Shown piece by piece: positions 1 to 64,000 of a stretch of 64,000 bases of DNA. The notes beneath the pieces are model-generated. The model saw nothing but the letters and a program-made list of their open reading frames with translations, was not told where the DNA came from and made no database searches. Positions within the stretch are counted from its first letter, which is position 1; each line of letters starts with the position of its first letter. The DNA lies in NCBI GenBank assembly GCA_964572225.1, contig CAZNFR010000006.1, positions 533 through 64,532 of the forward strand, given 5' to 3'. Source of the stretch: an uncultured Bacteroidaceae bacterium (GTDB lineage: Bacteria > Bacteroidota > Bacteroidia > Bacteroidales > GCA-2748055). Made by a program: the position numbers and the translations under genes.

Positions 1-1420
1 TGGTAAGAGTCAGATGGCGGTTGTGAAAGATCATATCCGTATCTATATCATCCATGGGTACCAATCTGGCCTTTCCTTTCAGAATTTTCTCATTCCCGGT
101 ACTGCCCCTTTTCTCTTTTTTGGGTTCAGTCTCGAAAGGCAGTTTATTCAAATCTCCCGGCCTTTCCAGGTTTTCATATTTCATTTCGGGTCCGGTAATG
201 AATCCTGCCACTGCAGATGCTGCCACAACCTCAGGAGATGCGAGGTAAACCTCACCTTTTCCCTGTTTGCCGGGAAAGTTCCGGTTCCCTGTGCTGATGG
301 TTATTTCACCCGGACCATTCTGACCCACTTGTCCGGCAGCGCATCCGGCACATCCGGCATTTGAAAAAAGCGCCCCCGCCTCTTTCAGTACCTCAATCAA
401 ACCTTCGTCCAGGCACCTTTGCCAAACAAGATCGGTGGAAGGGACGACTTTCAATACCACTCCCTCTGCCACCTTTTTACCCTTCAGGATCCTTGCTGCA
501 GCCCGGATATCCTCTATCCTCCCATTGGTGCAGGATCCGATAAATGCGGAGTCTATCCATATTCTGCCTAATTCGGAAACTTTAGCAGTGTTGTGAGGTT
601 TACCGGGCCGGGAAACCATATGGGTAAATTCGCTGGCTTCCAGTTCAATGACCCTGGCATATTCGGCATTGATATCGGCCTTAATGGTTTCGAATCGAGT
701 CCTCGCCCTGGCTTCACAATACCGGATCACCTTTGCATTGGGAGTGAAAAACAAGATGATCGCCCCCAATTCGGTCGCCATGGATGAAATGGTAATTCTT
801 TGATCAAGAGTCAGATCCTCTACTGCTCGACCTTCCATTTCAACCGAATAACCCAACAATGCAGAGGAACCAAACCGATGAAGGAGATTCAGTGCAATAT
901 CCTTGGCACTAATATTCTTTCCGAACTTTCCGTTTATTACGATCTTGATGGACTCAGGAACTTTGAACCAAATCTTTCCTTTATTAAAAGCAGCCGTAAT
1001 ATCCATGTCACCCATGCCCTGACCAAAGGCACCTATGGCCCCGAGTATGTTGGCATGAGAATCGGTTGAAACTGCCGTAGATCCCGGATAGGCCAGTCCT
1101 TCATCAATTAAAATGTGCGTTCCTATCCCCTTATTGATATCATAAACACGGATACCCAGCTTTCTTGCATACATCCGGCAAATATGCTGATTAACCGCAT
1201 AATTCTGATCCGAGCCGGTGGGATTGCAATCGAATGTAAAGAAAGTCTTGTTTTTATCATTTATAGAAAGATCATGGTTGATAAGGTTTTTAACCACATT
1301 TGCTCCTCCAAAATCCCTAGCAACCCTTGCATCAATCTGAATGTTAATAATTTCACTCGGATTTACTTTAGATTTACCGGAATGAGAAGAAAAAATCTTT
1401 TCTATAAGTGTTTGTCCCAT
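1..1420 (-). CDS. Aconitase-family dehydratase: a LeuC/HacA-like large-subunit domain continuing into a LeuD-like swivel domain. The 3' end runs off the left edge of the window.
   Basis: Absent from the ORF track because no stop codon lies in the window. Hand translation of the minus strand from the ATG at 1420-1418 gives MGQTLIEKIFSSHSGK..., with an open frame down to base 2 (473 codons). Aconitase-family signatures are present: AVSTDSHANILG (about 1040-1075), SAFIGSCTNGRIEDI (about 505-550) and NAGCAGCAAGQ (about 330-365). The last residues, KARLVPMDDIDTDMIFHNRHL, look like the start of a small-subunit domain. The + strand ORFs at 14..1480 are antisense shadows. Confidence 0.75.
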   Translation of the reverse strand, partial: MGQTLIEKIFSSHSGKSKVNPSEIINIQIDARVARDFGGANVVKNLINHDLSINDKNKTFFTFDCNPTGSDQNYAVNQHICRMYARKLGIRVYDINKGIGTHILIDEGLAYPGSTAVSTDSHANILGAIGAFGQGMGDMDITAAFNKGKIWFKVPESIKIVINGKFGKNISAKDIALNLLHRFGSSALLGYSVEMEGRAVEDLTLDQRITISSMATELGAIILFFTPNAKVIRYCEARARTRFETIKADINAEYARVIELEASEFTHMVSRPGKPHNTAKVSELGRIWIDSAFIGSCTNGRIEDIRAAARILKGKKVAEGVVLKVVPSTDLVWQRCLDEGLIEVLKEAGALFSNAGCAGCAAGQVGQNGPGEITISTGNRNFPGKQGKGEVYLASPEVVAASAVAGFITGPEMKYENLERPGDLNKLPFETEPKKEKRGSTGNEKILKGKARLVPMDDIDTDMIFHNRHLTLT

Positions 1421-1603
1421 AGGTCCTTTTTCTTCAAAAATAATGGAAAAAAAAAGTTCCTGAGGTTTTCCCGGGTGTAATTAATCATGTTTTGCAATAG
1501 GGGTAGGCTAATTCAGAATTATAATCGCCTGTTATAACGGACTTTAAGAATATTCCCAACAGAAGCCAATATCCCCTATTTTTAATAGCTTTGCTTCCTG
1601 CAA

Positions 1604-2794
1604 ATGACAAATCCTACACATGGAAATATAACCCGTCTTTACCTGATAAAGATTGCCAAATGGTTCATGCTCTACATGCCATTTGTGGTTCCTTTCTATA
1701 GCCAAAACGGGTTTGGAATGAAGGAAGTCCTGCTTCTTCAGGGGATTTATTCTATCACCATTGTCGTTCTGGAGATCCCCTCAGGATATTTTGCAGATGT
1801 TCTAGGTAGAAAAAAAACTCTGGTTATTGGAGCCTTTATGGGATTTGCAGGATTTCTCACTTATTCTTTATCCAGTGGACTATGGGGTTTTCTCATCGCT
1901 GAGATCATTCTTGGAATAGGGCAAAGTCTGGTTTCAGGTGCCGACTCTGCGATGTTGTATGACAGCCTTCTGGATATGAAAAAGGAAAAGGAGTATATAA
2001 AGTACGAAGGGCGAATTACTTCCCTGGGAAATATCGCTGAAGCTGTTGCAGGCATAATCGGGGGGCTTCTTGCCGGATTAACACTTAGAGCCCCCTATAT
2101 AGGTCAGTCACTGGTAGCATTCATTGCCATTCCTGCTGCCCTTACCCTGGTTGAGCCAACCCGGCACAAGACTATGGTTATAATGAAGTTCAGGGATATT
2201 CTCGGAATTGTAAAATACAGCTTGTGGGAAAATAAGGTCCTGCTCCGAAATATCTATTTTTCAGCCCTTATCGGAACCGCTACCCTCACCATGGCCTGGT
2301 TTGCACAACCCATTTTCCAGAGGATGGAATTGCCCATAGAGTGGTTTGGGTTTCTCTGGTCTGCATTAAATCTGACCGTTGGCTTTGCAGCAGCACTGGC
2401 TCACCGGATCGAAAGCCGTTTAGGAGAGGTCCGTTCCATTCTGATCATTGGGATATTTATCCCCCTGGGGTACCTGTTTGCAGGTCCCATTCACGGTTAT
2501 TTTGCCCTAATGGTTCTCTTTTTCTTTTATATCATCAGGGGATTTGCAACACCGGTTTTAAAGGATTATATCAACAGAATGGCCGATTCTGCACGCAGAG
2601 CAACCATTCTTTCCATCCGGAATTTTATTATCCGGTTAAATTTTGCATTTATTGGTCCATTGCTGGGTTGGTACACAGACAAATATACACTTCAGCAGGC
2701 CCTTACGCTTGCGGGGATTATTTTTCTGATCCTCTCATTGTTCACCCTCACTCTTTTTATAATGGCACTGCGGAGTACTAAATCTCAAGTGTAA
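1604..2794 (+). CDS. MFS-type membrane transporter
   Basis: 396-aa ORF that is hydrophobic throughout, with many helix-length segments and short basic loops (e.g. DVLGRKKT after the second helix, an MFS motif-A-like position). Confidence 0.75.
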   Translation: MTNPTHGNITRLYLIKIAKWFMLYMPFVVPFYSQNGFGMKEVLLLQGIYSITIVVLEIPSGYFADVLGRKKTLVIGAFMGFAGFLTYSLSSGLWGFLIAEIILGIGQSLVSGADSAMLYDSLLDMKKEKEYIKYEGRITSLGNIAEAVAGIIGGLLAGLTLRAPYIGQSLVAFIAIPAALTLVEPTRHKTMVIMKFRDILGIVKYSLWENKVLLRNIYFSALIGTATLTMAWFAQPIFQRMELPIEWFGFLWSALNLTVGFAAALAHRIESRLGEVRSILIIGIFIPLGYLFAGPIHGYFALMVLFFFYIIRGFATPVLKDYINRMADSARRATILSIRNFIIRLNFAFIGPLLGWYTDKYTLQQALTLAGIIFLILSLFTLTLFIMALRSTKSQV

Positions 2795-3548
2795 GTCCGT
2801 CTGATGCGAGGATAACGTTGGATGGAAGCTCACTTTGAACTTCACTATGCAGCCCCATTTGATGACTAATGTGTGTGAGGTAAGCTCTTCTGGGACTCAA
2901 TTCCTCAATAAGCTTAAGTGCTTCATCAAGAGTGTAATGAGATATATGTTGTTCTTTCCTGAGTGCATTTATTACGAAATACTTTACTCCAAGCAACTTT
3001 TCCTTTTCTTCTTCAGAAATATAATTTACATCGGTAAGGTAGGCGAAATCCCCAATCCTGAATCCAAGGACAGGCAAGCGGTAGTGCATGGCACGAACCG
3101 GGATTATCTCCAAACTTCCAATTCGAAACGCTTCATTATCAATAATATGATTGTTTAATTGTGGAACTCCGGGATACTTGTTTTCCGTAAAAATATAGGG
3201 GAATTCATGTTTTAGTGCATTAAATACTCTTTCTTCACTGTAGACGTCCATCGGCTTCTGCTGTCTGAAGTTATAGGGACGTATATCATCAAGTCCGGCT
3301 ACATGATCCCTGTGCTCATGGGTGAAAAGGACAGCATCCAATCGCTTTATTCCGGCATTCAGCATCTGCATTCTGAAATCGGGACCGGTATCAATAACCA
3401 GGTTTATTTCTCCTGAACGGACAAAAACCGAGGTTCTCATTCGCTTATCTTCAGGTGCTGTTGAATTACAAACTTTGCAATCACATCCAATCACAGGGAC
3501 TCCCTGTGATGTTCCCGTACCTAAAAAAATTATATCCACCACTACCAA
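2778..3548 (-). CDS. MBL-fold metallo-hydrolase
   Basis: 256-aa ORF with the metallo-beta-lactamase HxHxDH signature (FTHEHRDHVAG) and an N-terminal LGTGTSQGVP strand. It overlaps the 3' end of the convergent MFS gene by 17 nt. Confidence 0.8.
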   Translation of the reverse strand: MVVVDIIFLGTGTSQGVPVIGCDCKVCNSTAPEDKRMRTSVFVRSGEINLVIDTGPDFRMQMLNAGIKRLDAVLFTHEHRDHVAGLDDIRPYNFRQQKPMDVYSEERVFNALKHEFPYIFTENKYPGVPQLNNHIIDNEAFRIGSLEIIPVRAMHYRLPVLGFRIGDFAYLTDVNYISEEEKEKLLGVKYFVINALRKEQHISHYTLDEALKLIEELSPRRAYLTHISHQMGLHSEVQSELPSNVILASDGLTLEI

Positions 3549-3637
3549 AAATTAATTTACGAATTTAGAAAAAATGAAAGGAAGAGTTCTATACTTGTCC
3601 AATAAACTTGGTATTTTTAAACCCAGGTCCGAAAACT

Positions 3638-4342
3638 ATGAGCGGAAAACTCTATTTAATCCCAAATACCCTTGGAGGGGAAAATTTGACGGAGATCCTT
3701 CCTCCTGCCCTTCCTTCCACTTTAAATCAAATTACCCATTATATAGTTGAAAATGAACGTAATGCAAGAAGGTTTTTGTTGAAATGCGGATACGACAGGG
3801 GAATTGACAATACCCAATTCTTTATTCTAAATAAACATACATCTGGCGGGGAAGTAGCCAAAATGCTTGATCCCTGCATTTCCGGAGAAGATATGGGTGT
3901 TATAAGTGAAGCGGGAATGCCCGGTATAGCCGACCCTGGTGCCGAAATTGTAGCTTTAGCTCATGCCAAACAAATAAAAGTAATTCCATTTACCGGGCCT
4001 TCTTCCATCATTCTTTCCCTTTCGGCCTCGGGATTCAACGGACAGGAATTTCGTTTTCACGGTTATCTGCCGGTTCAGGATAAACAAAGAGCAGCCAAAA
4101 TCCGGGAAATGTGTTTGGATATTTTCAAAAGCGGAGAAAGCCAGATCTTTATAGAAACCCCCTACCGGAATAATAATTTGCTTGAATCCCTGATTAAAAA
4201 TACCTCGCCCGGGATCAAACTGTGCGTGGCGTGTGACCTGACGCTGTCCACTGAATTCATCTCCACGAAAGAAATTCACAACTGGAAGAAACAAAAGCCG
4301 GACTTACATAAAAGACCGGCCGTATTTATTCTCGGAAAATAG
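3638..4342 (+). CDS. SAM-dependent methyltransferase with a tetrapyrrole-methylase (RsmI/YraL-like) fold
   Basis: The ORF track starts at TTG 3608; I prefer ATG 3638 (MSGKLYLIPNTLGG...). The N-terminal LYLIPxxLG and the ISEAGMPGIADPG motif are typical of this methylase superfamily. Confidence 0.65.
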   Translation: MSGKLYLIPNTLGGENLTEILPPALPSTLNQITHYIVENERNARRFLLKCGYDRGIDNTQFFILNKHTSGGEVAKMLDPCISGEDMGVISEAGMPGIADPGAEIVALAHAKQIKVIPFTGPSSIILSLSASGFNGQEFRFHGYLPVQDKQRAAKIREMCLDIFKSGESQIFIETPYRNNNLLESLIKNTSPGIKLCVACDLTLSTEFISTKEIHNWKKQKPDLHKRPAVFILGK

Positions 4343-4346
4343 CAGA

Positions 4347-5276
4347 TCACTTCCATTCCTTGAGCTCAACATCATATACCAGATAGGAATAGGGTGGAAT
4401 GGGTCCTTTTGTGGTAAGGGTCGAATTTGAAAAACCTCCCGGACCGAAACCGATGTCCCAGGGAACAATCAACTTGGCAACCCCGCCTTCCTTCATATAG
4501 GATATTCCTTCCTGAAGGCCTTCCGTTACCCCGGTATTTATGATTTCCATCTGAACATCAAGATCGGATTCATCCATAAAAACTCCCCCCCCAAGAATCC
4601 TGCCGGTAACATCAACGGTGGCAGTTGCACCGAAGCTTGCACTATCACCGCTTCCTTCAATGATAGAAATAAAATGCAAGCCTGAAGTCGTTGTATCCTG
4701 AGGAAAATCATTGGCTTCCAGGTAATCCGATGTCTTGTCCAACTGGTCCTGAACTGGATCCTCAATAATTTCAATCAATTCCACATCAATGATCAATGAG
4801 CTGTAGGGAGGTATGCCCTGGAACCGGTTACCTCCAAAACCCAGTTCGGATGAAAAAATCAGTCTCACCTTTCCTCCTTCTTTCATTAACCTCAATCCCT
4901 CATTCAGTCCGTCAATGTTCGTTGGAATCGCAACTTTGGTGGGACCGTAAAGATAATTATCAATAAAGATGTCATTCTCCGTGGCAACGGAAGAACGCGT
5001 TGTAGAGCGTATCTGCTCCCCGTCCACAAGATAAATGGTATAGTGAATACTTACCCAATCTCCGGCTACGGGACTTTCAAAACCAGTTCCCGCCTCTTCC
5101 TCGATATAGTATAAACCTGCAGAAGTTGGCTCAACGGTAATGTTGTTGGTCTCCAGGTAATTATTCAATATCCTCAGTTCCAGTTCACGGAGCTCGGAGT
5201 CGTCTTCCTTAATGCATCCCGATAAAACACTTAAAAAGAGGAGCATAACTAAAAACCGGAATGGAATTGTTTTCAT
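4347..5276 (-). CDS. FKBP-type peptidyl-prolyl isomerase lipoprotein with two FKBP-like modules
   Basis: Signal peptide plus lipobox (LSVLSGC). Two FKBP-like modules end in GIPPYSSLIIDVELIEI and GPIPPYSYLVYDVELKEW. Confidence 0.8.
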   Translation of the reverse strand: MKTIPFRFLVMLLFLSVLSGCIKEDDSELRELELRILNNYLETNNITVEPTSAGLYYIEEEAGTGFESPVAGDWVSIHYTIYLVDGEQIRSTTRSSVATENDIFIDNYLYGPTKVAIPTNIDGLNEGLRLMKEGGKVRLIFSSELGFGGNRFQGIPPYSSLIIDVELIEIIEDPVQDQLDKTSDYLEANDFPQDTTTSGLHFISIIEGSGDSASFGATATVDVTGRILGGGVFMDESDLDVQMEIINTGVTEGLQEGISYMKEGGVAKLIVPWDIGFGPGGFSNSTLTTKGPIPPYSYLVYDVELKEWK

Positions 5277-5351
5277 AGTGACAAATTTTTACTATTCGAT
5301 TAATTAAAATCTAGATGCAAAGTTATATGAATTGGTTGCCGATTCTTAACA

Positions 5352-6209
5352 TTATTCTACATTTATTATTTGAACTTCATAAATCACTACGGAATAAGGT
5401 GGTACAATTCCCGTTGAGGACCCCTCTGAGCCATAAGCCAGGGAAGACGGAAGAATAACCATACAATGGTCTCCCTCCCGCATATCACCGACCGCTTTTT
5501 CAAGACCTTCAATAAGGAAAAATTCTGATCCGTAAAGGAAGTCGACAGGACCTTTGGGTCTTTTTGTTCCTTCAAAAAATTTGCCTTTAAGAAATCTGCC
5601 CTCATAATGCAGGCTTACATACTTCCCCTCACCGACCCAAGGGCCATTGCCCCGTTTCAGAAATGTAAGGTAATACCCGTCCTTGAATACCACTTCTTCC
5701 AAACCAGACTCAGAAATATATTTTTCAATCTTTTCCCTTTCTGTCAGGTTGTACTCTTTCAGCCATTCAAGAAAGAGCTTTTTTTCCTCCTCAAATTCCT
5801 TCTCAGATTGAACCGATAAAAGCTTGAGGCTGATTTTCACAAAGTTTTCATCCTTGAGAAATTCAGGCACTTCCCGGCTCAGTGTTTGATGAAAAAACAT
5901 GGATGGAGGAACAAGCAGACTGAGACTGTCTCCGCATAGGATACCGGAAAGAAAACGGCTGAAAACATCATGGTTCACGTCTTCGAGCCGGATTGTCCTG
6001 ATTCCGGAAAAAAACAGAGAATCTTCCATTTTCAGATAGGAAAGGTTAAGGGTCAGGTAATCGCCCGGCACAGGTGATGAACCCTCATCCCCAAAGGAAT
6101 GTAACCTAAAAAAAACATCCCCCTCAAAGTGGCGGTACCCTCTGGTCTCACGAAATTTACAAGAGTTTAAGGAAAGAAAAATACCTATGACCAATACAAC
6201 CCTAATCAT
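5352..6209 (-). CDS. FKBP-type peptidyl-prolyl isomerase, exported, with a C-terminal FKBP domain
   Basis: N-terminal signal with Cys (LSLNSC). The C-terminal FKBP signature is GLEKAVGDMREGDHCMVILPSSLAYG...IVPPYSVVIYEVQI. Confidence 0.7.
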   Translation of the reverse strand: MIRVVLVIGIFLSLNSCKFRETRGYRHFEGDVFFRLHSFGDEGSSPVPGDYLTLNLSYLKMEDSLFFSGIRTIRLEDVNHDVFSRFLSGILCGDSLSLLVPPSMFFHQTLSREVPEFLKDENFVKISLKLLSVQSEKEFEEEKKLFLEWLKEYNLTEREKIEKYISESGLEEVVFKDGYYLTFLKRGNGPWVGEGKYVSLHYEGRFLKGKFFEGTKRPKGPVDFLYGSEFFLIEGLEKAVGDMREGDHCMVILPSSLAYGSEGSSTGIVPPYSVVIYEVQIINVE

Positions 6210-6217
6210 GACAATTT

Positions 6218-6733
6218 TTAGTAGACCCTTACTCTATAAAATAATATTGCATCCCGGGAAATATTCCTTTCCGGGTCTCCAAAGGTTCCATAAGCTAGAT
6301 GAGGAGGTATTAAAAAAATTGCACTATCCCCTTGCGAGAGCAGCAGCAGACCTTCTTCCATCCCCGTCTCAATCTGGCCTTCCCCCAGCTTGATGCTTAC
6401 CGGACCTTCTGAACTCGTAGATTTGATCAATTCCCCGTTTATAAGATGTTGATCAAAAGCAAGGGAAATCCGATCTCCATGCTCTAATGCAGAACCCTCA
6501 CCCTTTTCAATAATTTTGTACCAAACCCCTGAACTTGTCCGACTGGCCTCCCAACTATTTCTCCGGCAAAAATTCCGGATGTGCTGATCATTTTTCCTGA
6601 CCAGGTATTGGTTGATCTTTATCAACCTGGTTTCAATCCAGCCAGCATTGGGAACTCTTTGGGAAACCTCCCCTGGGCCACAGGACATGCAAAGAGAAAA
6701 CAGAACCAGAATTATTGGGTATTTTGTCTTCAT
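6218..6733 (-). CDS. FKBP-type peptidyl-prolyl isomerase lipoprotein
   Basis: Lipobox (LCMSC). The FKBP core is GMEEGLLLLSQGDSAIFLIPPHLAYG. This is the third consecutive FKBP gene on the same strand. Confidence 0.75.
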   Translation of the reverse strand: MKTKYPIILVLFSLCMSCGPGEVSQRVPNAGWIETRLIKINQYLVRKNDQHIRNFCRRNSWEASRTSSGVWYKIIEKGEGSALEHGDRISLAFDQHLINGELIKSTSSEGPVSIKLGEGQIETGMEEGLLLLSQGDSAIFLIPPHLAYGTFGDPERNISRDAILFYRVRVY

Positions 6734-6785
6734 TCACAAAAAACGGATAATAATTGAATCAGGTATAAAAGTAGGGATTTCTTTC

Positions 6786-7808
6786 TTAGTCGGAAAGTTC
6801 TTTACGGTAGTCATTTAATAATCCAAGAAATCGTTCGACAGCAGCCTCAAGAGGTTTATCCCATTCCCCACCCGCTGCATTTAAGTGTCCACCTCCCCTG
6901 AAGTATTTCCCGGAAAAAAGGTTGGCGGGAAAGTTTCCGCGAGACCGGAAGGAGATTTTAACATGGTCTTCTTTCTCAATAAATAAAGCCGTAAACCGTA
7001 TTCCCTTAATGGAAAAGGGCAGGTTTACGAAACCTTCAGTATCCCCTTTTTGGTGATTGTACCGGTTGAGCTCCTCCAGTGAGAGACTTATGTAAGCTGT
7101 ATTAAACTCCGGTACAACCTGCATTTTATCTTTCAGGCAATACCCCATCAGACGCATACGGTCTTCGGAATAATTATCATATATTTTGGCTGATACAGCA
7201 TCCCGGTCAATATTATATCTTAACAGTTCGGCTACATTCTCCCAGACCTCAGGGTAGGAACAGGAAAAACTGAAATTTCCGGTATCCGTCATAATTCCCG
7301 TATAGATTGCTTCGGCAATTCCAGTATCAATTTCATTCTTCCATCCCAGTTCCTTTATCAGTAGGTAAATTAATTCGGCAGCAGATCCCAAATGGGTAAG
7401 AGTGGCATTAACAGTATAAAACTTTTGTGGATTTGGATGATGATCCAGCAAAATGATGTATTTCCCCGAATCCGAAATCATATCTGCAGCTTTATCCAGT
7501 CTGTCAATATCGTTAAAATCCACACATACAATGATATCCGCCTTAGAAACGCTATCTTTGATCCTGTTTTCATGATAATTGTAAATCATGATATCCTGAG
7601 ATCCCGGAATCCATTTCAGAAAACCTGGATAATTATTAGGAGTGAAGGAACTAACTTTTTTACCCTTCTTCTTCAGAACTGAGGCCAGGGCAGCAGTGGA
7701 GCCAATGGCATCCCCATCAGCATTGAAATGTGTCGCAATCACGACATTCTTCGCAGACAGGATCCTGTTTTTAAGTTCTTCAGGAAATATTGAGGATGGA
7801 TGATTCAC
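6786..7808 (-). CDS. nrnA: DHH/DHHA1 phosphoesterase, NrnA-like oligoribonuclease/pAp phosphatase
   Basis: DHH-family motifs are present: HFNADGDAIGS, DFND, LLDHHPN, and the DHHA1 motif GGGHLNAAGG near the C-terminus. Confidence 0.8.
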   Translation of the reverse strand: MNHPSSIFPEELKNRILSAKNVVIATHFNADGDAIGSTAALASVLKKKGKKVSSFTPNNYPGFLKWIPGSQDIMIYNYHENRIKDSVSKADIIVCVDFNDIDRLDKAADMISDSGKYIILLDHHPNPQKFYTVNATLTHLGSAAELIYLLIKELGWKNEIDTGIAEAIYTGIMTDTGNFSFSCSYPEVWENVAELLRYNIDRDAVSAKIYDNYSEDRMRLMGYCLKDKMQVVPEFNTAYISLSLEELNRYNHQKGDTEGFVNLPFSIKGIRFTALFIEKEDHVKISFRSRGNFPANLFSGKYFRGGGHLNAAGGEWDKPLEAAVERFLGLLNDYRKELSD

Positions 7809-7964
7809 ACCATAATTTTTAGTTGCAGGGGAAATTACAAATAAATCAAAGTTTAATTTTATTTTTTTATAACAAAAGCACTGTATCCTTACTATTTCAT
7901 AATCATTGTAGTAATCTTAGTAAACCAATTCAACGCAATTTTGTTTATTACCTTTGTTTAATCG

Positions 7965-7972
7965 TAAATTTG
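7965..7972 (+). promoter_or_regulatory. Candidate Bacteroidota -7 promoter box (TAAATTTG) for ndk
   Basis: Matches TAnnTTTG, 23 nt upstream of the ndk ATG. A TTTG lies at 7940-7943, about the expected -33 distance. Confidence 0.4.
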
Positions 7973-7994
7973 TGGAATTTCCAAATTAAATGCA

Positions 7995-8438
7995 ATGAAA
8001 GGCAAAATTACCCTGACCATCATCAAACCGGGCGCAGTTCTGAATGAATACATAGGCCCCATCCTCAATATGATCCATGAAAAAGGATTTCATATTGCCG
8101 CTTTAAAACTAACCCGCCTAACCCGAAAGCAGGCGGAATTGTTTTACGCCGTTCATAAGGGTCGCCCTTTTTACGAAGGCCTTGTTGATTTTATGACATC
8201 AGGCCCCATCGTTGTAGCAATCCTTGAAAAAGAAAATGCGGTGGAAGATTACAGGAAACTAATTGGCTCCACAGATCCTGCAAAAGCCGAAGAGGGGACC
8301 ATACGAAAACTCTTCGCTGAATCCATGCAGAAAAATGCGGTACATGGATCAGACTCTGATGACAATGCAATTGAAGAATGCAATTTCTTTTTTGCCAACA
8401 GCGAAAGATTCTACAAAGCAGAAGATTGTTGCGGATAG
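7995..8438 (+). CDS. ndk: Nucleoside-diphosphate kinase
   Basis: Classic Ndk sequence: [21 protein letters not shown], and the active-site NAVHGSDS. Confidence 0.9.
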
Positions 8439-8461
8439 TGATTGAAGGGCACTAACCGGTA

Positions 8462-8752
8462 TTATCTGAGAACGATATCTGAAATCACTTCCCTCCCGGC
8501 CTTTTCATTAAGTTTTTTCAGGATATCATTTTTGATCATCATCAATTCGTGGCGGATAACTGAGGAAGTCAGGTGTACGTAAAGGACCCCATTACGGATA
8601 TAAAGATCCTGCGTCGCTCTTGACACATTTTTACCCAGAAGTTCATTCCATCCGTTAATAAGTCTGCTCTCCGAAAGTCGGTCCTCCAGTCCCTGCTCTT
8701 TGATAAGCATTTGAATGATCTCTTCAATTTTAAGGGTTTTACTCTTTCTCAT
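8462..8752 (-). CDS. DUF721 (DciA-like) protein
   Basis: 96-aa ORF immediately downstream of recF, overlapping it by 14 nt. This is the usual position of DUF721/DciA-family genes. The W-x-E-L-L-G-K...A motif region is present. Confidence 0.7.
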   Translation of the reverse strand: MRKSKTLKIEEIIQMLIKEQGLEDRLSESRLINGWNELLGKNVSRATQDLYIRNGVLYVHLTSSVIRHELMMIKNDILKKLNEKAGREVISDIVLR

Positions 8753-9857
8753 GAAGTATTTTAATTTCCTGATTTTCCATTATACCAAAGAGCTTATAGG
8801 ACCCATTTACTCTTTGTAGAATGGATTTCATTCTATTTTCATCAGTATCGGTGATGAATATTTGTCCAAAATTTTCTTCAAAGACCAATCTTATGATCTG
8901 CTCAACTCTTTGATGGTCAAATTTATCGAAAATATCATCCAGAAGTAATATGGGGCTGATTCCGGATACATTTTGAATAAACTCAAATTTAGCGAGTTTA
9001 AGTGCCACCTGAAAGGTTTTCTGTTGCCCTTGTGATCCCGATTTTTTAAGGGAATAACCGGAAATCAGCATTTCCAGATCATCTCTGTGAATTCCAAGAG
9101 AGGAGTACTGAAGGATCCGGTCTTTTTCACGGCATGCCTTTAATAATCCCAACATTTCCCCCTTGTCCAACTGCGACTGAAATGAAAGGCTGACCTCTTC
9201 CCTTTCTCCGGATATATAACGGTAATACTTTGAAAAAACAGGGATCAGCTCCGAAACAAAGGCCTTTCTTTTCGCATAGATCTCCTGACCAGCATTACTA
9301 AGTTGCTCATCGTACACATCCAGCATAGACAAATCGGAAGAGCGGCTGCTGGCAAGGGTTTTTAAATACTTATTGCGCTGATTAAGAATCCGGTTATACA
9401 GGAGCAGACTTTCAAGATAATCCCGGTCGAACTGTGAAATCACTCCGTTTATGAACCTTCTTCTTTCTTCTCCTCCCGACTGGATAAGGTTGAAATCGGA
9501 AGGAGAGATCATAACCAGCGGAATCAGTCCGATGTGTTCGGATAGTTTACCGTAATCTTTTTTATTTCTCTGAAACTTTTTACGCTTGCTTCGTTGAATG
9601 CCACAATAGATATGCTCAGGTTTTCCATTATCCTGGAATTCACCCTGAATAATACCGAACTCGCACTCATGAAGGATATTCTGACTGTCCACCGGATTGA
9701 AATAACTTTTGCACAGAGCCAGATAATGCATAGAATCCAAAAGATTGGTCTTTCCGCAGCCATTTTCTCCCACAAAACAATTAATTCTGGGATTCATTGC
9801 AAGCTTAGCTTCCCGGTAGTTCTTAAAATTAACCAGCGATAGTTCCTTCAGATACAT
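8739..9857 (-). CDS. recF: DNA replication and repair protein RecF
   Basis: MYLKELSLVNFKNY, Walker A GENGCGKTNLLD, an SMC-like signature (LKKSGSQGQQKT) and Walker B LLLDDIFDKFD. Confidence 0.9.
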   Translation of the reverse strand: MYLKELSLVNFKNYREAKLAMNPRINCFVGENGCGKTNLLDSMHYLALCKSYFNPVDSQNILHECEFGIIQGEFQDNGKPEHIYCGIQRSKRKKFQRNKKDYGKLSEHIGLIPLVMISPSDFNLIQSGGEERRRFINGVISQFDRDYLESLLLYNRILNQRNKYLKTLASSRSSDLSMLDVYDEQLSNAGQEIYAKRKAFVSELIPVFSKYYRYISGEREEVSLSFQSQLDKGEMLGLLKACREKDRILQYSSLGIHRDDLEMLISGYSLKKSGSQGQQKTFQVALKLAKFEFIQNVSGISPILLLDDIFDKFDHQRVEQIIRLVFEENFGQIFITDTDENRMKSILQRVNGSYKLFGIMENQEIKILHEKE

Positions 9858-10045
9858 ATCTGTTTTTTAATCTCCAAAATTACGAAAAGTATTAACCCGG
9901 GTAAACGGAAAACGGATCAATTCTTACATTCAAAACATTGAGAACTAAATCCAGGCTTGGATAATCATTATCCCATTCTGAAACAGAGCTTTACTAAATC
10001 CTATTGTTTGTTAGTTGAAAATGCTGAATTTTGATAAAAAAAAAT

Positions 10046-10053
10046 TACATTTG
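10046..10053 (+). promoter_or_regulatory. Candidate -7 promoter box (TACATTTG)
   Basis: Matches TAnnTTTG, 38 nt upstream of the ATG at 10091. Confidence 0.35.
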
Positions 10054-10090
10054 CGGGTGTTTTCAAAAACGGCATAAATCATAGTTTAAA

Positions 10091-10783
10091 ATGGTAAAAA
10101 AAACCAGACAACCTCAACCCGACAGTTTTGAAGGAATCGAACAGGCCTTAACGCGTACGGAAAGGTTTATTGAGAATAATTCAAAAATTATCAGCTACGT
10201 TATCCTCGGTATTGTGCTTGTTGTTGTAGCTTATATCGGTGTTAACCGGTTTTATATTAACCCCCTTGAGGAAGAAGCAGCCGATCAGATGTTTATGGCA
10301 GAAAGGTTTTTTGAAAGGGATTCTTTTAACCTGTCACTAAACGGTTACGGGACCTATCCCGGATTCCTGCAAATAACGGAGGACTATGGAATTACCAAAA
10401 GTGCAAATTTGGCTACATATTACTCAGGGATCTGCTTTCTCCAGTTGGACGATTATGAATCTGCCATCGAATACCTCGAAGATTTCAAGACCGATGATGT
10501 GCTGATCGGTTCGGCAAAATACAGCGCTCTTGGTGATGCTTATGTTGAACTGGGTGAATATGAAAAGGCCATCAGGGAATACCAGAAAGGAATTAGTTCT
10601 TACATTAACAGTTTCTCCACTCCTACCCTTCTAAAGAAGACCGGCCTTGTGCAGGAGGAGTTGAAGGATTTTGAAGAAGCTGTTGAGACTTACCAAAGGA
10701 TTTCACGCGAGTTCCCGGATAGTCAGGAAGCAAGGGATATCCAAAAATACATATCACGCGCAAGGTTGAACAGTGAAAGTTGA
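10091..10783 (+). CDS. Membrane-anchored tetratricopeptide-repeat protein
   Basis: One N-terminal TM helix (ISYVILGIVLVVVAYIGV), followed by TPR-like helical repeats (AxYYxGxxxLxxxxYExAIEYL, ALGDAYVELGEYEKAIREY). Confidence 0.7.
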   Translation: MVKKTRQPQPDSFEGIEQALTRTERFIENNSKIISYVILGIVLVVVAYIGVNRFYINPLEEEAADQMFMAERFFERDSFNLSLNGYGTYPGFLQITEDYGITKSANLATYYSGICFLQLDDYESAIEYLEDFKTDDVLIGSAKYSALGDAYVELGEYEKAIREYQKGISSYINSFSTPTLLKKTGLVQEELKDFEEAVETYQRISREFPDSQEARDIQKYISRARLNSES

Positions 10784-10792
10784 TTGACTGCT

Positions 10793-11296
10793 TCAGGATC
10801 CGGCCCTTACAATTTCCCGGCTTAGTGCAGCCATTTTAATGGCAGTAATCGCGGCTTCATCCCCTTTATTTCCGTGTTTACCTCCAGACCTGTCAAGTGC
10901 TTGTTGCTGATCTCCGGTGGTAAGAATTCCAAAAATAAAAGGAAGAGAATAATCAAGGTTAAGATCCATGATTCCCTGGGTTACTCCCTGGCAAATAAAA
11001 TCAAAGTGCCGGGTCTCGCCCTGGATTACACATCCCAGGCATATTATGGCATCATAAATTCCCGTTTCTGCCATAAGCTGGGCAGCCAGAGGAATTTCAA
11101 AGCTTCCGGGAACCCAGCGAACATCAATCGATGCTCTTTTTACCCCTTGCTTCTCCAATGTACTCAAGGCTCCACTGAGAAGCGATCGGGTAACCTCAGG
11201 GTTCCATTCAGAAACGATCACCGCAAAACTCATATCGGATGCATCCGGAATATCTTCCGGATTATAATTGGATAAATTCTTAAGACTCGTAGCCAT
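10793..11296 (-). CDS. ribH: 6,7-dimethyl-8-ribityllumazine synthase
   Basis: FAVIVSEWNPEVT, VPGSFEIPLAA and DAIICLGCVIQGETRHFDFI are lumazine-synthase hallmarks. Confidence 0.9.
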   Translation of the reverse strand: MATSLKNLSNYNPEDIPDASDMSFAVIVSEWNPEVTRSLLSGALSTLEKQGVKRASIDVRWVPGSFEIPLAAQLMAETGIYDAIICLGCVIQGETRHFDFICQGVTQGIMDLNLDYSLPFIFGILTTGDQQQALDRSGGKHGNKGDEAAITAIKMAALSREIVRAGS

Positions 11297-11307
11297 ATGA
11301 TCGGGAT

Positions 11308-13164
11308 TTATTTTTTAGGCAGATTATAGCCTTTTTGTTTGGCCATATCTTCCAGTCTTGCCTGAAATTTCGATTTCCTGGCAGGCTTAGCCTTTCTTGT
11401 ATTGAGTTTTTTCCGAAGCGCCTCTTCATCCACAAACTGCTTGAAAAGGAAGTTTTGTCCTATGGTGATAAGGTTGGCAAGAAAATAATAATAGGTAAGT
11501 CCCGCAGAGAAATTGTTCAGTATTACCATGAACATAACCGGCATGATATACATCATTCCTTTCATTCCCGGCATTTGAGAATCTGCACCAGTGGGATTGG
11601 AATTCATCCGCATGGAAACGATGGTTGAGACCGTCATCAGAAGAGTGAAGAGACTTACGTGATCACCGTACATGGGGATATTGAAGGGAAGATTAAGAAT
11701 GCTGTCGTAGGTACTAAGGTCTGTCGCCCAAAGGAAACTTTCCTGCCTTAATTCAATCGAGGAAGGAAAAAACCTGAACATAGCATACAAAATAGGCATC
11801 TGTAAAATTAACGGAAGGCAGCCACCCATGGGATTGGCCCCGGCTTTACGGTACAATGCCATGGTTGCCTGTTGCCTTTCCATTGCCTTTTCTTTCGGAA
11901 TTTTTTTATTAATCTCGTCAATTTCCGGTTTCAGGGCTCTCATTTTAGCCTGAGACATATAGGAACGGTAAGTCAAAGGCAACAAAGCTACTTTAATTAT
12001 GATCGTCAAAAGAAGTATGATGATCCCATAGTTTCCGATAAAATTATCCAGCCAGTTGAAAATAGGGATTATTACCCAGGAGTTAATCCATCGGATTATG
12101 GATCCTCCCACCATTACCAGATTTTCCAGTCCGAATCCAATTTTTTTCAGACTTTGAAAATGATTGGGACCAAAATAAAAATGCATGGGCATGACAAAAT
12201 CTGAAGTTCTGTCGTAAGGAACACCCAGTTCGGAAGTGAATTTGGCAATATAAGGGCTGGTCTCGGGCATTACCTCTGATGCCATGTAACCACCTTCAAA
12301 AGGAGCCTGGTCTGCAAGAATAACCGATGCAAAGAACTGCTGTTTGTAACCGATCCAGTGAAGCTTTGTTGTTTCGGTAATATCCTGTATGTCTTTTTTT
12401 GATCTGGACCGGAATTTTTCAACTTCTCCTTCGAAAAAACGGTAATACAGATTGGTATAGTTTGCTTCATTTTGACGACCCCTTTCCTGCTGAGGAGAAA
12501 AGACCACCCATCGTAATTGTACAAAATCGGTCCGGTATTCATCCATCCCTCTCATTCTCAGATCAAAATCCATCAGGTGTTTTCCGGGTTCCAGCGTATA
12601 GCTATACTCAATGCTTGCTCCTGCACTATCCACTGGCAGTCGCATAACCAGGGTTTGAGGGGTGGTGCCTGCATCCATCTCATCCTCCCCTTCAACCATT
12701 TCGAAATAAAGGTCGTTGGTATGAATAGTCTTTCCATCCGAAAAGAATTCCAGTCCGAAAATGGTAGATTCACCTTCAAAAAGAACCAAAGGGATAGAGT
12801 CGTAAGTCTGATAATTCTTTAGCTCAACCCTGTAGGGTTTTCCTCCTTTGCGGGATATGGTTAGTTTAACCAACTCATTTTCAAGTATATAATACTTGTC
12901 CTCTCCGGAAGTCCGGGATGAATAAACTCCCAGGTTTGATTCCGTTGATACACTGGTGTTTTTTTGAGCATTCAGGGTATCCGGATCAGCTGTTCTTTGC
13001 GGATTTTCAGCTTCCTTTGCGGCAATTTTCTGTTGTTCTATTCGAATGGAATCGGCAATCCTTTGTTGTTCTGCCATTTCCTCCCTGGAAGGGCGTGTGA
13101 TTATACTGTACCCGATAAGAATTCCGGCAATCAGAATAATCCCGATTATTGTGTTTCTATCCAT
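11308..13164 (-). CDS. yidC: Membrane protein insertase YidC (long Gram-negative form)
   Basis: N-terminal TM helix, a large periplasmic domain, and the conserved C-terminal core (KMRALKPEIDEINKK, GANPMGGCLPLILQMPIL, GLTYYYFLANLITIGQ). Confidence 0.9.
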   Translation of the reverse strand: MDRNTIIGIILIAGILIGYSIITRPSREEMAEQQRIADSIRIEQQKIAAKEAENPQRTADPDTLNAQKNTSVSTESNLGVYSSRTSGEDKYYILENELVKLTISRKGGKPYRVELKNYQTYDSIPLVLFEGESTIFGLEFFSDGKTIHTNDLYFEMVEGEDEMDAGTTPQTLVMRLPVDSAGASIEYSYTLEPGKHLMDFDLRMRGMDEYRTDFVQLRWVVFSPQQERGRQNEANYTNLYYRFFEGEVEKFRSRSKKDIQDITETTKLHWIGYKQQFFASVILADQAPFEGGYMASEVMPETSPYIAKFTSELGVPYDRTSDFVMPMHFYFGPNHFQSLKKIGFGLENLVMVGGSIIRWINSWVIIPIFNWLDNFIGNYGIIILLLTIIIKVALLPLTYRSYMSQAKMRALKPEIDEINKKIPKEKAMERQQATMALYRKAGANPMGGCLPLILQMPILYAMFRFFPSSIELRQESFLWATDLSTYDSILNLPFNIPMYGDHVSLFTLLMTVSTIVSMRMNSNPTGADSQMPGMKGMMYIMPVMFMVILNNFSAGLTYYYFLANLITIGQNFLFKQFVDEEALRKKLNTRKAKPARKSKFQARLEDMAKQKGYNLPKK

Positions 13165-13174
13165 TATTTGTTAC

Positions 13175-14833
<1,659 letters not shown>

Positions 14834-14894
14834 TTAAACCGCAAAGTAAATAATTAATTCCGATAAGGGATAATTTTACAAAGAGAAAATGGGT

Positions 14895-17063
14895 TTACTC
14901 CTCTTCAGGATCCACATCGTCGATCATGGATATTTTAGCTTCCAGTAGTTTAATTTTATCCCGGGCATCCTCAATTTTCTTTTCAAAATCCTTAACCATG
15001 GACTCAGCCTTTTTGGTTTCAGCGAAAAAACCAATGTTATTCTCCCAAATCCCAATATCATTCTTAAGTTGCTGCAGTTTGTTCATAAGTTTTTCCCGTT
15101 CAAACCGCAGTTTCATTCCAGGTCTTGGTTTCTGAAGGACATTCTCAAGCTTATTCCTGAATTTTAATTTATTTTTTTGAAGATCATCCATTTGCAATTT
15201 ATCGAACTTCTTATCGATAACCTCCCGGTATTTCTGGGTAATTTCATCCTTTTTCTCGAAAGGCACAAACCCTATTTCAGCCCATCTGCGCTGGAATTCA
15301 TTCAGCTTATCCAAATTATCTCTTAGAATTTCCGAGGCCTTAAAGTTCTCTATCTCATTGATCAGTTCTTCTTTAAGCTTTAGATTATCGTCGTAAACCT
15401 TATCAATATCAGTAAAGTATTCTGATTTTCGATTAAAAAACTGATCACAGGCGCCCCGGAATCGCTTCCATACTTCATCCGATTGTTTTCTTGGCACTGG
15501 ACCTATTCTTTTCCATTGCTTTTGCAGATTTATAAGGTCTCGTGTGGTTTTTTTCCAGTCTGTGCTATCCTTCAGAGATTCAGCCTGTATGCACAGGTCA
15601 AGCTTTTTCTGGAGGTTTTCTTGTTGCTCCTCCATATTCTGAGCATAAAAATCCCTTTTGGAATTGAAAAACCTGTCGCAAGCCTTACGAAAACGGGCAT
15701 AAATCTGATTATTATCCTTTTTTGGGGCAAAGCCAATGGTTTTCCAAACCTTTTGCAGCTCAAGAATTTCATTGGTTGAATCAATCCATCCTTCATGTGT
15801 TTCCAGTTCACGACTGGCAATTTCCTCGGCTTTTTCGCAGAGCACCGTTTTGGATTCCAGGTTCTTTTTTTGATTTTCCTTTAGATCCTGATAAAACTGC
15901 TGGTGTTTTTTATTGATTTTCGAGGTCGCCTCCCGGAATCTTTCCCAAATTTCACTTCGCTTCTCTTTGGGTACGGGACCTATCTCACGCCATTGATCAT
16001 GATAAGTCTGAAGGATCTTGAAAGCATTTACCACATTAGGCTCCAACAACAATGCTTCTGCCTTTTCACACAACCTGATTTTGGATTCCAGATTCTTTTT
16101 TAGATCCAGATCCCTGAGCTCCTTATTGATCTTGATGTAATCGTAAAACTTTTCAACATGGTAATGGTAGTTTTCCCACAACTCCTTCAGGTCTTTTTGC
16201 GGTACAATGCCGATTTCATGCCATTTGGACTGTAATTCCCTGAATTCCTGAAAAGTCTTATTTATGGACTCATCCCTGTGAACCAATTCCTTTATTTCAT
16301 CGATAATCCGGTATTTCCTGGCAAGATTCTCCTCTTTTTCAACTTCAAAAAGCCGGTTCTCCTCTATTTTCAGATCCTTAAACTTTTGAAGCAACTCTTT
16401 AAACTTCTCCTCCAGATCGTCTATACCCGGACTGAAATCCTCGGGAATCCCTCCCGAAGCAAGGAAAGTCTTCTTTTTTTCCTCAATATCCTGCCTGTGC
16501 TGTTTGTAAAAAGCCGATTTTATACCTTCAAGCTCATCTTTATACTGTCCGAGATTCCCCCGATCCAGAATTTCTTCATAGAGTTTAACCAGGTCTTCCT
16601 TACTTAGAAGGGAATAATTGATAACCTCCTGCTCTTTCTCTTTTTGCTCTTTCTTTATTTCTTCCGAAGTCTTCTCGCTCCTTTCCGGAGCATTCGATTC
16701 TTCCTCATCCTCTTGAGCGGGGGTCTCTTCGGATCTACTCACGGTATCCTGTGCCTTCTTTTCCTTCGGAGATGCTTCATCAGAAGACATTGATGGTTCG
16801 GTCAGGCTGCCCTCTTCCTCCGCAGAGTCCTCCGATTCATTACCGGTATCTGGGGGAGCTGGGGATTGATCGGAAAGCGGCCCCTCAACAGAGCTCTCCT
16901 GCTCTCCTGAATCCCCGCCGGGGTCTTTTCTACCTTTACTTTCATCCGGGTCGTTCAAACCAGATTTATTCTCATTGATCTGATTTTCAGTTTCATTAGT
17001 ATTTTCGGACATGCCTCCGAATTGTTCCTCCGGAACAGAGTTTTTTGGATCTTTTATATTCAT
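14895..17063 (-). CDS. DUF349 repeat protein with an acidic, low-complexity N-terminal region
   Basis: Five copies of the DUF349-type motif W-x-x-IG-x-VP-x(5-7)-W-x-RF (SKWHEIGIVPQKD, DQWREIGPVPKEK, KVWKTIGFAPKKD, KQWKRIGPVPRKQ, RRWAEIGFVPFEK). The first ~140 residues are E/D/S/P-rich. Confidence 0.75.
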   Translation of the reverse strand: MNIKDPKNSVPEEQFGGMSENTNETENQINENKSGLNDPDESKGRKDPGGDSGEQESSVEGPLSDQSPAPPDTGNESEDSAEEEGSLTEPSMSSDEASPKEKKAQDTVSRSEETPAQEDEEESNAPERSEKTSEEIKKEQKEKEQEVINYSLLSKEDLVKLYEEILDRGNLGQYKDELEGIKSAFYKQHRQDIEEKKKTFLASGGIPEDFSPGIDDLEEKFKELLQKFKDLKIEENRLFEVEKEENLARKYRIIDEIKELVHRDESINKTFQEFRELQSKWHEIGIVPQKDLKELWENYHYHVEKFYDYIKINKELRDLDLKKNLESKIRLCEKAEALLLEPNVVNAFKILQTYHDQWREIGPVPKEKRSEIWERFREATSKINKKHQQFYQDLKENQKKNLESKTVLCEKAEEIASRELETHEGWIDSTNEILELQKVWKTIGFAPKKDNNQIYARFRKACDRFFNSKRDFYAQNMEEQQENLQKKLDLCIQAESLKDSTDWKKTTRDLINLQKQWKRIGPVPRKQSDEVWKRFRGACDQFFNRKSEYFTDIDKVYDDNLKLKEELINEIENFKASEILRDNLDKLNEFQRRWAEIGFVPFEKKDEITQKYREVIDKKFDKLQMDDLQKNKLKFRNKLENVLQKPRPGMKLRFEREKLMNKLQQLKNDIGIWENNIGFFAETKKAESMVKDFEKKIEDARDKIKLLEAKISMIDDVDPEEE

Positions 17064-17232
17064 AGGAAAACATTTTTCCTTTTGTATAACTTATTATATG
17101 ATACTAAATTATTCAAACGAATTGATAATCACAATGTTTTTTGACAGATTATCAACACCCCAAAATTTTCGGAGGTATTAATTCTCTGAGTATAACACTT
17201 GTCAGTGGTAAATTGTCGAAACGCTTTGCATG

Positions 17233-17265
17233 AAAAAAGGCTGAATTCAAAAGAAATCAGCCTTT
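17233..17265 (-). terminator. Rho-independent terminator downstream of hsp20
   Basis: 9-bp stem AAAGGCTGA (17236-17244) / TCAGCCTTT (17257-17265). An A-run at 17233-17238 reads as a U-tract on the minus strand. Confidence 0.6.
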
Positions 17266-17290
17266 ATTCCTAAACATCCAATCAAAACAA

Positions 17291-17734
17291 TCATGAAATA
17301 TTAATATTTCGTGGTCCTCTGTCAACAGCCTCATCCTTTTTCGGAAGGGTCACTGTTAACATTCCATTTTCCATTCGGGCAGATATTTTTTCAGTGTTAA
17401 CCGTTTCAGGCAGGGAAAATGAACGTTCAAATCCGTTAAAATCAAATTCTTTTCTGGCATAACTTACCTCTTCCCGGCTCTCGTTGTTTTTGTGCCTTAT
17501 GGTTAAAGTTTCTTTCTCAACCAGCAATTCAATGTCCTTTTTTGTCATTCCCGGAAGTGCCAGAACAATTTCATAGTTATCTGCATTTTCAGCAATATTT
17601 GCTTTCGGATTCGTGAATCTGCTAACCTTACTTTCACCCGGAAAAAACTCATTCATGAGATCGGATAAATAATAGGGCCTCTGAACACCAGGACTTACAT
17701 GTCCGTTTTTGGGATATACTCTTAAAAGTGTCAT
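17291..17734 (-). CDS. Hsp20/alpha-crystallin family small heat-shock protein
   Basis: Alpha-crystallin domain pattern: PKANIAENADNYEIVLALPGMTKKDIEL, FERSFSLPETV and GMLTVTLPK. Confidence 0.85.
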   Translation of the reverse strand: MTLLRVYPKNGHVSPGVQRPYYLSDLMNEFFPGESKVSRFTNPKANIAENADNYEIVLALPGMTKKDIELLVEKETLTIRHKNNESREEVSYARKEFDFNGFERSFSLPETVNTEKISARMENGMLTVTLPKKDEAVDRGPRNINIS

Positions 17735-17952
17735 AATTTTAATTTTTAAGGTTAATACTTAATTTTATCACGATTATTTCAATCTGCATGCCAGTTGAAT
17801 ATATGGTAATTTTTGTCACTGTCAATTTACAAAATCTGCCATTATGGCGTTCTTTTAGATAATAATGTGTCATTATGTCAGTATTGCGATTGATGTGAAT
17901 GTTTCATCTTTCGTATTGGTAGCAGGAGTAATCTAAAATTAATATTAGTAGT

Positions 17953-18636
17953 ATGCATATCGACATCATCACAGTCCTTCCGGAACTGTTCCTTGGGCCA
18001 TTGGAACATTCCATTATCAAAAGAGCCACAGATAAAGGCATTGCTAAGATCACACTCCATAATCTCAGGGATTTCAGCCTGGATAAGCATCGAAAAGTTG
18101 ACGATTATGCATTCAGTGGTGAAGCAGGAATGGTCCTTCAGATTGAGCCGGTAGACCGGGCGATTACACATCTGAAATCTCTCAGGGAATACGATGAGAT
18201 CATTTACACTTCCCCAGATGGTGAGAGGTATTCTCAAAAAACCGCGAACTATTTATCCACACTGACGAACATCATCCTGTTATGCGGACATTATAAGGGG
18301 GTTGACCACAGGATCAGAGAACACCTGATTACCAGGGAAATTTCCCTGGGCGACTTTGTTCTCACTGGGGGAGAACTGGTAGCTGCCGCGATTACCGACA
18401 GTATTGTCAGACTTCTGCCGGGGGCACTGGGAGATGAAACCTCAGCTCTGAATGATTCCTTCCAGGATGGTTTACTATCCCCACCAGTTTATACAAGGCC
18501 TGCCGACTACCATGGATGGAAAGTCCCTGAAGTCCTTCTTTCCGGAAATCCGGCAAAAATTAATGAATGGAAACATTTACAGGCGCTGGAACGGACAAGA
18601 AAACTTCGTCCGGATTTACTGGAAGGGGAACCCTAA
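17953..18636 (+). CDS. trmD: tRNA (guanine37-N1)-methyltransferase
   Basis: [13 protein letters not shown], the [13 protein letters not shown]-type motif, [13 protein letters not shown] and [13 protein letters not shown]. Confidence 0.9.
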
Positions 18637-21491
18637 TCCGCGAAATTTTTGACCGGATTGCGATGGCAGATCCCTGCGTAAGGACAATATAGGCACCTTT
18701 TTTCGTCCTGAGTCTGAGTGAAAGGAAGGTCGGGATTAAAAATCTCCGCTATCAGATCAGTCAGCTTCTCCTCAAATTCATTTTCAATTTTGTCGAACTC
18801 AATTTTTTCTGCCGGCTTTCCTAAAGTCGGATAAATGGTAAAAGAGTCACCAAATAGCTCAGGAGTTAGATAGATTGCAGGCACAAGCCGGGCACCTCTC
18901 TCCGATTTGGAAAAGATCCACGAATATATTAGTATTTGAAAAACCGCCTTATAATTTTTAGCCTTCCATGCATCCCGATCAAAAAGAAGATTCAATGAAT
19001 CTAGGGTTAACTCATTCTTCCCGGTTTTATAATCAATAATATGAACTTTCCCCTCTCTTTCATCCAGTCTGTCAATTTTGCCCCCCAGCCTGATACCTTT
19101 ACCCTCCTCCAGGGTTAGGTACTCATATATGATCTTCCTTTCCGAGTCCAGATAGCGAAAAGGGGTAAAATCAGTATCCCGGTCGATGGTTTTATAAATA
19201 AACTTCTTCATGACTTCAAAAGGAATAATGTTCCTCCCTTCGGGTTGAACAGGACTGGATTGCCCCATGATATTCAGGAATTCTTCTGTGAAAACCAGGT
19301 TCAGGACCTGTTCCACCATACCGGTTCTGATTTTAAGATCGTTTTGCTCAACCATTTTACCCTTCAGTTCTTCATATAAATATTCCATGGTCTTGTGATA
19401 AATATTCCCAAACCCTGCTGCATCTATCTCTTCTGAAACCTCGTCCTCTTCTTTAATCCCTGCAATATAGGAAAAGTAAAACCTCAACGAACAATCCAGA
19501 TAGGTTGCAAGAGCAGAGGGTGAGAGATAGGAATCCCCTTCTGAAGTGAACCTTTTTAATTCATGCATTATCCCTTCCTCTTTTGGAATTGTTATGGAAA
19601 CAGGCTTGGTCCCTTCAACCCTGTATCCCGTAGTCCTTTCCTCGACAGGAAAGGGATACAGGTACCTGAGTTGATGGATATACCTCGAAGGCTCTCCCTG
19701 TTTGAGTCCGTCACTCTTACTATTATAGTAAAGCGTAATATTTTCCGCTCTTTGTATTAACCGGTAAAAATAATAGGCATAAATTGCATCCTTATCCTCT
19801 CTTGTTGGCAGGCCAAAAGCAAATCTCAGATTCGCAGGGATGTAGGAAAAGTTCGGAAACCTTTCAGGCATTACCCCGTCATTGAGAGATAGAATATGAA
19901 CATTGTTGAAATCCAGAAGACGGGATTCCAAAATACCCATAATCTGTAACCCTTTGAGTGGTTCTCCATTGAAGGGGACTCGCAGCCCTCTGAACATTTT
20001 TCTTAGTAATCGAATATAACTGTCAAGTCCAATCTCAAATTCCAATCCCTCACTCAGACTTTCCAACTTGTTAATTCGGGTAAGTATATAAAAGATGTAT
20101 TCCCTTTCAAGGGCCATTTCTTTTTCACCTGAACCAGGTATTCTTTCAAGAAGAAACTTCCATAATTTTCGGAGATACGAGATCAGTTCGGCAGGCGATT
20201 GCATATAAGCAAAGATCAACCTCAGGAAGTCATTTCCGGTAAATAAATCTGCCGGAATAATAATCATGTTCCCTTTCCTGATTTTGTGGATGATCCGGTT
20301 GACATCCTCCCCTGCGAGTGATTGCATGTATTGGTGTGTCAAAATCATTAAAACATTCCGGTAATAATACCTTCCTTCTCCTTTGTTTATTCTCTGGTTT
20401 TGCTGCAGTTGAAGCAGAGAGTCCATAAAACTGAAGATGAGGGTATGTGTAAGTGGATAGCCCATACTAATGTTCAAATCAGGAATTCCTTCCGGGATGG
20501 ATGTTAATACCCCCGTCATTAATTCTTCATTTCCCAGTACAACAGCTGACACATTAAAGGACGTTGCCGAATTAGTTTTTAATTCCTCACCCAGTTTTTT
20601 GCATTGAAGAATGTCGGAAGGTATGTTGTGGATTTTAATATTCTTTTGAGTTGAAAGATTAGTAAAACCTGGATCGAAGTCCTTTTCCGGTGGAAAATTC
20701 CTAAGGTTCTCACGAATAAATCTTCCAGCTTCCTCGAATTCATTTTCGAGATAGCGCTTATCATAATCCCAATAAAATTCAGCCTTTCCGGCATCCATCA
20801 GGGTTTTAAAGAGCTTCATCTCACAACGATTCAGGGCGTTAAATCCAATAAATGCAACCCTGTCAAATGCATTACTCCACTCCAGAACATCCGATTTACC
20901 CTCAGCCACATGCCTGTATATCAATCCCTCATATCCAATCCTTTTCTCAAACAAATAGGCTCTGGTTTTTTCATAAACGGGATAAAGCAGGTCCCACATC
21001 CTCAGAAATTGTTCCTGGTGTTCTGAAAGGCTGCCGCTCCCAAAGAAACTCCAAAATCTTTTGATCAGTTCTTTTTGCTCATGGCTTAGATAATCAAAAC
21101 CTTCCTCCAGTTTTTTCAGGTCGGATACATTCGTAAACAAATCCCTGGCATTGATCAGGTAATTGTCAATATCGTTGAAATCCGTAATCATCATTTCTCC
21201 CCAGGGATAAAATTCATCGAAACTTTCCTGATTCCCTGATACCTGCCTGTAAACATTATATATAAGAAAGGATAACTCCAGGGGATCGGCCTCCGAGATT
21301 GCAGACGCTTCTGTCATGAAATCCTTAATCGTTTTAGTGGCAGGAACCCAACCGGGCTTTGAGGAATTTTGGGCATAATATCTGCGAAAAAACAAGGCGG
21401 ATCTGCGGTTGGGAAAAACAAAAAGCAGCTTGCCCTTTCTTTCATTATTCTTTATAAAATAGGTTGCCAATTCATTCAGAAAGTAATTCAT
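18633..21491 (-). CDS. AddB-like PD-(D/E)XK nuclease subunit
   Basis: 952 aa. The C-terminal nuclease core is [22 protein letters not shown]. It is flanked by a four-Cys pattern typical of the AddB iron-staple Fe-S cluster ([10 protein letters not shown] upstream, and [10 protein letters not shown] at the extreme C-terminus). It lies in the same operon-like block as the AddA-like helicase. Confidence 0.7.
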
Positions 21492-21496
21492 AAGTT

Positions 21497-22453
21497 CTAA
21501 TCGATGTTAGGATGATAATATTTTCCCTGCCAGGTATCTCGTTTTAGCAATAATTCTTCAAACGCTTTAAGTACAAGATCGTACCGCATCTTCCATGACT
21601 CTCGCAAATTATACTCAGGAACGGTTTCCCCTGCAATCCGGTCAATAAGGATTTCGGGTGACAGACGTTCAATAAACCGGACCATGAGGTCCAGATATTC
21701 GGAGAATGAAAATTCCGGAAACTTTAATGGATTTTTTAGATACTCATTTCCCATTAAGGTACCCCTGACCATCTGCAACTGATGAAATTTTAAATTATTT
21801 ATTGGAAGTGAGTTAAGGATTTCAGCCTGTTCGAGGATCTCTTTCCGGGTTTCACCGGGTAACCCGATTATCAGGTGACCGGTGGTAAAAATACCGGCTT
21901 TCTCTGCCCTGCATATAGCCTCCCTGGTGGTGGAAAAATCATGCCCTCTGTTAATGGCTTTCAGGGTATGATCATAACAGGACTCAATGCCGATTTCCAG
22001 ATTCAGGAACACCTCCTTGTTCAATTTTTCCAGAACCTTCATTACGGGTTCGGGCAGACAATCAGGTCTGGTTCCTATGGATAAAGCCACTACCCCTGGA
22101 TGGCCCAGTGCTTCTCTGTAAAGTTTTTCCAGATTTTCAGGAGTGTCGTAGGTATTTGAATATGCCTGAAAATAGACCATATAATTCTCAGCACTTTTGT
22201 ATCTTTTTCTGTGAAATTTTATTCCTTCCTGTATCTGTTTGTTGAGACTTCCCTCTTCCCTGCAATAGGAAGGATTAAATGCATGGTTATTGCAAAAACT
22301 GCAACCTCCTTCCCCAACCCTGCCATCCCGGTTGGGACAGGTAAATCCTGCATCCACACTTAATTTCTGTACTCTGCCTTCAAAACGTTTTTTTATGTAT
22401 GCGGAGTAAGAATTAAATCTCCTGTTTCCCGGGAAAGTTGGTAAATGATTCAT
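21497..22453 (-). CDS. Radical SAM protein, TIGR01212 (YhcC-like) family
   Basis: The N-terminal region RVQKLSVDAGFTCPNRDGRVGEGGCSFCN carries the extended Cys spacing I associate with the TIGR01212 family. A TIM-barrel-like remainder follows (YFQAYSNTY, LEIGIESC). Its ATG overlaps the upstream gene's stop (ATGA at 22450-22453). Confidence 0.8.
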   Translation of the reverse strand: MNHLPTFPGNRRFNSYSAYIKKRFEGRVQKLSVDAGFTCPNRDGRVGEGGCSFCNNHAFNPSYCREEGSLNKQIQEGIKFHRKRYKSAENYMVYFQAYSNTYDTPENLEKLYREALGHPGVVALSIGTRPDCLPEPVMKVLEKLNKEVFLNLEIGIESCYDHTLKAINRGHDFSTTREAICRAEKAGIFTTGHLIIGLPGETRKEILEQAEILNSLPINNLKFHQLQMVRGTLMGNEYLKNPLKFPEFSFSEYLDLMVRFIERLSPEILIDRIAGETVPEYNLRESWKMRYDLVLKAFEELLLKRDTWQGKYYHPNID

Positions 22454-25400
22454 CCTGCCTCTCTCATTCTTTTTAATAAAGGATACCAGACATAACCCCT
22501 CACATTTTTGTAGCCGGCGGCTTCCAATGCCATCACATAACGTTGTACCTGTTTCAGGTAACTGTCTCGCTCCTTGTCCCCGAACTTAAAATCAATAACC
22601 ATCACGCGACCATCCTTTACTACCACCCTGTCGGGCCTCAGGATGTTACCGCTTTCATCCACCAGGTCCTGCTCAGTTATAACCTCCCCCTCACCGTCAA
22701 ACCATTGCTTAAATGGGTTTTCCAAAATCAACCCTTTTATTTTCGCAACCCAATCATCCTTTTCCCCGGTAGAAAGGAGTCCTTTCATCCAGGCTTTACG
22801 AACAGCCGGCTCAATGTCTTCTTCTGTAATTATCATGGAAAAAATTTCGTGCATTTGTGTACCAAATCCAGCCGGGTCACTAAACTCTTCTTCCAGGCTT
22901 GAAAGGTAGATGTTCCGGTTATTTTTAAGAAGAGTTGGGGTGGAATTATGCACAGGGTAGTTTTCGGGGAAAGAGGTATAGTTTCCGCTTTTCTTCTCCG
23001 GGATGGGTAATTGTTCTTTCTCACCGAACGTGAAAAAATTATTCTCATCACTATAAACACCCCCTGGGAGTTTTGCCCCATTTTCCCCGGAGCCTTTGAG
23101 GATGTTCAGTAACAGGGTACCTATGCTTATTTCATTGGCATTTTCGGTTATCCCGGAAAAAGTATACAATTCCTTTTCGGCACGGGTAAAAGAAACATAC
23201 AATAAATTAATATTATCAATATATCCCATAAACGTTTCGTTCCAATATTCCTTGTGAAACATAGTATCTGAAAGCTTGCGGGAATAATTTACCGGAAGCA
23301 TGGGAAAAAAATGGAAAGGAGTTCCCTCCGGATTCACCCAGATCATGTTGTTTCTCGTTCCCGGAGTAAGTGCCCAGTCACAAAAAGGAATAATAACTGT
23401 TTTAAACTGCAATCCCTTGGCTTTATGAATGGTCATAATTCGCATGGCATCCTGAGCTTCCGATGCATTCAGCATCAGGTCATCTCCATAAATATCCCAA
23501 TACCTTAGAAAGGATGATATATCTCCGGTTTCCTCATTGAGGTAGTTTAATACAAAATCCTGGAAGGCCTGCAAATAGGCAATTTCGGAACTGTTTTTTC
23601 CAAGATCAAAGATCCGTATCAATTCTTCAAGCAATTCGAACAAGGGAAGTTTTTGTAGTTGTTCGTTCTGAATTCCTCTCTCTTCCAGGTAGAAATCCAT
23701 CTTAAACCTAAGGGAATCCTCATCAACGGAACTAAAAATCAAGTGAGGATTTGAAGGGATCACCTCTGTATTGAAAAAGTAAAAAAGTGCATGATTGAGG
23801 TAAGCATCATTGATTTTTTCACTTTGACCAGATATTTTCTTTAGCATTCCCAGGAGGAACCTTACCGAAGGATTATTACCGATATATAATGCATCATTGG
23901 AAATAATCGAATAATTATAATTCTTTTGCGATTCCTTCTTTTGTGAAAGTAGCATCTCCGCGATTATCCGTCCTTCAGCTTTGGTTCTAACCAAAAAGGT
24001 TATATCTCTGGGCCTTATGCCTCTTTCCTGCAGGTTTTCAACCAATTCAGGGATTCGTTGTTCGAGAAACTCCCTGTATTGATCCTGATTTTTCTTGAAA
24101 AAGAATTGAGATTCAACATAGCCCGAACTTATGATGCTCCCCTCCGGCAATTCCTGTTCGGTATTATCATATACTCTGTCGACAAGTTCAAGCCAATTAT
24201 CCAGAAACTCACCCTCCATTTTCGCTTCTTCCCACTTTTGCCTCATAGTGGATTGTACTTTTTTCGGAAGTAGGGTAAAAAATGAATTAAAGAACCTTAC
24301 CAGGTTTTTAGAACTTCGGTAATTTACCCTGAGGTATTCTTCTCTGATTTGATGCTTATGGACACGTTGATTCACCTCCGCAGCCAGTATCCTCCAGTCA
24401 CCATTCCGCCAACGGTAGATGGATTGTTTTACATCACCCACAATCAGGCTCGGCTGATCTTCCGATAAACCGTTTACAATCAATGGATAAAAATTATCCC
24501 ACTGAAAACGGGATGTATCCTGAAATTCATCAAGCATATACTTGTCAAAATAGTTTCCTGCTTTTTCAAAGATGAAGGGGGTATCGTTGCCCTCGATTAT
24601 TTTTTTCAGGAAAAAGGAAGAATCTGACAATAGAAAAATATTGTTTTCCAGACAAATCTCCCGAATGGAAGATGAAATATCCTTGAGTAAACCAAAAGTG
24701 TATATATTCTTTTGCAGTTCAATGGCGGTAAGGTATTCGGCCTTATTACCCTCCCAAAATTCAAGGTACTCAATCAACCTTTTCTGTAAACGAGTAGTTA
24801 CCAATTCCAGAATAGCCTCTCTGGATTTATGGGTTTTGGCGACCCACTCCAAGGGATCACCAGCTGCCTTTTTAACCGTATCAGTCGGTTCCGAACCATC
24901 TCTTGAAGCCTCTGCAACCCCTTTCAGGTACCCCAAAACTCCCGTACTCTTTCTCTTGAAATCCTCGATGGCAAACCCCTTCTCTTCAGCTATCTGTAGT
25001 ATGGCTGCCGCCATGACCTTCAATTTATTTTCTGTTGTCCTGATGATTTCATAGAGTTTTGATCTTAAGGATAGTAAGTTCTTTCTGTCCTCATCCTTAT
25101 CTCTGTTTTCACCCATCACTTCCTGGTAGTTTTCACTAAAAATTTCACGACCCAATTCAAACAGATAGGTCTCAATCTTCCAGTTCTTGTTTTCCAAAAG
25201 TTTCTCCTGTGTATAATCCAGAATCCATTCTTTGATTTGTCCGTCTGTATCCAGGCTTAGCAGAATACGTTCAATAGCCTCATTTAGGATATTATCCGGA
25301 TTTAATTCCAGATTATATCCGGTCTGAAGCCCAATCTCCCGCGTAAATCCGCGGATGACCCACTGAAAAAACCTGTCAATGGTCCCGACACTAAAGGCTG

Positions 25401-25707
25401 AATAATCGTTTAATATGATTTCCAGGGTTTTATGTGCCTTTTCTGCCAGGGAAGATTCGGTGAAAGAAGGGTTACTCTTTAAGAGGGATTCTTTATATCC
25501 GGCTACTTTAGGGTCATTTTTTGACAGCAGGTACAATGAAGAAATAATTCTTTCCTTCATTTCGTTGGAAGCCTTATTCGTAAAAGTAACTGCAAGAATC
25601 TTTCTATAGGAAAACGGATCCTCCATTAAGTGTTCCAGGTATTTAAGCGCTAGCTGATAGGTTTTTCCCGAACCCGCCGATGCTTTTAAAAGTGTGAGAT
25701 TACTCAT
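22450..25707 (-). CDS. AddA-like UvrD-family helicase with a C-terminal PD-(D/E)XK nuclease domain
   Basis: 1085 aa. Walker A KASAGSGKTY, DEFQDTS (motif II), VGDVKQSIYRWRNGD, TIHKAKGLQF, and a C-terminal nuclease motif LRPDRVVVKDGRVMVIDFKFG...YLKQVQRY. Confidence 0.75.
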   Translation of the reverse strand: MSNLTLLKASAGSGKTYQLALKYLEHLMEDPFSYRKILAVTFTNKASNEMKERIISSLYLLSKNDPKVAGYKESLLKSNPSFTESSLAEKAHKTLEIILNDYSAFSVGTIDRFFQWVIRGFTREIGLQTGYNLELNPDNILNEAIERILLSLDTDGQIKEWILDYTQEKLLENKNWKIETYLFELGREIFSENYQEVMGENRDKDEDRKNLLSLRSKLYEIIRTTENKLKVMAAAILQIAEEKGFAIEDFKRKSTGVLGYLKGVAEASRDGSEPTDTVKKAAGDPLEWVAKTHKSREAILELVTTRLQKRLIEYLEFWEGNKAEYLTAIELQKNIYTFGLLKDISSSIREICLENNIFLLSDSSFFLKKIIEGNDTPFIFEKAGNYFDKYMLDEFQDTSRFQWDNFYPLIVNGLSEDQPSLIVGDVKQSIYRWRNGDWRILAAEVNQRVHKHQIREEYLRVNYRSSKNLVRFFNSFFTLLPKKVQSTMRQKWEEAKMEGEFLDNWLELVDRVYDNTEQELPEGSIISSGYVESQFFFKKNQDQYREFLEQRIPELVENLQERGIRPRDITFLVRTKAEGRIIAEMLLSQKKESQKNYNYSIISNDALYIGNNPSVRFLLGMLKKISGQSEKINDAYLNHALFYFFNTEVIPSNPHLIFSSVDEDSLRFKMDFYLEERGIQNEQLQKLPLFELLEELIRIFDLGKNSSEIAYLQAFQDFVLNYLNEETGDISSFLRYWDIYGDDLMLNASEAQDAMRIMTIHKAKGLQFKTVIIPFCDWALTPGTRNNMIWVNPEGTPFHFFPMLPVNYSRKLSDTMFHKEYWNETFMGYIDNINLLYVSFTRAEKELYTFSGITENANEISIGTLLLNILKGSGENGAKLPGGVYSDENNFFTFGEKEQLPIPEKKSGNYTSFPENYPVHNSTPTLLKNNRNIYLSSLEEEFSDPAGFGTQMHEIFSMIITEEDIEPAVRKAWMKGLLSTGEKDDWVAKIKGLILENPFKQWFDGEGEVITEQDLVDESGNILRPDRVVVKDGRVMVIDFKFGDKERDSYLKQVQRYVMALEAAGYKNVRGYVWYPLLKRMREAG

Positions 25708-25903
25708 AAATGGTTGAATTTTCCATGTTTTGGATCAGCTTGCAATTTAACAGAATTGGTATCCCGGAATTAAAAATATTCGGTTATTTATCCGGTTATC
25801 CAGGAAATTCTTCAATGCATCCCTAAAAAATATAAAATTAATTAATTGTGTGTAATAATACTTTCTTAAATTGCCCCTAACCTAATCACAAAAATTCATC
25901 ATC

Positions 25904-26509
25904 ATGAAAAGAATTCTTCTCATTCTGGGATTTATTGCAGTTGTATTCACTTCGGGATACAGTCAGATGAACACCGGCAGCCTGTTCGCACTTGGGGTTG
26001 CTGAATTGAAAATGGAGGCATACAGGCAAAAACAAATCAATTCTGATTTTGATCCCACCAAAATCCTGAGTTTTGCTTTCAATCCTGCGGCAGGCTATTT
26101 TCTTGCCAACAGGGTTGCCGCGGGTATTATGATGAGCTATGCCTACCACCGACTTAAATACGAAGCTGCCAAAGACATCACAACCGCATTTCTATTGGGA
26201 CCATTTGCAAGATATTATTACCAGTACGGAGCCCTGGTTCCATTCGCTGAAATTTTTCTTGGCATAGGCAGAGAGAATTACAAGTATGTGTATGATACCG
26301 ATGGAATTGAAAATGAAAGTCCTCACAGGCTGTTCAAAGCATGGCTGGGGATTGGTGCTGCTTATTTTATTACTGAATATGTAGCCCTGGAAATGATCCT
26401 GAAGTATTTTTATGAAACCGCCAAACCTATTGATGCAGAGGGAGATGGGACCTCCTATAACGGATTGATTTTCTGTATTGGATTTGCCATTTTCTTCGGA
26501 AGCATATAA
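25904..26509 (+). CDS. Small outer-membrane beta-barrel (porin-family) protein
   Basis: Signal peptide (ILGFIAVVFTSGYSQ), alternating aromatic/aliphatic beta-strand pattern, C-terminal aromatic-rich strand. Confidence 0.6.
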   Translation: MKRILLILGFIAVVFTSGYSQMNTGSLFALGVAELKMEAYRQKQINSDFDPTKILSFAFNPAAGYFLANRVAAGIMMSYAYHRLKYEAAKDITTAFLLGPFARYYYQYGALVPFAEIFLGIGRENYKYVYDTDGIENESPHRLFKAWLGIGAAYFITEYVALEMILKYFYETAKPIDAEGDGTSYNGLIFCIGFAIFFGSI

Positions 26510-26534
26510 AAGAGTTTCAGGGGCTCTATGATCT

Positions 26535-26557
26535 GAGCCGGTTTGTTAAACCGGCTC
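26535..26557. terminator. Perfect 10-bp hairpin between convergent genes
   Basis: GAGCCGGTTT (26535-26544), loop GTT, AAACCGGCTC (26548-26557). It lies between the barrel gene (+) and mnmA (-). No strong U-tract. Confidence 0.5.
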
Positions 26558-26585
26558 GATCTTTGTTGCCTGTACACGGAGGTTT

Positions 26586-27764
26586 CTATCCTTCAATGAT
26601 ACCTGAACCTATCAACTCACCATCCTTGTACCACGCAGCAAATTGTCCACCCGCAATTCCTCGTTGGGGTTTCCTGAATCGTACGATCATACCTTCCTCC
26701 CTTTTATGTAGTTCTGCTTCCTGGAGAGATTGCCTGTATCGGATCCTGACCATGAAGTCCCTTCTTTCTCCGGTCTTCATGCTGCAGTCGGGTCGGACCC
26801 AATGAATATCATCCTTCCGTATGCGGAGGAAATCCCGGTACAAGCCTGGATGGTCCTGACCCTGGCCAACATACACAAGATTCTTCTCGGTATCGGTTTG
26901 CAAAACAAATAAAGGCTCTTTTTTTCCTCCAATGTTTAATCCTTTTCGTTGTCCGATTGTATAAAAGTGGGCACCGGAATGCTCACCGGTAATAAATCCG
27001 TCATTTTCATTATAGCGCGCAGGCTGATAATCAGAAAAATCCCCGTTCAAAGCAGTTTTCCCTATCAAATTAAATCCATCGACCGGAATCTCGATTACCT
27101 TTCCTTTTTTCGCCTCCAATTTTTGCTGAAGGAATGTTGGGAGGTCCACTTTCCCCACAAAACAAATTCCCTGCGAATCTTTCTTTTGAGCAGATGCAAG
27201 TTTTTGCTCCCGGGCTATTCTCCTGACCTCCGTTTTCATCAAATGACCAATGGGAAACAAGGTGCGGGCAAGCTGAGACTGCGACAACTGGCAGAGAAAA
27301 TAGCTTTGTTCCTTTCCCGGATCTCTTCCTTCCAAAAGCCGGTATACCTTTTTCCCTTCAATTTCTATTTCTTCCTTTCGGCAATAATGACCCGTAGCAA
27401 TGAAATCGGGCTTAAATTTTTCAGTTGCAGCAAAAAATTCATCGAACTTAATTTCGCGGTTGCATAAAACATCCGGATTGGGAGTTCGTCCGGCTTCATA
27501 CTCCCTGAACATATAATCAACCACTCTTTCCCTGTATTTCCCGCTCAAATCGACTACATGAAATGGAATATTGAGTTTTTTTGCTACCATTTCGGCAAAG
27601 GTCACATCCTCATCCCATGGACAATCCCCTTTCAGTACTCCTGTTTTATCGTGCCAGTTGACCATAAAAACAGCTGTTACCTCATAGCCCTGCTCCTTTA
27701 AAAGAAAGGCAGCAACACTGGAATCAACTCCCCCCGAAAGTCCAACTACAACCCGTTTCCTCAT
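26586..27764 (-). CDS. mnmA: tRNA 2-thiouridine(34) synthase
   Basis: PP-loop VVGLSGGVDSSVAA, DLPTFLQQKL, and catalytic-Cys context DSQGICFVG. Confidence 0.95.
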   Translation of the reverse strand: MRKRVVVGLSGGVDSSVAAFLLKEQGYEVTAVFMVNWHDKTGVLKGDCPWDEDVTFAEMVAKKLNIPFHVVDLSGKYRERVVDYMFREYEAGRTPNPDVLCNREIKFDEFFAATEKFKPDFIATGHYCRKEEIEIEGKKVYRLLEGRDPGKEQSYFLCQLSQSQLARTLFPIGHLMKTEVRRIAREQKLASAQKKDSQGICFVGKVDLPTFLQQKLEAKKGKVIEIPVDGFNLIGKTALNGDFSDYQPARYNENDGFITGEHSGAHFYTIGQRKGLNIGGKKEPLFVLQTDTEKNLVYVGQGQDHPGLYRDFLRIRKDDIHWVRPDCSMKTGERRDFMVRIRYRQSLQEAELHKREEGMIVRFRKPQRGIAGGQFAAWYKDGELIGSGIIEG

Positions 27765-27882
27765 TCATTTGATTTTTTTGCAAAGATAATATATTTAATT
27801 ATGTCGATAAATCAGTCTGCTTTCCCATCCCATCATTACTAAATCAGATCCTAAATTATCTTGAAGGTTTTCAATTTATTTA

Positions 27883-27890
27883 TATATTTG
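27883..27890 (+). promoter_or_regulatory. Candidate -7 promoter box (TATATTTG) for tRNA-Leu(CAG)
   Basis: Matches TAnnTTTG, 50 nt upstream of the tRNA. The block TATATTTGCAsCACTTTT recurs upstream of the second tRNA-Leu. Confidence 0.5.
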
Positions 27891-27939
27891 CAGCACTTTT
27901 TGCTGATCGGTACCCTCATTAACCCAGGTTCTTTCAAAT

Positions 27940-28023
27940 GCCCAGATGGCGGAATTGGTAGACGCGCTAGTTTCAGGGACTAGTGTACGCAAGTACGTGC
28001 AGGTTCGAGTCCTGTTCTGGGCA
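27940..28023 (+). tRNA. tRNA-Leu (anticodon CAG), class II with a long variable arm
   Basis: Acceptor GCCCAGA / TCTGGGC plus discriminator A. Anticodon arm CTAGT-TTCAGGG-ACTAG. Variable arm GTAC-GCAA-GTAC. T-loop TTCGAGT. CCA is not encoded. Confidence 0.9.
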
Positions 28024-28135
28024 CTTTCCCTCCCCAAATGTCGATATCAGTGTTAATCTAATTTTAACCAGGAATTCGGAATTGTAATTCATTTTAGACT
28101 TATCTTTGCTTCAGGATTACATGGATTTCAATTTA

Positions 28136-28167
28136 ACAGCTACGGCAGATTTAGCTGTGGTTTTTTA
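28136..28167 (+). terminator. Possible terminator after the first tRNA-Leu
   Basis: 7-bp stem ACAGCTA (28136-28142) / TAGCTGT (28152-28158), followed by GGTTTTTTATT. Confidence 0.4.
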
Positions 28168-28181
28168 TTGTCGGTAGGAAT

Positions 28182-28346
28182 ATGCAGGTATTACTATTTA
28201 TATCTCTGGCTCTGAATGTTTTACTTTCTATTTTACTCATTATAAGCATGTTAAGACACATACGGAGAGGGAAAGCGGAAGCAGAACTGGAAGAAAAGAT
28301 CAATGATGTTCAGGAAAGATTACACAATCTTTTCAAATATGATTAA
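28182..28346 (+). CDS. Possible 54-aa small membrane protein (below the ORF-track cutoff)
   Basis: Hand translation gives MQVLLFISLALNVLLSILLIISMLRHIRRGKAEAELEEKINDVQERLHNLFKYD: one TM helix plus a charged helical tail. There is no clear promoter or homology, so this is speculative. Confidence 0.3.
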   Translation: MQVLLFISLALNVLLSILLIISMLRHIRRGKAEAELEEKINDVQERLHNLFKYD

Positions 28347-28411
28347 GCCTTGATTTGCCTTAGGCTACAGCAAATTTTTGGCAATAATTCGCTGTACTTG
28401 TAATATTTTTT

Positions 28412-28419
28412 TATATTTG
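28412..28419 (+). promoter_or_regulatory. Candidate -7 promoter box (TATATTTG) for tRNA-Leu(GAG)
   Basis: Matches TAnnTTTG, 43 nt upstream of the tRNA. Its context is nearly identical to the box at 27883. Confidence 0.5.
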
Positions 28420-28461
28420 CACCACTTTTAACAAAAGTAGTTCCTCAAAACTTTGAAAATT

Positions 28462-28547
28462 GCCCAGGTGGCGGAATTGGTAGACGCGCTAGGTTGAGGG
28501 CCTAGTGGCCGTTTTAGGCCGTGCTGGTTCGATTCCAGTCCTGGGCA
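28462..28547 (+). tRNA. tRNA-Leu (anticodon GAG), class II
   Basis: Acceptor GCCCAGG / CCTGGGC plus A. Anticodon arm CTAGG-TTGAGGG-CCTAG. Long variable arm GGCC-GTTTTA-GGCC. T-loop TTCGATT. Followed by CTTTTTTATTT. Confidence 0.9.
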
Positions 28548-28556
28548 CTTTTTTAT

Positions 28557-29288
28557 TTAAGAACTTTTTTCAGATCGATGTAAACCGCATTCTTTCTGCT
28601 CAGGTTGTTCCCACCACCATCTTCCCGCACGCACATCCTCTCCCGGTTCGACGGCTCTTGTACAGGGCTGACAACCAATACTTCGGAAGCCCTGATCATG
28701 TAGAGGATTATAGGGAACACTGTGTTGATGGATGTATTCCCAGACCTGCTTTTCCGACCAATCAATCAGCGGATTAACTTTGATAAGGCCGTTACCTTCA
28801 TCCCATTCGACCAGTTTATTGAAAAATCGGGTCACAGACTGGTCCTTCCTAAGCCCGCAAATCCATACATCCAGACCTTCAAATGCCCGTTTAAGGGGTT
28901 CAATTTTACGGATATGACAACATAGTTTGCGATTCTCAACACTTTTATAGAAAAGGTTGATGCCCTTTTCCTTTACCATCTTCTGAACCTGTTTATAATC
29001 AGGAAAGAACACTTCAATACGAATATTGTATTTCTTATTCGTCTCTGATATTAATTCATAGGTTTCAGGAAAAACTCTTCCGGTATCCAATGTAAATATT
29101 CTGGTGTCCGGATCAATATCCGTAACCATTTTGGTGAGAACCTGATCCTCCGCACCCATGCTGGAGGAAAGCGCAATTTTGGATTTATATTCTTTCAAAA
29201 AAAACTGAAGCACCTTTTCCGGTTCTGCCTTATGGAATCTTTCATTTAATTTGCTTATCGTATCTTTCAATTCTTCACCTATTTTCAT
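28557..29288 (-). CDS. cysH: Phosphoadenosine phosphosulfate (PAPS/APS) reductase
   Basis: PAPS-reductase fold motifs (SSSMGAEDQVL, and LRKDQS in the position of the R-x-x-Q-S motif) and the C-terminal catalytic KECGLH. Confidence 0.85.
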   Translation of the reverse strand: MKIGEELKDTISKLNERFHKAEPEKVLQFFLKEYKSKIALSSSMGAEDQVLTKMVTDIDPDTRIFTLDTGRVFPETYELISETNKKYNIRIEVFFPDYKQVQKMVKEKGINLFYKSVENRKLCCHIRKIEPLKRAFEGLDVWICGLRKDQSVTRFFNKLVEWDEGNGLIKVNPLIDWSEKQVWEYIHQHSVPYNPLHDQGFRSIGCQPCTRAVEPGEDVRAGRWWWEQPEQKECGLHRSEKSS

Positions 29289-29368
29289 GCTGCATAATTT
29301 TTGTGTAAAAATAGCAAAATAATGGGATCCAGTCTAAATCCTCAATACTCCTTGACTGCCCTTGGATT

Positions 29369-30064
29369 TCATGAAAAACTTTCAATCTTCCCCATGTCTT
29401 TCCAGTCATCCGTATGAAGAAATAATCCTATCTTATGGCCCGTAGCTATCTTTAGAATTTCAGGCATTATGGGGAACACCTGCTGCCCGGGTAAGAGCTT
29501 AATAAATTGTTTTTCAACTATGTATATGGCACTGAATGCAATTTCTTCCATTCTCCCGTTTTTTCTTGAAAGGATTGTTTCTCCTGTATCCCTGTGTTTC
29601 CAGCCACAGAGCAATCTTTCTTCGTTCATCAAAAGATATCTGCTGGTTTCTCTGTATTTAACGGCCAGGGTGGCAATGTATTTATTCTGAATATGATGGG
29701 CCCATAATTCATTCAGGTTTAATCCTGTAAGAATATCAACATTATGAACGAGAATGGGACCCTCATCGAAAACAGATTCTGCTTTTTTCAATCCGCCACC
29801 GGTATCGAGCAGTAATTCGCTTTCATCGGATATTTGTATATCCAGTGTGGGAAATTCGCACCTTTTCAGGTAATCCACAACCTGATAAGCAAGGTGATGC
29901 ACATTAACAACTACTTTTGTAAACCCGTGGTTCGCAAGACTTCTGAGAACATAATAGATAAGTGGAAATCCATGGTATTCTAACAAAGCCTTGGGTTTGT
30001 TCTCCGTTAAGGGCCTCAACCGGGTCCCCAGTCCTGCTGCCATGATCATAGCCTGCTTTTTCAT
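29369..30064 (-). CDS. Sugar-1-phosphate nucleotidyltransferase, MurU-like
   Basis: N-terminal MIMAAGLGTRLRPLTENKPKALL (the GxGxRLxPLT nucleotidyltransferase signature). About 230 aa. Positioned directly downstream of an AmgK-like kinase gene, as in the amgK-murU salvage pair. Confidence 0.7.
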   Translation of the reverse strand: MKKQAMIMAAGLGTRLRPLTENKPKALLEYHGFPLIYYVLRSLANHGFTKVVVNVHHLAYQVVDYLKRCEFPTLDIQISDESELLLDTGGGLKKAESVFDEGPILVHNVDILTGLNLNELWAHHIQNKYIATLAVKYRETSRYLLMNEERLLCGWKHRDTGETILSRKNGRMEEIAFSAIYIVEKQFIKLLPGQQVFPIMPEILKIATGHKIGLFLHTDDWKDMGKIESFS

Positions 30065-30068
30065 AATT

Positions 30069-30209
30069 TCAGGCCGATTTATTAAGTTTAACCGGTTTAC
30101 AGCAATACTTTTCTTTACTGGAGAATAGACCGCATTTCTTACACCGATATTTCAGTTTCCTGTCCTCCGGATTTAATTCAATACCTTGCTTACAAAGTTT
30201 TTTCGACAT
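30069..30209 (-). CDS. 46-aa Cys-rich micro-protein, a possible zinc-ribbon/knuckle (not in the ORF track)
   Basis: Hand translation gives MSKKLCKQGIELNPEDRKLKYRCKKCGLFSSKEKYCCKPVKLNKSA. The ATG lies 6 nt after the upstream stop, and the ORF's stop lies 4 nt before the downstream ATG. It therefore exactly fills what would otherwise be a 151-nt gap in a tightly packed operon. Confidence 0.4.
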   Translation of the reverse strand: MSKKLCKQGIELNPEDRKLKYRCKKCGLFSSKEKYCCKPVKLNKSA

Positions 30210-30215
30210 AAACGC

Positions 30216-31646
30216 TTAACTAATCAGATCCCTGTGCACCAGTTCTACTTCCACCTTATGGTTTTCTTTCAGATAAACGGCAAGATTTTCTGCAGCAAAA
30301 ACAGATCTGTGCCTTCCTCCTGTACAACCAAATGATACCTGTAAATGTTTATATTTATTGTCTTGATACGCGTTTATACTGCGATCAAGAATGCGGTAAA
30401 CGTCCTTGAGAAATGATTTCATTTCTGACCTTTCTTCGAAAAACCTTGCGATTTCCGGATCTTTTCCTGTAAATGACTTCCATTCCGGATATCTTCCGGG
30501 GTTATGGATCCCCCTGCAATCAAAAACAAACCCCCCTCCATTTCCACTGAGATCAGAAGGAATCCTTTTGCGGTAAGAAAAACTATTTATTCTTATTTTG
30601 AGATTTTCCGGCTTATCATCAAAGGTGTAATTCAATTCTTCTGAAGCGACCATCTTCAAAAACAATTTCGGTAACTCCTTAAGTCCGACAGGAATTTTAT
30701 TGTTGACCAAAAGCCATTCCAGGTTTTTCATGGCCCATGGAATACTCAACAAAAAAAGAGATTTGTTTTCAACCCAGCCTCTGAGTCCGTAAGTGCCCAG
30801 CGCCTGAAGTATCCTTATGAGAACAAAATCGTAATATCGCAAAAGGAATTGATCCCTGATCCCTGGCAAAACGATTTCCAGGCTTTGGAGGTAGTGATTC
30901 AGCAGTTCTTCTCTTTTTCTCGAGGGAAGAGCGGTTTTTGCTTCGAAAAGTAAGGAGGCTGGATCATACTGAAGAGCACCCTTCCTGCCACCCTGGAAAT
31001 CAATAAACCAGGGGGAACCCTGATAAATCATAATATTTCTGGATTGAAAATCCCGGTACATGAAAAAATCCCTTGGAGAATCCATTAGCCTTGCGGTCAG
31101 GGCTACGAAATCATCCTCCAGCTTCTGCTCGTCGAAATTAATGCCAGAAACCTTGAGAAAAAAGTATTTAAAATGGTTTAGGTCCCAAAGTACGGATTGG
31201 GCGTCAAATTCCTGTCTTGGAACACAAAACCTGTAGTCGATCTTGGAATGGGAGTGCACCTGGAATTGCACCAAATTTTCCAATGTGTTTCTGTAGAGAT
31301 CCCAGATATGCTGATTTTCATCGACAGGCCCGCCAGTAGCTTCCAGCTCCTGCTTCAGGCTTACATCACCGAGATCTTTCAGCAGGTAATATTCTTCCGA
31401 TGGATGAACTGCATATATTTCGGGTACCGGCAAACCTTCGGAAGTAAATGTTTTGCAAAAGGAAAGAAACGCCCGATTCTCGTTAATATAATCATTAAAA
31501 ACCCCGATGGCTGTAAGCTCACCCCCGGTCATCCTGAAGTATCGGCGATGAGAACCTGAAGGAGGAAGACTTTCGATGACTTCAGCATCGCGTCCGAATT
31601 TTCCCCTGAATAAAATATTGAGCTCATTTTTATGCATAGATTTCAC
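30216..31646 (-). CDS. Fusion protein: an AmgK-like (APH-fold) anomeric sugar kinase domain plus a RapZ-type C-terminal domain
   Basis: The N-terminal ~330 aa have the phosphotransferase-fold catalytic region YRDFQSRNIMIYQGSPWFIDFQGGRKGALQYDPASLL. The C-terminal ~140 aa (INSFSYRKRIPSD...GGGFVFDCRGIHNPGRY...TGKDPEIARFF...LQVSFGCTGGRHRSVFAAENLA) match the recalled E. coli RapZ C-domain motifs (SFGFKYGIP, VFDVRFLPNP, AIGCTGGKHRSV). The start is either GTG 31646 or, more likely, ATG 31637 (MHKNELN...). Confidence 0.75.
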   Translation of the reverse strand: MKSMHKNELNILFRGKFGRDAEVIESLPPSGSHRRYFRMTGGELTAIGVFNDYINENRAFLSFCKTFTSEGLPVPEIYAVHPSEEYYLLKDLGDVSLKQELEATGGPVDENQHIWDLYRNTLENLVQFQVHSHSKIDYRFCVPRQEFDAQSVLWDLNHFKYFFLKVSGINFDEQKLEDDFVALTARLMDSPRDFFMYRDFQSRNIMIYQGSPWFIDFQGGRKGALQYDPASLLFEAKTALPSRKREELLNHYLQSLEIVLPGIRDQFLLRYYDFVLIRILQALGTYGLRGWVENKSLFLLSIPWAMKNLEWLLVNNKIPVGLKELPKLFLKMVASEELNYTFDDKPENLKIRINSFSYRKRIPSDLSGNGGGFVFDCRGIHNPGRYPEWKSFTGKDPEIARFFEERSEMKSFLKDVYRILDRSINAYQDNKYKHLQVSFGCTGGRHRSVFAAENLAVYLKENHKVEVELVHRDLIS

Positions 31647-31786
31647 GACAATAGTTCGTTAAACTTTTAGAAAATGGTATTTTGAAAAACCGTAAAACGT
31701 TGATTATTAATATTATATCTATTATTTACCGAGCTTTTTAAACTGTTGATAATGAGCGATATAATAAAGTTTAACGAACTATTGTC
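31647..31786. repeat. Perfect 21-bp inverted repeat flanking a 98-nt AT-rich spacer
   Basis: GACAATAGTTCGTTAAACTTT at 31647-31667 and its exact reverse complement AAAGTTTAACGAACTATTGTC at 31766-31786. The proximal arm abuts the start region of the kinase/RapZ-C gene. Confidence 0.85.
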
Positions 31787-32029
31787 ACGAATATTCGGCA
31801 TTTTAAAAGAGGGTTTTTAGTTCCTTATGAATTTCCCTGGGAATACCATGATCTTTGTTCCCTTCACTTCTTAATATTTTTGATGATGCTTTATATCCAT
31901 ACACTTATATTACGGTCGAAATTGATTAATCCATGTTCCTATAATCGGACCTGTCCCTAAAATCTGAACCAGTAAGAATCCTTTTAGTAATATAGGCTAA
32001 TCCCGGGATCTGGTCTATGGGTGTTACCG

Positions 32030-32037
32030 GCAAAATT
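32030..32037 (-). promoter_or_regulatory. Possible -7 box (TAATTTTG on the minus strand) that would drive a long leader into the kinase/RapZ-C gene
   Basis: This is the only TAnnTTTG match I could find on the minus strand between 31647 and the next gene. It is speculative. Confidence 0.25.
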
Positions 32038-32176
32038 AAAAAATTAATGTCTTATAAACAGGAAATAAATATTTTCCTGCTATTTTCGATCCCTGTGAAG
32101 AATGCTGGTTTGAAGGACATTCACTTGCAGCATCAAGATATTTTTTTATTATATTGGCAACCAAATCCACTCCTGA

Positions 32177-32632
32177 ATGAGAATACAGTTTTTTGAATTT
32201 AAAGACCTGAATATTGTTGAAATTGCTGTATTGGAAGCCGAAGAAAGGTTTATTCCTTTTACTGAAAAATCCAGGTTCCTTCCGGGTTCGGTTTTTAGTC
32301 TGATGCAAAATGCCTTTGAGATTAGCAATCCTGATTATAGTTATTATGATGAGGTGCCCTATCACGAAAACAATATCGTGAGTCTTAGAAACCGCCTGCA
32401 GGAACACCTTGTTAAGATAGGCACCATTGATCAGGCTGAATCGCTTGAATTGTTTGCCATGAAACAACTGGAAGGTATTGATTTCCTGAATGAGCTTAAA
32501 ACTTTCTACCCTAAATGGAAGATCTCCTGGGAGAATATCCGGGATCAGCTTAAGGAAGTGTACAAGGAAATGCTCGAACTCGTTGATCTTTGCATTGATG
32601 AGGATAAAATACTTTGGATCAAGGGATATTGA
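32177..32632 (+). CDS. Hypothetical acidic 151-aa protein (orphan)
   Basis: Codon pattern is typical of this genome: G-rich first positions and GAA/GAT/AAT/CTT usage. An in-frame TGA lies immediately upstream of the ATG, and a hairpin terminator follows. The longer antisense ORF at 32036..32686 has the F/K/I-rich composition of a shadow frame and would run through the terminator hairpin. Confidence 0.55.
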   Translation: MRIQFFEFKDLNIVEIAVLEAEERFIPFTEKSRFLPGSVFSLMQNAFEISNPDYSYYDEVPYHENNIVSLRNRLQEHLVKIGTIDQAESLELFAMKQLEGIDFLNELKTFYPKWKISWENIRDQLKEVYKEMLELVDLCIDEDKILWIKGY

Positions 32633-32646
32633 TAACTTGTTTGAAA

Positions 32647-32674
32647 AAAGGCCATCCGCATCCGGACAGCCTTT
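32647..32674. terminator. Bidirectional hairpin terminator between convergent genes
   Basis: AAAGGCCATCCG (32647-32658), loop CATC, CGGACAGCCTTT (32663-32674): 12-bp arms with a 2-nt internal mismatch. An A-run lies upstream and a T-rich stretch downstream. Confidence 0.5.
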
Positions 32675-32717
32675 ATTCAAAAACATGTGTGAAACTCACC
32701 AGTAATACCCAGGGGTA

Positions 32718-33437
32718 CTATTTCTTTTGTCTTTTAACGTAATTTCTGATTTTACCCGAATCAACCGATTCCTTTTTAAGTTGCTTCAGGCTTTTGGTCT
32801 CTTCAGCAGACTTCTTTTTTCCCTCCGGATAATAATCAACCACCGCAACAAATTCATTCAATGCATCCGGAACAAGAACCTGGGTTTCTATCCACCCCAC
32901 ATCTTCGGCTGCCAATTGATAGTTATCATGGAAGGGACCATAGACATCAACATAATATCGGGTATTTGCCATCAAATCAATGAAAATCACTTCTCCATTG
33001 GAATCCGTATAACCCTGTACTACAAGATTGGTCTCATTTTCCCAGTCACGCACAGTAGGATATAACCGGACCCTGGCATCTTCCACAAGATAGTAGGGTT
33101 CAAAATATTCCTCAACCACGATTAGTAAATCGGCAACCGGTAGCACTTCTATTTCCATTAGGGAAACATCCCTGCGACCATCCTTGCCAAAAGCGGTAAG
33201 GGAAACCTGATAAATTCCTGGCTGAGACCAACTTTTTACAGCGTGGAATGTAGTGGCGATAAAACCGTCTCCGAAATCCCATTCATAATCGTAAGCATCA
33301 ACAGAACGGTTGGTAAACGTAATTTCCTCGCCAACAAGCACCACTCTTTTATCGGCACGAAAGTCGGCATAGGGATCCCTGGTGCAGCTCGCCAGCAGCA
33401 GAGGGATAAGGACCAGTATGATATAGATCTTTTTCAT
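32718..33437 (-). CDS. PKD-domain lipoprotein
   Basis: Lipobox LLASC. PKD signature GEEITFTNRSVDAYDYEWDFGDG. A second beta-rich domain (RVRLYPT...GYTDSNGEVIF) resembles carboxypeptidase-regulatory-like folds. Lys-rich tail. Confidence 0.75.
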   Translation of the reverse strand: MKKIYIILVLIPLLLASCTRDPYADFRADKRVVLVGEEITFTNRSVDAYDYEWDFGDGFIATTFHAVKSWSQPGIYQVSLTAFGKDGRRDVSLMEIEVLPVADLLIVVEEYFEPYYLVEDARVRLYPTVRDWENETNLVVQGYTDSNGEVIFIDLMANTRYYVDVYGPFHDNYQLAAEDVGWIETQVLVPDALNEFVAVVDYYPEGKKKSAEETKSLKQLKKESVDSGKIRNYVKRQKK

Positions 33438-33564
33438 GACTTCAGATTTTTAAGGATGAATCTTTAACGTTAAATAACAAAATTCAATTACCGTGCCAAA
33501 TCAGAGGAGCTGGATATTTGAAATTTTCAAATCTTCCGTTAGCTTTATGTCAAATAATTGAAAA

Positions 33565-34992
33565 ATGGACCCTGTTGATTTTCGCAAAAGTGCCTATGAG
33601 ATAATTGATTTCATTGTAGAGTACTATCAGTCTATTCATGAATACCCAGTGAAATCCCGTTCCAAACCCGGTGAGATTCTTGCACAGTTGAAAAAACAGG
33701 CACCCGAAGATCCAGAGAGCATTCAATCAATAATGGAAGATTTCCGTAGGATTATATTACCTGGAATTACCCACTGGCAATCCCCAGGTTTCCATGCCTA
33801 TTTCACAGCTAATGGCTCTTTCCCTTCCATCCTAGGTGATTTGTTGAGTTCGGCCCTCGGTGTGCAGGGAATGATCTGGGAAACCTCCCCTGCTGCTACT
33901 GAACTTGAGGAAAGAATGATGCAATGGCTACGGGATTTTTGCGGATTACCTTCTGATTTTGAGGGAGTTATTCAGGATGCCGGATCCACCGCCAATCTTG
34001 TAGCTCTACTCTCAGCACGGGAGAAAAAAAGTAACTACATCATCAATCAGGATGGCTTTACCCACAATAAATATCGGGTCTATTGCAGTTCCGAAGCCCA
34101 TTCATCCATCGAAAAAGCGGCAAAAATCGCTGGATTTGGAAAAAACTCTGTCGTCAAGATACCCGTCGATGACGGTTTGGCAATGATTCCGGAGGAGCTG
34201 GAAAAAGCCATTATTCAGGATCTGGAACAGGGGGCCATCCCATGCTGTGTTGTTGCAGCTCTCGGAACTACCGGAACTTGTGCGGTGGATCCTCTTAAGG
34301 AAATTTCATTCCTGACAAATAAATATGAAGCCTGGCTGCATATTGACGCTGCATGGGCCGGGTCAGCTCTTGTGCTTGAAAAAGAAAGATGGATGATTGA
34401 AGGAATTGAAAATGCCGACAGTTTTGTTTTTAATCCACATAAATGGATGTTTACCAATTTTGATTGCTCGGCCTATTTTGTGAAAAATAAAGAAGAATTG
34501 GTAAAAACGTTTTCAATAACTCCCGAGTATTTAAAATCGAATCGGGATAAAGAGGTTAACAATTACCGGGACTGGGGTATTCAGCTGGGCAGACGATTCC
34601 GCTCCCTCAAGCTGTGGTTTGTATTGCGGGAAATGGGCTTAAAAGAGATCAGGAAAAAGATAGAAAACCATATTTACTGGGCGGAAGAAATCGCTGCAAA
34701 GGCCAGGAGTAATCCCAATATTTGGCTATTTGAACCCCAGAGGCTTGCCCTGGTGGTTTTTGCTCTTTGCCCAAAGGGAATGGACAATCCGGATCGGTTA
34801 AATGAACTCAACAAGGATTTTCTTGATCATCTTAATGCTTCAGGGGTAATATATCTCTCCCATACAAAAGTCGAAAATCGATTTGTTCTCAGGATGGTAA
34901 CCGCGCAAACCCTACTTACAAGGGAAAAGGTAATGTACGACTGGGATTATATTGAAAAGGAATCAGTGAAATTTATTAACCAATATCTTTGA
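33565..34992 (+). CDS. PLP-dependent aromatic-L-amino-acid decarboxylase (group II, DDC-like)
   Basis: DDC-family motifs: ITHWQSPGFHAYF, the S-x-H context SSEAHSSIEKAA, DAAWAGSA, and the PLP-lysine motif FVFNPHKWMFTNFDCSAYFVK. Confidence 0.85.
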   Translation: MDPVDFRKSAYEIIDFIVEYYQSIHEYPVKSRSKPGEILAQLKKQAPEDPESIQSIMEDFRRIILPGITHWQSPGFHAYFTANGSFPSILGDLLSSALGVQGMIWETSPAATELEERMMQWLRDFCGLPSDFEGVIQDAGSTANLVALLSAREKKSNYIINQDGFTHNKYRVYCSSEAHSSIEKAAKIAGFGKNSVVKIPVDDGLAMIPEELEKAIIQDLEQGAIPCCVVAALGTTGTCAVDPLKEISFLTNKYEAWLHIDAAWAGSALVLEKERWMIEGIENADSFVFNPHKWMFTNFDCSAYFVKNKEELVKTFSITPEYLKSNRDKEVNNYRDWGIQLGRRFRSLKLWFVLREMGLKEIRKKIENHIYWAEEIAAKARSNPNIWLFEPQRLALVVFALCPKGMDNPDRLNELNKDFLDHLNASGVIYLSHTKVENRFVLRMVTAQTLLTREKVMYDWDYIEKESVKFINQYL

Positions 34993-34995
34993 GAA

Positions 34996-35715
34996 ATGAG
35001 AAAGGTTCTGATAACGGGGGGAAGCAGGGGAATAGGAGAAGCCCTTAGTAAAAGATTCCTCGATGAAGGTTGCGAAATCATTATTGTGGCAAGAAAGAAA
35101 CCTTCTGTATTACCCCCTTATCACGTAAGGTTCTTCCAGTGTGATCTTTCTGAAGAGAGCGATATTCAAAAACTCCTTGGAATTATCGAGGAGAATTATG
35201 CCATGCTGGATGTTTTAATCAATAATGCCGGGACTAACATCCGTAAGAAGTTTCTGGATTATACGGAGGAGGAAACCCTAAAAATATTTAATACCAATCT
35301 CTTTTCAGCCTTAAGACTAACGCGCGGACTAATCCCTCTTTTGAAAAAATCAGCCTACCCTTCAGTGATAAATATTTCCTCGGTCGCAGGTCTCGGTCAT
35401 ATGAGAACGGGCATTATTTATGGAATGACAAAGGCAGCCATGAACCAGATGACAAAAAATATGGCAGCAGAACTCGCAGGTGAAAATATCCGTGTAAATG
35501 CCATCGCACCCTGGTATATAGAAACACCCCTTGCCATGCAGGTTCTGAAGGATAAAAATTACCTGAAGGAAGTACTGGACAGAACTCCTATGAAAAGAAT
35601 TGGAAAACCCCAAGAAATTGCAGGATTGGCAAGTTTTCTTGCCGGCCCTGATGCCTCCTATATTACCGGACAAATCATTGCCGTTGACGGAGGCTTTTCG
35701 ATCAATCTCTTTTAA
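34996..35715 (+). CDS. Short-chain dehydrogenase/reductase (classical SDR, tropinone-reductase-like)
   Basis: TGGSRGIG cofactor motif, NNAG, catalytic SSVAG...YGMTKAA (YxxxK), and IRVNAIAPWYIETPL. It starts 4 nt after the decarboxylase stop. Confidence 0.85.
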   Translation: MRKVLITGGSRGIGEALSKRFLDEGCEIIIVARKKPSVLPPYHVRFFQCDLSEESDIQKLLGIIEENYAMLDVLINNAGTNIRKKFLDYTEEETLKIFNTNLFSALRLTRGLIPLLKKSAYPSVINISSVAGLGHMRTGIIYGMTKAAMNQMTKNMAAELAGENIRVNAIAPWYIETPLAMQVLKDKNYLKEVLDRTPMKRIGKPQEIAGLASFLAGPDASYITGQIIAVDGGFSINLF

Positions 35716-35754
35716 GCCATATTATCCATTAAAAAATAGTTTAATTAACCAGAA

Positions 35755-37932
35755 ATGAAAAAAATAACACTCTTAACCATTCTAATCCTATGTCTAAATC
35801 CCTCGTTTGGTCAATATCAAGAAAAATTGATCACTCTCGAAGATGTTTACCGGTTTTATCGTTTTTTCCCGGTTTCTGTCGAAAATCACAGATCTTTGAA
35901 CAGCGGTAAAGAATATACCCTGCTCAGTAAGGGCCAGAAAATTGAAAAATACAGCTATCAGGATGGCTCCTATTTGGAAACCATTCTTGATCTGGAAAAA
36001 CAAAGCGGACTTCCTTTCACGTCCTTTTCGGCCTATGAATTCAGCCCTGATGAGAACAAAATCCTTCTCACCACCGAAAGGGAAAACATCTATCGCAGGT
36101 CCTACCTCGCCGCTTTTTACATTTATGATCGGGCTAGTGGGGAAATGCAGCCTCTGTCCAACCATGGAAAACAACAACTCCCCACCTTTTCACCCGATGG
36201 AAGCAAGATCGCCTTTGTTCGGGAAAATAACCTGTTTATCAAAGACCTTCTTTCTGAAAAAGAAATTCAGGTCACCTATGACGGTAAACGTAATGAAATT
36301 ATCAACGGTGCTCCAGACTGGGTATACGAAGAGGAGTTTGGTTTTAGCAAAGGATTTGCCTGGTCTCCAGACGGATACAAAATCGCATACTACCGATTCG
36401 ATGAAAAAAGAGTCCGGGAATTTAATATGACCCTTTATAACGGTCTTTATCCGGAATGGTACCGATTCAAATATCCCAAAGCTGGTGAAGAAAACTCAAA
36501 GGTAACTATTCATTGTTTCGATCTTAAAAAAGACACAATTACCGAACTGGATACCGGACCCGAAACAGATCAGTATATCCCAAGAATAAAATGGACTGCG
36601 GACCCGGAAGTACTTTCAGTTATCAGACTAAACCGTCTTCAGAATTTTGTGGAGATCCTGCATTCAGAGGTCAAAACCGGCAATTCAACAGTTGTTTACG
36701 AGGAAAGAGAGGAAAAGTATATTTCGGAAGTATCCGATGATATGGTAACTTATCTTAAAAACGGTGAAGAATGTATTATTCGAAGTGAGAAGGATGGCTG
36801 GTCCCATCTTTATCTGTATAATTTCATTAACGGTGATATAAAGCCCATAACCTCGGGTGAATTTGATGTTTCAAAAATTCATGGAGTTGACGAGGATGGA
36901 TCCATACTTTATTATTCATCCCATGAAAGGGGGCCACTATATTTGGATACCTGGAAGATCAGGCTGGATGGAAAGAAAAAGAAACTGCTCACCAAAAACA
37001 GGGGATGGAATGAAACCGAGTTTTCCAAAGGATTTCGGTTCTTTATAAATACCTATTCCGATGCCAACACACCACCCTTTATAAGTCTGTGCGACAACCA
37101 TGGTAATATGATCCGTATTTTGGAGGACAATACCGCACTGGTGGAGCGGATGAGGGAATACAATTTCACCCCTGTTGAATTCTTTAGCTTTACCACACAG
37201 GATGGTCTGGAGCTACCTGGTTATATGATAAAACCACCAGACTTTAATGTGGAAAAAAAATATCCTGTGTTATTTTATGTTTACGGAGGTCCTGAATCCC
37301 AATCGGTAAAAGACCAGTTCTCGGCTTACCGGGGTGCATGGTTCCAGATGCTTGCTCAGCAAGGGTTTATTATTGCCTGTGTGGATAATCGCGGAACCAA
37401 CGGACGTGGGGAGGCTTTTCGTAAGGCAACTTATATGCAACTTGGAAAATATGAAACCACAGATCAGATTGAGGCGGCTTACTTTCTATCCTCCCTGGAA
37501 TATGTCGACAAGGCAAGAATAGGAATTTTTGGATGGAGTTATGGAGGCTTTATGAGTTTAAACTGTCTTTTTAAAGGATCTGATATTTTTTCGCTTGCAG
37601 TTGCGGTTGCTCCTGTTACCAACTGGAGGTATTACGATACCATCTATACCGAAAGATTTATGAGAACCCCACAGGAAAATCAGGAGGGATATGACCAAAA
37701 CTCACCCATCTTTTTTGCCGATCAGATGAAGGGTAAACTATTGCTAATCCACGGGATGGCCGATGATAATGTGCACCTCCAAAACTCGACCGAATTGGTT
37801 AAGGCACTGGTGGAAGCCGACAAAGCTTTCGATTCTGAGTTCTATCCTGATAAAAATCACGGCATTTGCGGTGGAAATACAACCATGCACCTGTATGGGA
37901 AATTGACACACTTTATCCTTGAAAACCTGTAA
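35755..37932 (+). CDS. Dipeptidyl-peptidase IV (S9B family)
   Basis: Signal peptide, a DPP-IV-like N-terminal beta-propeller region (WSPDG repeats) and a catalytic triad context: GWSYGG, HGMADDNVH, DKNHGI. Confidence 0.85.
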   Translation: MKKITLLTILILCLNPSFGQYQEKLITLEDVYRFYRFFPVSVENHRSLNSGKEYTLLSKGQKIEKYSYQDGSYLETILDLEKQSGLPFTSFSAYEFSPDENKILLTTERENIYRRSYLAAFYIYDRASGEMQPLSNHGKQQLPTFSPDGSKIAFVRENNLFIKDLLSEKEIQVTYDGKRNEIINGAPDWVYEEEFGFSKGFAWSPDGYKIAYYRFDEKRVREFNMTLYNGLYPEWYRFKYPKAGEENSKVTIHCFDLKKDTITELDTGPETDQYIPRIKWTADPEVLSVIRLNRLQNFVEILHSEVKTGNSTVVYEEREEKYISEVSDDMVTYLKNGEECIIRSEKDGWSHLYLYNFINGDIKPITSGEFDVSKIHGVDEDGSILYYSSHERGPLYLDTWKIRLDGKKKKLLTKNRGWNETEFSKGFRFFINTYSDANTPPFISLCDNHGNMIRILEDNTALVERMREYNFTPVEFFSFTTQDGLELPGYMIKPPDFNVEKKYPVLFYVYGGPESQSVKDQFSAYRGAWFQMLAQQGFIIACVDNRGTNGRGEAFRKATYMQLGKYETTDQIEAAYFLSSLEYVDKARIGIFGWSYGGFMSLNCLFKGSDIFSLAVAVAPVTNWRYYDTIYTERFMRTPQENQEGYDQNSPIFFADQMKGKLLLIHGMADDNVHLQNSTELVKALVEADKAFDSEFYPDKNHGICGGNTTMHLYGKLTHFILENL

Positions 37933-37992
37933 AATGGAAAAGGATTCATTTAAAACTAATGTTCATTTCTTATTGATACCAATGATTTTTGC

Positions 37993-38000
37993 TAATTTTG
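37993..38000 (+). promoter_or_regulatory. Candidate -7 promoter box (TAATTTTG) for the thrS operon
   Basis: Matches TAnnTTTG, 38 nt upstream of the thrS ATG. Confidence 0.4.
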
Positions 38001-38037
38001 CACCCTTAACAACAGATAGAACGTATTTCATAAGCCC

Positions 38038-39990
38038 ATGATCAAAATAACATTACCTGATAATTCGGTACGAGAGTATAATGCGGGAATAACCGGACAG
38101 GAAATTGCGGAAAGTATCAGCAGTGGCCTTGCAAAGCAGGTTTTGGCCATTAGCGTGAATGATGAAATATGGGACCTCTCCCGACCCATTCAACAAGACG
38201 CCAGAATTAAACTTCATAAATGGGAGGATCCAGAAGCCAGGCATGCCTTCTGGCATTCGTCTGCTCACCTGATGGCTGAAGCCATTGAATCACTTTATCC
38301 GGGAACCAAATTTGGGATCGGTCCGGCTATCGAAAACGGATTCTATTATGATGTGGATCCTGTAAACAATACCCAGATCTCGGATTCGGACCTGCCTGAG
38401 ATCGAGAATAAAATGAAAGAATTGGCCTCAAAAAAGGAACAATTCAGAAGAAGGGAGGTTAGCAAAAAAGAAGCCCTGGAATACTGGAGAAAAAAAGGAG
38501 ATGAATACAAGCTGGAACTAATCAACGATCTTGAGGACGGAACCATCAGTTTTTATGAACAAGGAGACTTTACAGATTTGTGCCGCGGTCCCCACTTACC
38601 CGAAACTTCCCCAATTAAGGCTATTAAACTCCTGAGTGTTGCAGGGGCTTACTGGAGGGGAGATGAAAAAAGGAAAATGCTGACCCGAATCTACGGGATC
38701 ACCTTCCCAAAGCAAAAACAGCTGGATGAATACCTTGAAATGCTTGAAAAGGCAAAAGAAAGGGACCATCGTAAAGTGGGGCGGGAACTTGAACTTTTTA
38801 CTTTTTCTCAACGGGTTGGAGCAGGTCTTCCCCTTTGGCTGCCCAAAGGGGCACAACTTAGAGAGAAACTCGAAAGTTTTCTCAAGAAGGTTCAGGTGGA
38901 GCACGGTTATCAACCCGTTATTACACCGCATATCGGACAGAAAGAACTGTGGGTTACTTCCGGACATTATGCAAAATACGGAAAGGATTCGTTTAAACCC
39001 ATAAGCACCCCACAGGAAGGAGAGGAATTTCTGTTAAAACCAATGAACTGTCCCCATCATTGTGAGATCTATCGAACCCATCAACATAGTTATAAAGACC
39101 TTCCCATCCGATATGCTGAATTTGGCACTGTCTACAGGTACGAACAAAGTGGTGAACTTCATGGGCTTACAAGGGTTAGAGGATTTACTCAGGATGATGC
39201 TCATATATTCTGCCGGCCCGACCAGCTAAAGGATGAATTTAAAAAGGTCATTGATATTATACTCTATATATTTAAAGCACTTGATTTTCAGGATTATACA
39301 GCTCAAATCTCCCTGAGGGACAAAAATGATCAGGAAAAATACATAGGTTCAGATGAGAATTGGGAGAAAGCAGAGCAAGCCATCATTGAGGCCTCGGAAG
39401 AAAAGGGTCTTTACACCACCATAGAGTGCGGTGAAGCCGCCTTCTACGGGCCAAAACTGGATTTTATGGTAAGGGACGCCATCGGAAGAAAATGGCAACT
39501 GGGAACCATTCAGGTTGATTATAATCTACCCGAACGATTCGATCTTGAATATGTGGGATCCGATAATGAAAAACACCGCCCCATCATGATTCACAGGGCT
39601 CCCTTTGGTTCCATGGAACGCTTTGTGGCCGTATTGATTGAACATACGGGTGGAAAATTTCCCCTGTGGCTTACCCCGGATCAGGCAGTAATTCTTCCTA
39701 TCAGTGAAAAATTTCAGGATTATGCGGAAAAAGTTTCAAATTTGCTAAATAATTACGATATTCGCACACTCATTGACGAGAGGAACGAAAAGATAGGTAA
39801 AAAGATAAGGGACAACGAGTTAAAGCGAATTCCATACCTTCTAATTGTAGGCGAAAAGGAGGAAAATTCCCAAACAGTTTCCGTTCGCAGGCAGGGAGAA
39901 GGGGATAAAGGCATTATGAGCATTGAAAATTTTGCTGAATTTATCCAGTCTGAAATTCGGGACCAGCTCGCTGCAATTGAGAAAAATTAA
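38038..39990 (+). CDS. thrS: Threonine--tRNA ligase
   Basis: TGS domain start ([14 protein letters not shown]), editing-domain HSSAHLMA, class II core ([24 protein letters not shown]) and the anticodon-binding tail. Confidence 0.95.
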
Positions 39991-40005
39991 GTTGAACCAA
40001 AAGAA

Positions 40006-40011
40006 AGGAGG
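40006..40011 (+). promoter_or_regulatory. Shine-Dalgarno-like AGGAGG upstream of the inferred non-AUG infC start
   Basis: AGGAGG lies 8 nt before ATA 40020. Such strong SD matches are not seen ahead of the other genes I inspected in this window. Confidence 0.5.
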
Positions 40012-40019
40012 AACGAGCT

Positions 40020-40586
40020 ATAGCCGGACCTGCATTTAGAAAGTACGGGCGTAGACCGCCAAGAAAAGAAACCAGACCTCATCGCATCAACAGAGAAATC
40101 AGAACAGATGCGATCAGACTGGTAGGAGATAACATTGACAATCCGGGAATTTTTGCGGTTCCCGAGGCATTGAAACTTGCTGAAGCACTGGAACTCGATC
40201 TGGTTGAGATCTCTCCCAATGCAGACCCACCTGTCTGCAAGATCATTGACTACCAAAAGTTCCTTTATCAGCAAAAAAAGAAGCAAAAGGAAATGAAAGC
40301 CAAAGCGGTAAAGGTGGTAGTCAAGGAAATAAGGTTTGGTCCCAATACGGATGAACATGATTATAACTTTAAGCTAAAACATGCTCATAAATTCCTTCAG
40401 GACGGTGCCAAATTAAAAGCTTTCGTATTCTTTAAGGGCCGTTCTATTTTATACAAGGAAAAAGGAGAAATTCTTCTGTTGCGTCTTGCTCAGGACCTTG
40501 AAGAACACGGCAAAGTAGAGCAGCTCCCTAAACTTGAAGGTAAACGGATGATCATGTTAATGTCACCCAAAAACGCGAAAAAGTAA
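40020..40586 (+). CDS. infC: Translation initiation factor IF-3 (non-canonical start codon inferred)
   Basis: The frame is open from 39996. Conserved IF-3 N-domain residues ([19 protein letters not shown]...[25 protein letters not shown]) lie upstream of the first canonical start, TTG 40170, which the ORF track uses. There is no ATG/GTG/TTG in frame between 39996 and 40169. ATA 40020 follows the SD-like AGGAGG. Confidence 0.8.
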
Positions 40587-40611
40587 AGTAAATCATAAAA
40601 AGCAAAAGATA

Positions 40612-40809
40612 ATGCCGAAAATGAAGACGAATCCCGGAGCGAAAAAACGCTTCACGCTTACCGGATCCGGGAAGATTAAAAGAAAACACGCCTATAAAAG
40701 TCATATTCTGACTAAAAAGGAAAAAAAGAGAAAGAGAAATCTTGGATATTTTGACACTGTCGATAAATCCGACGAGAAAAATATAAAGCTCTTACTCTCC
40801 ATGAAGTAA
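40612..40809 (+). CDS. rpmI: 50S ribosomal protein L35
   Basis: [34 protein letters not shown] is the classic L35 sequence. Confidence 0.95.
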
Positions 40810-40895
40810 TGTTAGTTTTATCAGTTGTTTAACCAGAATGCATTGGCAATAAGAGTCCCTTCAGCGGAACGCCTGCATTCAAAAAACGAGAAAAA

Positions 40896-41243
40896 ATGCC
40901 CAGATCAACAAATGCTCCTGCTGCAAAACAGCGGAAGAAAAAGGTTTACAAGCAAGTAAAGGGCCAGTTCGGGAGAAGAAAAAACGTCTGGACTGTCGCA
41001 AAAAATGCCCTTGAAAAAGGACTTCAATATTCCTACCGTGACAGAAGAACCAAAAAAAGGAATTTCAGAGCTCTGTGGATTCAAAGAATCAATGCCGGAG
41101 TAAGGGAACACGGTTTATCCTATTCAGAATTTATGGGATTGCTGCACAAACATAATATCGAAATAAATCGAAAAACCCTTGCAGACCTTGCGATGAATGA
41201 CCCAAAAGCCTTTGAGGCAATTGTAAATAAGGTGAAAAAATAA
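40896..41243 (+). CDS. rplT: 50S ribosomal protein L20
   Basis: [17 protein letters not shown]...[21 protein letters not shown] is the classic L20 sequence. Confidence 0.95.
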
Positions 41244-41260
41244 ACATTCCTCAAGCCATA

Positions 41261-41291
41261 AAAGCTGTTCGGACCGAACAGCTTTTTTTTT
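41261..41291 (+). terminator. Rho-independent terminator of the thrS-infC-rpmI-rplT operon
   Basis: Stem AAGCTGTTC / GAACAGCTT with loop GGACC, followed by a 9-T run (41283-41291). Confidence 0.75.
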
Positions 41292-41395
41292 GCTCTCATT
41301 AATAAATCAGGTCATTGGCGTTAAATGGGCTTTAATTGTTAATTTAGCGGAACCGTTAGATCGGTAAAATCCTTATTAATCCAAAAAACACTTCA

Positions 41396-42109
41396 ATGAA
41401 ACTGGCAATTATCGGATATGGAAAAATGGGCAGGGAAATTGAAAAATTAGCCTGGGATAAAAAGCATAGCATTGAATTGATCATCGATGTGGAAAATAAC
41501 TATGATCTCACCGCTGAGAAACTGGCAAGGGCAGATGTAGCCATAGAGTTTACCACACCTGGATCGGTCATTTCCAATCTTTATGCTTGTTTTGAATCCG
41601 GGATACCCGTTGTTACTGGTACAACTGGATGGCACAATCAACGAGAGGAAGTCTACCGGAAATGTAAATCCCTGAATGCTACCCTTTTTCATGCATCCAA
41701 CTTCAGTATAGGAGTTAATCTTTTTTTTGAGATAAATAAAATTGCTGCCGGAATTCTGGACAATTTCGATCAATATCAGGTTTCCATAAGCGAAACCCAT
41801 CATACACGCAAACTGGATGCTCCCAGTGGCACTGCAGTTAGCCTGGCGGAGATCCTTACAGAGAAGCTGGGTAACATAAAAGGCTGGAAACTGGACTCCC
41901 CGGGAGAAAATGAGATAGGCATCAATTCGATCAGGGAGGGTGATGTTACGGGCATCCACACCGTAAAATATGAGTCGAACGAGGATTTTATCGAACTAAG
42001 GCATTTTGCAAAATCAAGAATCGGATTTGCCTCAGGGGCAATCGCTGCTGCAGAGTTTATTGTCAATAAAAAAGGTATATTTACCATGAGCGATCTGCTC
42101 GGATTATAA
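41396..42109 (+). CDS. dapB: 4-hydroxy-tetrahydrodipicolinate reductase
   Basis: MKLAIIGYGKMGREI (NAD-binding), FSIGVNLF and ETHHTRKLDAPSGTA (the E-x-HH-x-K-x-DAPSGTA signature). Confidence 0.9.
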   Translation: MKLAIIGYGKMGREIEKLAWDKKHSIELIIDVENNYDLTAEKLARADVAIEFTTPGSVISNLYACFESGIPVVTGTTGWHNQREEVYRKCKSLNATLFHASNFSIGVNLFFEINKIAAGILDNFDQYQVSISETHHTRKLDAPSGTAVSLAEILTEKLGNIKGWKLDSPGENEIGINSIREGDVTGIHTVKYESNEDFIELRHFAKSRIGFASGAIAAAEFIVNKKGIFTMSDLLGL

Positions 42110-42112
42110 GCC

Positions 42113-43444
42113 ATGGGCAAAAAATTTTCAGTAAGAAACATAGTATATTTTTCCGTCTGGATGTTGTTTATTTTACTTTTTACCATCTGGACAGGATTCT
42201 GGTTGTTGCTGATTGTTTCTCTCCTGCCAGCTGATTATTTTCTTTTCGGATTTATTCCCTATAAAAAAATTTCAGAAAGTCTAAAACCTCCTCATCAGCT
42301 TCAGGCACTCTTCGAATGGCTGAAAGTCATACTTTTTGCACTCCTGATTACTGTATTTATAAAGACTTTCTTTGTTGAGGCATACAAGATCCCAACCCCT
42401 TCCATGGAAAAGACTCTACTTGTGGGTGATTATCTGTTTGTTAGCAAAATTCGCTATGGGCCAAAAATCCCCAATACACCCTTGTCGGTACCCTTTATGC
42501 CGAATATGCTTCCTGGAGGAAAGGTCAGTTATTCCGATAAAATTCAGCTTCCCTATAAACGTTTGCAAGGATTAGCAAAAGTAAACAGGAATGACATTAT
42601 TGTTTTCAATTTCCCTGAGGGAGATACCGTTGTGGTTCAATACCCCGGACAGAGCTATTATTATTTGTTAAGAAGATATGGAAGAGATTACATAAGATCT
42701 CGGTACGACCTGGTTGTTCATCCGGTCGATAAAAGGGAGAATTATATTAAAAGATGTACAGGGCTACCCCGAGATACCCTTAGAATACACGCCGGTAAGG
42801 TATATATCAACGATCAGGCATTACCTGAACTGCCTACTCAGCAGTTCAAGTATTACGTCAGAACACAGAAACACAGACTGCCAGATTCCGTAATGAATCA
42901 ACTTGGAGTTGATTTGTCGGAGGTCAATTATAATCCAAAATCTTCCCTTCATGTTATGCCTCTCAGCAACGCGGACTTGACTATACTTACCGGGCTTCCT
43001 CAAATTAAAAGCATTCAGCGTTATAAAGAGCCTCTTATTTCATTCAGAAATACTGAAGTCTTTCCTCACTCTGCTGCATTTCGTTGGACAGCCGATGAGT
43101 TTGGTCCGCTGATTATCCCCGGAAAAGGCCTTGAAATAGACCTGAATATTACGAATATTTCCTTATATCGAAGGATCATTGAAGTATATGAAAAAAATAA
43201 ACTTGAAGTAATTAACAATCGAATATATATAAACGATCAACCGGTTCGTTCTTATACTTTCAAGATGGATTATTATTTCGTGTTGGGTGATAACTGGCAT
43301 AACTCTGCCGATTCCAGGTTCTGGGGGTTCGTACCTGAAAACCATCTTGTGGGTAAAGCAATAGCCATATGGTATTCGAAAGAAACAACTAAGGGATTCC
43401 TCAAAGGGATCCGATTTAACAGAATGTTCAAATCCATTAAATAA
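42113..43444 (+). CDS. lepB: Signal peptidase I (long Bacteroidota form), paralog 1
   Basis: S26 motifs: IPTPSMEKTLLVGDYLFVSK (Ser), YIKRCTGLPRD (Lys) and GDNWHNSADSRFWGFVPENHLVGKA. Confidence 0.85.
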   Translation: MGKKFSVRNIVYFSVWMLFILLFTIWTGFWLLLIVSLLPADYFLFGFIPYKKISESLKPPHQLQALFEWLKVILFALLITVFIKTFFVEAYKIPTPSMEKTLLVGDYLFVSKIRYGPKIPNTPLSVPFMPNMLPGGKVSYSDKIQLPYKRLQGLAKVNRNDIIVFNFPEGDTVVVQYPGQSYYYLLRRYGRDYIRSRYDLVVHPVDKRENYIKRCTGLPRDTLRIHAGKVYINDQALPELPTQQFKYYVRTQKHRLPDSVMNQLGVDLSEVNYNPKSSLHVMPLSNADLTILTGLPQIKSIQRYKEPLISFRNTEVFPHSAAFRWTADEFGPLIIPGKGLEIDLNITNISLYRRIIEVYEKNKLEVINNRIYINDQPVRSYTFKMDYYFVLGDNWHNSADSRFWGFVPENHLVGKAIAIWYSKETTKGFLKGIRFNRMFKSIK

Positions 43445-43450
43445 CAAATC

Positions 43451-44839
43451 ATGTTTACCATTTTAAAGAACAAATATTTTCGATTTGGTCTTGTCACCAC
43501 ACTTTACATCCTGTTCATCATCTGGCTCAGGAATTACTGGTTCCTCCTTGGAATTCCCGTTATTTATGACATGTATGTAAGCAAGAAAGTAAACTGGACT
43601 TTCTGGAAAAAGCGCACCGGAAAAAATTCTGCTCTGGTAGAGTGGCTTGATGCGCTCATCTTTGCTGTTATTGCTGTAACATTGATCAATATCTATCTTT
43701 TCCAAAACTATAAGATCCCTACTCCTTCCATGGAATCAACCATGCTTGTAGGGGATCATCTTTATGTTTCAAAAGTGGCTTATGGTCCGCGTGCCCCGAT
43801 AACTCCACTGGCCTTTCCTTTTGCACAAAACAGGATCAGAAATACGGAAGCATACCTTAAATGGATTCAACTGGATTATAAAAGGTTAAAAGGATTTGGC
43901 AAAGTAAAAAGAAACGATATTGTAGTTTTTAATTTTCCTGCTGGTGATACAGTGGCTGTCGAAAACAGTGCAGTGAGTTTTTATTCCATCGTAAGGGGAA
44001 ATGCCATGGAGCAAAGAAACAAAGATATCAGTGAAGGAAGAGAGGTTAAAAGTATGGAAGCCTACATCAAAGAAGCTAATGAAAGGGTGCGCATGGCTGC
44101 TACTATTGTGGAAAGACCTGTTGATCGCAGAGATAACTATATTAAACGCTGTGTTGCAATACCCGGCGACAGTCTTGAAATAATCCATGGTAAAGTGTTT
44201 ATAAACGGGCAACCTCAGCCCGATTTTGCAGGAATTCAATATGATTACCTCATTCAAACCAATGGTACTCCATTGAATCCCAGAGCACTAGAGGAATACG
44301 ACATCCCCCCTTCCTTTCTGGGAATCCAGAATAACCCAAGATACATTATTCCGTTGACCAGGGAAAAGGCTCAGCAACTTGAACAAGATATCCCTGATAT
44401 TATAAAAGTGGAAAAAAGGGAAAGGCAAGGCTATAATTATCTTCTATTCCCTCACAACAGCCTGTATGCATGGAACGAAGATAATTTTGGCCCGATATGG
44501 ATTCCTAAAAAAGGAGAAACCGTTGATCTGACCCTGGATAACCTTCCATTCTATCAACGAATTATTGAAGCCTATGAGAACAATACTCTTCGAACGGAAA
44601 ATGGCAAAATTTACATTAATGGTATGGAAACTGAACAGTATACCTTTTCGATGGACTATTACTGGATGATGGGTGATAACCGTCATAGCTCCTCGGACTC
44701 CCGGTATTGGGGATATGTACCTGAAAACCATATTATCGGAAAGCCAAAATTTATCTGGCTCTCACTAAATGAAAATAAAAAGTTCCTGGGTAAAATAAGG
44801 TTTAACCGTTTGTTCAAGGTTGTGGATGCCTCTGAATAA
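43451..44839 (+). CDS. lepB: Signal peptidase I (long Bacteroidota form), paralog 2
   Basis: S26 motifs: IPTPSMESTMLVGDHLYVSK, YIKRCVAIPGD and GDNRHSSSDSRYWGYVPENHIIGKP. It begins 7 nt after paralog 1. Confidence 0.85.
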   Translation: MFTILKNKYFRFGLVTTLYILFIIWLRNYWFLLGIPVIYDMYVSKKVNWTFWKKRTGKNSALVEWLDALIFAVIAVTLINIYLFQNYKIPTPSMESTMLVGDHLYVSKVAYGPRAPITPLAFPFAQNRIRNTEAYLKWIQLDYKRLKGFGKVKRNDIVVFNFPAGDTVAVENSAVSFYSIVRGNAMEQRNKDISEGREVKSMEAYIKEANERVRMAATIVERPVDRRDNYIKRCVAIPGDSLEIIHGKVFINGQPQPDFAGIQYDYLIQTNGTPLNPRALEEYDIPPSFLGIQNNPRYIIPLTREKAQQLEQDIPDIIKVEKRERQGYNYLLFPHNSLYAWNEDNFGPIWIPKKGETVDLTLDNLPFYQRIIEAYENNTLRTENGKIYINGMETEQYTFSMDYYWMMGDNRHSSSDSRYWGYVPENHIIGKPKFIWLSLNENKKFLGKIRFNRLFKVVDASE

Positions 44840-44841
44840 AT

Positions 44842-46425
44842 TCAGAATGGAAAATCCTCTTCAGCAGAAGGGGCTTCAAGCTTTTCACTTTCAGGTTTTT
44901 CTGCGGTTAAGTGTATGGGGTTTCCGTCAACAAAAATGGCCTTGTAAGGAATTACAGGGCATGCATATTCACAAGCACCACAGCCCACGCAAATAGCATT
45001 GTCAGTTTCAGGGATGGTCAGAGATCCTTTATAGGGGATCATTCGCACTGCCTGTGTCGGACAATGCTCTGAACAGGATCCGCAGGCGGTATTTTCTGTG
45101 TAAACTACGCAGTTTTCTTTGATAAACTGCACTTTGCCGATTTGCAATGTTTTTTTATTTTCCGCTGTAAGGGGAAGAATAGCTCCGGTTGGACAAACAT
45201 CCCCACATCTTACACATTCATAATTACAATAATTACTGTAATAATCCATGTGAGGTTGCATATATCCTTCCCATCCAAATTGTGTGAAAGAGGGTTGAAG
45301 AACTCCGGTAGGACACTGACTTACACATAATTGACAGGCTGTGCATATGCGCGTAAAGTGTCTTATGCTCAGTGATCCCGGTGGTGAAACAGCAAAATGC
45401 TTTTCTTCCGGGATGGTAGTCGGGTTTTTGTTCAAAGGACCTTCATTTTGGGAATAGGCTTTTCTAAATCCCTGAAATCCAATAATGGTCAGGATACCCC
45501 CCGTTACTTTTAAAAAAAAATCCTTTCTGCCCCTTGCTGTGGAATTGTCTGAATTTGAAACTCTGACAACTTTAGGTTTCAAATTATAATCTATCGCCGA
45601 ATCCTCACAGACCGGCAGGCAATTGTAGCAACTTACGCAACGGGAATGATCAACCTCCATAGTTTTTATATCTATGCATTGCGCCTTACATGCGAAAGAA
45701 CACTTGCCACATTGGGTACAGTTATTCTTTTTAATATTGACTTTCACCAGGGAATATCTGGAAATCCAACCAAGTAAAGTTCCTACCGGACAAATTGTAT
45801 TGCAATAAAGACGTCCGGACCGACCGGCTAAAATCAATATTATTACAAACATAAGGAAAGGAAAAGCAAAGGTTGCCATATGAAAAGGATGCTGATCCTT
45901 AAGGAAAAGAAAAAACACATTCATACTTTCCAGCATGCTGGCTACGCCATTGTTGATCCAAATACCCACAGGTCGGAAAATTGCAGCGGCCGTTTTTCCA
46001 TACAAACTGTAGGGATCGAGAAGATTCACCAGGATAATTGAAAGGAAGGCAGCACTGATTATGGTTACAACCAGAATACTGTTTCTCAGGAAATTTTGAG
46101 GCTTCCTATAGCGGAAACGCTTCCTTTTTTTGAAAAATAATCCAAGCCTGTTACTAAAATCCTGCAGAATGCCCAGCGGACAAATAACTGAACAGTATAC
46201 CCTTCCGAATAAAGCCGTAAGTAAAATGATAATAAGGAAACCTGCAGCAGAAAGAGAAAATACCGTTATAAATTTTAGTACAGAGGGAACAAATTGTAGA
46301 AATAAGATTTGGTTAACCCGGTTTTCACCAAATAAGTCCCTGAAATCAAGAAAAACAAGGGTGGTTAATACGAAAAATACTAGGGCAAAAAATACCCTGG
46401 TCCATTTAAGCCTTTTAAAATTCAT
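44842..46425 (-). CDS. Membrane-bound polyferredoxin (NapH/NosR-like 4Fe-4S protein)
   Basis: N-terminal TM helices with the paired CxxCP motifs of NapH-like proteins (VYCSVICPLG, LYCNTICPVG). Six ferredoxin-type Cys clusters follow (CTQCGKCSFAC, CVSCYNCLPVC, CTACQLCVSQCP, CVRCGDVCP, CGSCSEHCP, CVGCGACEYACP). Confidence 0.8.
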   Translation of the reverse strand: MNFKRLKWTRVFFALVFFVLTTLVFLDFRDLFGENRVNQILFLQFVPSVLKFITVFSLSAAGFLIIILLTALFGRVYCSVICPLGILQDFSNRLGLFFKKRKRFRYRKPQNFLRNSILVVTIISAAFLSIILVNLLDPYSLYGKTAAAIFRPVGIWINNGVASMLESMNVFFLFLKDQHPFHMATFAFPFLMFVIILILAGRSGRLYCNTICPVGTLLGWISRYSLVKVNIKKNNCTQCGKCSFACKAQCIDIKTMEVDHSRCVSCYNCLPVCEDSAIDYNLKPKVVRVSNSDNSTARGRKDFFLKVTGGILTIIGFQGFRKAYSQNEGPLNKNPTTIPEEKHFAVSPPGSLSIRHFTRICTACQLCVSQCPTGVLQPSFTQFGWEGYMQPHMDYYSNYCNYECVRCGDVCPTGAILPLTAENKKTLQIGKVQFIKENCVVYTENTACGSCSEHCPTQAVRMIPYKGSLTIPETDNAICVGCGACEYACPVIPYKAIFVDGNPIHLTAEKPESEKLEAPSAEEDFPF

Positions 46426-46467
46426 AATTCTTTTTCTTGTGGAACGGAAGGGCAGAAAGGATTATCC

Positions 46468-47379
46468 TCATACCTTGATCCTCTTAATATTCAATGAATC
46501 GAGATTGGTAGTTCCCACACCGGCTTTTTCAGCTAACTCGATATAATCTACCTCAGCAGGGTCTTTCCCAAATAATTTGCATGCGGCAAAATCGAGTGCT
46601 ACCATATCCTTACCAATCAGCTGAGCCTGCATTTTTACCACATCATCTTCACTCACTCCCCTGGGGCCATTTCTTTTCATAACCCTGTAAGCATCCACAA
46701 TGGTAAGATCCGGATTTCGCCATGTTGCAAAATCAGCAATACATTGATGCAGGTCGTTTCGGTGCCAGAACCTCCGGTCCCATACAGCCCCCATTAGGTT
46801 TTTCATGGCAATGGTCATATTTGCACCTCCATGGTTTTTAAGTACCGGAACATTAATAAATACATCCGATTCCAGAATGAGCTCATGCACACTGGCGGAA
46901 GTGAGTACCTTCCCTTTTGAGACAGATACTTCCTGGTAATACTTTTCAGTGTTTCCCATTACCATCTTACCCCCTGCATCCTTAACAGCCGCCTCAATTG
47001 CGGAATTTTTATAACACATAGACCATTCATTACAGGTATGATCAAAAACATACACATCCTTCGCTCCGGCGCTCAAACAGTGCTGGACAATCCGTTTGAC
47101 AAGTTCCGGGTTGGTATTTGCAGCACGTTCAGGACTTGCATCCCATCCAATATTGGGTTTGATCACCACCGTCTGGCCTTTTTTTACGACTCTTCCTATT
47201 CCTCCGTACTCTTCTATCGCTCTGTCGAACATTGAGTCGGCTACTCCCCCGCGGATGGCAACCATGTCCACCTCCCCTGCATTTGCAGAAGCACTGAGTC
47301 TGCCAGGTTTTAAAGTAAACGCAGTTCCTGCAACAAATCCGACGGTTATTCCTCGTTTCAAAAAGTCTCTTCTTTTCAT
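46468..47379 (-). CDS. Tat-exported DUF362-domain protein
   Basis: Twin-arginine signal MKRRDFLKRG...ASA. The body resembles the DUF362 family (VVIKPNIGW, VPVLKNHGGANMT). Lies directly upstream of the polyferredoxin gene on the same strand. Confidence 0.7.
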   Translation of the reverse strand: MKRRDFLKRGITVGFVAGTAFTLKPGRLSASANAGEVDMVAIRGGVADSMFDRAIEEYGGIGRVVKKGQTVVIKPNIGWDASPERAANTNPELVKRIVQHCLSAGAKDVYVFDHTCNEWSMCYKNSAIEAAVKDAGGKMVMGNTEKYYQEVSVSKGKVLTSASVHELILESDVFINVPVLKNHGGANMTIAMKNLMGAVWDRRFWHRNDLHQCIADFATWRNPDLTIVDAYRVMKRNGPRGVSEDDVVKMQAQLIGKDMVALDFAACKLFGKDPAEVDYIELAEKAGVGTTNLDSLNIKRIKV

Positions 47380-47760
47380 GGCTGTAAGCTGTTAAAATTT
47401 AAATTTTGGATTGAAAGAAATATTACTCCTTGGGAGCGATTTTCATTCCCTGCAAAAAATCAATCAATTCCAACTATTATAAGCATTTCTGACTGCCGCC
47501 TCTCTACCACAAATCTAAAGTATTTATAAAATGTTCATGAAGATTTCCAGGGTAATATCCACCTAAAAGACTAATATTTAACTGGTCTTAATAAAGGCGA
47601 TGATCCTTTCTTTTTAGGGGTAACTGGAAGATAAGATCCTACTGATTTTTTAGAACAACATAGGTATTCCAAGGTTTTTACCTGGGTAAATATCCAATAT
47701 TTATAATGGCTTCAAAGTTTAATTCTTCACAATCCGAGAAGGGAGTTTATCTTTGTACCC

Positions 47761-48414
47761 ATGGAAATTGAAGAAAAAACCATAGTCCTGTTTACCAGTT
47801 ATTTTGGTCCAGTGCAATACTTCATCCGTTTTATCGATAACAAAGAGATCATTCTTGATTTCCATGATAACTACCAAAAACAAACTTACAGAAACCGATG
47901 CAGAATACTGGGCGCCAATGGAATACAAAACCTTGTCGTGCCGGTTAAAAAAATGGCCACACTAAAAACAAAGACCCGGGATATCCGGATTGACTACGAT
48001 ACTGACTGGCAGAAAAACCACCTTCGGTCAATTCAGTCAGCCTATCGCTCATCTCCTTTTTTTGATTATTATTTTGACGATTATGAGGAATTCTTTTACA
48101 AGAAATACCAGTTTCTGGTGGATCTGAACACCGACATTCTGCAAGTAAACCTCAAACATTGTAACATTCGGGCCGAACCCATAAAGAGCGAAAGTTTTAT
48201 TCCAATCAGTCTAAACGATGGTCGAAGCTGTATTCATCCTAAGATAGAACCTGACAGGGACCCGTACTTTCAATCGATTAGTTATCCTCAGGTTTTTACT
48301 GAACGTTACGGATTTCTCCCAAACCTAAGTATTCTGGACCTTATTTTCAATCTGGGGCCTGAAAGTCAGGATTATCTACGGAAAAGCAAAGAGCCAGCCG
48401 GTTCAGACTTTTAA
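47761..48414 (+). CDS. WbqC-like family protein
   Basis: 217 aa. The N-terminal FTSYFGPVQYF...YQKQTYRNRCRILGANGIQNLVVPV matches my recollection of the WbqC-like family. Function unknown. Confidence 0.65.
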   Translation: MEIEEKTIVLFTSYFGPVQYFIRFIDNKEIILDFHDNYQKQTYRNRCRILGANGIQNLVVPVKKMATLKTKTRDIRIDYDTDWQKNHLRSIQSAYRSSPFFDYYFDDYEEFFYKKYQFLVDLNTDILQVNLKHCNIRAEPIKSESFIPISLNDGRSCIHPKIEPDRDPYFQSISYPQVFTERYGFLPNLSILDLIFNLGPESQDYLRKSKEPAGSDF

Positions 48415-48449
48415 AAAACCCGCTTTGCAGAAACAAAGCGGGAGTTTTT
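48413..48449. terminator. Bidirectional rho-independent terminator between convergent genes
   Basis: A-run, then stem CCCGCTTTG (48419-48427) / CAAAGCGGG (48434-48442) with a 6-nt loop, then AGTTTTT. Confidence 0.65.
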
Positions 48450-48455
48450 CGTACA

Positions 48456-49916
48456 TTAGAATCGCAATCCTACGGTCATTTGCACACTATTCATATTAGA
48501 GCTTAGTTTAGCAGGATCGGAAACCGGAGGAATGTAAAGATAATAGCTCTGCTCATCAATACTATGGGAATAGGAAACATCGAAAAATACATTGCTTGAA
48601 CGGATTCCGAGTCCACCGGAAATAATTCTACGATTCGAATTTACATTAGGTTCTTCTGTTACAAAGGGACTGCCATAAAATGCATATCCTCCCCTGAGGT
48701 AGGCAGGTCCAAGTCTTACTTCCCCTCCAACCCGGAAATTATGGGCTACATCGTACAACTCCTCAATGGTAGAATTTTCATCAAAGAAATTATAATCCGA
48801 GGCATCAAGATCAGCAGTTGAATAATCCATGAATTCATAATCAAAACTGATAAGACCTACAGTGCCAAGGGTAATAACTGCATTTCCCACCACCTTCAAT
48901 GGAGTTCTGAGTCTGTAATCATACCGGTTCAGCCCTGAGGATGCATTATAAATACCGCCCAGATCCTCTTCAGGATCCACCCTTCCTTCCATGTAAGTAT
49001 CAAATTCATCATTTAGATTGTAAAAAGTTGGAGTATGAAAAGCTGCTCCAATCCTCAGAAAATCCAAAGGCCTTGCAATGGCCCCGATCTTAAGATTATA
49101 GCCGGTACCCCTGGTACTCAAATACTCCTCGAAAGTAAATCCGTCGGTAAAAATTATGATGTCATTGGGATCATCCTCATTGGTAATTATGGTCTGATCA
49201 AATCTTACTCTTTGGACCCCTATGGTAGCGCCCATGTACAAACGATGGTTATAATTTGCCCCGAATGAAAAGGTGTATTCACCCATAAACCCTCGGGTAC
49301 GGATCTCCCTGGACTGATCCTGCCCATACCCGTCAAGGTTAAAATCATTGAAGTACTCACCCGTATCTTCATATCTGTCAATCATATACGTATCCCATGC
49401 GAGTCCCTCGTAAAAATTGTTTAAGGAGGATGGGTCCTGGTTTCCCGCGAAGGATACGAAATTATCCAACAGAGAAGAATTATTGTTAATTCCCGACATA
49501 AAAATATTCTGATTGAAATTATTCAGCCGGTTATATCCTATACCAAAATTGGTGCTGATCCAGCCGGACTCATTTCCAAGGGAATTATAAAAGACCATTC
49601 CCAGATTACCCAGGTTGAAATTAAAATTATCGTCGGATATGGTATTTCCGAGATAGTCGGCAGAGGTATTATCCCAATAAAATGCCGTTGAAATGGAGAA
49701 TTCAGAGCTACGGTACAATCCGATACTTGCCGGATTTATACTCAATCCGGTAAAATCACCTCCGATAGCGCCGATAGCGCCTCCCAATGCTACGGACCGG
49801 GAGGTTCCGGTAATAAAATTTTGTGAATATCGCAAAGCATCAATTTCACTTTGAGCCCTTAGCAAGGAAGGAAATAGAAAGAAGATGCCGGTTACAATAA
49901 AAATATAGCGTTTCAT
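48456..49916 (-). CDS. Outer-membrane beta-barrel protein, FadL/TodX-like
   Basis: Signal peptide ending LLRAQS. N-terminal ALRYSQ...GTSRSVALGGAIGAIGGDFTGLSINPASIG resembles the FadL-family hatch region. Alternating beta pattern and C-terminal ...MTVGLRF (terminal Phe). Confidence 0.55.
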   Translation of the reverse strand: MKRYIFIVTGIFFLFPSLLRAQSEIDALRYSQNFITGTSRSVALGGAIGAIGGDFTGLSINPASIGLYRSSEFSISTAFYWDNTSADYLGNTISDDNFNFNLGNLGMVFYNSLGNESGWISTNFGIGYNRLNNFNQNIFMSGINNNSSLLDNFVSFAGNQDPSSLNNFYEGLAWDTYMIDRYEDTGEYFNDFNLDGYGQDQSREIRTRGFMGEYTFSFGANYNHRLYMGATIGVQRVRFDQTIITNEDDPNDIIIFTDGFTFEEYLSTRGTGYNLKIGAIARPLDFLRIGAAFHTPTFYNLNDEFDTYMEGRVDPEEDLGGIYNASSGLNRYDYRLRTPLKVVGNAVITLGTVGLISFDYEFMDYSTADLDASDYNFFDENSTIEELYDVAHNFRVGGEVRLGPAYLRGGYAFYGSPFVTEEPNVNSNRRIISGGLGIRSSNVFFDVSYSHSIDEQSYYLYIPPVSDPAKLSSNMNSVQMTVGLRF

Positions 49917-49982
49917 TGTTCTGATTTTTTGAATGTTAATGGAAAAAAGGTCCCGGAAACGGGACCTTTTGTTACTTGTTTA

Positions 49983-51587
49983 TTATCTTCTGCCTCCACC
50001 CCTGCTACTGCTCGATGAGGACCTCGAAGAGGTACCGGAACTACTTCTCGATGAACTGCTTCCGGATGAAGACCTGGAGTAGCTGCTGGAACTTCTGCTG
50101 CTGGAAGAAGATCCGCTGTAACTACTGGAACTTCTGCTGCTGGAAGAAGGCCTGCTGTAGCTGCTGGAACTTCTGCTGCTGGAAGAAGGCCTGCTGTAGG
50201 TGCTGGAACTTCTGCTGCTGGAAGAAGGCCTGCTGTAGGTGCTGGAGCTTCTGTTGCTGGAAGAAGGTCTATTATAAGAACTGCTTGAACTGCTTTGTGA
50301 AGGCCTTGTATAGGTCGAGCTGTTCCTGGTTGAAGGACTGGTATAGCTACCTGAACGACTGGAAGAAGAAGGTCTGCTGTAGGTCCTGCTCTGAGTGCCG
50401 GCAGAACTACTTCTGTTATATGTCGGTGATGTTGAAGTACGTGGCCTGGAGTAACTGGGCGTATAAGTCCTGCTTTCCCTGCTTGTATTTGTCCTCACTG
50501 CTTCACGGTTTACAGATCTGGTGTCAGATGCTGTTCTGGTTGTTGGACGTTGACCGGTACTGGTCACGGTTCGGGTCTCAGGTCGCACCGCTGTTCTTCC
50601 TTCAGTGGTCCTGGTACTTGTAGTTGTTCTGTTTACAGTCCTGGAAGCCTCAGTTCCACTCCTTCTTACTGAATTAATATCATCTCTTCCGCTGACTCTT
50701 CGATCGGTGGTGGATTTTCGTACCGCTGATGTTCCTGCATAACTGGAAGTTACAGGTCTGTAGGCGGCTCTGGAGGTTCTGTGTCCATAAGATGCATACC
50801 TTACAGGGTAATAACCTCCACCCCAATAACCATCGTAGTAGCCATGGCGATAGCCTGCCCAGTAAGATCCATAATAGTGTCCGCCCCAATAGGGCCTGTA
50901 TCCCCAACCCCAATCATAATATCCATAATAAGGACGGTGCCAGGAGTAATAAGGAGAGTACCAGGGATCATAATAACCCCATGAGCCCCATCCCCAGTTA
51001 AATCCCATGTAGAGACTTACACCCCAGTGGACAGGATTGTAGGTATACCAATAATAATCAGCATAAAAAGGATCATAATAGTCCCAACCATAATAGGGCC
51101 TGTGAAACCTTCGTATTCTTGATGAATATTGATAATCGTATATGTAGGAATCATCAAGGTAATAATTATTGATTACTACCCGGTCCTTCTCTTCATCATA
51201 ATAACTATCCTGATAGCTATAATCATTATAGACTGTATCAGGGTAGGGCTGTTCCTCTGCATAAACGTGATCTTCAGAAGTGTAGGTTTCCCCAAGCATT
51301 TCAGCTTCCTTCTGGAGCTTATATTTCTCATAATCACTCAGCTGTTCATATTGGGGATCTTGTCTCTCCGGTAAAGCGGCAGTTTCTTTTACGATTTCGG
51401 GACTCAGTTGTTGGGTGGTTACCGGTTCCTGAGTCGCAGGAACCTGCTCTGTTACAGAAGGTTTCTCGGTCACTGCGGAAGGGACGAAGTAAGCATCGTC
51501 AGTAACTGCTGTGCCTGAGTAGTACCCGCTGGAACAAGAAGCGAGGAGAAATGTCGCACTTAATAGTATTGTTAATCTTGTTTTCAT
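49983..51587 (-). CDS. Low-complexity lipoprotein: acidic linker, Tyr/Trp/Gly-rich core and a Ser/Thr/Arg-rich repeat tail
   Basis: The ORF track starts at 51635; I prefer ATG 51587 (MKTRLTILLSATFLLASC, signal plus lipobox). The core reads RPYYGWDYYDPFYADYYWY...GFNWGWGSWGYYDPWYSPYYSWHRPYYGYYDWGWGYRPYWGG. The tail has about five YSRPSSSSRSSSS repeats and ends SSSSSSRGGGRR. Confidence 0.65.
   Translation of the reverse strand: MKTRLTILLSATFLLASCSSGYYSGTAVTDDAYFVPSAVTEKPSVTEQVPATQEPVTTQQLSPEIVKETAALPERQDPQYEQLSDYEKYKLQKEAEMLGETYTSEDHVYAEEQPYPDTVYNDYSYQDSYYDEEKDRVVINNYYLDDSYIYDYQYSSRIRRFHRPYYGWDYYDPFYADYYWYTYNPVHWGVSLYMGFNWGWGSWGYYDPWYSPYYSWHRPYYGYYDWGWGYRPYWGGHYYGSYWAGYRHGYYDGYWGGGYYPVRYASYGHRTSRAAYRPVTSSYAGTSAVRKSTTDRRVSGRDDINSVRRSGTEASRTVNRTTTSTRTTEGRTAVRPETRTVTSTGQRPTTRTASDTRSVNREAVRTNTSRESRTYTPSYSRPRTSTSPTYNRSSSAGTQSRTYSRPSSSSRSGSYTSPSTRNSSTYTRPSQSSSSSSYNRPSSSNRSSSTYSRPSSSSRSSSTYSRPSSSSRSSSSYSRPSSSSRSSSSYSGSSSSSRSSSSYSRSSSGSSSSRSSSGTSSRSSSSSSRGGGRR
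50082..50276. repeat. Five head-to-tail 39-bp tandem repeats, in frame within the lipoprotein gene
   Basis: The units are 50082-50120, 50121-50159, 50160-50198, 50199-50237 and 50238-50276. Units 2-4 differ only within their first 4 nt, and unit 5 is more diverged. Each encodes YSRPSSSSRSSS[ST] on the minus strand. Degenerate copies continue to about 50400. Confidence 0.9.
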
Positions 51588-51957
51588 GATGTATCCTCCT
51601 GCCTTAATATCTGATAAATTAATTTTTTTTAACATTCTGTTTAATGAAAAACAAATACTATACCAAAATGATTTGCCTTCTGCTTTTTAACAATAACCGG
51701 TCTCTCGCGGATCAATTTACATTTTTATTACGGAAAACCGAATGTTTGGGTTGATTTTAACGTGAAATTCCGGGAACGGAGATCCTCCTGAACAGTTTAG
51801 GATGGCAGATTTCTGCTCTAATCCCATTTATATTTCGAGAATAGGATTTTATTTTTTTAATTTGCGGTTCCTTTATGCCGTGCAATAGATCCGGCCTGAA
51901 ATAGTCCTGGAAAGGGCATAAAGATTGTTAAACCGAATATTACATATCCCAAAAAAT

Positions 51958-53433
51958 ATGGCCAAAGTTCTTACTCCTGCTGAAGAGAATTATTCTCAAT
52001 GGTACAATGATATTGTGATTAAAGCTGATCTGGCGGAATACTCTGCTGTTCGTGGCTGTATGGTAATAAAGCCCTATGGGTATGCCATTTGGGAAAAAAT
52101 GCAGGCGGTACTTGATAAAATGTTTAAGGATACAGGTCATCAGAACGCCTATTTTCCTCTTTTTATCCCAAAGTCTTTTTTTAGCAAAGAGGCCAACCAT
52201 GTGGAGGGATTTGCTAAGGAATGTGCGGTAGTTACGCATTATCGTCTTAAAAACGATGAAGAGAAAGGAGGGGTTAAAGTAGATCCCGACGCCAGACTGG
52301 AAGAAGAATTGATTATCCGGCCCACTTCCGAAACCATCATCTGGAATACCTACAAAAACTGGATACAATCCTACAGGGACCTGCCTATTCTGGTTAACCA
52401 ATGGGCCAATGTTGTTCGCTGGGAAATGAGAACCCGACTCTTTCTAAGAACTGCAGAGTTCCTATGGCAGGAAGGACATACCGCCCATGCCACAGAAAAA
52501 GAAGCGGTAGAGGAAACGCTCAGAATGTTAAATGTCTATTCAACATTTGCCAGGGAATGGATGGGAGTACCTGTAATTGAAGGTAAAAAATCGGAAAGTG
52601 AAAAATTTGCGGGGGCCATAGACACCTATTGCATTGAAGCTCTTATGCAGGATGGGAAAGCGTTACAGGCTGGAACTTCTCACTTCCTGGGACAAAATTT
52701 TGCAAAAGCATTCGATGTGCAATTTACCAATCAGGAAGGGAAACTGGAATACGTTTGGGCTACATCCTGGGGAGTTTCCACCCGACTAATGGGTGCCCTC
52801 ATAATGGCCCATTCAGATAATAACGGTCTGGTGTTGCCCCCTAAGCTTGCACCTATTCAGGTGGTTATTGTGCCTATCTATAAAAGTGAAGAGCAGCTTA
52901 ACCTAATTTCCGAAAAAGCCAATTTCATTAAAAATGCACTAACAGAGGCCGGAATTTCGGTAAAATATGACGACAGGGATACTCATAAACCCGGATGGAA
53001 ATTTGCCGAATATGAACTCAAAGGAGTCCCGGTGAGACTTGCCCTGGGGCCCAGGGACCTTGAAAACGGCACCGTGGAAGTGGCCCGAAGGGATAAGCTT
53101 GAAAAAGTATCCCTTTCATCGGATAATATCGCAGAGTATTGTAAAGATCTACTGGATGATATTCAAAATAACATCTATTCTAAAGCCTTACATTTCCGTG
53201 AGAATATGACCTTCTCAGTGGATACACAAGAAGAATTCATAAAGGTAATCGAAGAAAAAGGGGGATTCATAAAAACCTGGTGGGATGGAACTCCTGAAAC
53301 CGAAGAAAAAGTGAAGGAAATGACCAAAGCAACAATTCGCTGTATACCCTTTGGTGAAAGTAAGGAGACGGGAATCGACCCTTTCAGCCAAAAAGAAGGT
53401 AAATTTCAGGTTCTCTATGCAAGAGCATATTGA
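51958..53433 (+). CDS. proS: Proline--tRNA ligase (archaeal/eukaryotic-like type)
   Basis: The ORF track starts at 51925; I prefer ATG 51958 ([20 protein letters not shown]). Class II motifs ([35 protein letters not shown]) are present, and the sequence ends in the conserved C-terminal Tyr (YARAY). Confidence 0.9.
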
Positions 53434-53597
53434 TCAATCCTTTACTGAACTCATCCACTTTGAACCCTCCTCCGGTAATGGTTCAAACAACATATCGTTT
53501 AACTTTTATCTTTACATGAAAAAGGTTAATTTCATCCCACTTTGCATTTTCCGTTCGGAATACCTGACTAAATGGTAGTAACTTAAAATAACCAACC

Positions 53598-55517
53598 ATG
53601 AAAAAAATAATTATCTTCTGTTTTTCTTTCGTAATTCTTCTGCTAGCTTCCTGTAAGGATGATTACCCAACCCTTTACAATGAATATAGCGGTACAATTC
53701 CTTCCGTTATCGATTCTGGTCCCGATGGGGAGACCATGAATAAATCCTCCCATAATGTTGTGGTTAGAATTGAGCCCTCACATCTCACTGTAAACAATGA
53801 AAGATATGATTATGAAATTATAGACGATAATGAAACATCTTTAATTATGGAGGCCACAAAAGTGGAGGATAAAAGTCAATTGCGTTTACGCTTCAATAAA
53901 GCTGATGAGAAACTGATCATGGAAACAGGAGAAACGGGATTAGAAATTGAGTTGTACTCAGAAACAAAATGGTTCGAAAAAAAATTAAGTGAATTTGCGA
54001 TCGTACCCCTCACTGCAAATATCGATCACCTTAGTGAAAATCAAAAGGAAATGTTGAAGATACTTTTTGAAGTAGCCGATATAATGGATGAAATATTCTG
54101 GATGCAATCGTGGGGAAATAAAGATGAACTTATGTCGACAACCGACAATGAAACCCTTCAGAAACTTTATGAAATTAATTATGGCCCGTGGGAAAGATTG
54201 AATAATAATGCCCCACTGGTAGATCGGTTTCCACCCAAAAGCCCGGGCGCCAATTTCTATCCCAAGGATATGACCATTACCGAATTCAAAAATATAGATA
54301 ACCCTGATAAAAACAGCCTTTATACCCTTCTCCGCAGAAATAGCGAAGGACAATTATACACTCAGTGGTATCATAATGCCTATGAAGCACAAGTGAATAA
54401 AGCCTCAAACCTACTAATCAAAGCGTCTGAACTATCCGAAGATGAAGGTTTCAGGAAGTATCTTAAACTGAGAGCTAAAGCCCTGCTTACCGATAACTAT
54501 TACGAAAGTGATGTGGCCTGGATGACCATGAAGGATAACCTGATCGATTTTGTTGTCGGACCAATTGAAAATTATGAAGACCAACTACTAAACTACAAAG
54601 CTGCCCATGAATCATTTATTCTGATTAAGGATCTTGAATGGAGCGAAAGAATCTCTTCCCTGGCCGCCTTGTTACCCGAATTGCAGAAAGACCTGCCTGT
54701 TGAACCCAGGTTTAAAACCGAAGTCCCAGGTGGAGATTCCGATCTGAATGTATACGAAGTAGTATATTATGCTGGAGATTGTAATGCGGGGAGTAAAACC
54801 ATTGCGATTAACCTTCCCAACGATCCTGAAGTCAGAGCGAATTATGGTAGCAGGAAATTACAGCTTAAGAATTCCATTCGATACAAGTTTGAGAAAATAC
54901 TGATCCCTATTTCCAATGTACTCATCGCAGAAGACCAAAGAAAGTACATCGATTTTAATGCCTTTTTCGAAAATACCATGTTTCACGAAGTCGCCCATGG
55001 ACTGGGACTGGATTACACTATCAACGGAAAAGGGAGTGTAAGAGAGGCGCTAAGAGAAGCCTATTCACCCATAGAAGAGGGGAAAGCAGATATTCTTGGA
55101 TTATATATTGTGACAAAACTGGCTGAAATGGGAGAATTGGGCGAAAAAGACCTGATGACCAATTATGTTACCTTTATGGCCAGCATATTCAGATCTGTCC
55201 GGTTTGGGGCATCTTCAGCTCATGGAAAAGCCAATATGATGCGTTTCTATTATTTCAGTGAAAAAGAAGCTTTTACCAGGGATGCTGAATCAGGGCAATA
55301 TCAGGTCAATTTTGAGAAAATGAAAATTGCTATGGAAGATCTGACAAAGGAAATTATTTCAATCCAGGGCCTGGGTGATTATGAAAGGGCGCAAACCTTT
55401 ATAAGCGAAAAGGGATACATCCGGAAGCAACTCCAATCTGATCTGTATCGCCTGAACAAATTATCCATTCCGGTCGACTTAAGATTTGAACAGGGTCCGG
55501 AAATGCTGGGATTATAA
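53598..55517 (+). CDS. M49 (DPP III)-like zinc metallopeptidase lipoprotein, pentapeptide HExxH variant
   Basis: Lipobox LLLASC. Zinc motif FHEVAHGLG, followed 30 residues later by IEEGKADILG, which matches the second M49 motif EExK/RAD/E as in the HExxH-type bacterial DPP III relatives. Confidence 0.55.
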   Translation: MKKIIIFCFSFVILLLASCKDDYPTLYNEYSGTIPSVIDSGPDGETMNKSSHNVVVRIEPSHLTVNNERYDYEIIDDNETSLIMEATKVEDKSQLRLRFNKADEKLIMETGETGLEIELYSETKWFEKKLSEFAIVPLTANIDHLSENQKEMLKILFEVADIMDEIFWMQSWGNKDELMSTTDNETLQKLYEINYGPWERLNNNAPLVDRFPPKSPGANFYPKDMTITEFKNIDNPDKNSLYTLLRRNSEGQLYTQWYHNAYEAQVNKASNLLIKASELSEDEGFRKYLKLRAKALLTDNYYESDVAWMTMKDNLIDFVVGPIENYEDQLLNYKAAHESFILIKDLEWSERISSLAALLPELQKDLPVEPRFKTEVPGGDSDLNVYEVVYYAGDCNAGSKTIAINLPNDPEVRANYGSRKLQLKNSIRYKFEKILIPISNVLIAEDQRKYIDFNAFFENTMFHEVAHGLGLDYTINGKGSVREALREAYSPIEEGKADILGLYIVTKLAEMGELGEKDLMTNYVTFMASIFRSVRFGASSAHGKANMMRFYYFSEKEAFTRDAESGQYQVNFEKMKIAMEDLTKEIISIQGLGDYERAQTFISEKGYIRKQLQSDLYRLNKLSIPVDLRFEQGPEMLGL

Positions 55518-55586
55518 GCTTTGACATTCCGCGCTTTCTCCGTTGTCCAGCTTATTCTTATATTTACAAAAATGTCATAGGCCGGA

Positions 55587-57458
55587 ATGCAGCGATTTTT
55601 CTATTCAGTATTTTTGTGGATATTCTTTCTATTCACGCTCACAAGTGCCTTTGCAGGTTCAATTAACGGTTTTAATCGCTCCAGCCAGGTACCGGATACC
55701 ATTCCGGTTTCCAGATATGATCATTTTTATGACTCCCTCAGAAGTAAAGCCCACAACCGACGATGGACGAAGGAACTGTATAATGTTATTATTCTGCCTC
55801 CAAAAGACGAAAACGACACAGTTAAAACAATTCCTTTTAACCAAAATTATGAAGAATTCGCAGGTCTGACCATCCGGAAAATTACTTTTGTTAAACTCTA
55901 CCCTTTCGGTACTGATATTAACGATACCAGTATATATCGGCCAAGCAGGTTAAACAACTTTGCAAATACCATTCATATAAAAACAAGAGATCCTGTTCTG
56001 GAAAGACACCTTCTGTTTCATGAACGGGAGAAAATAGATCCGCTTACTCTGGCCGATAATGAAAGAATCCTGAGGGAACTGCCTTATATTGAGGATGTCC
56101 GAATACTGGTATTACCAGACTCTACGAATAATCAGTATGCAGAAGTTGTGATCATCACTCAGGACCGATGGTCCAAAGCCTTTTTTCTTGATCTTAAAAA
56201 ACTGGATGCCGGTAAACTTGAAATCTGGGATAGAAGTATTTTTGGCAGCGGACATGAAGTTCAGGCTAACCTGCATTGGGACAGGCAGAGGAGTAAATTC
56301 TTCGGATATGAGGCATTTTGGGTCAATAAAAACATTCTCGGGACATTTTTAAACTCAAGGGTATATTATACCAATGTTTTTGACACCCATTCCTATGGCT
56401 TAAGTCTTGACCGTCCTTTTTTCACTCCTGACGTAAAATATGCGGGAGGTATAAATATGTTCAACACCAATACCATAGATAGGATCTGGTTTGCGGATAC
56501 CCTTAGAAAAGAAGAGAGTATTCATTTCAAAACCCTTGATGCATGGCTGGCGAGAAGTTTCTCATTAAATCCAAAGGATGATTTCACGGAAAAAAGAAAG
56601 AATATTACGATTGCAAGCAGGGTTTTCAGAAACGTTTTCCTGGAGAGACCTCCGGAAGTGGAATTGAAAGTTTTTCCGGAATATCATACCCGGACCCTCT
56701 GGCTAAATTCACTGTCCTATTCTGCACAAGACTTCTATCGAAGCAGGTTGATTTATAGCTACGGACAAACAGAAGATATTCCCATTGGCTTTCTTGCAGA
56801 TCTCAAAGTCGGCCTGGAGCTTAACGAATTTGAAAACCGATACTACAGCTCCATTTCGCTCGCACATGGAAATATATTTCTGAAATTTGGATACCTGGGA
56901 GGAATAATTTCCCTTGGATCCTATATTACTTCGCAAAAAGAACTTCAACAAGGGGTCCTCCAGTTAAATTTAAGCCATTTCAGTAATTTGTATATAATCA
57001 GGCAATTAAAATACAGATATTTTGCAGACTTCCGATATACGCGGGGTATAAACCGTTTTGGAACAGAACGACTGCGGGTTTCGGATAAAGAGGGTGTGAG
57101 AGGCTTGAATCTTGATTACCTGAATGCCCAACAACGCATAACCTTAAAACTGGAAGGGGTATTATTCGCCCCCAGGAAGCATTTTGGCTTCCAGTTTGCT
57201 TATTTCGGATTTATGGATTTTGCTCTCCTGGGCACCGATAAGGTTGCACTTAAAGATATGGACGCTTTTTCTGGAATTGGTGCAGGATTAAGAATTAGAA
57301 ATGAACGATTGGTTTTCCCAACCATTCAGTTTCGGTTTGCCTTTTACCCTAATATGGATGGGTTAAATTTCTCTGACTATTTCCAATTTTCGGGTGAAAA
57401 GAAATTGAGTCCGCCAGACTACAGACCTGGAAAACCGGTTATAATTCCATTTCAATGA
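55587..57458 (+). CDS. Omp85/BamA-superfamily-like outer-membrane protein with a POTRA-like domain
   Basis: Signal peptide (FTLTSAFA). A POTRA-like segment (IRKITFVKL...IKTRDPVLERHLLFHEREKIDPLTLADNERILRELPYIEDVRILVLP...AEVVIITQDRW), then a long beta-rich region ending ...PVIIPFQ. Confidence 0.5.
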   Translation: MQRFFYSVFLWIFFLFTLTSAFAGSINGFNRSSQVPDTIPVSRYDHFYDSLRSKAHNRRWTKELYNVIILPPKDENDTVKTIPFNQNYEEFAGLTIRKITFVKLYPFGTDINDTSIYRPSRLNNFANTIHIKTRDPVLERHLLFHEREKIDPLTLADNERILRELPYIEDVRILVLPDSTNNQYAEVVIITQDRWSKAFFLDLKKLDAGKLEIWDRSIFGSGHEVQANLHWDRQRSKFFGYEAFWVNKNILGTFLNSRVYYTNVFDTHSYGLSLDRPFFTPDVKYAGGINMFNTNTIDRIWFADTLRKEESIHFKTLDAWLARSFSLNPKDDFTEKRKNITIASRVFRNVFLERPPEVELKVFPEYHTRTLWLNSLSYSAQDFYRSRLIYSYGQTEDIPIGFLADLKVGLELNEFENRYYSSISLAHGNIFLKFGYLGGIISLGSYITSQKELQQGVLQLNLSHFSNLYIIRQLKYRYFADFRYTRGINRFGTERLRVSDKEGVRGLNLDYLNAQQRITLKLEGVLFAPRKHFGFQFAYFGFMDFALLGTDKVALKDMDAFSGIGAGLRIRNERLVFPTIQFRFAFYPNMDGLNFSDYFQFSGEKKLSPPDYRPGKPVIIPFQ

Positions 57459-57562
57459 CGGGATCTGAGGTTAACTGTTCCGTTTTTATACACTATTTTG
57501 GGAATTGAATCCTTGAAAATCAGATAGATTAGTTTTTCTTTTTTAGTATATTAAGCAAAAAA

Positions 57563-58900
57563 ATGCAAAACTCTTTTGCACAATACCTCAATGAAATCAT
57601 CCCTGTTAACCAAGGATCCCGATTCCTTTTGGCAGTTTCAGGAGGCATTGATTCTGTAGTAATGCTGGACCTTTTCGCCCAGATGGAAAATATCGAGTTC
57701 GGCATTGCCCATTGCAATTTTGGCTTGAGAGGCGCTGAATCGGATGAGGATGAAAATCTGGTTCAGGAGCTCGGGGAAAGATATCATTGCAAAACATACG
57801 TCAAACTATTTGATACCATGACCTTTGCAGAGAATCACAGAATCTCGGTTCAAATGGCTGCCAGAACTCTGAGGTACGCCTGGTTTTCTTCACTGGCAGA
57901 AAGTGAGAATTGGGATTACATACCTGTAGCTCACAATAAAAACGACCGGATAGAAACATTCTTTATTAATCTTCTAAGGGGAACCGGAATTAAGGGACTT
58001 ACTTCGATTCCACACAGGAACCAAAAAATCATCCGTCCTCTGTTGAAATACGACAGGAAACAAATTGAAGAATACGCCATCAACCGGAGGCTGGTTTGGA
58101 GGGAAGATTCCAGCAACAGGTCGGTGAAATATACCCGGAATAAAATCAGACACGAGATCATTCCCATCTTCACTGACCTTAATCCCGGGTTTCTTTCCAC
58201 CATGGAAGAAAATATAGGAAGGATTGAGCAAATGGAATGGATCTTCGATCAAATCCTTGCCGAAAAAAAAGAGGCCCTGCTAACAAAAAAAGAAAACCAT
58301 ACTTTGATTTCGTTGGATGAACTACGAAATAATCCACTTTCTTCACTTTGGTTATTTGAGATACTCAGCGATTATGGATTCTCCGGCAAAATGATCGGAG
58401 ACATTGATAAAAGCCGATTTTCCGAGTCAGGAAAAAGATTCTTTTCCCGCGAATATGAACTGACAAAGGATAGAGATTTTTTTATTCTAAGGAAAATTGA
58501 AAAGAATGAGGATACGCCCCGGAAATATTACATCGATTCTGAGGTGAAAAACCTATCAACACCGATAAACCTTGAAATCGATGTGCTCAGCAGATCTGAC
58601 TTCGTCCTGACTTCGAATCAAAATATTGCCTGCCTCGATCTGGACAAGGTTTCTTTTCCTCTTATCCTCAGAAAATGGAAACACGGTGATTATTTTCGCC
58701 CCCTGGGTATGAAAGAAATGAAGAAATTAAGTGATTTCTTTATAGACAATAAAGTATCCTTGCCTGAAAAACAAGACACCTGGATTCTTGCCAGTGGCGA
58801 TGATATAATTTGGATTGTGGGTCAAAGGATCGATGACCGGTTCAAAGTAAGTTCTGAAACAACAAAAGTCCTGATGATAACCTGCCATAATGAGGATTAG
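57563..58900 (+). CDS. tilS: tRNA(Ile)-lysidine synthase
   Basis: PP-loop LLAVSGGIDSVVM, HCNFGLRG, and the conserved C-terminal TilS region (RKWKHGDYFRPLGM, WIVGQRIDDRF). Confidence 0.9.
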   Translation: MQNSFAQYLNEIIPVNQGSRFLLAVSGGIDSVVMLDLFAQMENIEFGIAHCNFGLRGAESDEDENLVQELGERYHCKTYVKLFDTMTFAENHRISVQMAARTLRYAWFSSLAESENWDYIPVAHNKNDRIETFFINLLRGTGIKGLTSIPHRNQKIIRPLLKYDRKQIEEYAINRRLVWREDSSNRSVKYTRNKIRHEIIPIFTDLNPGFLSTMEENIGRIEQMEWIFDQILAEKKEALLTKKENHTLISLDELRNNPLSSLWLFEILSDYGFSGKMIGDIDKSRFSESGKRFFSREYELTKDRDFFILRKIEKNEDTPRKYYIDSEVKNLSTPINLEIDVLSRSDFVLTSNQNIACLDLDKVSFPLILRKWKHGDYFRPLGMKEMKKLSDFFIDNKVSLPEKQDTWILASGDDIIWIVGQRIDDRFKVSSETTKVLMITCHNED

Positions 58901-58910
58901 CTCTGATTTC

Positions 58911-59696
58911 CTATTCCTCTACAAGCCCTAGATTGGTCCTCAGGATCTGAAAATACTCTTCCAATCCGGTTTTATCCCTCTCCTTTATCATTCCCAAAAG
59001 GGCATTAAGACTCTCCGAGATCTTTTCGATTTGTTCAAGGCTGTGGGTATTCAGGAGGATCTCAGAAAGCAAATAATCATCCTCCGACAATAGTCCCTTC
59101 GCTATTTCAAGGTGCTTTTTGAAGGTAGTACCCGGAGCTTCCTGCTCTTTCATGCAGGATGCAAATACCATGGTAGAGGAAAATGGGATAGAAAGGGAAT
59201 AAGCAATAGTTTCATCGTGTTGCCTGAAGGAATATTCATGAATATTGAGCTTCATTTTCCGGTAAAAATTCCGGAAAAATTCCTTTCCTTCATCCTCTGA
59301 TTCCGAAATAATTATGGCATTCTCCTCACTCAGGTCTTTCACATTCGCAAAAGTGGGCCCAAACATAGGATGGGTTGAGACAAATCTGCGACCACTCTTA
59401 CGATAATATTCAGCTAAACCGTTCTTGACTGAAGTTATATCAGAAACAATGCATTTCTCGTTCAAATAAGGAATAATCTCGTCAAAAACTTTAAGGGTAC
59501 TTCCCAAACTTACCGCATTGATCAAAATATCAGGATCGAATTCAAAAAGCTCCTCCAGGTAAAGAAATTTTCTGGAATTAAAGAAGTACTTAAGTTTATT
59601 CCTGTCTGAATCATAAACACCTACTTCATAATCAAGACAAAGGGATTCGACAAACCAGGATCCCATATTTCCGGCTCCAATTACTGCAATTCTCAT
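58911..59696 (-). CDS. tyrA: Prephenate dehydrogenase
   Basis: NAD-binding MRIAVIGAGNMGSW, DITSVK, STHPMFGP and HDETIAYSLSIP motifs. Confidence 0.8.
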   Translation of the reverse strand: MRIAVIGAGNMGSWFVESLCLDYEVGVYDSDRNKLKYFFNSRKFLYLEELFEFDPDILINAVSLGSTLKVFDEIIPYLNEKCIVSDITSVKNGLAEYYRKSGRRFVSTHPMFGPTFANVKDLSEENAIIISESEDEGKEFFRNFYRKMKLNIHEYSFRQHDETIAYSLSIPFSSTMVFASCMKEQEAPGTTFKKHLEIAKGLLSEDDYLLSEILLNTHSLEQIEKISESLNALLGMIKERDKTGLEEYFQILRTNLGLVEE

Positions 59697-59699
59697 AGT

Positions 59700-60704
59700 T
59701 TAATTCGGCTCGTTATCAATTATTCGATTTATTCTGTTTTCAAGCATCATCAGATCGGTAAGGACAATGGCCACTCCTGCTTCAACCACCGGGGGCACTC
59801 TAAGTGCGATGCATTTATCATGTCTCCCTTCTACCTGAAAGGATTCAACCTTACCTGATTTAACATTTAGGGTATTCTGGGGCTGAGAAGTTGAACTCGT
59901 AGGTTTGACCGCTACCCGAAAAACAAGTTCATTTCCGTTGGAGATACCCCCATTTATCCCTCCCGCATAATTCGTCTCCGTTTTTCCTTCGTGGTTCAGA
60001 ATATTATCGTTATGCTCGCTACCCTTCATTGCAACCGCATTAAATCCGGATCCAAACTCAATACCTTTGATTGCAGGTATTGAAAAAATCATGTGAGAAA
60101 TAAGCGATTCCACAGAATCAAAAAAAGGCTCACCCAGGCCAATGGGAAGATTTTTAACCCTGCATTCGACAATCCCTCCAATGGATTCATTTTCATTGAC
60201 AGCCCGATCTACTGCTTCCTTAATATTTTTAGATCCCCCTGCCTCAACAAGGCTGGCGGTTATGGCAATACTTCCCAGGATTTTTTTGGCTATTACCCCC
60301 GCAGCCACAAGTCCGACAGTAAGTCTTCCTGAAAAATGCCCTCCGCCCCGGTAGTCTTCAAATCCTCCATATTTTTTGGTCGCAACGAAATCTGCATGAC
60401 CCGGTCTTGGAAACTCCCGGATTTTCTCATAATCACTACTACGGGTATTGGTATTCTCAAACTGTATGTTAATAGGAGCACCAGTGGTTCTATCCCTGAA
60501 AATCCCGCTCATGAATCTGGGAATATCGAATTCTTTTCTTGGAGTTGTACCCTTGGCCCCCGCTCTTCTGCGGCCGAGATCTTCTTTGAAATCCTCGTTG
60601 GTAAGTCTTATGCCTGAGGGACAACCGTCAATGAGGACTCCGACGGAATTTCCATGGGATTCACCATAGATGGAGACTCTGAAGATTCTTCCAAATGAGT
60701 TCAT
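59700..60704 (-). CDS. aroC: Chorismate synthase
   Basis: FGRIFRVSIYGESHGNSVGVLIDGCPSGI, RPGHADF and GGGHFSGRLT signatures. Confidence 0.9.
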   Translation of the reverse strand: MNSFGRIFRVSIYGESHGNSVGVLIDGCPSGIRLTNEDFKEDLGRRRAGAKGTTPRKEFDIPRFMSGIFRDRTTGAPINIQFENTNTRSSDYEKIREFPRPGHADFVATKKYGGFEDYRGGGHFSGRLTVGLVAAGVIAKKILGSIAITASLVEAGGSKNIKEAVDRAVNENESIGGIVECRVKNLPIGLGEPFFDSVESLISHMIFSIPAIKGIEFGSGFNAVAMKGSEHNDNILNHEGKTETNYAGGINGGISNGNELVFRVAVKPTSSTSQPQNTLNVKSGKVESFQVEGRHDKCIALRVPPVVEAGVAIVLTDLMMLENRINRIIDNEPN

Positions 60705-61345
60705 TTCTCTTTTACTCCTAATATTGAATTAATATCCATCATTTCCCTATAGCTAAGCTGCCCGGGGGCTGTGGCCCTCGATTCATCGGGATAAGCAAAA
60801 CTGAATTCACTGCCCATAGGAACAGCGGCAACCCTGGTAATCAACCCAAAATCACCCATACCAAGAATAACCTTGGAACCCGGAATGTCATAGAGGGAGA
60901 AAAGGGAGAGAATATCCTTCTCCGATTCCACCAGGGTCGCAATCTTTGCCGTATCTGCTCCTAACTGATAGCATTTTCGGAGGATGGACTCCAATTCATG
61001 CTTCCCGGGTGTACCTTCAAAATCATGGTATGAGATAATGAGCCTGGTTTGGGAATTTTTTACCAGGGCCAGAATTTGCTGGAGGAATTTGGGTTGACTT
61101 TCCAGCTCAATATCCAGGTATTCGACTCCATATGAAACAGCCATCCTGAAAAGCTCCATACGTTTATCATCATCAGCATATTCGGGTCTAAAGGTAAAAA
61201 CCCCCTTTCCCGCCAATTTCAATAAGGCTGAAAGGTCTTCCCGGTCAAGGTCAAGAAGATCGGCCCTGATCTCGACAAAATCATACTTACGAACAGCTTC
61301 AATAGCCATCTCCTTGCTTAATTCGCCCAGACTGACACAAATCAT
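60701..61345 (-). CDS. aroD: Type I 3-dehydroquinate dehydratase
   Basis: MICVSLG, DFVEIRADLL, ISYHDFEGTP, ADTAKIAT (Schiff-base Lys context). Overlaps aroC and aroB by 4 nt each. Confidence 0.85.
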   Translation of the reverse strand: MICVSLGELSKEMAIEAVRKYDFVEIRADLLDLDREDLSALLKLAGKGVFTFRPEYADDDKRMELFRMAVSYGVEYLDIELESQPKFLQQILALVKNSQTRLIISYHDFEGTPGKHELESILRKCYQLGADTAKIATLVESEKDILSLFSLYDIPGSKVILGMGDFGLITRVAAVPMGSEFSFAYPDESRATAPGQLSYREMMDINSILGVKEK

Positions 61346-62361
61346 GAGAAAGCAATTTTTAGTTCGGATACCGATATATTATGAATAACCGCATTCCCAA
61401 TATCCTGCAGGAGAATAAACTGCATTTGATCCTTTTGCCTCTTCTTATCTTTTTTCATGGCTTCAATCATGGCATCTTTATCAAATTCCATTTCAACCGG
61501 CAAACCAGCCTTTATTAATAATTCTTCAAGACTTGCAGGAACTGATTTATCTGCCAGTCCAATTTTCACTGACAATTTAGCGGCAAGCATCATCCCAATG
61601 GAAACGCCTTCACCGTGGGATACTCCGTACAATTTTTCCAGCGCGTGTCCGAAAGTATGCCCAAAATTGAGCAATTTCCTGTCTCCCTTTTCATTTACAT
61701 CACTTTCCACAATGCTTTTTTTTGTAAAAGCAGATTCGAAAATCAGCTTTTCAAGGATTTCCTCTTCAAAGGCCAGAGCTTCCTCTAAATGTTTATCCAA
61801 AAAGGGAAACAAATCTTTTCGTTTTATAAAAGCATATTTAATGATCTCAGCAAAACCTCCGATAAATTCCTTTTTTGGAAGGGTACGGAGAGCCTTAATA
61901 TCGCAAATTACATAATCAGGCTGACGGATAACACCCATAAGGTTTTTATAACCCTCATAGTTGATCCCGTTCTTCCCTCCGATGGAGGCATCGACCTGGG
62001 CAAGTAAGGTAGTTGCCAGAAAAGAAAAAGGTATTCCTCTGAAGTAGGTTGAAGCAACAAAACCGGCCAGATCTGTGGCAATCCCCCCCCCTGCCCCGAC
62101 AATCCTCCATGTCCTGTCCACCTCCCTTTCAAGAAGTTCACCGAAAACGCGATAATAGGATTCAAAAGATTTAACCTTTTCGCCCGATCCCAGATTTATC
62201 ACCCGGTAATCCTTCAGGTTCCCACCATGAAACTTCAGATAATTACCATCAGCGAGAATGATCGTTGATTCCGGAGGCAGCAGATCATTCAGGAGATCAA
62301 TGGTTCCGGGTATAAGTATCTCCGTTTTACCTGCAGAGGTTTCAAGCTTTATTTGCTTCAT
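61342..62361 (-). CDS. aroB: 3-dehydroquinate synthase
   Basis: GAGGGIATDLAGFVASTYFRGIPF, DASIGGKNGIN, FGHTFGHALE and HGEGVSIGM motifs. Confidence 0.9.
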   Translation of the reverse strand: MKQIKLETSAGKTEILIPGTIDLLNDLLPPESTIILADGNYLKFHGGNLKDYRVINLGSGEKVKSFESYYRVFGELLEREVDRTWRIVGAGGGIATDLAGFVASTYFRGIPFSFLATTLLAQVDASIGGKNGINYEGYKNLMGVIRQPDYVICDIKALRTLPKKEFIGGFAEIIKYAFIKRKDLFPFLDKHLEEALAFEEEILEKLIFESAFTKKSIVESDVNEKGDRKLLNFGHTFGHALEKLYGVSHGEGVSIGMMLAAKLSVKIGLADKSVPASLEELLIKAGLPVEMEFDKDAMIEAMKKDKKRQKDQMQFILLQDIGNAVIHNISVSELKIAFS

Positions 62362-63457
62362 TCTTTAGAATCTCGGATTTGTTCATTACCACGGTTTGGT
62401 GATTAATGGATTCCTGATGAATTGCCTGAAAGACTTTGAGAATAAATTCATCACTAAGACCTTTCCTGCTTCCAAGACTAAGCCGTTTATGAAGAATGTC
62501 ATCCCATCTTTTGGACTGAAGAATAGTCAGGTTATTATCCTTTTTATGCTTTCCAATTTCTTCAACCACCTTCATCCTTTTTTCAAATATATTAATAATC
62601 TTATCATCAAGCTTATCAATTTCCTCCCTTAATTCGGCCAGACTTAGTTCAACCTGAAACTCCGAACCAGGGTCTCGGAGAATCAATCGGTCTATTAGTT
62701 CTCGGAGCTCAAGGGGAGTAATTTGTTGTTTTGCGTCACTAAGGGCTTTATCAGGATTTATATGACTTTCAATGATCAGTCCATCAAAATTCAGGTCCAT
62801 GGCCTTTTGAGACACATCGTAGAGAAGTTGCCTGTTCCCGCATATATGACTGGGATCGGTGATAATTGGAAGCTGGGGAATACGCCTTCTAAGTTCAATG
62901 GGAATTTGCCATTGGGGATCATTGCGGAAGAGGGTTTTATCATAGGTTGAAAATCCCCGATGAATAGCTCCCAACTGAGTTATCCCGGCATTATTAATTC
63001 TTTCAAGGGCTCCGATCCAGAGTTCAACATCAGGGTTCACAGGATTCTTGACCAGGACAGGAATATCTACCCCTTTAAGAGAATCGGCAATATCCTGAAC
63101 CGCAAAGGGATTGGCAGAGGTTCGGGCCCCGATCCATAATATATCAATCCCGTTTTTGAGCGCTTCATAAACATGTTTAACATTTGCAACCTCCGTTGAG
63201 GTGAGCATTCCGGTTTCCTCCTTGACTAATTTCAGCCATTTTAGACCTTCAGAACCAACCCCCTCAAATGCATTGGGACGAGTCCTGGGCTTCCAGATCC
63301 CTGCTCTAAAGATTTTGACTCCATTTCCTGATAGTATTTTTGCAGTTCCCAGAACCTGCTCCTCACTTTCTGCACTGCAGGGTCCGGCTATCAATATCGG
63401 TCTTTTCATGCATTCGCCACAAAGGCTTAACGGTTCAATTTTCAAATTTATGCCCAT
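62342..63457 (-). CDS. Bifunctional DAHP synthase (type I-beta, KdsA-like) with a C-terminal chorismate mutase domain
   Basis: I prefer ATG 63457 (MGINLKIEP...), because the 63520 start would overlap the pheA 3' end. The DAHPS core is ILIAGPCSAESEEQ, IFRAGIWKPRT, DPSHICG. The C-terminal AroQ-type CM is LRELIDRLILRD...LREEIDKLDDKIINIFEKRMKV... Confidence 0.85.
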   Translation of the reverse strand: MGINLKIEPLSLCGECMKRPILIAGPCSAESEEQVLGTAKILSGNGVKIFRAGIWKPRTRPNAFEGVGSEGLKWLKLVKEETGMLTSTEVANVKHVYEALKNGIDILWIGARTSANPFAVQDIADSLKGVDIPVLVKNPVNPDVELWIGALERINNAGITQLGAIHRGFSTYDKTLFRNDPQWQIPIELRRRIPQLPIITDPSHICGNRQLLYDVSQKAMDLNFDGLIIESHINPDKALSDAKQQITPLELRELIDRLILRDPGSEFQVELSLAELREEIDKLDDKIINIFEKRMKVVEEIGKHKKDNNLTILQSKRWDDILHKRLSLGSRKGLSDEFILKVFQAIHQESINHQTVVMNKSEILKNEANKA

Positions 63458-63467
63458 AACTTTGTTT

Positions 63468-64000
63468 TTATTCAATAATAGATTCACCTTTTGTGTATTC
63501 TCCCAGGATTCCAAGCTCACTTGTAAACGGCCGGATCGCTTCTATCGACTTTTTATACCAGTCATAATCCTCAAACATAAGATCCACATAAAACTGATAC
63601 TCCCATTCCCTTCCCATAATTGGCATGGATTGTATTTTTGTGAGGTTCTGATCGTAGTAGGATAGAATGGAAAGAATCTTGGAAAGGGAACCCGATTTGT
63701 GAGAAAGGTCAAAGTGAATACTGGCTTTATTCACGTTGTCTATGGATGGTTTATTTCCGTTCATTTCCTTGAGGATCAGAAAACGGGTATAATTAACCTT
63801 ATTCGTTTCAATACCGGCTGCCATGATCTCCAGTTCATACTTTTCTGCAGCTAGTTTACTGGCAATAGCTCCAATTCCCCTCAGATTCTTTTCTCTAATC
63901 TCCTTTGCGCTTAGCGCTGTATCTTCACTTTCAATAAGTCTTATTTCCGGATAATCATCGAAAAACAACTGACACTGAAGTATTGCCATGGGATGGGAAT
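63468..64000 (-). CDS. pheA: Prephenate dehydratase (the 5' end lies beyond the right edge of the window)
   Basis: PDT and ACT domain sequence (GAIASKLAAEKYELEIMAAGIETNKVNYTRFLIL, SLSKILSILSYYDQNLTKIQSMP). The frame stays open to base 64000 (..HPMAILQCQ), so the listed Met at 63989 is internal. Confidence 0.85.
   Translation of the reverse strand, partial: SHPMAILQCQLFFDDYPEIRLIESEDTALSAKEIREKNLRGIGAIASKLAAEKYELEIMAAGIETNKVNYTRFLILKEMNGNKPSIDNVNKASIHFDLSHKSGSLSKILSILSYYDQNLTKIQSMPIMGREWEYQFYVDLMFEDYDWYKKSIEAIRPFTSELGILGEYTKGESIIE

Follow-up and report, generated by a model that had tools for sequence, protein, structure and literature searches.

A radical SAM gene of the MnmL family between addA-like and addB-like genes in a Bacteroidaceae genome: probable inheritance of gene order in one Bacteroidales group

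The radical SAM gene that separates an addA-like from an addB-like gene in an uncultured Bacteroidaceae bacterium is probably a housekeeping tRNA-modification gene, held in an order inherited within one group of Bacteroidales, and not a new component of DNA repair. The window, that is, the whole stretch of DNA analysed, is 64,000 nucleotides long, and an earlier note on it had proposed that the packing of these genes hints at a functional link to the processing of DNA ends. In most bacteria, addA and addB lie side by side; in the window, the 957-nt radical SAM gene separates them.

All three open reading frames are found on the same strand where the earlier note had placed them (Table 1), and genes of identical lengths have been called for them in a public protein collection. 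The gene calls and family assignments of the earlier note are borne out by Pfam and NCBIfam domains, by sequence motifs, and by structure matches. Read on the minus strand, the sequence across the junction of AddA and the radical SAM gene is GGCAGGATGAATCAT, with ATGA at 22453-22450; this overlap and the 5-nt gap before the AddB ATG are both present as previously described. Between the AddA stop and the codon for the conserved R12, the radical SAM gene offers no other start codon, and ATG next occurs at codon 92; the overlap is therefore not a product of start-codon choice. The AddB start is backed by F4 and L5, which are near-invariant among homologues. Such spacing suggests that the AddA, radical SAM, and AddB genes are co-transcribed and that their translation may be coupled.

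Table 1. Features of the AddA-radical SAM-AddB region and its flanks, in window coordinates
Feature	Position	Strand	Remarks
TrmD, tRNA (m1G37) methyltransferase, convergent	17953..18636	+	NF000648 288.5 bits, cutoff 220
AddB-like nuclease subunit with four predicted iron-staple cysteines	18633..21491	-	952 aa
AACTT, 5-nt spacer, radical SAM stop (TAG) to AddB ATG	21492..21496	-	direct sequence read
TIGR01212 / MnmL (YtqA, YhcC) family radical SAM protein	21497..22453	-	318 aa, 957 nt
ATGA, overlap of AddA stop (TGA) and radical SAM start (ATG)	22450..22453	-	direct sequence read
AddA-like helicase-nuclease	22450..25707	-	1085 aa, first in unit
Divergent intergenic region, 196 nt, presumed promoter region	25708..25903		only sizeable non-coding gap upstream of AddA
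201-aa signal-peptide protein without family, divergent from AddA	25904..26509	+	no Pfam/NCBIfam match
MnmA, tRNA 2-thiouridine(34) synthase	26586..27764	-	NF001138 420 bits, cutoff 284

The product of the middle gene matches the TIGR01212 profile at 288.5 bits (cutoff 180) over model positions 1-300 of 302, and it contains two domains that score over cutoff, PF04055 and PF16199 (Radical_SAM_C). It is 28.5% identical to E. coli YhcC, and its closest solved structures by sequence are those of Elp3 (E 3e-7). The cluster cysteines, arranged as C39-x11-C51-x2-C54, correspond to C33, C45, and C48 of YhcC and are at least 90% conserved among 80 homologues, as are 60 columns of the alignment in all. 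The column of YhcC K21, a residue of the proposed tRNA-binding cleft, contains arginine or lysine in all 80 sequences (R27 in the window). In the column beside YhcC R279, a comparison that carries a one-column alignment offset, arginine is present in 23 of 23 copies behind AddA and arginine or lysine in 51 of the 57 others (R290 in the window). No alignment column sets the copies behind AddA apart from the other copies, and no genome among the 80 loci gave two full-length radical SAM loci; both results speak against a neofunctionalised paralogue, a reading that was considered and rejected. Fusions are absent from the best 120 homologues of the radical SAM protein.

The previous description of TIGR01212 as a family with no established function is outdated. 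NCBIfam names it "tRNA modification radical SAM protein MnmL/YtqA" (InterPro IPR005911). Genetic work in B. subtilis and S. mutans shows that the MnmL family makes nm5s2U from cmnm5s2U on tRNA (bioRxiv 10.1101/2023.12.21.572861), and E. coli YhcC binds tRNA and forms nm5s2U in vitro (bioRxiv 10.64898/2026.05.18.725915). The former study calls for experiments on subgroups that have no fusion or clustering link. Published Data S7 contains stand-alone MnmC2 in Bacteroidia genomes with family homologues (13 of 15 and 3 of 3), as would be expected if MnmL supplies the absent MnmC1 step. MnmA is encoded in the window two genes from the radical SAM gene; MnmE, MnmG, and MnmC2 are not among the ORFs scanned in the 64 kb.

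The window protein resembles MnmL, YtqA, and YhcC in its layout of Radical_SAM followed by Radical_SAM_C, in the Cx11Cx2C motif and basic cleft residues, and in being a stand-alone protein of about 310-320 aa. It also comes from a lineage of probable anaerobes and lies near mnmA, which fits the published phylogenetic pattern. What differs is the position of the gene between addA and addB, whereas in Firmicutes ytqA forms a pair or a fusion with mnmM, and in Gammaproteobacteria yhcC is located beside arcB. Elp3 likewise contains the Radical_SAM_C domain and acts on C5 of the wobble uridine (U34), but it also has a GNAT acetyltransferase domain and assembles the side chain (cm5), whereas MnmL has no GNAT domain and trims the side chain. 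Judged from its sequence, the middle gene appears to be an ordinary MnmL/YtqA/YhcC orthologue, and its substrate in this Bacteroidales lineage would be tRNA.

The proteins on either side have the features of an AddAB enzyme. AddA combines a UvrD-type helicase with a nuclease, as had been proposed, and matches the Pfam families UvrD-helicase (9e-33) and UvrD_C; its C-terminus also matches PDDEXK_1 and Cas4 weakly. A Walker A motif, GSGKT, is found at residue 12, and the RecB-type nuclease motifs IDFK and QxxxY fall within the last 60 residues. Among solved structures, B. subtilis AddA (3U44_A, 2e-16) is the nearest relative, and the best 120 AddA homologues contain no fusions. The curated equivalog cutoffs are not reached by AddA (addA_Gpos, 110.7 vs 707.65) or by AddB (addB_Gpos, 64.7 vs 903.7; addB_alphas, 60.2 vs 486.5), and these models were built on Gram-positive and alphaproteobacterial sequences, that is, on phyla other than that of the window.

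AddB contains a PDDEXK_1 nuclease domain (Pfam, 2e-33). Its predicted staple cysteines, C667 and C933-x2-C936-x5-C942, flank D807 and D820-Y-K822, and the four cysteines together with D807, D820, and K822 are invariant in 24 AddB homologues, with Y821 at least 90% conserved. The C...CxxCx5C pattern pointed out in the earlier note is thus present, and it forms a putative iron-sulfur staple around the nuclease motif. AddB matched nothing in sequence and profile searches against the PDB, and its fold was therefore assessed through a predicted structure (AlphaFold, pLDDT 83.8, pTM 0.66) and Foldseek. The first five ranks are all held by B. subtilis AddB chains (4CEJ_B, 3U4Q_B, 3U44_B, 4CEI_B, and 4CEH_B), with E values of 3e-25 to 3e-24 and query-normalised TM scores of 0.61-0.65. 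On this model, AddB would have a helicase-like fold with a C-terminal nuclease, like its B. subtilis counterpart, and B. subtilis AddAB (PDB 3U44, 4CEJ) supplies both the nearest solved relative of AddA and the best fold match to the predicted AddB. B. fragilis AddAB (BF2192/BF2191) shares the SF1 helicase and RecB-type nuclease of AddA, and its cysteines C674/C946/C949/C955 follow the same staple pattern at similar spacing. The two loci differ in that the B. fragilis genes are adjacent and the window pair is split by a third gene. The AddB proteins of B. fragilis and B. subtilis share only 16% identity, yet the former is functional (PMC2887965).

Gene order was surveyed at 80 species-level genome loci of the radical SAM gene and in metagenome loci. 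The order AddA-radical SAM(-AddB) is found in 22 of the 80 genome loci, in 4 metagenome loci, and in two further loci (L101 and L103), and within the survey it is confined to loci of the Bacteroidales type. The gene lies elsewhere than behind AddA in the other 58 relatives; 25 loci have a POT transporter gene directly upstream of it, and 9 Bacteroides/Phocaeicola loci have a flavodiiron-type gene directly downstream of it. This changing of partners supports a housekeeping role. The addA and addB genes are directly adjacent in six metagenome loci (L087-L091 and L093) and divergent in another (L092), and AddB or AddA stands alone in Labilibaculum, Marinifilum, and other lineages; the metagenome scan for AddB covered 15 loci, many of them short. 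The premise that AddA and AddB normally form an adjacent unit, and with it the meaning drawn from the insertion, carries little weight in this phylum. The neighbourhood survey, which the earlier note had suggested as a check on its functional link, speaks largely against that link, since the radical SAM gene is mostly located elsewhere and addA and addB are adjacent in B. fragilis. The hedge in the earlier note, that the order might be peculiar to a lineage, comes near to the outcome.

The two junctions of the radical SAM gene are conserved to different degrees. Of the 22 loci, 13 have an AddA junction of -4, -1, or 0 nt, and by longest-ORF calls it falls between -49 and +29 nt in 20; a gap of 1250 nt occurs in L013, and in L012 AddA is fragmented and the junction not measurable. 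The junction with AddB ranges from -17 nt to 1939 nt in relatives, with genes inserted in some of the gaps (L004, L010, and L034), and in two loci (L013 and L040) AddB is absent within 10 kb and the AddA-radical SAM adjacency is still kept. Looseness on the AddB side again supports a housekeeping role. The AddA junction is kept at only 36-48% AddA/AddB identity and in at least five well-supported subclades. Such persistence is a pattern that a functional operon would also give, and it counts against simple inheritance of gene order. Deep nodes of the radical SAM tree have bootstrap values of 3-15%, and the Fitch count spans 3 to 9 changes, so the arrangement may have had a single origin or several.

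Conservation extends to the flanking genes. MnmA is encoded just upstream of AddA in 10 of the AddA-radical SAM genome loci (about half), as well as in L101 and L103. MnmA acts on the same tRNA nucleotide as MnmL. Homologues of the divergent 201-aa protein occupy the same position in four loci (L001, L002, L018, and L095), and in L101 its place is taken by a 201-aa gene with a weak OMP_b-brl match. At the other end, the 3' end of TrmD overlaps the AddB stop by 4 nt, and AddB-TrmD(-DUF349) synteny is kept even where AddB stands alone (L099). L101, at an AddB identity of 47%, keeps the order from MnmA to YidC, and the conserved unit is therefore part of a syntenic block that goes beyond the operon alone. 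The radical SAM gene has a GC content of 41.9% vs 40.6% for its neighbours and also matches them in codon usage. A recent horizontal insertion was considered and is ruled out by this native composition together with the conserved synteny.

In the explanation that we favour, MnmL would be a [4Fe-4S]/SAM enzyme stripping cmnm5(s2)U34 in tRNA of its carboxymethyl group to leave nm5(s2)U34, acting as an oxygen-independent substitute for MnmC1. Its gene would have taken up its place between the two addAB genes in an ancestor shared by some Bacteroidales, most of them uncultured. As the packing leaves no space for a separate promoter, transcription of the gene probably starts at the addA promoter, and its translation may proceed by re-initiation at the ATGA overlap. 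A scan for sigma-70 promoters and terminators gave no excess over shuffled sequences (24 vs 19.2 +/- 4.2 and 13 vs 8.5 +/- 3.1, respectively), a scan that does not model Bacteroidota promoters and is uninformative on internal ones. The order would then have been passed on within a slowly rearranging block, MnmA - AddA - MnmL - AddB - TrmD - HSP20 - DUF349 - PyrG - YidC, in which AddA and AddB would form a normal break-resection enzyme of the B. fragilis type that has no need of the radical SAM protein.

We infer that no mechanistic link connects the radical SAM protein with AddAB. The adjacent addA and addB genes of B. fragilis together complement E. coli recBCD mutants, and the two purified proteins are active as a pair (PMC2887965). 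The sufficiency of this enzyme, together with the six metagenome loci in which AddA and AddB are neighbours, argues that AddAB does not require a radical SAM partner. The complementation was carried out in E. coli, which itself contains YhcC, so a helper role is excluded by the in vitro activity alone. A literature search on TIGR01212 yielded nothing on AddAB. AddA, AddB, helicase, and the word stem Bacteroid- are absent from the main text of both MnmL papers (10.1101/2023.12.21.572861 and 10.64898/2026.05.18.725915), and in the MnmL-paper supplement AddA and AddB appear solely as members of a KEGG cluster of 35 genes in Tumebacillus avium.

Alternatively, and with a rather low probability, MnmL could have been kept in the addAB transcript through adaptive co-regulation without physical contact, co-expression with break repair being useful under, for example, a shared stress, growth-rate, or iron/oxygen regime. 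There is a parallel in the E. coli mutL-miaA-hfq genes, where DNA-repair and tRNA-modification genes share one transcript without their products forming a complex. The parallel differs in its genes and its phylum, and in the window the tRNA-modification gene stands between the genes for two subunits of a single enzyme. Co-regulation would account for an AddA-radical SAM adjacency that deeply diverged loci retain, along with the overlap of stop and start codons. It would also suit the cysteine motifs, by which both the radical SAM protein and AddB would be Fe-S proteins, and the oxygen-related context of the family elsewhere, namely the flavodiiron-type gene in Bacteroides/Phocaeicola and, in E. 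coli, arcB and FNR control. However, the partner varies by lineage between the POT transporter, the flavodiiron-type gene, and AddA, which argues against a specific regulatory logic, and neighbours outside the operon are similarly conserved, as seen in L101 and in the presence of MnmA at about half of the loci.

It is very unlikely that the radical SAM protein is a third end-processing component with a direct role in break repair, possibly besides its tRNA role. Such a protein would mature or repair the iron-staple cluster of AddB, modify AddA or AddB, or act on nucleic acid at the DNA end, and the conserved overlap with AddA would reflect stoichiometric co-production. A place between addA and addB, apparent coupling of translation, and conservation in 22 genome loci would all suit this role, as would the binding of nucleic acid (tRNA) by the MnmL family through a basic cleft. 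However, the established function of the family is tRNA modification, and an AddAB of the same type works alone in B. fragilis (PMC2887965). Many relatives have AddA-AddB without the radical SAM gene, or have all three genes apart, and genes can be inserted between the radical SAM gene and AddB. The lack of fusions, of residues specific to AddA-linked copies, and of recurrence outside Bacteroidales-type loci further weakens the link to repair put forward in the earlier note. The absence of a second copy from the genomes of all 80 loci is weak evidence that the copy present must do the housekeeping job.

Least credible of all is a chance arrangement, an artefact of assembly, or a recent insertion confined to the source genome. 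The only point in favour of this reading is that gene order near addA and addB is generally fluid in the phylum. It is refuted by the survey, with the same order in independent assemblies (22 genome and 4 metagenome loci, L101, and L103), and opposed by a composition and codon usage like those of the neighbours.

If the middle gene is indeed a housekeeping tRNA-modification gene, the label of unknown function for TIGR01212 is corrected and little else changes. The locus adds a lineage-specific context for mnmL beside those with mnmM in Firmicutes and arcB in Gammaproteobacteria, and proximity to mnmA gives modest physical-clustering support for the MnmL annotation in Bacteroidales. The locus also shows that the pairing of addA with addB is not fixed in Bacteroidota, a point of importance when genes are annotated automatically from operon structure. 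A radical SAM partner of AddAB, if true, would be the only reading of real interest to the DNA-repair field, and it is an unlikely one.

The AddA-like, radical SAM and AddB-like genes lie on the minus strand in that order of transcription. Read on that strand, the ATGA at the end of the AddA-like gene (...GGCAGGATGA) contains the ATG of the radical SAM gene, whose TAG stop is followed by AACTT and then by the AddB ATG. The stretch from the overlap to R12, a conserved residue of the radical SAM protein, contains no alternative start codon, and the first AddB residues are conserved among homologues, so the junctions are not artefacts of start-codon choice. Identical lengths for all three proteins are recorded as called genes on an NCBI contig. 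The three packed same-strand genes described in the earlier note thus agree exactly with the ORF list and the junction reads, and its naming of the outer two genes also holds. The AddA-like protein is made up of UvrD-helicase and UvrD_C domains, with a Walker A motif (GSGKT) at residue 12, RecB-nuclease motifs (IDFK and QxxxY) close to the C-terminal end and weak C-terminal matches to PD-(D/E)XK and Cas4; its best solved relative is Bacillus subtilis AddA. The AddB-like protein matches PDDEXK_1 strongly and the AddB models below threshold. PDB sequence searches with AddB gave no match, and its AlphaFold model (pLDDT 83.8) is structurally closest to five B. subtilis AddB chains (E about 1e-25, TM 0.61-0.65). 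Residues C667, C933, C936, C942, D807, D820 and K822 are invariant in 24 homologues, and the cysteine pattern is the same, with similar spacing, as that of B. fragilis AddB, a protein validated by experiment (C674, C946, C949 and C955; PMC2887965). Both assignments are sound.

Coordinates of genes in the window and of features at surveyed loci (L numbers)
Feature	Locus	Position	Strand	Remark
AddA-like	window	22450-25707	-	1085 aa, ORF list
Radical SAM (MnmL)	window	21497-22453	-	318 aa, ORF list
AddB-like	window	18633-21491	-	952 aa, ORF list
TrmD	window	17953-18636	+	
Signal-peptide protein	window	25904-26509	+	201 aa
MnmA	window	26586-27764		
MurU-like	window	29369-30064	-	
AmgK-like/RapZ-like ORF	window	30216-31646	-	476 aa
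Signal peptidase I	window	42113-43444	+	443 aa
Signal peptidase I	window	43451-44839	+	462 aa
RsmI-like	window	3608-4342		
ThrS	window	38038-39990		
ProS	window	51925-53433		
TilS	window	57563-58900		
POT/PTR2-family peptide transporter	L003, L005, L008, L014, L016, L020, L022-L024, L026, L028-L033, L036, L039, L042-L045, L048, L053, L059			upstream of radical SAM gene
Flavodiiron-type gene	L050, L051, L055, L056, L061, L062, L064, L066, L068	about 10920-12140 in most		downstream of radical SAM gene
Peptidase_C92-like	L004	7657-8364		directly upstream of AddB
Peptidase_C92 (permuted papain-like)	L081	9308-9985		directly upstream of AddB
Peptidase_C92 (permuted papain-like)	L082	9326-9985		directly upstream of AddB
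AddA in three reading frames	L012	6761-9959		
AddB, residues about 480-669 missing	L011	10924-13370		
Partial radical SAM C-terminal copy	L044	12850-13164		1.9 kb downstream of full gene

Elsewhere the window carries ordinary housekeeping genes (RecF, YidC, PyrG, TrmD, CysH, MurU, ThrS, IF-3, DapB, signal peptidases, ProS, TilS and aro genes). The TrmD and AddB genes are convergent, and the 4-nt overlap of their 3' ends leaves no room for a terminator. Divergent from AddA is a protein with an N-terminal signal peptide that matches no Pfam or NCBIfam family; homologues occupy the same position at four surveyed loci (L001, L002, L018 and L095), and in L101 this place is taken by a 201-aa gene that matches OMP_b-brl weakly. 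The ORF adjoining the MurU-like gene has an AmgK-like (MurNAc/GlcNAc kinase) N-terminus, while its C-terminal residues 337-474 match RapZ, an RNase adapter, over its second half (104 bits, below cutoff), an unusual combination beside a MurU-like gene. The tandem signal peptidase I paralogues, directly after dapB, are unusually long. Genes related to tRNA and translation are also plentiful in the window (MnmA, MnmL, TrmD, TilS, RsmI-like, ThrS, ProS and IF-3); MnmE, MnmG and MnmC2 were not found within its 64 kb.

The radical SAM protein scores 288.5 bits against TIGR01212 (curated cutoff 180), a family currently named "tRNA modification radical SAM protein MnmL/YtqA" in NCBIfam. It contains Radical_SAM and Radical_SAM_C domains with the motif C39-x11-C51-x2-C54, and its nearest solved structures are Elp3. 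Genetic work showed that B. subtilis and Streptococcus mutans need YtqA/MnmL to make mnm5s2U (Jaroch et al., bioRxiv 10.1101/2023.12.21.572861). Escherichia coli YhcC is a tRNA-binding enzyme that forms nm5s2U-tRNA from cmnm5s2U-tRNA in vitro and substitutes for MnmC under anaerobiosis; a tendency towards anaerobic life is reported for organisms that have only MnmL (Boswinkle et al., bioRxiv 10.64898/2026.05.18.725915). TIGR01212 is therefore no longer a family of unknown function, and its description in the earlier note as lacking an established one is outdated. Bacteroidia members come from genomes with a stand-alone MnmC2 methylase in 13/15 and 3/3 cases (Data S7, bioRxiv 10.64898/2026.05.18.725915), the pattern expected if MnmL supplies the MnmC1 step. 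For Bacteroidales the assignment is one of homology rather than experiment, as the 2023 paper calls for experimental testing of subgroups that lack a fusion or clustering link (bioRxiv 10.1101/2023.12.21.572861). AddA, AddB and helicases do not come up in the main text of either MnmL paper (10.1101/2023.12.21.572861, 10.64898/2026.05.18.725915). In Tumebacillus avium (Bacilli), AddA and AddB both appear in the KEGG gene cluster given for the YtqA homologue, which carries no gene order or distances; this may be a second, independent association (supplementary files 7 and 10, bioRxiv 10.1101/2023.12.21.572861).

The neighborhood of the radical SAM gene was surveyed by tblastn and ORF mapping in one genome per species, giving 80 loci with at most 10 kb of flank on either side. 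In 22 of them AddA precedes the gene on the same strand. The junction between the two genes is -4, -1 or 0 nt in 13 of these 22 and falls between -49 and +29 nt in 20 (longest-ORF calls); the exceptions are L013, with a gap of 1250 nt, and L012, where a fragmented AddA makes it not measurable. The distance on to AddB is -17 to +97 nt in 12 of the AddA-linked loci and 235-355 nt in three. In three more a gene is inserted before AddB: L004 has a Peptidase_C92-like one, and L010 and L034 have one of 540 aa on the opposite strand. No AddB was found within 10 kb in L013 and L040. The split AddA of L012, the shortened AddB of L011 and the second, partial radical SAM copy of L044 may each reflect decay or MAG assembly error.

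Among the 58 loci without AddA upstream, 25 have a POT-family transporter as the immediate same-strand upstream neighbor of the radical SAM gene, with gaps of 2-209 nt (measured in 24). This pairing is as common as that with AddA and equally unrelated in function. A convergent GPP34-family gene lies downstream in 14 loci. In nine Bacteroides/Phocaeicola loci a flavodiiron-type gene follows the mnmL-type gene on the same strand, after 8-33 nt in most and with an apparent overlap in L066; its product, an ODP beta-lactamase fold plus flavodoxin, is a type of enzyme with which anaerobes detoxify oxygen or NO. This pairing recalls the link of E. coli yhcC to anaerobiosis through its arcB neighborhood and FNR control. 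The seven loci labelled Firmicutes, Planctomycetes or Neomarinimicrobiota show neither AddA nor AddB in the vicinity.

A second survey was centred on AddB and AddA. On metagenome contigs carrying AddB relatives the full three-gene order occurs in L094, L095 and L097, and L083 has the radical SAM gene and AddB on a contig that ends upstream. AddB directly follows AddA in six metagenome loci (L087-L091 and L093), the two are divergent in L092, and several others have AddB with an available upstream flank that contains neither AddA nor the radical SAM gene. A Peptidase_C92 gene precedes AddB in cultured Labilibaculum and Marinifilum, with no AddA nearby, and the Marinifilum AddA is likewise solitary. 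AddB is also solitary on two more large contigs, on one of which (L099) TrmD and DUF349 still follow it, as in the window. The gene order from MnmA to YidC in L101 (AddB 47% identical) is that of the window, and in L103 (AddA 36% identical) MnmA, AddA, the radical SAM protein and AddB are encoded by consecutive genes. For about 30 of the best AddA homologues the contig equals in length that of a best radical SAM homologue, which, as an inference from length only, suggests many more instances. The AddA-radical SAM order recurs but is not general: 58 of 80 loci lack AddA upstream, and six metagenome loci have AddA and AddB adjacent.

The copies behind AddA resemble the others. When 80 homologues were aligned with E. 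coli YhcC (23 copies behind AddA against 57 others), 60 columns were at least 90% conserved in both groups, no column separated them at the 85%/15% level, and the basic cleft residues highlighted for YhcC were preserved. Each of the best 120 radical SAM homologues is a stand-alone protein (280-340 aa), the best 120 AddA homologues all lack a radical SAM domain, and every assembly contributed at most one full-length locus to the survey. The composition and codon usage of the gene are those of its neighbors. In a neighbor-joining tree of the radical SAM proteins, AddA-linked loci form five or more pure clades with good support (bootstrap 100, 100, 92, 92 and 76). Deep nodes, at which these clades alternate with POT-linked ones, have 3-15% support, and a minimum of 3 to 9 state changes is needed over tree replicates. 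A single old insertion followed by losses fits these data; alternatively, there may have been a few independent events.

The earlier note took the tight packing to hint at a functional link with DNA end processing, but this inference is not supported and builds on the outdated view of the family. A mechanistic tie to break repair is disfavored by three findings: in sister lineages the gene has other, unrelated neighbors, AddAB of the same type functions alone in B. fragilis, and Marinifilaceae have all three genes at separate places. That mnmA lies close by fits a tRNA role, since MnmA thiolates the same wobble uridine, although this closeness does not extend beyond the one syntenic block and so is not independent evidence. 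With no space for a promoter of its own, mnmL would be silenced if parted from addA, which by itself can account for the AddA junction being the one that persists most. The gene order is real and conserved but restricted to a lineage, and it is most economically read as a housekeeping mnmL that would have become nested in the addAB transcription unit of one Bacteroidales lineage and been inherited there.

Follow-up and report, generated by a model that had tools for sequence, protein, structure and literature searches.

The 64,000-nt stretch analysed here (64 kb of contig CAZNFR010000006.1 from an uncultured Bacteroidaceae bacterium, hereafter the window) encodes an APH-type kinase fused to the RapZ C-terminal domain on the minus strand at 30216-31637. 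Pfam matches to PF01636 (2.2e-07) and PF22740 (3.9e-33) agreed with the annotation that had been given to this gene in a sequence-only reading of the window. The likely start codon is the ATG at 31637, with a GTG at 31646 as the alternative; the N-termini of homologues follow the pattern M-x4-L-x2-LF, which agrees with the ATG and not with the GTG. The publicly called version of the protein (P0001) is 473 aa long. Downstream of the kinase/RapZ-C gene lie a nucleotidyltransferase gene (29369-30064, minus strand) and then a PAPS-reductase gene, beyond which two tRNA-Leu genes (CAG, GAG) were found about 500 nt apart, at 27940-28024 and 28462-28548. The pair of kinase and nucleotidyltransferase resembles an AmgK/MurU-type sugar kinase and uridylyltransferase. 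About 8,000 homologues at E <= 1e-30 show that the kinase/RapZ-C fusion is very common, which suggests that the RapZ-C fold may here serve as a sugar-phosphate-binding module and not as an sRNA binder. Exact-protein look-ups with the kinase in its two start variants, with P0001, with the 151-aa gene described below and with the nucleotidyltransferase returned no second assembly of the locus.

On the other side of the kinase/RapZ-C gene, a divergent gene of 151 aa without Pfam match is located at 32177-32632 on the plus strand. The length of this protein and its divergent synteny with the kinase gene are kept in the window and in two relatives (L014, 5149-5604; L045, 2300-2755). The minus-strand ORF of 216 aa that overlaps it (32036-32686) is probably not a real gene. 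The intergenic DNA up to 32176 contains only short ORFs, none with a domain match, in line with the earlier statement that it holds no credible ORF. Within this DNA, a 21-nt arm GACAATAGTTCGTTAAACTTT at 31647-31667 recurs after a spacer of 98 nt, at 31766-31786, as an exact reverse complement, so the perfect inverted repeat was indeed present where it had been described, with the proximal arm abutting the GTG (31646-31644) and lying 9 nt from the ATG (31637-31635). The repeat can be extended to 26 nt with two mismatches (31642-31667 / 31766-31791, 92%). Among inverted repeats with arms up to 1.6 kb apart, the 31647-31667 / 31766-31786 pair was by far the best in the window, and a local GC minimum of 26% coincided with the inverted-repeat unit.

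The junctions of this unit were re-examined across its copies, and the conserved terminus was found to start at CAATAG. The outer GA/TC of the 21-nt arms is thus part of a target-site duplication, and the true terminal inverted repeat is 19 nt long. The left terminal repeat CAATAGTTCGTTAAACTTT (31649-31667, plus strand) and the right one (31766-31784, minus strand), an exact reverse complement at 19/19 positions, enclose an AT-rich interior of 98 nt (31668-31765) and delimit a unit of 136 bp (31649-31784, with no strand assigned). The sequence-only reading had seen no clear target-site duplication and had mentioned a MITE-like insertion only as an alternative. We found the hexamer TCACGA on the plus strand directly at both ends of the unit, at 31643-31648 on the gene-proximal side (TCGTGA on the gene strand, including the candidate GTG start) and at 31785-31790 on the distal side, which overturns the former statement and bears out the latter. 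With the ATG at 31637 as the start codon, the insertion lies between 5 nt (duplication copy) and 11 nt (terminus) upstream of the gene, and the GTG falls inside the duplication. The sole ORF inside the unit is 44 aa long and has no Pfam match. When the 404-aa transposase described below was compared with the window by tblastn, there was no match in the 64 kb, indicating that the unit is non-autonomous here. The window holds a single copy of it.

We then compared the locus with its relatives. In L014, the closest relative available, the kinase (P0002) is 80% identical and the locus is fully syntenic, and its 151-aa and kinase genes are separated by a spacer of 396 nt, versus 530 nt in the window. 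At the corresponding point L014 reads ...TTCTCGTGAAAT... with a single TCGTGA, and no inverted repeat was found in its spacer. When positions 31649-31790, covering the unit and a single duplication copy, were removed from the window in silico, the remaining sequence aligned with L014 straight through the junction. The empty site comes from one close relative only, L014, where the non-coding flank upstream of the junction has an identity of just about 50%. A more distant orthologous locus (L045, 56% identity) keeps the two genes in divergent order, 245 nt apart, with no inverted repeat between them. A presence/absence polymorphism is therefore seen at the orthologous site, with the unit in the window and without it in L014.

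About 390 nt of non-coding DNA separate the unit from the 151-aa gene, and the gene-adjacent part of it is conserved. The block at 32020-32176 (minus strand) is 80% identical to L014 5605-5762 over 158 nt, and the remaining leader is unalignable. This block holds a candidate -7 promoter box, TAATTTTG, which is the sole minus-strand TAnnTTTG box of the spacer; the sequence-only reading had recognized it correctly and had placed it one base off, at 32037-32030 instead of 32038-32031. A transcript that begins at this box would carry the entire element within its leader. The block probably serves both divergent genes as a promoter or operator, with a small RNA as the less likely reading.

To place the unit among related sequences, we searched for its ends elsewhere. 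In a scan with one genome per species, the exact 21-mer gave 13 matches, spread over about ten different genomes of Bacteroidales, including Marinilabiliaceae JC017, Prolixibacteraceae, Salinivirgaceae, Rikenellaceae and Marinilabilia. The copies were dispersed within genomes, on at least three scaffolds in Marinilabiliaceae JC017 and on two contigs in Salinivirgaceae. Several of the matches had a second, slightly diverged inverted arm exactly 119 nt away from start to start, as in the window, and a metagenome scan with the two-arm pattern yielded eight more miniature copies of 126-139 bp. At least 15 other miniature copies, from about ten Bacteroidales genomes and from metagenomes, share these ends. 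Eleven of 15 miniature copies have a perfect direct repeat of 5-6 bp just outside the termini and four have none, while permuting the flanks among the 15 copies gave a mean of 0.86 duplications and a maximum of 6. The duplicated sequences differ from site to site, being TTATGA, CGGTGA, TCAAT, TCTTA and TCTTA at other 136-bp copies and TATTCA, GAGAAG, TAAAT and TGGTT among the metagenome copies found with the two-arm pattern. Such site-specific flanking duplications in 11 of 15 copies are a signature of transposition.

The interiors of the miniature copies were related to different degrees. The whole unit of the window could be aligned, at 76-78% identity, with copies in L005, L028, L030 and L033, and the ungapped identity of its interior to those of L003, L013, L005, L028, L030 and L033 was 46-69%, compared with a shuffle null of 0.34 +/- 0.04. 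L005, L030 and L033 have interiors with a mutual identity of 98-100%, each at a site and with flanks of its own, indicating recent mobility. The interiors of L002/L006 and L007 showed an identity of 0.33-0.40 to the others, which is at the shuffle level (null 0.34). Ten copies are nevertheless exactly 136 bp long (L002, L003, L005, L006, L007, L013, L028, L030, L033 and the window unit at 31649-31784), which hints that the element may be under a length constraint. Sequences of other lengths with the same terminus were also observed, of 159 bp (L009, 3205-3363) and 278 bp (L012, 5047-5324), and a copy of the terminus in L004 (6206 onward) continues into unrelated, hairpin-rich sequence and has no partner arm nearby. 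All 15 miniature copies are intergenic and their neighbours are unrelated: they lie upstream of genes, just downstream of genes, or between convergent genes, and no neighbour gene family recurred among the 15. These varied contexts argue against a gene-specific regulatory role.

Full-length elements with the same termini were identified in L010, L015, L016, L034 and L039-42. They are 1351-1362 bp long, enclose a DDE transposase gene and end in CAATAGTTCGTTA..., as does the miniature element; copies on long contigs carry CAATAGT[T/C]CGTTA at both ends. The 19-nt left terminal repeat of the window unit recurs without change in two of them, as the left end of the L039 insertion sequence and as the end nearer to the transposase in L010. 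The duplications at the full-length elements, taken from long-contig copies only, are TTAA (L015), TAATAGG (L016), ATTAAA (L034) and TCAATA (L039-L042), that is, 4, 7, 6 and 6 bp, so that the duplication length across the family is 4-7 bp. At full-length copies on short metagenome contigs the flanking duplications were mostly absent, probably because repeat-collapsed assemblies yield chimeric flanks. In L039, a Y1 (IS200/IS605-type) transposase gene (1935-2378) lies directly beside the full-length insertion sequence, forming a small mobile-element cluster.

The 1353-bp unit of L010 contains one long frame for the DDE transposase, with one in-frame stop in this copy. When intact, the transposase is 404 aa long, matches PF01609 and shows the Y-2-R-3-E-6-K motif in full. 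Among NCBIfam models, IS701_3 fits it best (about 1e-33); its top family profile, NF049999, gave 114-117 bits where the curated cut-off is 170, and the transposase is below the curated NCBIfam cut-off for every named family. More than 3,700 homologous proteins were retrieved at E < 1e-20; the contigs that carry them are mostly about 1.4 kb long, which is what a multi-copy repeat that breaks assemblies would give. Its relatives on plasmids (up to 44% identity) are annotated merely as 'transposase', and a search of solved structures with the transposase gave no match. Between the interior of the unit and the ends of the insertion sequences, blastn found only short, weak matches, for example TTGATAAT-type motifs. 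Beyond the termini, a derivation of the unit from one specific parent is not supported.

The unit is small and non-coding, has terminal inverted repeats and copy-specific duplications, and shares its ends with an autonomous element, as MITEs do. Taken together with the empty site in a relative, these observations lead us to propose, at a probability of about 0.93, that the inverted repeat represents the ends of a 136-bp MITE (31649-31784) whose family is moved in trans by the 404-aa DDE transposase. The transposase of the 1351-1362-bp insertion sequences would recognise the shared ends and mobilise the miniature element, a step that we infer from the common termini. A staggered cut would be made at the target TCGTGA (gene strand), 5 nt upstream of the kinase/RapZ-C ATG, and its repair would leave the hexamer duplicated on either side of the unit. 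The perfect arms and the perfect duplication suggest that the insertion at the kinase locus is recent. Transcription from the box at about 32031-32038 would then produce a long leader hairpin with a 3' arm that reaches to 11 nt from the ATG and includes the GTG, and this hairpin is predicted to hinder translation initiation as a by-product of the insertion.

The possible consequence for the kinase gene was assessed by RNA folding. The predicted leader fold is a long hairpin with -43.6 kcal/mol over 171 nt (z = -6.4), a stability that follows automatically from the perfect inverted repeat. Opening the ribosome-binding region around the ATG, from -18 to +10, is predicted to take 21.4 kcal/mol when the unit is present and 6.4 kcal/mol when it is excised, and this higher opening cost makes a negative effect on translation plausible. 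That a stem beside the start codon could hinder initiation, as the sequence-only reading had supposed, therefore holds as a physical prediction, while the idea of a designed regulator gives way to a by-product of insertion: it is plausible from these models that the unit hinders kinase/RapZ-C translation as a side effect of the transposon. A link between the hairpin effect and the RapZ-C domain is not supported. We also considered that the MITE, once inserted, was kept and co-opted as a post-transcriptional control element of the kinase/RapZ-C gene, itself intact and widely conserved, which could take the form of an RNase III-type processing or stability hairpin, a translational brake, or a structured-RNA ligand of RapZ-C; we regard such co-option as very unlikely.

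The idea proposed from the sequence at the outset is that the leader hairpin evolved in cis to gate translation of the kinase/RapZ-C gene, whose product may bind it through its RapZ-C domain. The very stable predicted fold, the initiation region occluded in silico and the RapZ C-terminal domain of the encoded protein would all fit such a hairpin. However, neither orthologous locus examined (L014 and L045) has the repeat, and the same arms occur in other genomes in many unrelated intergenic contexts, beside unrelated genes, at the 3' ends of genes and between convergent ones; on these two findings the hairpin idea fails refuting conditions that the sequence-only reading had itself named. Moreover, the arms form the ends of an insertion sequence that encodes a transposase, a target-site duplication flanks the unit, and the fold stability is no more than the automatic outcome of the repeat. 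Searches of the window against Rfam, run both with gathering thresholds and with permissive E-values, gave nothing beyond two tRNAs and a chance-level match to MIR812 (27 bits versus 80). Overall, an evolved regulatory hairpin is highly improbable.

Another arrangement with inverted repeats near a gene start is the inverton, in which the arms would be recombinase sites and the 98-bp segment would flip to switch a promoter, as in Bacteroides phase variation. Inverted repeats of about 20 bp around a short AT-rich segment by a gene start resemble such a switch, and the GTTCGT in the arm recalls GTWCGT, the core of the Bacteroides fragilis Mpi sites. Against this, the copy-specific direct-repeat duplications are the signature of transposition and not of inversion, and the same ends delimit a DDE-transposase insertion sequence. 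Further, no recombinase gene is present among the neighbouring genes, no TAnnTTTG box with up to one mismatch reads from the segment toward the kinase gene, and both orientations were seen at no locus, the window locus being represented by a single assembly. An inverton is thus extremely improbable here. The chance of a fortuitous palindrome, or of an operator pair for a DNA-binding regulator of the operon, is close to nil, since only the symmetry of the sequence speaks for it, while none of 100 dinucleotide-preserving shuffles contained two matches to the 21-mer with up to three mismatches (mean 0.01) and the motif recurs at unrelated loci of many genomes in a conserved 136-bp architecture.

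Two further candidates for the unit were rejected. An outward promoter within it was discarded, as no TAnnTTTG with up to one mismatch was present on the gene strand. An integron attC site has the consensus RYYYAAC on the 5' side and GTTRRRY on the 3' side, in an imperfect palindrome with extrahelical bases. The GTTAAAC of the arm fits GTTRRRY, but on reading the sequence, GTTAAAC/GTTTAAC stand at the inner arm ends in reversed order and the stem is perfect.

The MITE reading means that a striking hairpin at a start codon is mobile DNA, which averts a false claim of a regulatory RNA or of RapZ autoregulation. Bacteroidota mostly initiate translation without Shine-Dalgarno pairing, and the insertion offers a natural test of the effect of strong 5' structure on initiation in this phylum. 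The MITE family and its parent insertion sequence are widespread and apparently undescribed in environmental Bacteroidales: a limited literature search found no published account of a MITE family with CAATAGTTCGTTAAACTTT ends, and the parent, abundant as it is, is annotated as plain 'transposase' and has features between the definitions of IS701 and IS1634.

The parent insertion sequence resembles IS701 in its single DDE transposase ORF (PF01609), its best profiles (IS701), its size of 1.35 kb, its terminal inverted repeats and a short duplication near half a helical turn. IS701 has been described as an 'emerging family' related to IS4, in which the Y is usually missing, the repeats are exactly 4 bp and the elements measure 1400-1550 bp (PMC2266710). 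The parent differs in that its profile scores stay below the curated cut-off (114-117 bits versus 170), its YREK motif is complete, its duplications are mostly 5-6 bp (4-7 bp) and not exactly 4 bp, and its length of 1351-1362 bp is slightly shorter. IS1634 elements produce AT-rich target duplications of 5-6 bp and are 1500-2000 bp long (PMC2266710); the parent is similar to them in its 5-6-bp duplications, whereas it is shorter and its profile match is very weak (22.8 bits versus a cut-off of 100). With a sub-threshold profile, a complete YREK motif, mostly 5-6-bp duplications and relatives labelled 'transposase', its family placement on sequence grounds is uncertain.

The systems closest to the miniature element are the MITEs derived from insertion sequences, such as MITEAba12 of Acinetobacter baumannii (PMC6382973) and the MITEs of Porphyromonas gingivalis (PMC4596501). 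Like these, the element falls within about 100-300 bp, is non-coding, AT-rich and intergenic, belongs to a multi-copy family, forms a hairpin when transcribed, shares its terminal repeats with an autonomous insertion sequence and is flanked by target-site duplications. Unlike them, it has another parent transposase, the terminal sequence CAATAGTTCGTTAAACTTT and a duplication of 5-6 bp, and the hosts of its family are marine and sediment-type Bacteroidales (Marinilabiliaceae, Prolixibacteraceae, Salinivirgaceae and others).

Follow-up and report, generated by a model that had tools for sequence, protein, structure and literature searches.

A predicted disordered, Tyr/Arg-rich lipoprotein of the Bacteroidota and its adjoining FadL-family barrel

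What could an envelope protein of extremely biased composition do for a bacterial cell, and does its reading frame encode a genuine protein in the first place? Both questions are raised by an open reading frame of 550 amino acids (49983..51635, minus strand) in the window, the 64,000-nucleotide stretch of contig CAZNFR010000006.1 from an uncultured Bacteroidaceae bacterium that was analysed here. The initial annotation described a lipobox followed by acidic, Tyr/Trp/Gly and Ser/Thr/Arg blocks, all of which were confirmed in the ORF list and the translation. Among the window's 31 ORFs of at least 250 amino acids, this one is an extreme compositional outlier, with a Y+W+G fraction of 0.21 and an S+R fraction of 0.33, as against 0.15 in the next ORF. 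The true start is probably M17 (51587) rather than M1 (51635), since homologue alignments begin at MKT... and an AGGAGG lies 7 nt 5' of the ATG at 51587; the extension from 51587 to 51635 is open but probably not translated. A 215-aa antisense ORF also overlaps the gene. The gene and its parts are laid out as follows.

49983..51587, minus strand: gene of the predicted disordered lipoprotein, a 534-aa precursor from M17 (ORF list, translation, homologue starts, AGGAGG)
51534..51587, minus strand: signal peptide and lipobox, MKTRLTILLSATFLL-ASC, the predicted lipidated Cys being precursor residue 18
51486..51500, minus strand: DDAYF, the DDxY[YF] motif of the family, with D30 near-invariant and Y33 invariant in the family alignment
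51111..51533, minus strand: acidic Tyr/Glu/Asp-rich block, by composition, pI about 4
50994..51179, minus strand: conserved core motif VVINNYY…DYQYSSRIRRFHRPYYGWDYYDPFYADYYWYTYNPVHWGVSLYMGFNW, from column frequencies
50766..51110, minus strand: Tyr/Trp/Gly-rich block, with semi-conserved SYWAGYRHGYYDGYW and YGHR motifs
49986..50765, minus strand: basic Ser/Thr/Arg tail, pI about 11.9, with seven (S/T)Y(S/T/N)RP copies and the C-terminus GGGRR
50056..50267, minus strand: 39-bp (13-aa) tandem repeat, 5.4 copies, encoding SSSSRSSS(S/T)YSRP (Tandem Repeats Finder: 90% matches, no indels)

In translation, the N-terminus MKTRLTILLSATFLLASC comprises a signal peptide and lipobox. Its precursor form, MKTR-LTILLSATFLL-ASC, displays the basic n-region, the hydrophobic h-region and the signal-peptide-terminating lipobox ([LVI][ASTVI][GAS]C) of a signal peptidase II substrate, from which lipidation is predicted. 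The lipoprotein precursor proposed initially is thus borne out, and the lipobox recurs in 61 of 75 family members; in the remaining 14 none can be recognised, and at least six of these, belonging to the Flavobacteriales or "Bacteroidetes bacterium" type, have a signal peptide that ends instead as for signal peptidase I (…AQ, then DDFYP). The DDxY[YF] motif is found in all 75 sequences at a median distance of 11 residues (range 9-13) from the lipid-bearing Cys. The acidic block (residues 35-175 in the 550-aa numbering; Y 14%, E 11%, S 9%, D 9%; D+E 29 vs K+R 10) keeps its character across the family (median D+E 0.20, K+R 0.04), and the ensuing aromatic block (residues 176-290; Y 28%, G 17%, W 11%, R 7%, P 7%, S 6%, H 5%, D 5%) has a family median Y+W+F+G of 0.53. 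Residues 291-400 (T 24%, R 20%, S 15%) and 401-550 (S 57%, R 14%; terminal sequence SSSSSSRGGGRR) make up a tail poor in aliphatic residues (about 4-6%), of which the 39-bp repeat is a recently expanded portion. Family tails carry the motif Y[STN][KRQAEM]P a mean of 2.8 times, vs 0.11 in shuffled tails, and a basic C-terminus of the GGRR type is present in 71 of 75 sequences, the last residue usually being Arg rather than Lys.

On the evidence of these alignments, the protein is more than a composition, owing to short conserved motifs that the initial annotation missed. Its family core spans about 60-70 residues, NNYY...RIRRFH...YYDP...YWYxYNPxxWGxSxY, with N141 conserved at 87%, Y143 at 88%, Y154 at 91%, Y171 at 96%, P185 at 95%, G189 at 80% and S191 at 81% among 277 non-redundant segments, and it is the only stretch conserved enough for seeding a genome scan, for which an 11-sequence alignment was used. 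A profile search with the lipoprotein retrieved 5285, 2609 and 758 cluster representatives at E<=1e-3, 1e-10 and 1e-30, respectively, matched end to end, and the 758 clusters at the strictest threshold share the full-length block layout, which points to selection at the protein level and lends support to the envelope protein of three low-complexity blocks originally described. A word-index search gave 125 matches, the strict pattern Y[SA]SRIRRFH is present in 384 species genomes, and searching with short variants of the marine Flavobacteriales type added 648 further relatives, none from a cultured or named organism. Judged by sequence comparison, the lipoprotein is a real member of a large, unnamed Bacteroidota family, the size of which had previously gone unnoticed. 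Cluster names read solely "hypothetical protein", save for one IMG "YgcG" label judged to be a low-complexity artefact, and no literature on the lipoprotein or barrel family was found. A homologue fragment in a Trinity transcriptome is the sole hint of expression in the family.

The suspicion that the frame is non-functional, be it a chance ORF over a DNA repeat or a decaying gene, draws on its extreme low complexity, the overlapping antisense ORF and the recent expansion of the 39-bp repeat. Against this, it is the protein frame and not the DNA repeat alone that is conserved: relatives at 26-48% protein identity, in different orders, keep the reading frame, block order, motifs, N-terminal signal and basic C-terminus while their DNA is unalignable. 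In AT-rich Flavobacteriales, where Asn and Lys largely take the place of Ser and Arg, the Y-x-K-P motif is kept along with the basic end, and the antisense ORF lacks comparable conservation support. These comparative data refute a chance or decaying frame for practical purposes, leaving it a negligible likelihood.

The lipoprotein has no Pfam or NCBIfam match (no Pfam model at E<=1 for the window protein, none at E<=0.1 for 50 members), and sequence and profile searches of the PDB returned low-complexity noise only (spidroin, mL77 and a CWF21 protein). AF2, supplied with a 50-sequence alignment, gave a mean pLDDT of 45 and a pTM of 0.24, with 437 of 534 residues below 50, and was confident only at the signal peptide and at one 13-residue helix, DYEKYKLQKEAEM (51297-51335; residues 85-97, pLDDT about 89). 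The lipoprotein is therefore predicted to be almost wholly disordered, in agreement with the initial annotation; a fold in the conserved core may have escaped AF2 at this alignment depth. The likeness to eukaryotic low-complexity proteins ("Tyr-rich sticker plus Arg-rich tail") captures the composition fairly and concerns composition only. Eukaryotic FUS-type proteins, mussel and sandcastle-worm adhesives and the Bacillus spore-coat proteins CotG and CotB likewise show a Tyr/Gly-rich "sticker" with an Arg-rich block, Tyr-punctuated poly-Ser and predicted disorder, and CotG has a 13-residue Ser/Arg/Tyr repeat as in the present tail; they are, however, non-homologous and belong to other cellular compartments. 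The FUS-like figures (28% Tyr in the Tyr-rich block, 14-20% Arg in the Arg-rich block) fit in composition only. Within the same phylum, the loop EL3 of BamA, as described in passages of PMC12578637, is another disordered Tyr/Gly-rich outer-membrane segment, but it is a 38-residue loop within BamA and not a separate protein. The suggested relation to YxWGxW-type repeats did not hold: local strings such as GWGWGSWG recall the Pfam WXXGXW and YXWGXW repeats, yet none of the 50 family members matches any Pfam model, repeat families included, even at E<=0.1. As for modification of the tail, the general O-glycosylation motif D[ST][AILVMT] occurs once in the lipoprotein, within the acidic block, for which reason general O-glycosylation of the tail was rejected, and the genes conserved nearby in 79 loci include no kinase, glycosyltransferase or other modifying enzyme.

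The survey of homologues and their neighbourhood, which had been called for at the outset, disclosed not only a large family but also a constant partner gene beside proS, both missed before. The following features accompany the lipoprotein gene in the window.

48456..49916, minus strand: FadL-family outer-membrane barrel of 486 aa, predicted to have 14 strands (signal peptide, conserved hatch, C-terminal Phe; AF2 pLDDT 85)
49945..49970, minus strand: intrinsic-terminator-like hairpin, AAAAGGTCCCG-TTTC-CGGGACCTTTTTT
51925..53433, plus strand: proS, prolyl-tRNA synthetase (Pfam tRNA-synt_2b, HGTP_anticodon and ProRS-C_1 in homologous loci)

Across 79 genome loci from several Bacteroidota orders, only three genes of the neighbourhood are conserved, namely the lipoprotein gene (77), proS (75) and the barrel gene (73). 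The FadL-family barrel lies directly downstream of the lipoprotein gene on the same strand in 74 loci; the five loci without it are cut contigs, so the pairing holds wherever the locus is long enough, and look-ups centred on the barrel found the lipoprotein upstream in both of two cases. Such invariable pairing with a barrel of its own makes the two look like an undescribed envelope module. Divergent from the lipoprotein gene in 75 of the 79 loci, proS is a conserved neighbour for which no functional link is implied. The hairpin spans from 13 nt past the lipoprotein stop codon to 28 nt ahead of the barrel ATG, and a perfect-stem hairpin with a T-tail occupies the same position in 27 of 70 related loci vs none of 70 shuffled controls. 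With such a terminator in between, the two genes may be transcribed independently of each other, which counts against a partnership. Scanning 47000-54000 against Rfam yielded sub-threshold matches only, at the terminator hairpin, and a sigma-70 promoter scan, whose model does not cover Bacteroidota promoters, performed no better than on shuffles. Two other envelope roles were set aside on the same survey and Pfam scans: type IX secretion cargo, as there is no C-terminal sorting domain (Pfam) and the C-terminus is a disordered GGGRR, and a Curli/Fap-type functional amyloid, as there is no Pfam match and only the FadL-type barrel and proS are conserved nearby.

The AF2 model of the barrel matches FadL, TodX, TbuX and BamG structures in Foldseek at E 1e-11 to 4e-16, which places it in the FadL/Toluene_X family; the best PDB match is B. 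thetaiotaomicron BamG (3.6e-16), E. coli FadL follows at about 1e-15, and BamG of P. gingivalis and of F. johnsoniae likewise ranks high. Pfam Toluene_X matches 11 of 34 barrel relatives (best 2.1e-10), the window copy falling below threshold. The hatch (residues 22-71) is the most conserved region, with 25 of 50 positions at >=90%, including N61-P62-A63 (no variation at N61 or P62, at least 90% conservation at A63); the periplasmic turns are the least conserved parts. The 14-strand topology was read from the DSSP string of the model, in which alone a strand-3 break is seen at residues 134-135, while a long, helix-containing loop with conserved residues (145-198) would lie on the outer face, judging from the DSSP string and loop lengths.

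A precedent for such a pair is provided by BamG, a FadL-family 14-strand barrel to which the lipoprotein BamH attaches by its lipid-anchored N-terminal region, and by BamG2 and BamH2, which are encoded by the adjacent genes Bt1785 and Bt1786 (PMC12611786, PMC12578637). The resemblance extends to the phylum, to presumed work with a lipoprotein rather than, or besides, small-molecule transport, to gene adjacency (as in BamG2-BamH2) and to a barrel N-terminus or hatch that is the most conserved part in both. Might the present pair then serve outer-membrane protein biogenesis, either as a paralogous BamG/BamH-like module or by way of a lipoprotein that regulates in the manner of BamP, imitating beta-barrel signals with an alternating aromatic, strand-like motif (YWYTYNP..WGVSLY)? 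The structural matches to three BamG proteins, the housekeeping-type conservation of the pair across the phylum and the Tyr/Gly/Asn-rich disorder of EL3 in Bacteroidota BamA (passages of PMC12578637) would all suit such a role. On the other hand, sequence and profile searches of the PDB with the barrel gave weak TbuX and FadL matches only, with no BamG or PorV, the profiles missing every BamG chain even at E<=10, and identity to BamG is 11-14%, on which grounds the barrel was rejected as a BamG. BamH, furthermore, is folded and carries an acidic signal for export to the surface, whereas the lipoprotein considered here is predicted to be disordered and lacks that signal, and the BamA co-purifying subunits named in passages of the two BAM papers include nothing resembling the pair. 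A role in biogenesis is accordingly highly improbable.

The same fold comparison is as good for FadL, TodX and TbuX as for BamG, which raises the alternative that the barrel is a true channel importing a hydrophobic or aromatic compound and the lipoprotein its SusD-like accessory, the aromatic-rich chain capturing substrate or loosening LPS around the channel entrance. The barrel shares with these channels the Toluene_X matches of its relatives, the C-terminal Phe and the conserved NPA hatch motif, a break in strand 3 is apparent in the DSSP string, and loop 145-198, putatively exposed, has conserved residues; the retained NPA motif suits a genuine small-molecule channel equally well. Pairs of a barrel and a substrate-binding lipoprotein, such as SusCD, are moreover the rule in the Bacteroidota (PMC12578637). 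Classical FadL channels, however, are not known to have a dedicated partner protein, and no fatty-acid, hydrocarbon or aromatic-catabolism pathway genes are conserved near the pair in 79 loci. A 500-residue disordered polycation is unlike any known substrate-binding lipoprotein, a surface-export signal is missing, and the intergenic terminator argues against a 1:1 stoichiometry. An accessory to a channel is distinctly unlikely.

On which side of the membrane would the chain reside? The canonical Bacteroidota surface-export signal was found in none of 61 lipidated members, which have an acidic pair at +9 to +13 instead, and the window protein, reading CSSGYYS… from the Cys, likewise lacks it; the default prediction is therefore a periplasm-facing protein and not surface display. 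This bears on a further reading, in which the lipoprotein is a periplasmic tether or spacer between the outer membrane and the cell wall: the lipid would sit in the outer membrane's inner leaflet, the acidic block, repelled by the membrane, would act as spacer, the basic Ser/Arg tail would bind anionic peptidoglycan non-covalently, and the barrel would be merely a second anchoring point, the sole one in non-lipidated variants. Besides the missing export signal, such a tether would account for the conserved acidic, aromatic and basic block order away from the anchor, and the hatch, where the barrel is most conserved, can be reached from the periplasm. The periplasmic proteases in question recognise hydrophobic stretches or C-termini, and the aliphatic-poor tail and basic C-terminus would disfavour them. 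To our knowledge, the Bacteroidota have no Lpp, which also counts for a tether. Covalent Lpp-like attachment was nevertheless rejected as the C-terminus is Arg, not Lys, and Pfam scans of the window protein and 50 members revealed no known peptidoglycan-binding domain. A periplasmic lipoprotein would also need no dedicated barrel, yet the pairing is strict, and the periplasmic turns are where the barrel is least conserved. Taken together, a tether is somewhat unlikely.

The interpretation preferred here, put forward tentatively as one possibility, is that the disordered lipoprotein, anchored in the outer membrane, is the obligate partner of the dedicated FadL-family barrel downstream, most likely as its cargo or tethered client. 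Following Sec export and lipidation, N-proximal elements of the lipoprotein would dock onto the barrel, these being the lipid anchor, the DDxYY motif 9-13 residues away and the RIRRFH/YWYxYNPxxWG aromatic motif of about 60-70 residues; the fixed spacing between anchor and DDxYY counts for this partnership. The barrel would keep the chain at the outer membrane or assist its display there. It is unlikely that a 500-residue chain passes through the barrel, since FadL lumens are narrow and plugged by a hatch, and the hatch is where the present barrel is best conserved. The remainder, that is, the Tyr/Trp/Gly block and the Arg/Ser tail with its Y-x-[KR]-P repeats, would stay unfolded and engage in many weak Tyr-Arg and electrostatic contacts, through which the lipoprotein might form a cohesive, polycationic "sticky" layer on anionic polymers of the envelope, either LPS or capsule on the outer side or peptidoglycan on the inner side. 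The terminator hairpin would render the disordered lipoprotein more abundant than the barrel, and its recurrence between the two genes counts for the model as well. No inner-membrane partner gene is conserved in the neighbourhood (79 loci).

Outer-membrane barrels that hold or pass the disordered, charged segment of a lipoprotein are familiar from RcsF-OmpA/C/F and from Slam (type XI secretion), in which Slam genes adjoin the lipoprotein cargo genes and the Slam barrel has 14 strands. The present pair resembles these systems in joining a disordered, charged lipoprotein with an outer-membrane barrel and, for Slam, in gene adjacency and strand number; it differs in that barrels and lipoproteins are unrelated, the present searches having shown no link in sequence or fold, and in that RcsF, like the cargoes of Slam, contains folded domains. 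A bolder version of the partnership, which we regard as rather doubtful, envisages the Tyr/Arg "sticker" protein as a gel- or condensate-like polycationic layer of the Bacteroidota envelope, installed or exported by a specialised FadL-family barrel. If true, bacterial envelopes would contain a novel type of material, and FadL-type barrels would handle proteins in a novel way, in addition to the roles of BamG and PorV.

Bacteroidota are dominant in gut, oral, marine and sediment settings, and their outer membrane is organised unlike the E. coli model. In 2025, two groups reported that the FadL-type barrel BamG acts with lipoproteins in outer-membrane assembly (passages of PMC12611786 and PMC12578637). 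The pair described here, which has neither a name nor a Pfam or NCBIfam model, would make up a second module of FadL barrel and lipoprotein, present in several Bacteroidota orders, and its lipoprotein would represent a type undescribed in bacterial envelopes, predicted to be almost fully disordered and with a eukaryote-like Tyr/Arg composition. Should lipoprotein and barrel indeed work together, the questions to follow would be by what means a disordered polycation persists in the envelope, which partners it binds in that setting, and whether FadL-type barrels may serve as a general protein-docking platform in the Bacteroidota.

The open reading frame at 49983..51635 (-), 550 residues long, was present as the initial annotation had described it, as seen in the ORF list and the translation. 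The likely start codon is M17 (51587), because the homologue alignments begin at MKT and an AGGAGG lies 5' of that ATG, giving a precursor of 534 residues. It is a clear outlier in both Y+W+G and S+R content amongst the window's ORFs of 250 residues or more (31 in all), and the gene contains a 39-bp (13-residue) unit in 5.4 tandem copies at 50056-50267. The features of the protein (550-residue numbering; fractions across 74 family sequences) and its surroundings are as follows.

Signal peptide: lipoprotein type, MKTRLTILLSATFLL-ASC
Residues 35-175: acidic block, D+E 29 versus K+R 10 (family: D+E 0.20, K+R 0.04)
Residues 176-290: Tyr/Gly/Trp block, 28% Tyr, 17% Gly, 11% Trp (family core: Y+W+F+G 0.53)
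Tail, 260 residues: Thr/Arg/Ser-rich first, then 57% Ser and 14% Arg, ending GGGRR (family: S+T 0.31, K+R 0.16, aliphatic plus aromatic just 0.06)
48456..49916 (-): FadL-family barrel, 486 residues
49945-49970: canonical hairpin and T-run, beginning 13 nt past the lipoprotein stop codon and ending 28 nt before the barrel ATG
51925..53433 (+): proS, prolyl-tRNA synthetase

The three-block layout is conserved across these 74 sequences. The motif DDxY[YF] occurs in all 75 family sequences inspected, 9-13 residues (median 11) past the lipid Cys, a fixed spacing suggestive of a geometric constraint on the DDxYY with respect to the membrane anchor; in those Flavobacteriales-type members whose lipobox is replaced by a signal-peptidase-I site, the motif stands at the mature N-terminus (AQ↓DDFYP). 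A core of ~60-70 residues follows the pattern NNYY…DYxYSSRIRRFHxPY…YYDPxYTNxYWYxYDPxxWGxSIYxGY, with many positions 75-96% conserved in 277 non-redundant sequences. Within the tail, Y[STN][KR…]P is enriched ~24-fold over shuffled tails (seven copies in the window protein), and a basic C-terminus (GGRR, RRPR, KPRK) is found in 71/75. Since the block layout and the fixed motifs are conserved, selection acts on the protein and not on the DNA repeat. An opposite-strand ORF of 215 residues (49976-50623, +), Cys/Trp/Lys-rich and overlapping the gene, is the Ser/Arg repeat read in antisense, as its mirror image, and lacks comparative support. AlphaFold2 modelling from a 50-sequence alignment returned a mean pLDDT of 45, with confidence confined to one helix (DYEKYKLQKEAEM) and the signal peptide; as that alignment is shallow, the conserved core may yet become folded when bound to its partner. 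The suggested compositional analogy to eukaryotic low-complexity proteins is fair, whereas the proposed YxWGxW link found no support, as no Pfam model matched any of the 50 sequences in the alignment.

Residues 17-314, used as the query of a word-indexed search, retrieved 125 relatives, all annotated "hypothetical", none with a Pfam domain, and with named sources confined to Bacteroidales/Bacteroidota MAGs. When a 50-sequence profile was searched against 1.84 billion cluster representatives, 5285, 2609, and 758 were matched at E<=1e-3, 1e-10, and 1e-30, respectively; among the best 150, many align to almost the full profile as a single stretch, others as two or three. When one genome per species was scanned for the strict pattern Y[SA]SRIRRFH, 384 genomes proved to encode a confirmed relative, and the 79 loci retained span Bacteroidales, Rikenellaceae, Lentimicrobiaceae, Flavobacteriales (Vicingus), Sphingobacteriia, and Chitinophaga; marine Flavobacteriales abound in a shorter (~300-residue), Asn/Lys-rich version. 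Neither the species-genome scan, the cluster names, nor the marine-variant homology search pointed to a cultured carrier. The window protein matched nothing in Pfam or NCBIfam, PDB searches returned low-complexity noise only, and full-text literature searches found no publication on the family; by these comparisons, no relative of the lipoprotein with a known function was detectable.

Several database entries warrant comment. P0022, a family-member fragment with the NNYY…RIRRFH…YWYD core in a EukProt Trinity assembly of a eukaryote transcriptome, presumably derives from a contaminating or associated bacterium, and offers a hint of transcription of a homologue. The IMG name "uncharacterized membrane protein YgcG" on some members of the P0062 cluster (P0244, P0245, JGI/IMG) looks like a low-complexity annotation artefact, a TPM/YgcG-type domain being undetected in the family. 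The 2.6 kb contig PUKE01000096.1 (L076), from a "Nitriliruptoria bacterium" MAG, carries a Bacteroidales-type lipoprotein and the beginning of the barrel; it is probably mis-binned rather than an actinobacterial copy, because its MAG comes from a sediment series (…Sed10_NN) similar to that of many listed Bacteroidales MAGs. In locus L001 (6001-8131), both genes of the pair are split, that of the lipoprotein into a 398-residue product and a frame-shifted ORF rich in Arg, Pro, and Ala; as the related contig L085 carries an intact 541-residue lipoprotein, faulty assembly or sequencing of the repeat-rich tail is suggested rather than pseudogenes.

A barrel homologue lies downstream on the same strand in 74/79 loci, the other five contigs ending too early, and proS lies divergently upstream in 75/79. 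Look-ups started from the barrel recover the lipoprotein and proS, and three started from lipoprotein homologues find the same neighbours. Clustering of all ORFs revealed only three generally conserved genes (lipoprotein, proS, and barrel, in 77, 75, and 73 loci), the next commonest families being a Zn-ribbon protein and NIF3 (~30 loci), with no recurring kinase, glycosyltransferase, protease, or inner-membrane partner. As the pairing is this strict, a physical or functional partnership of lipoprotein and barrel is the most economical reading. In Bacillus, CotH acts as a kinase of Ser-rich coat proteins, and one relative encodes a giant CotH-kinase-domain protein (L002 11949-13353), ~4.6 kb downstream from its lipoprotein gene and ~3 kb beyond the barrel; this is probably coincidence, since other loci do not conserve it.

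A perfect-stem hairpin with T-tail occupies the same intergenic place in 27/70 related loci versus 0/70 shuffled controls, and this recurrence between the two genes suggests that the lipoprotein may be produced in excess over the barrel, whose expression would then depend on read-through. Sub-threshold Rfam matches (rimP leader, Termite-leu RNA; 49914-49989) fall exactly on this terminator and are best explained as hairpin noise. A second, 24-nt hairpin (48419-48442; 9-10 bp stem, T-runs on both sides), between the barrel gene and the convergent WbqC-like gene (47761..48414, +), looks like a bidirectional terminator shared by both.

The barrel, with more than 1160 relatives and a confident AF2 model (pLDDT 85), forms a new branch within an established fold. 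Its best Foldseek PDB matches are BtBamG (9hiv_F, E 3.6e-16, 14% identity) and E. coli FadL (E about 1e-15), followed by PgBamG, FjBamG, TodX, and TbuX; no PorV chain was among the 50 matches listed, Pfam Toluene_X matched 11/34 relatives, and sequence profiles reached no BamG chain. A BAM-related role of the pair appears very improbable. The model's DSSP string gives a 14-strand FadL topology with strand 3 broken, short turns, and a 54-residue helix-containing loop (residues 145-198); from the loop lengths, the short turns, which are the least conserved part, would face the periplasm. Conservation is by far the highest in the hatch (residues 22-71), where 25/50 positions reach at least 90%, amongst them the family's NPA motif (N61-P62-A63). 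This retained hatch would also fit a true channel to which the lipoprotein is an accessory, an arrangement we consider unlikely.

PMC12611786 and PMC12578637 describe a direct precedent from the same phylum, the FadL-family barrel BamG holding the lipid-anchored N-terminus of the lipoprotein BamH, with BamG2/BamH2 encoded by neighbouring genes. The DDxYY motif and aromatic core are candidate docking elements, and the remaining Tyr-rich and Arg-rich blocks, with their repeated short motifs, are composed as one would expect of a multivalent polycation that associates with itself. A "sticky" disordered layer, docked on or installed by the barrel and binding anionic envelope polymers, is accordingly proposed as the favoured, though tentative, reading. 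A periplasmic lipoprotein tethering the outer membrane to the cell wall is a more doubtful proposition: the absence of the acidic surface-export signal from all 61 lipidated members favours the periplasm, but a dedicated barrel with presumed excess cargo favours display or export instead.

Elsewhere in the window, tandem signal peptidase I (Peptidase_S26) paralogues (42113-43444 and 43451-44839, +) are unusually long (443 and 462 residues), and an S26 gene also lies near the corresponding neighbourhood in L001 and L085. A 639-residue protein (53598-55517, +) with a lipoprotein-like N-terminus (…LLLASCKDDY) matches Peptidase_M49 (dipeptidyl-peptidase III family) weakly and, unlike the disordered lipoprotein, has an acidic pair directly after the Cys, as expected of surface lipoproteins; downstream lies a 623-residue ORF (55587-57458, +) without a Pfam match, and L001 has a similar 624-residue gene in the same position.

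As a system, the pair most resembles the barrel-plus-lipoprotein pairs of Bacteroidota, from which it differs in that the partner here is disordered and lacks an export signal. Should the envelope-material reading hold true, the system would stand further from anything known.
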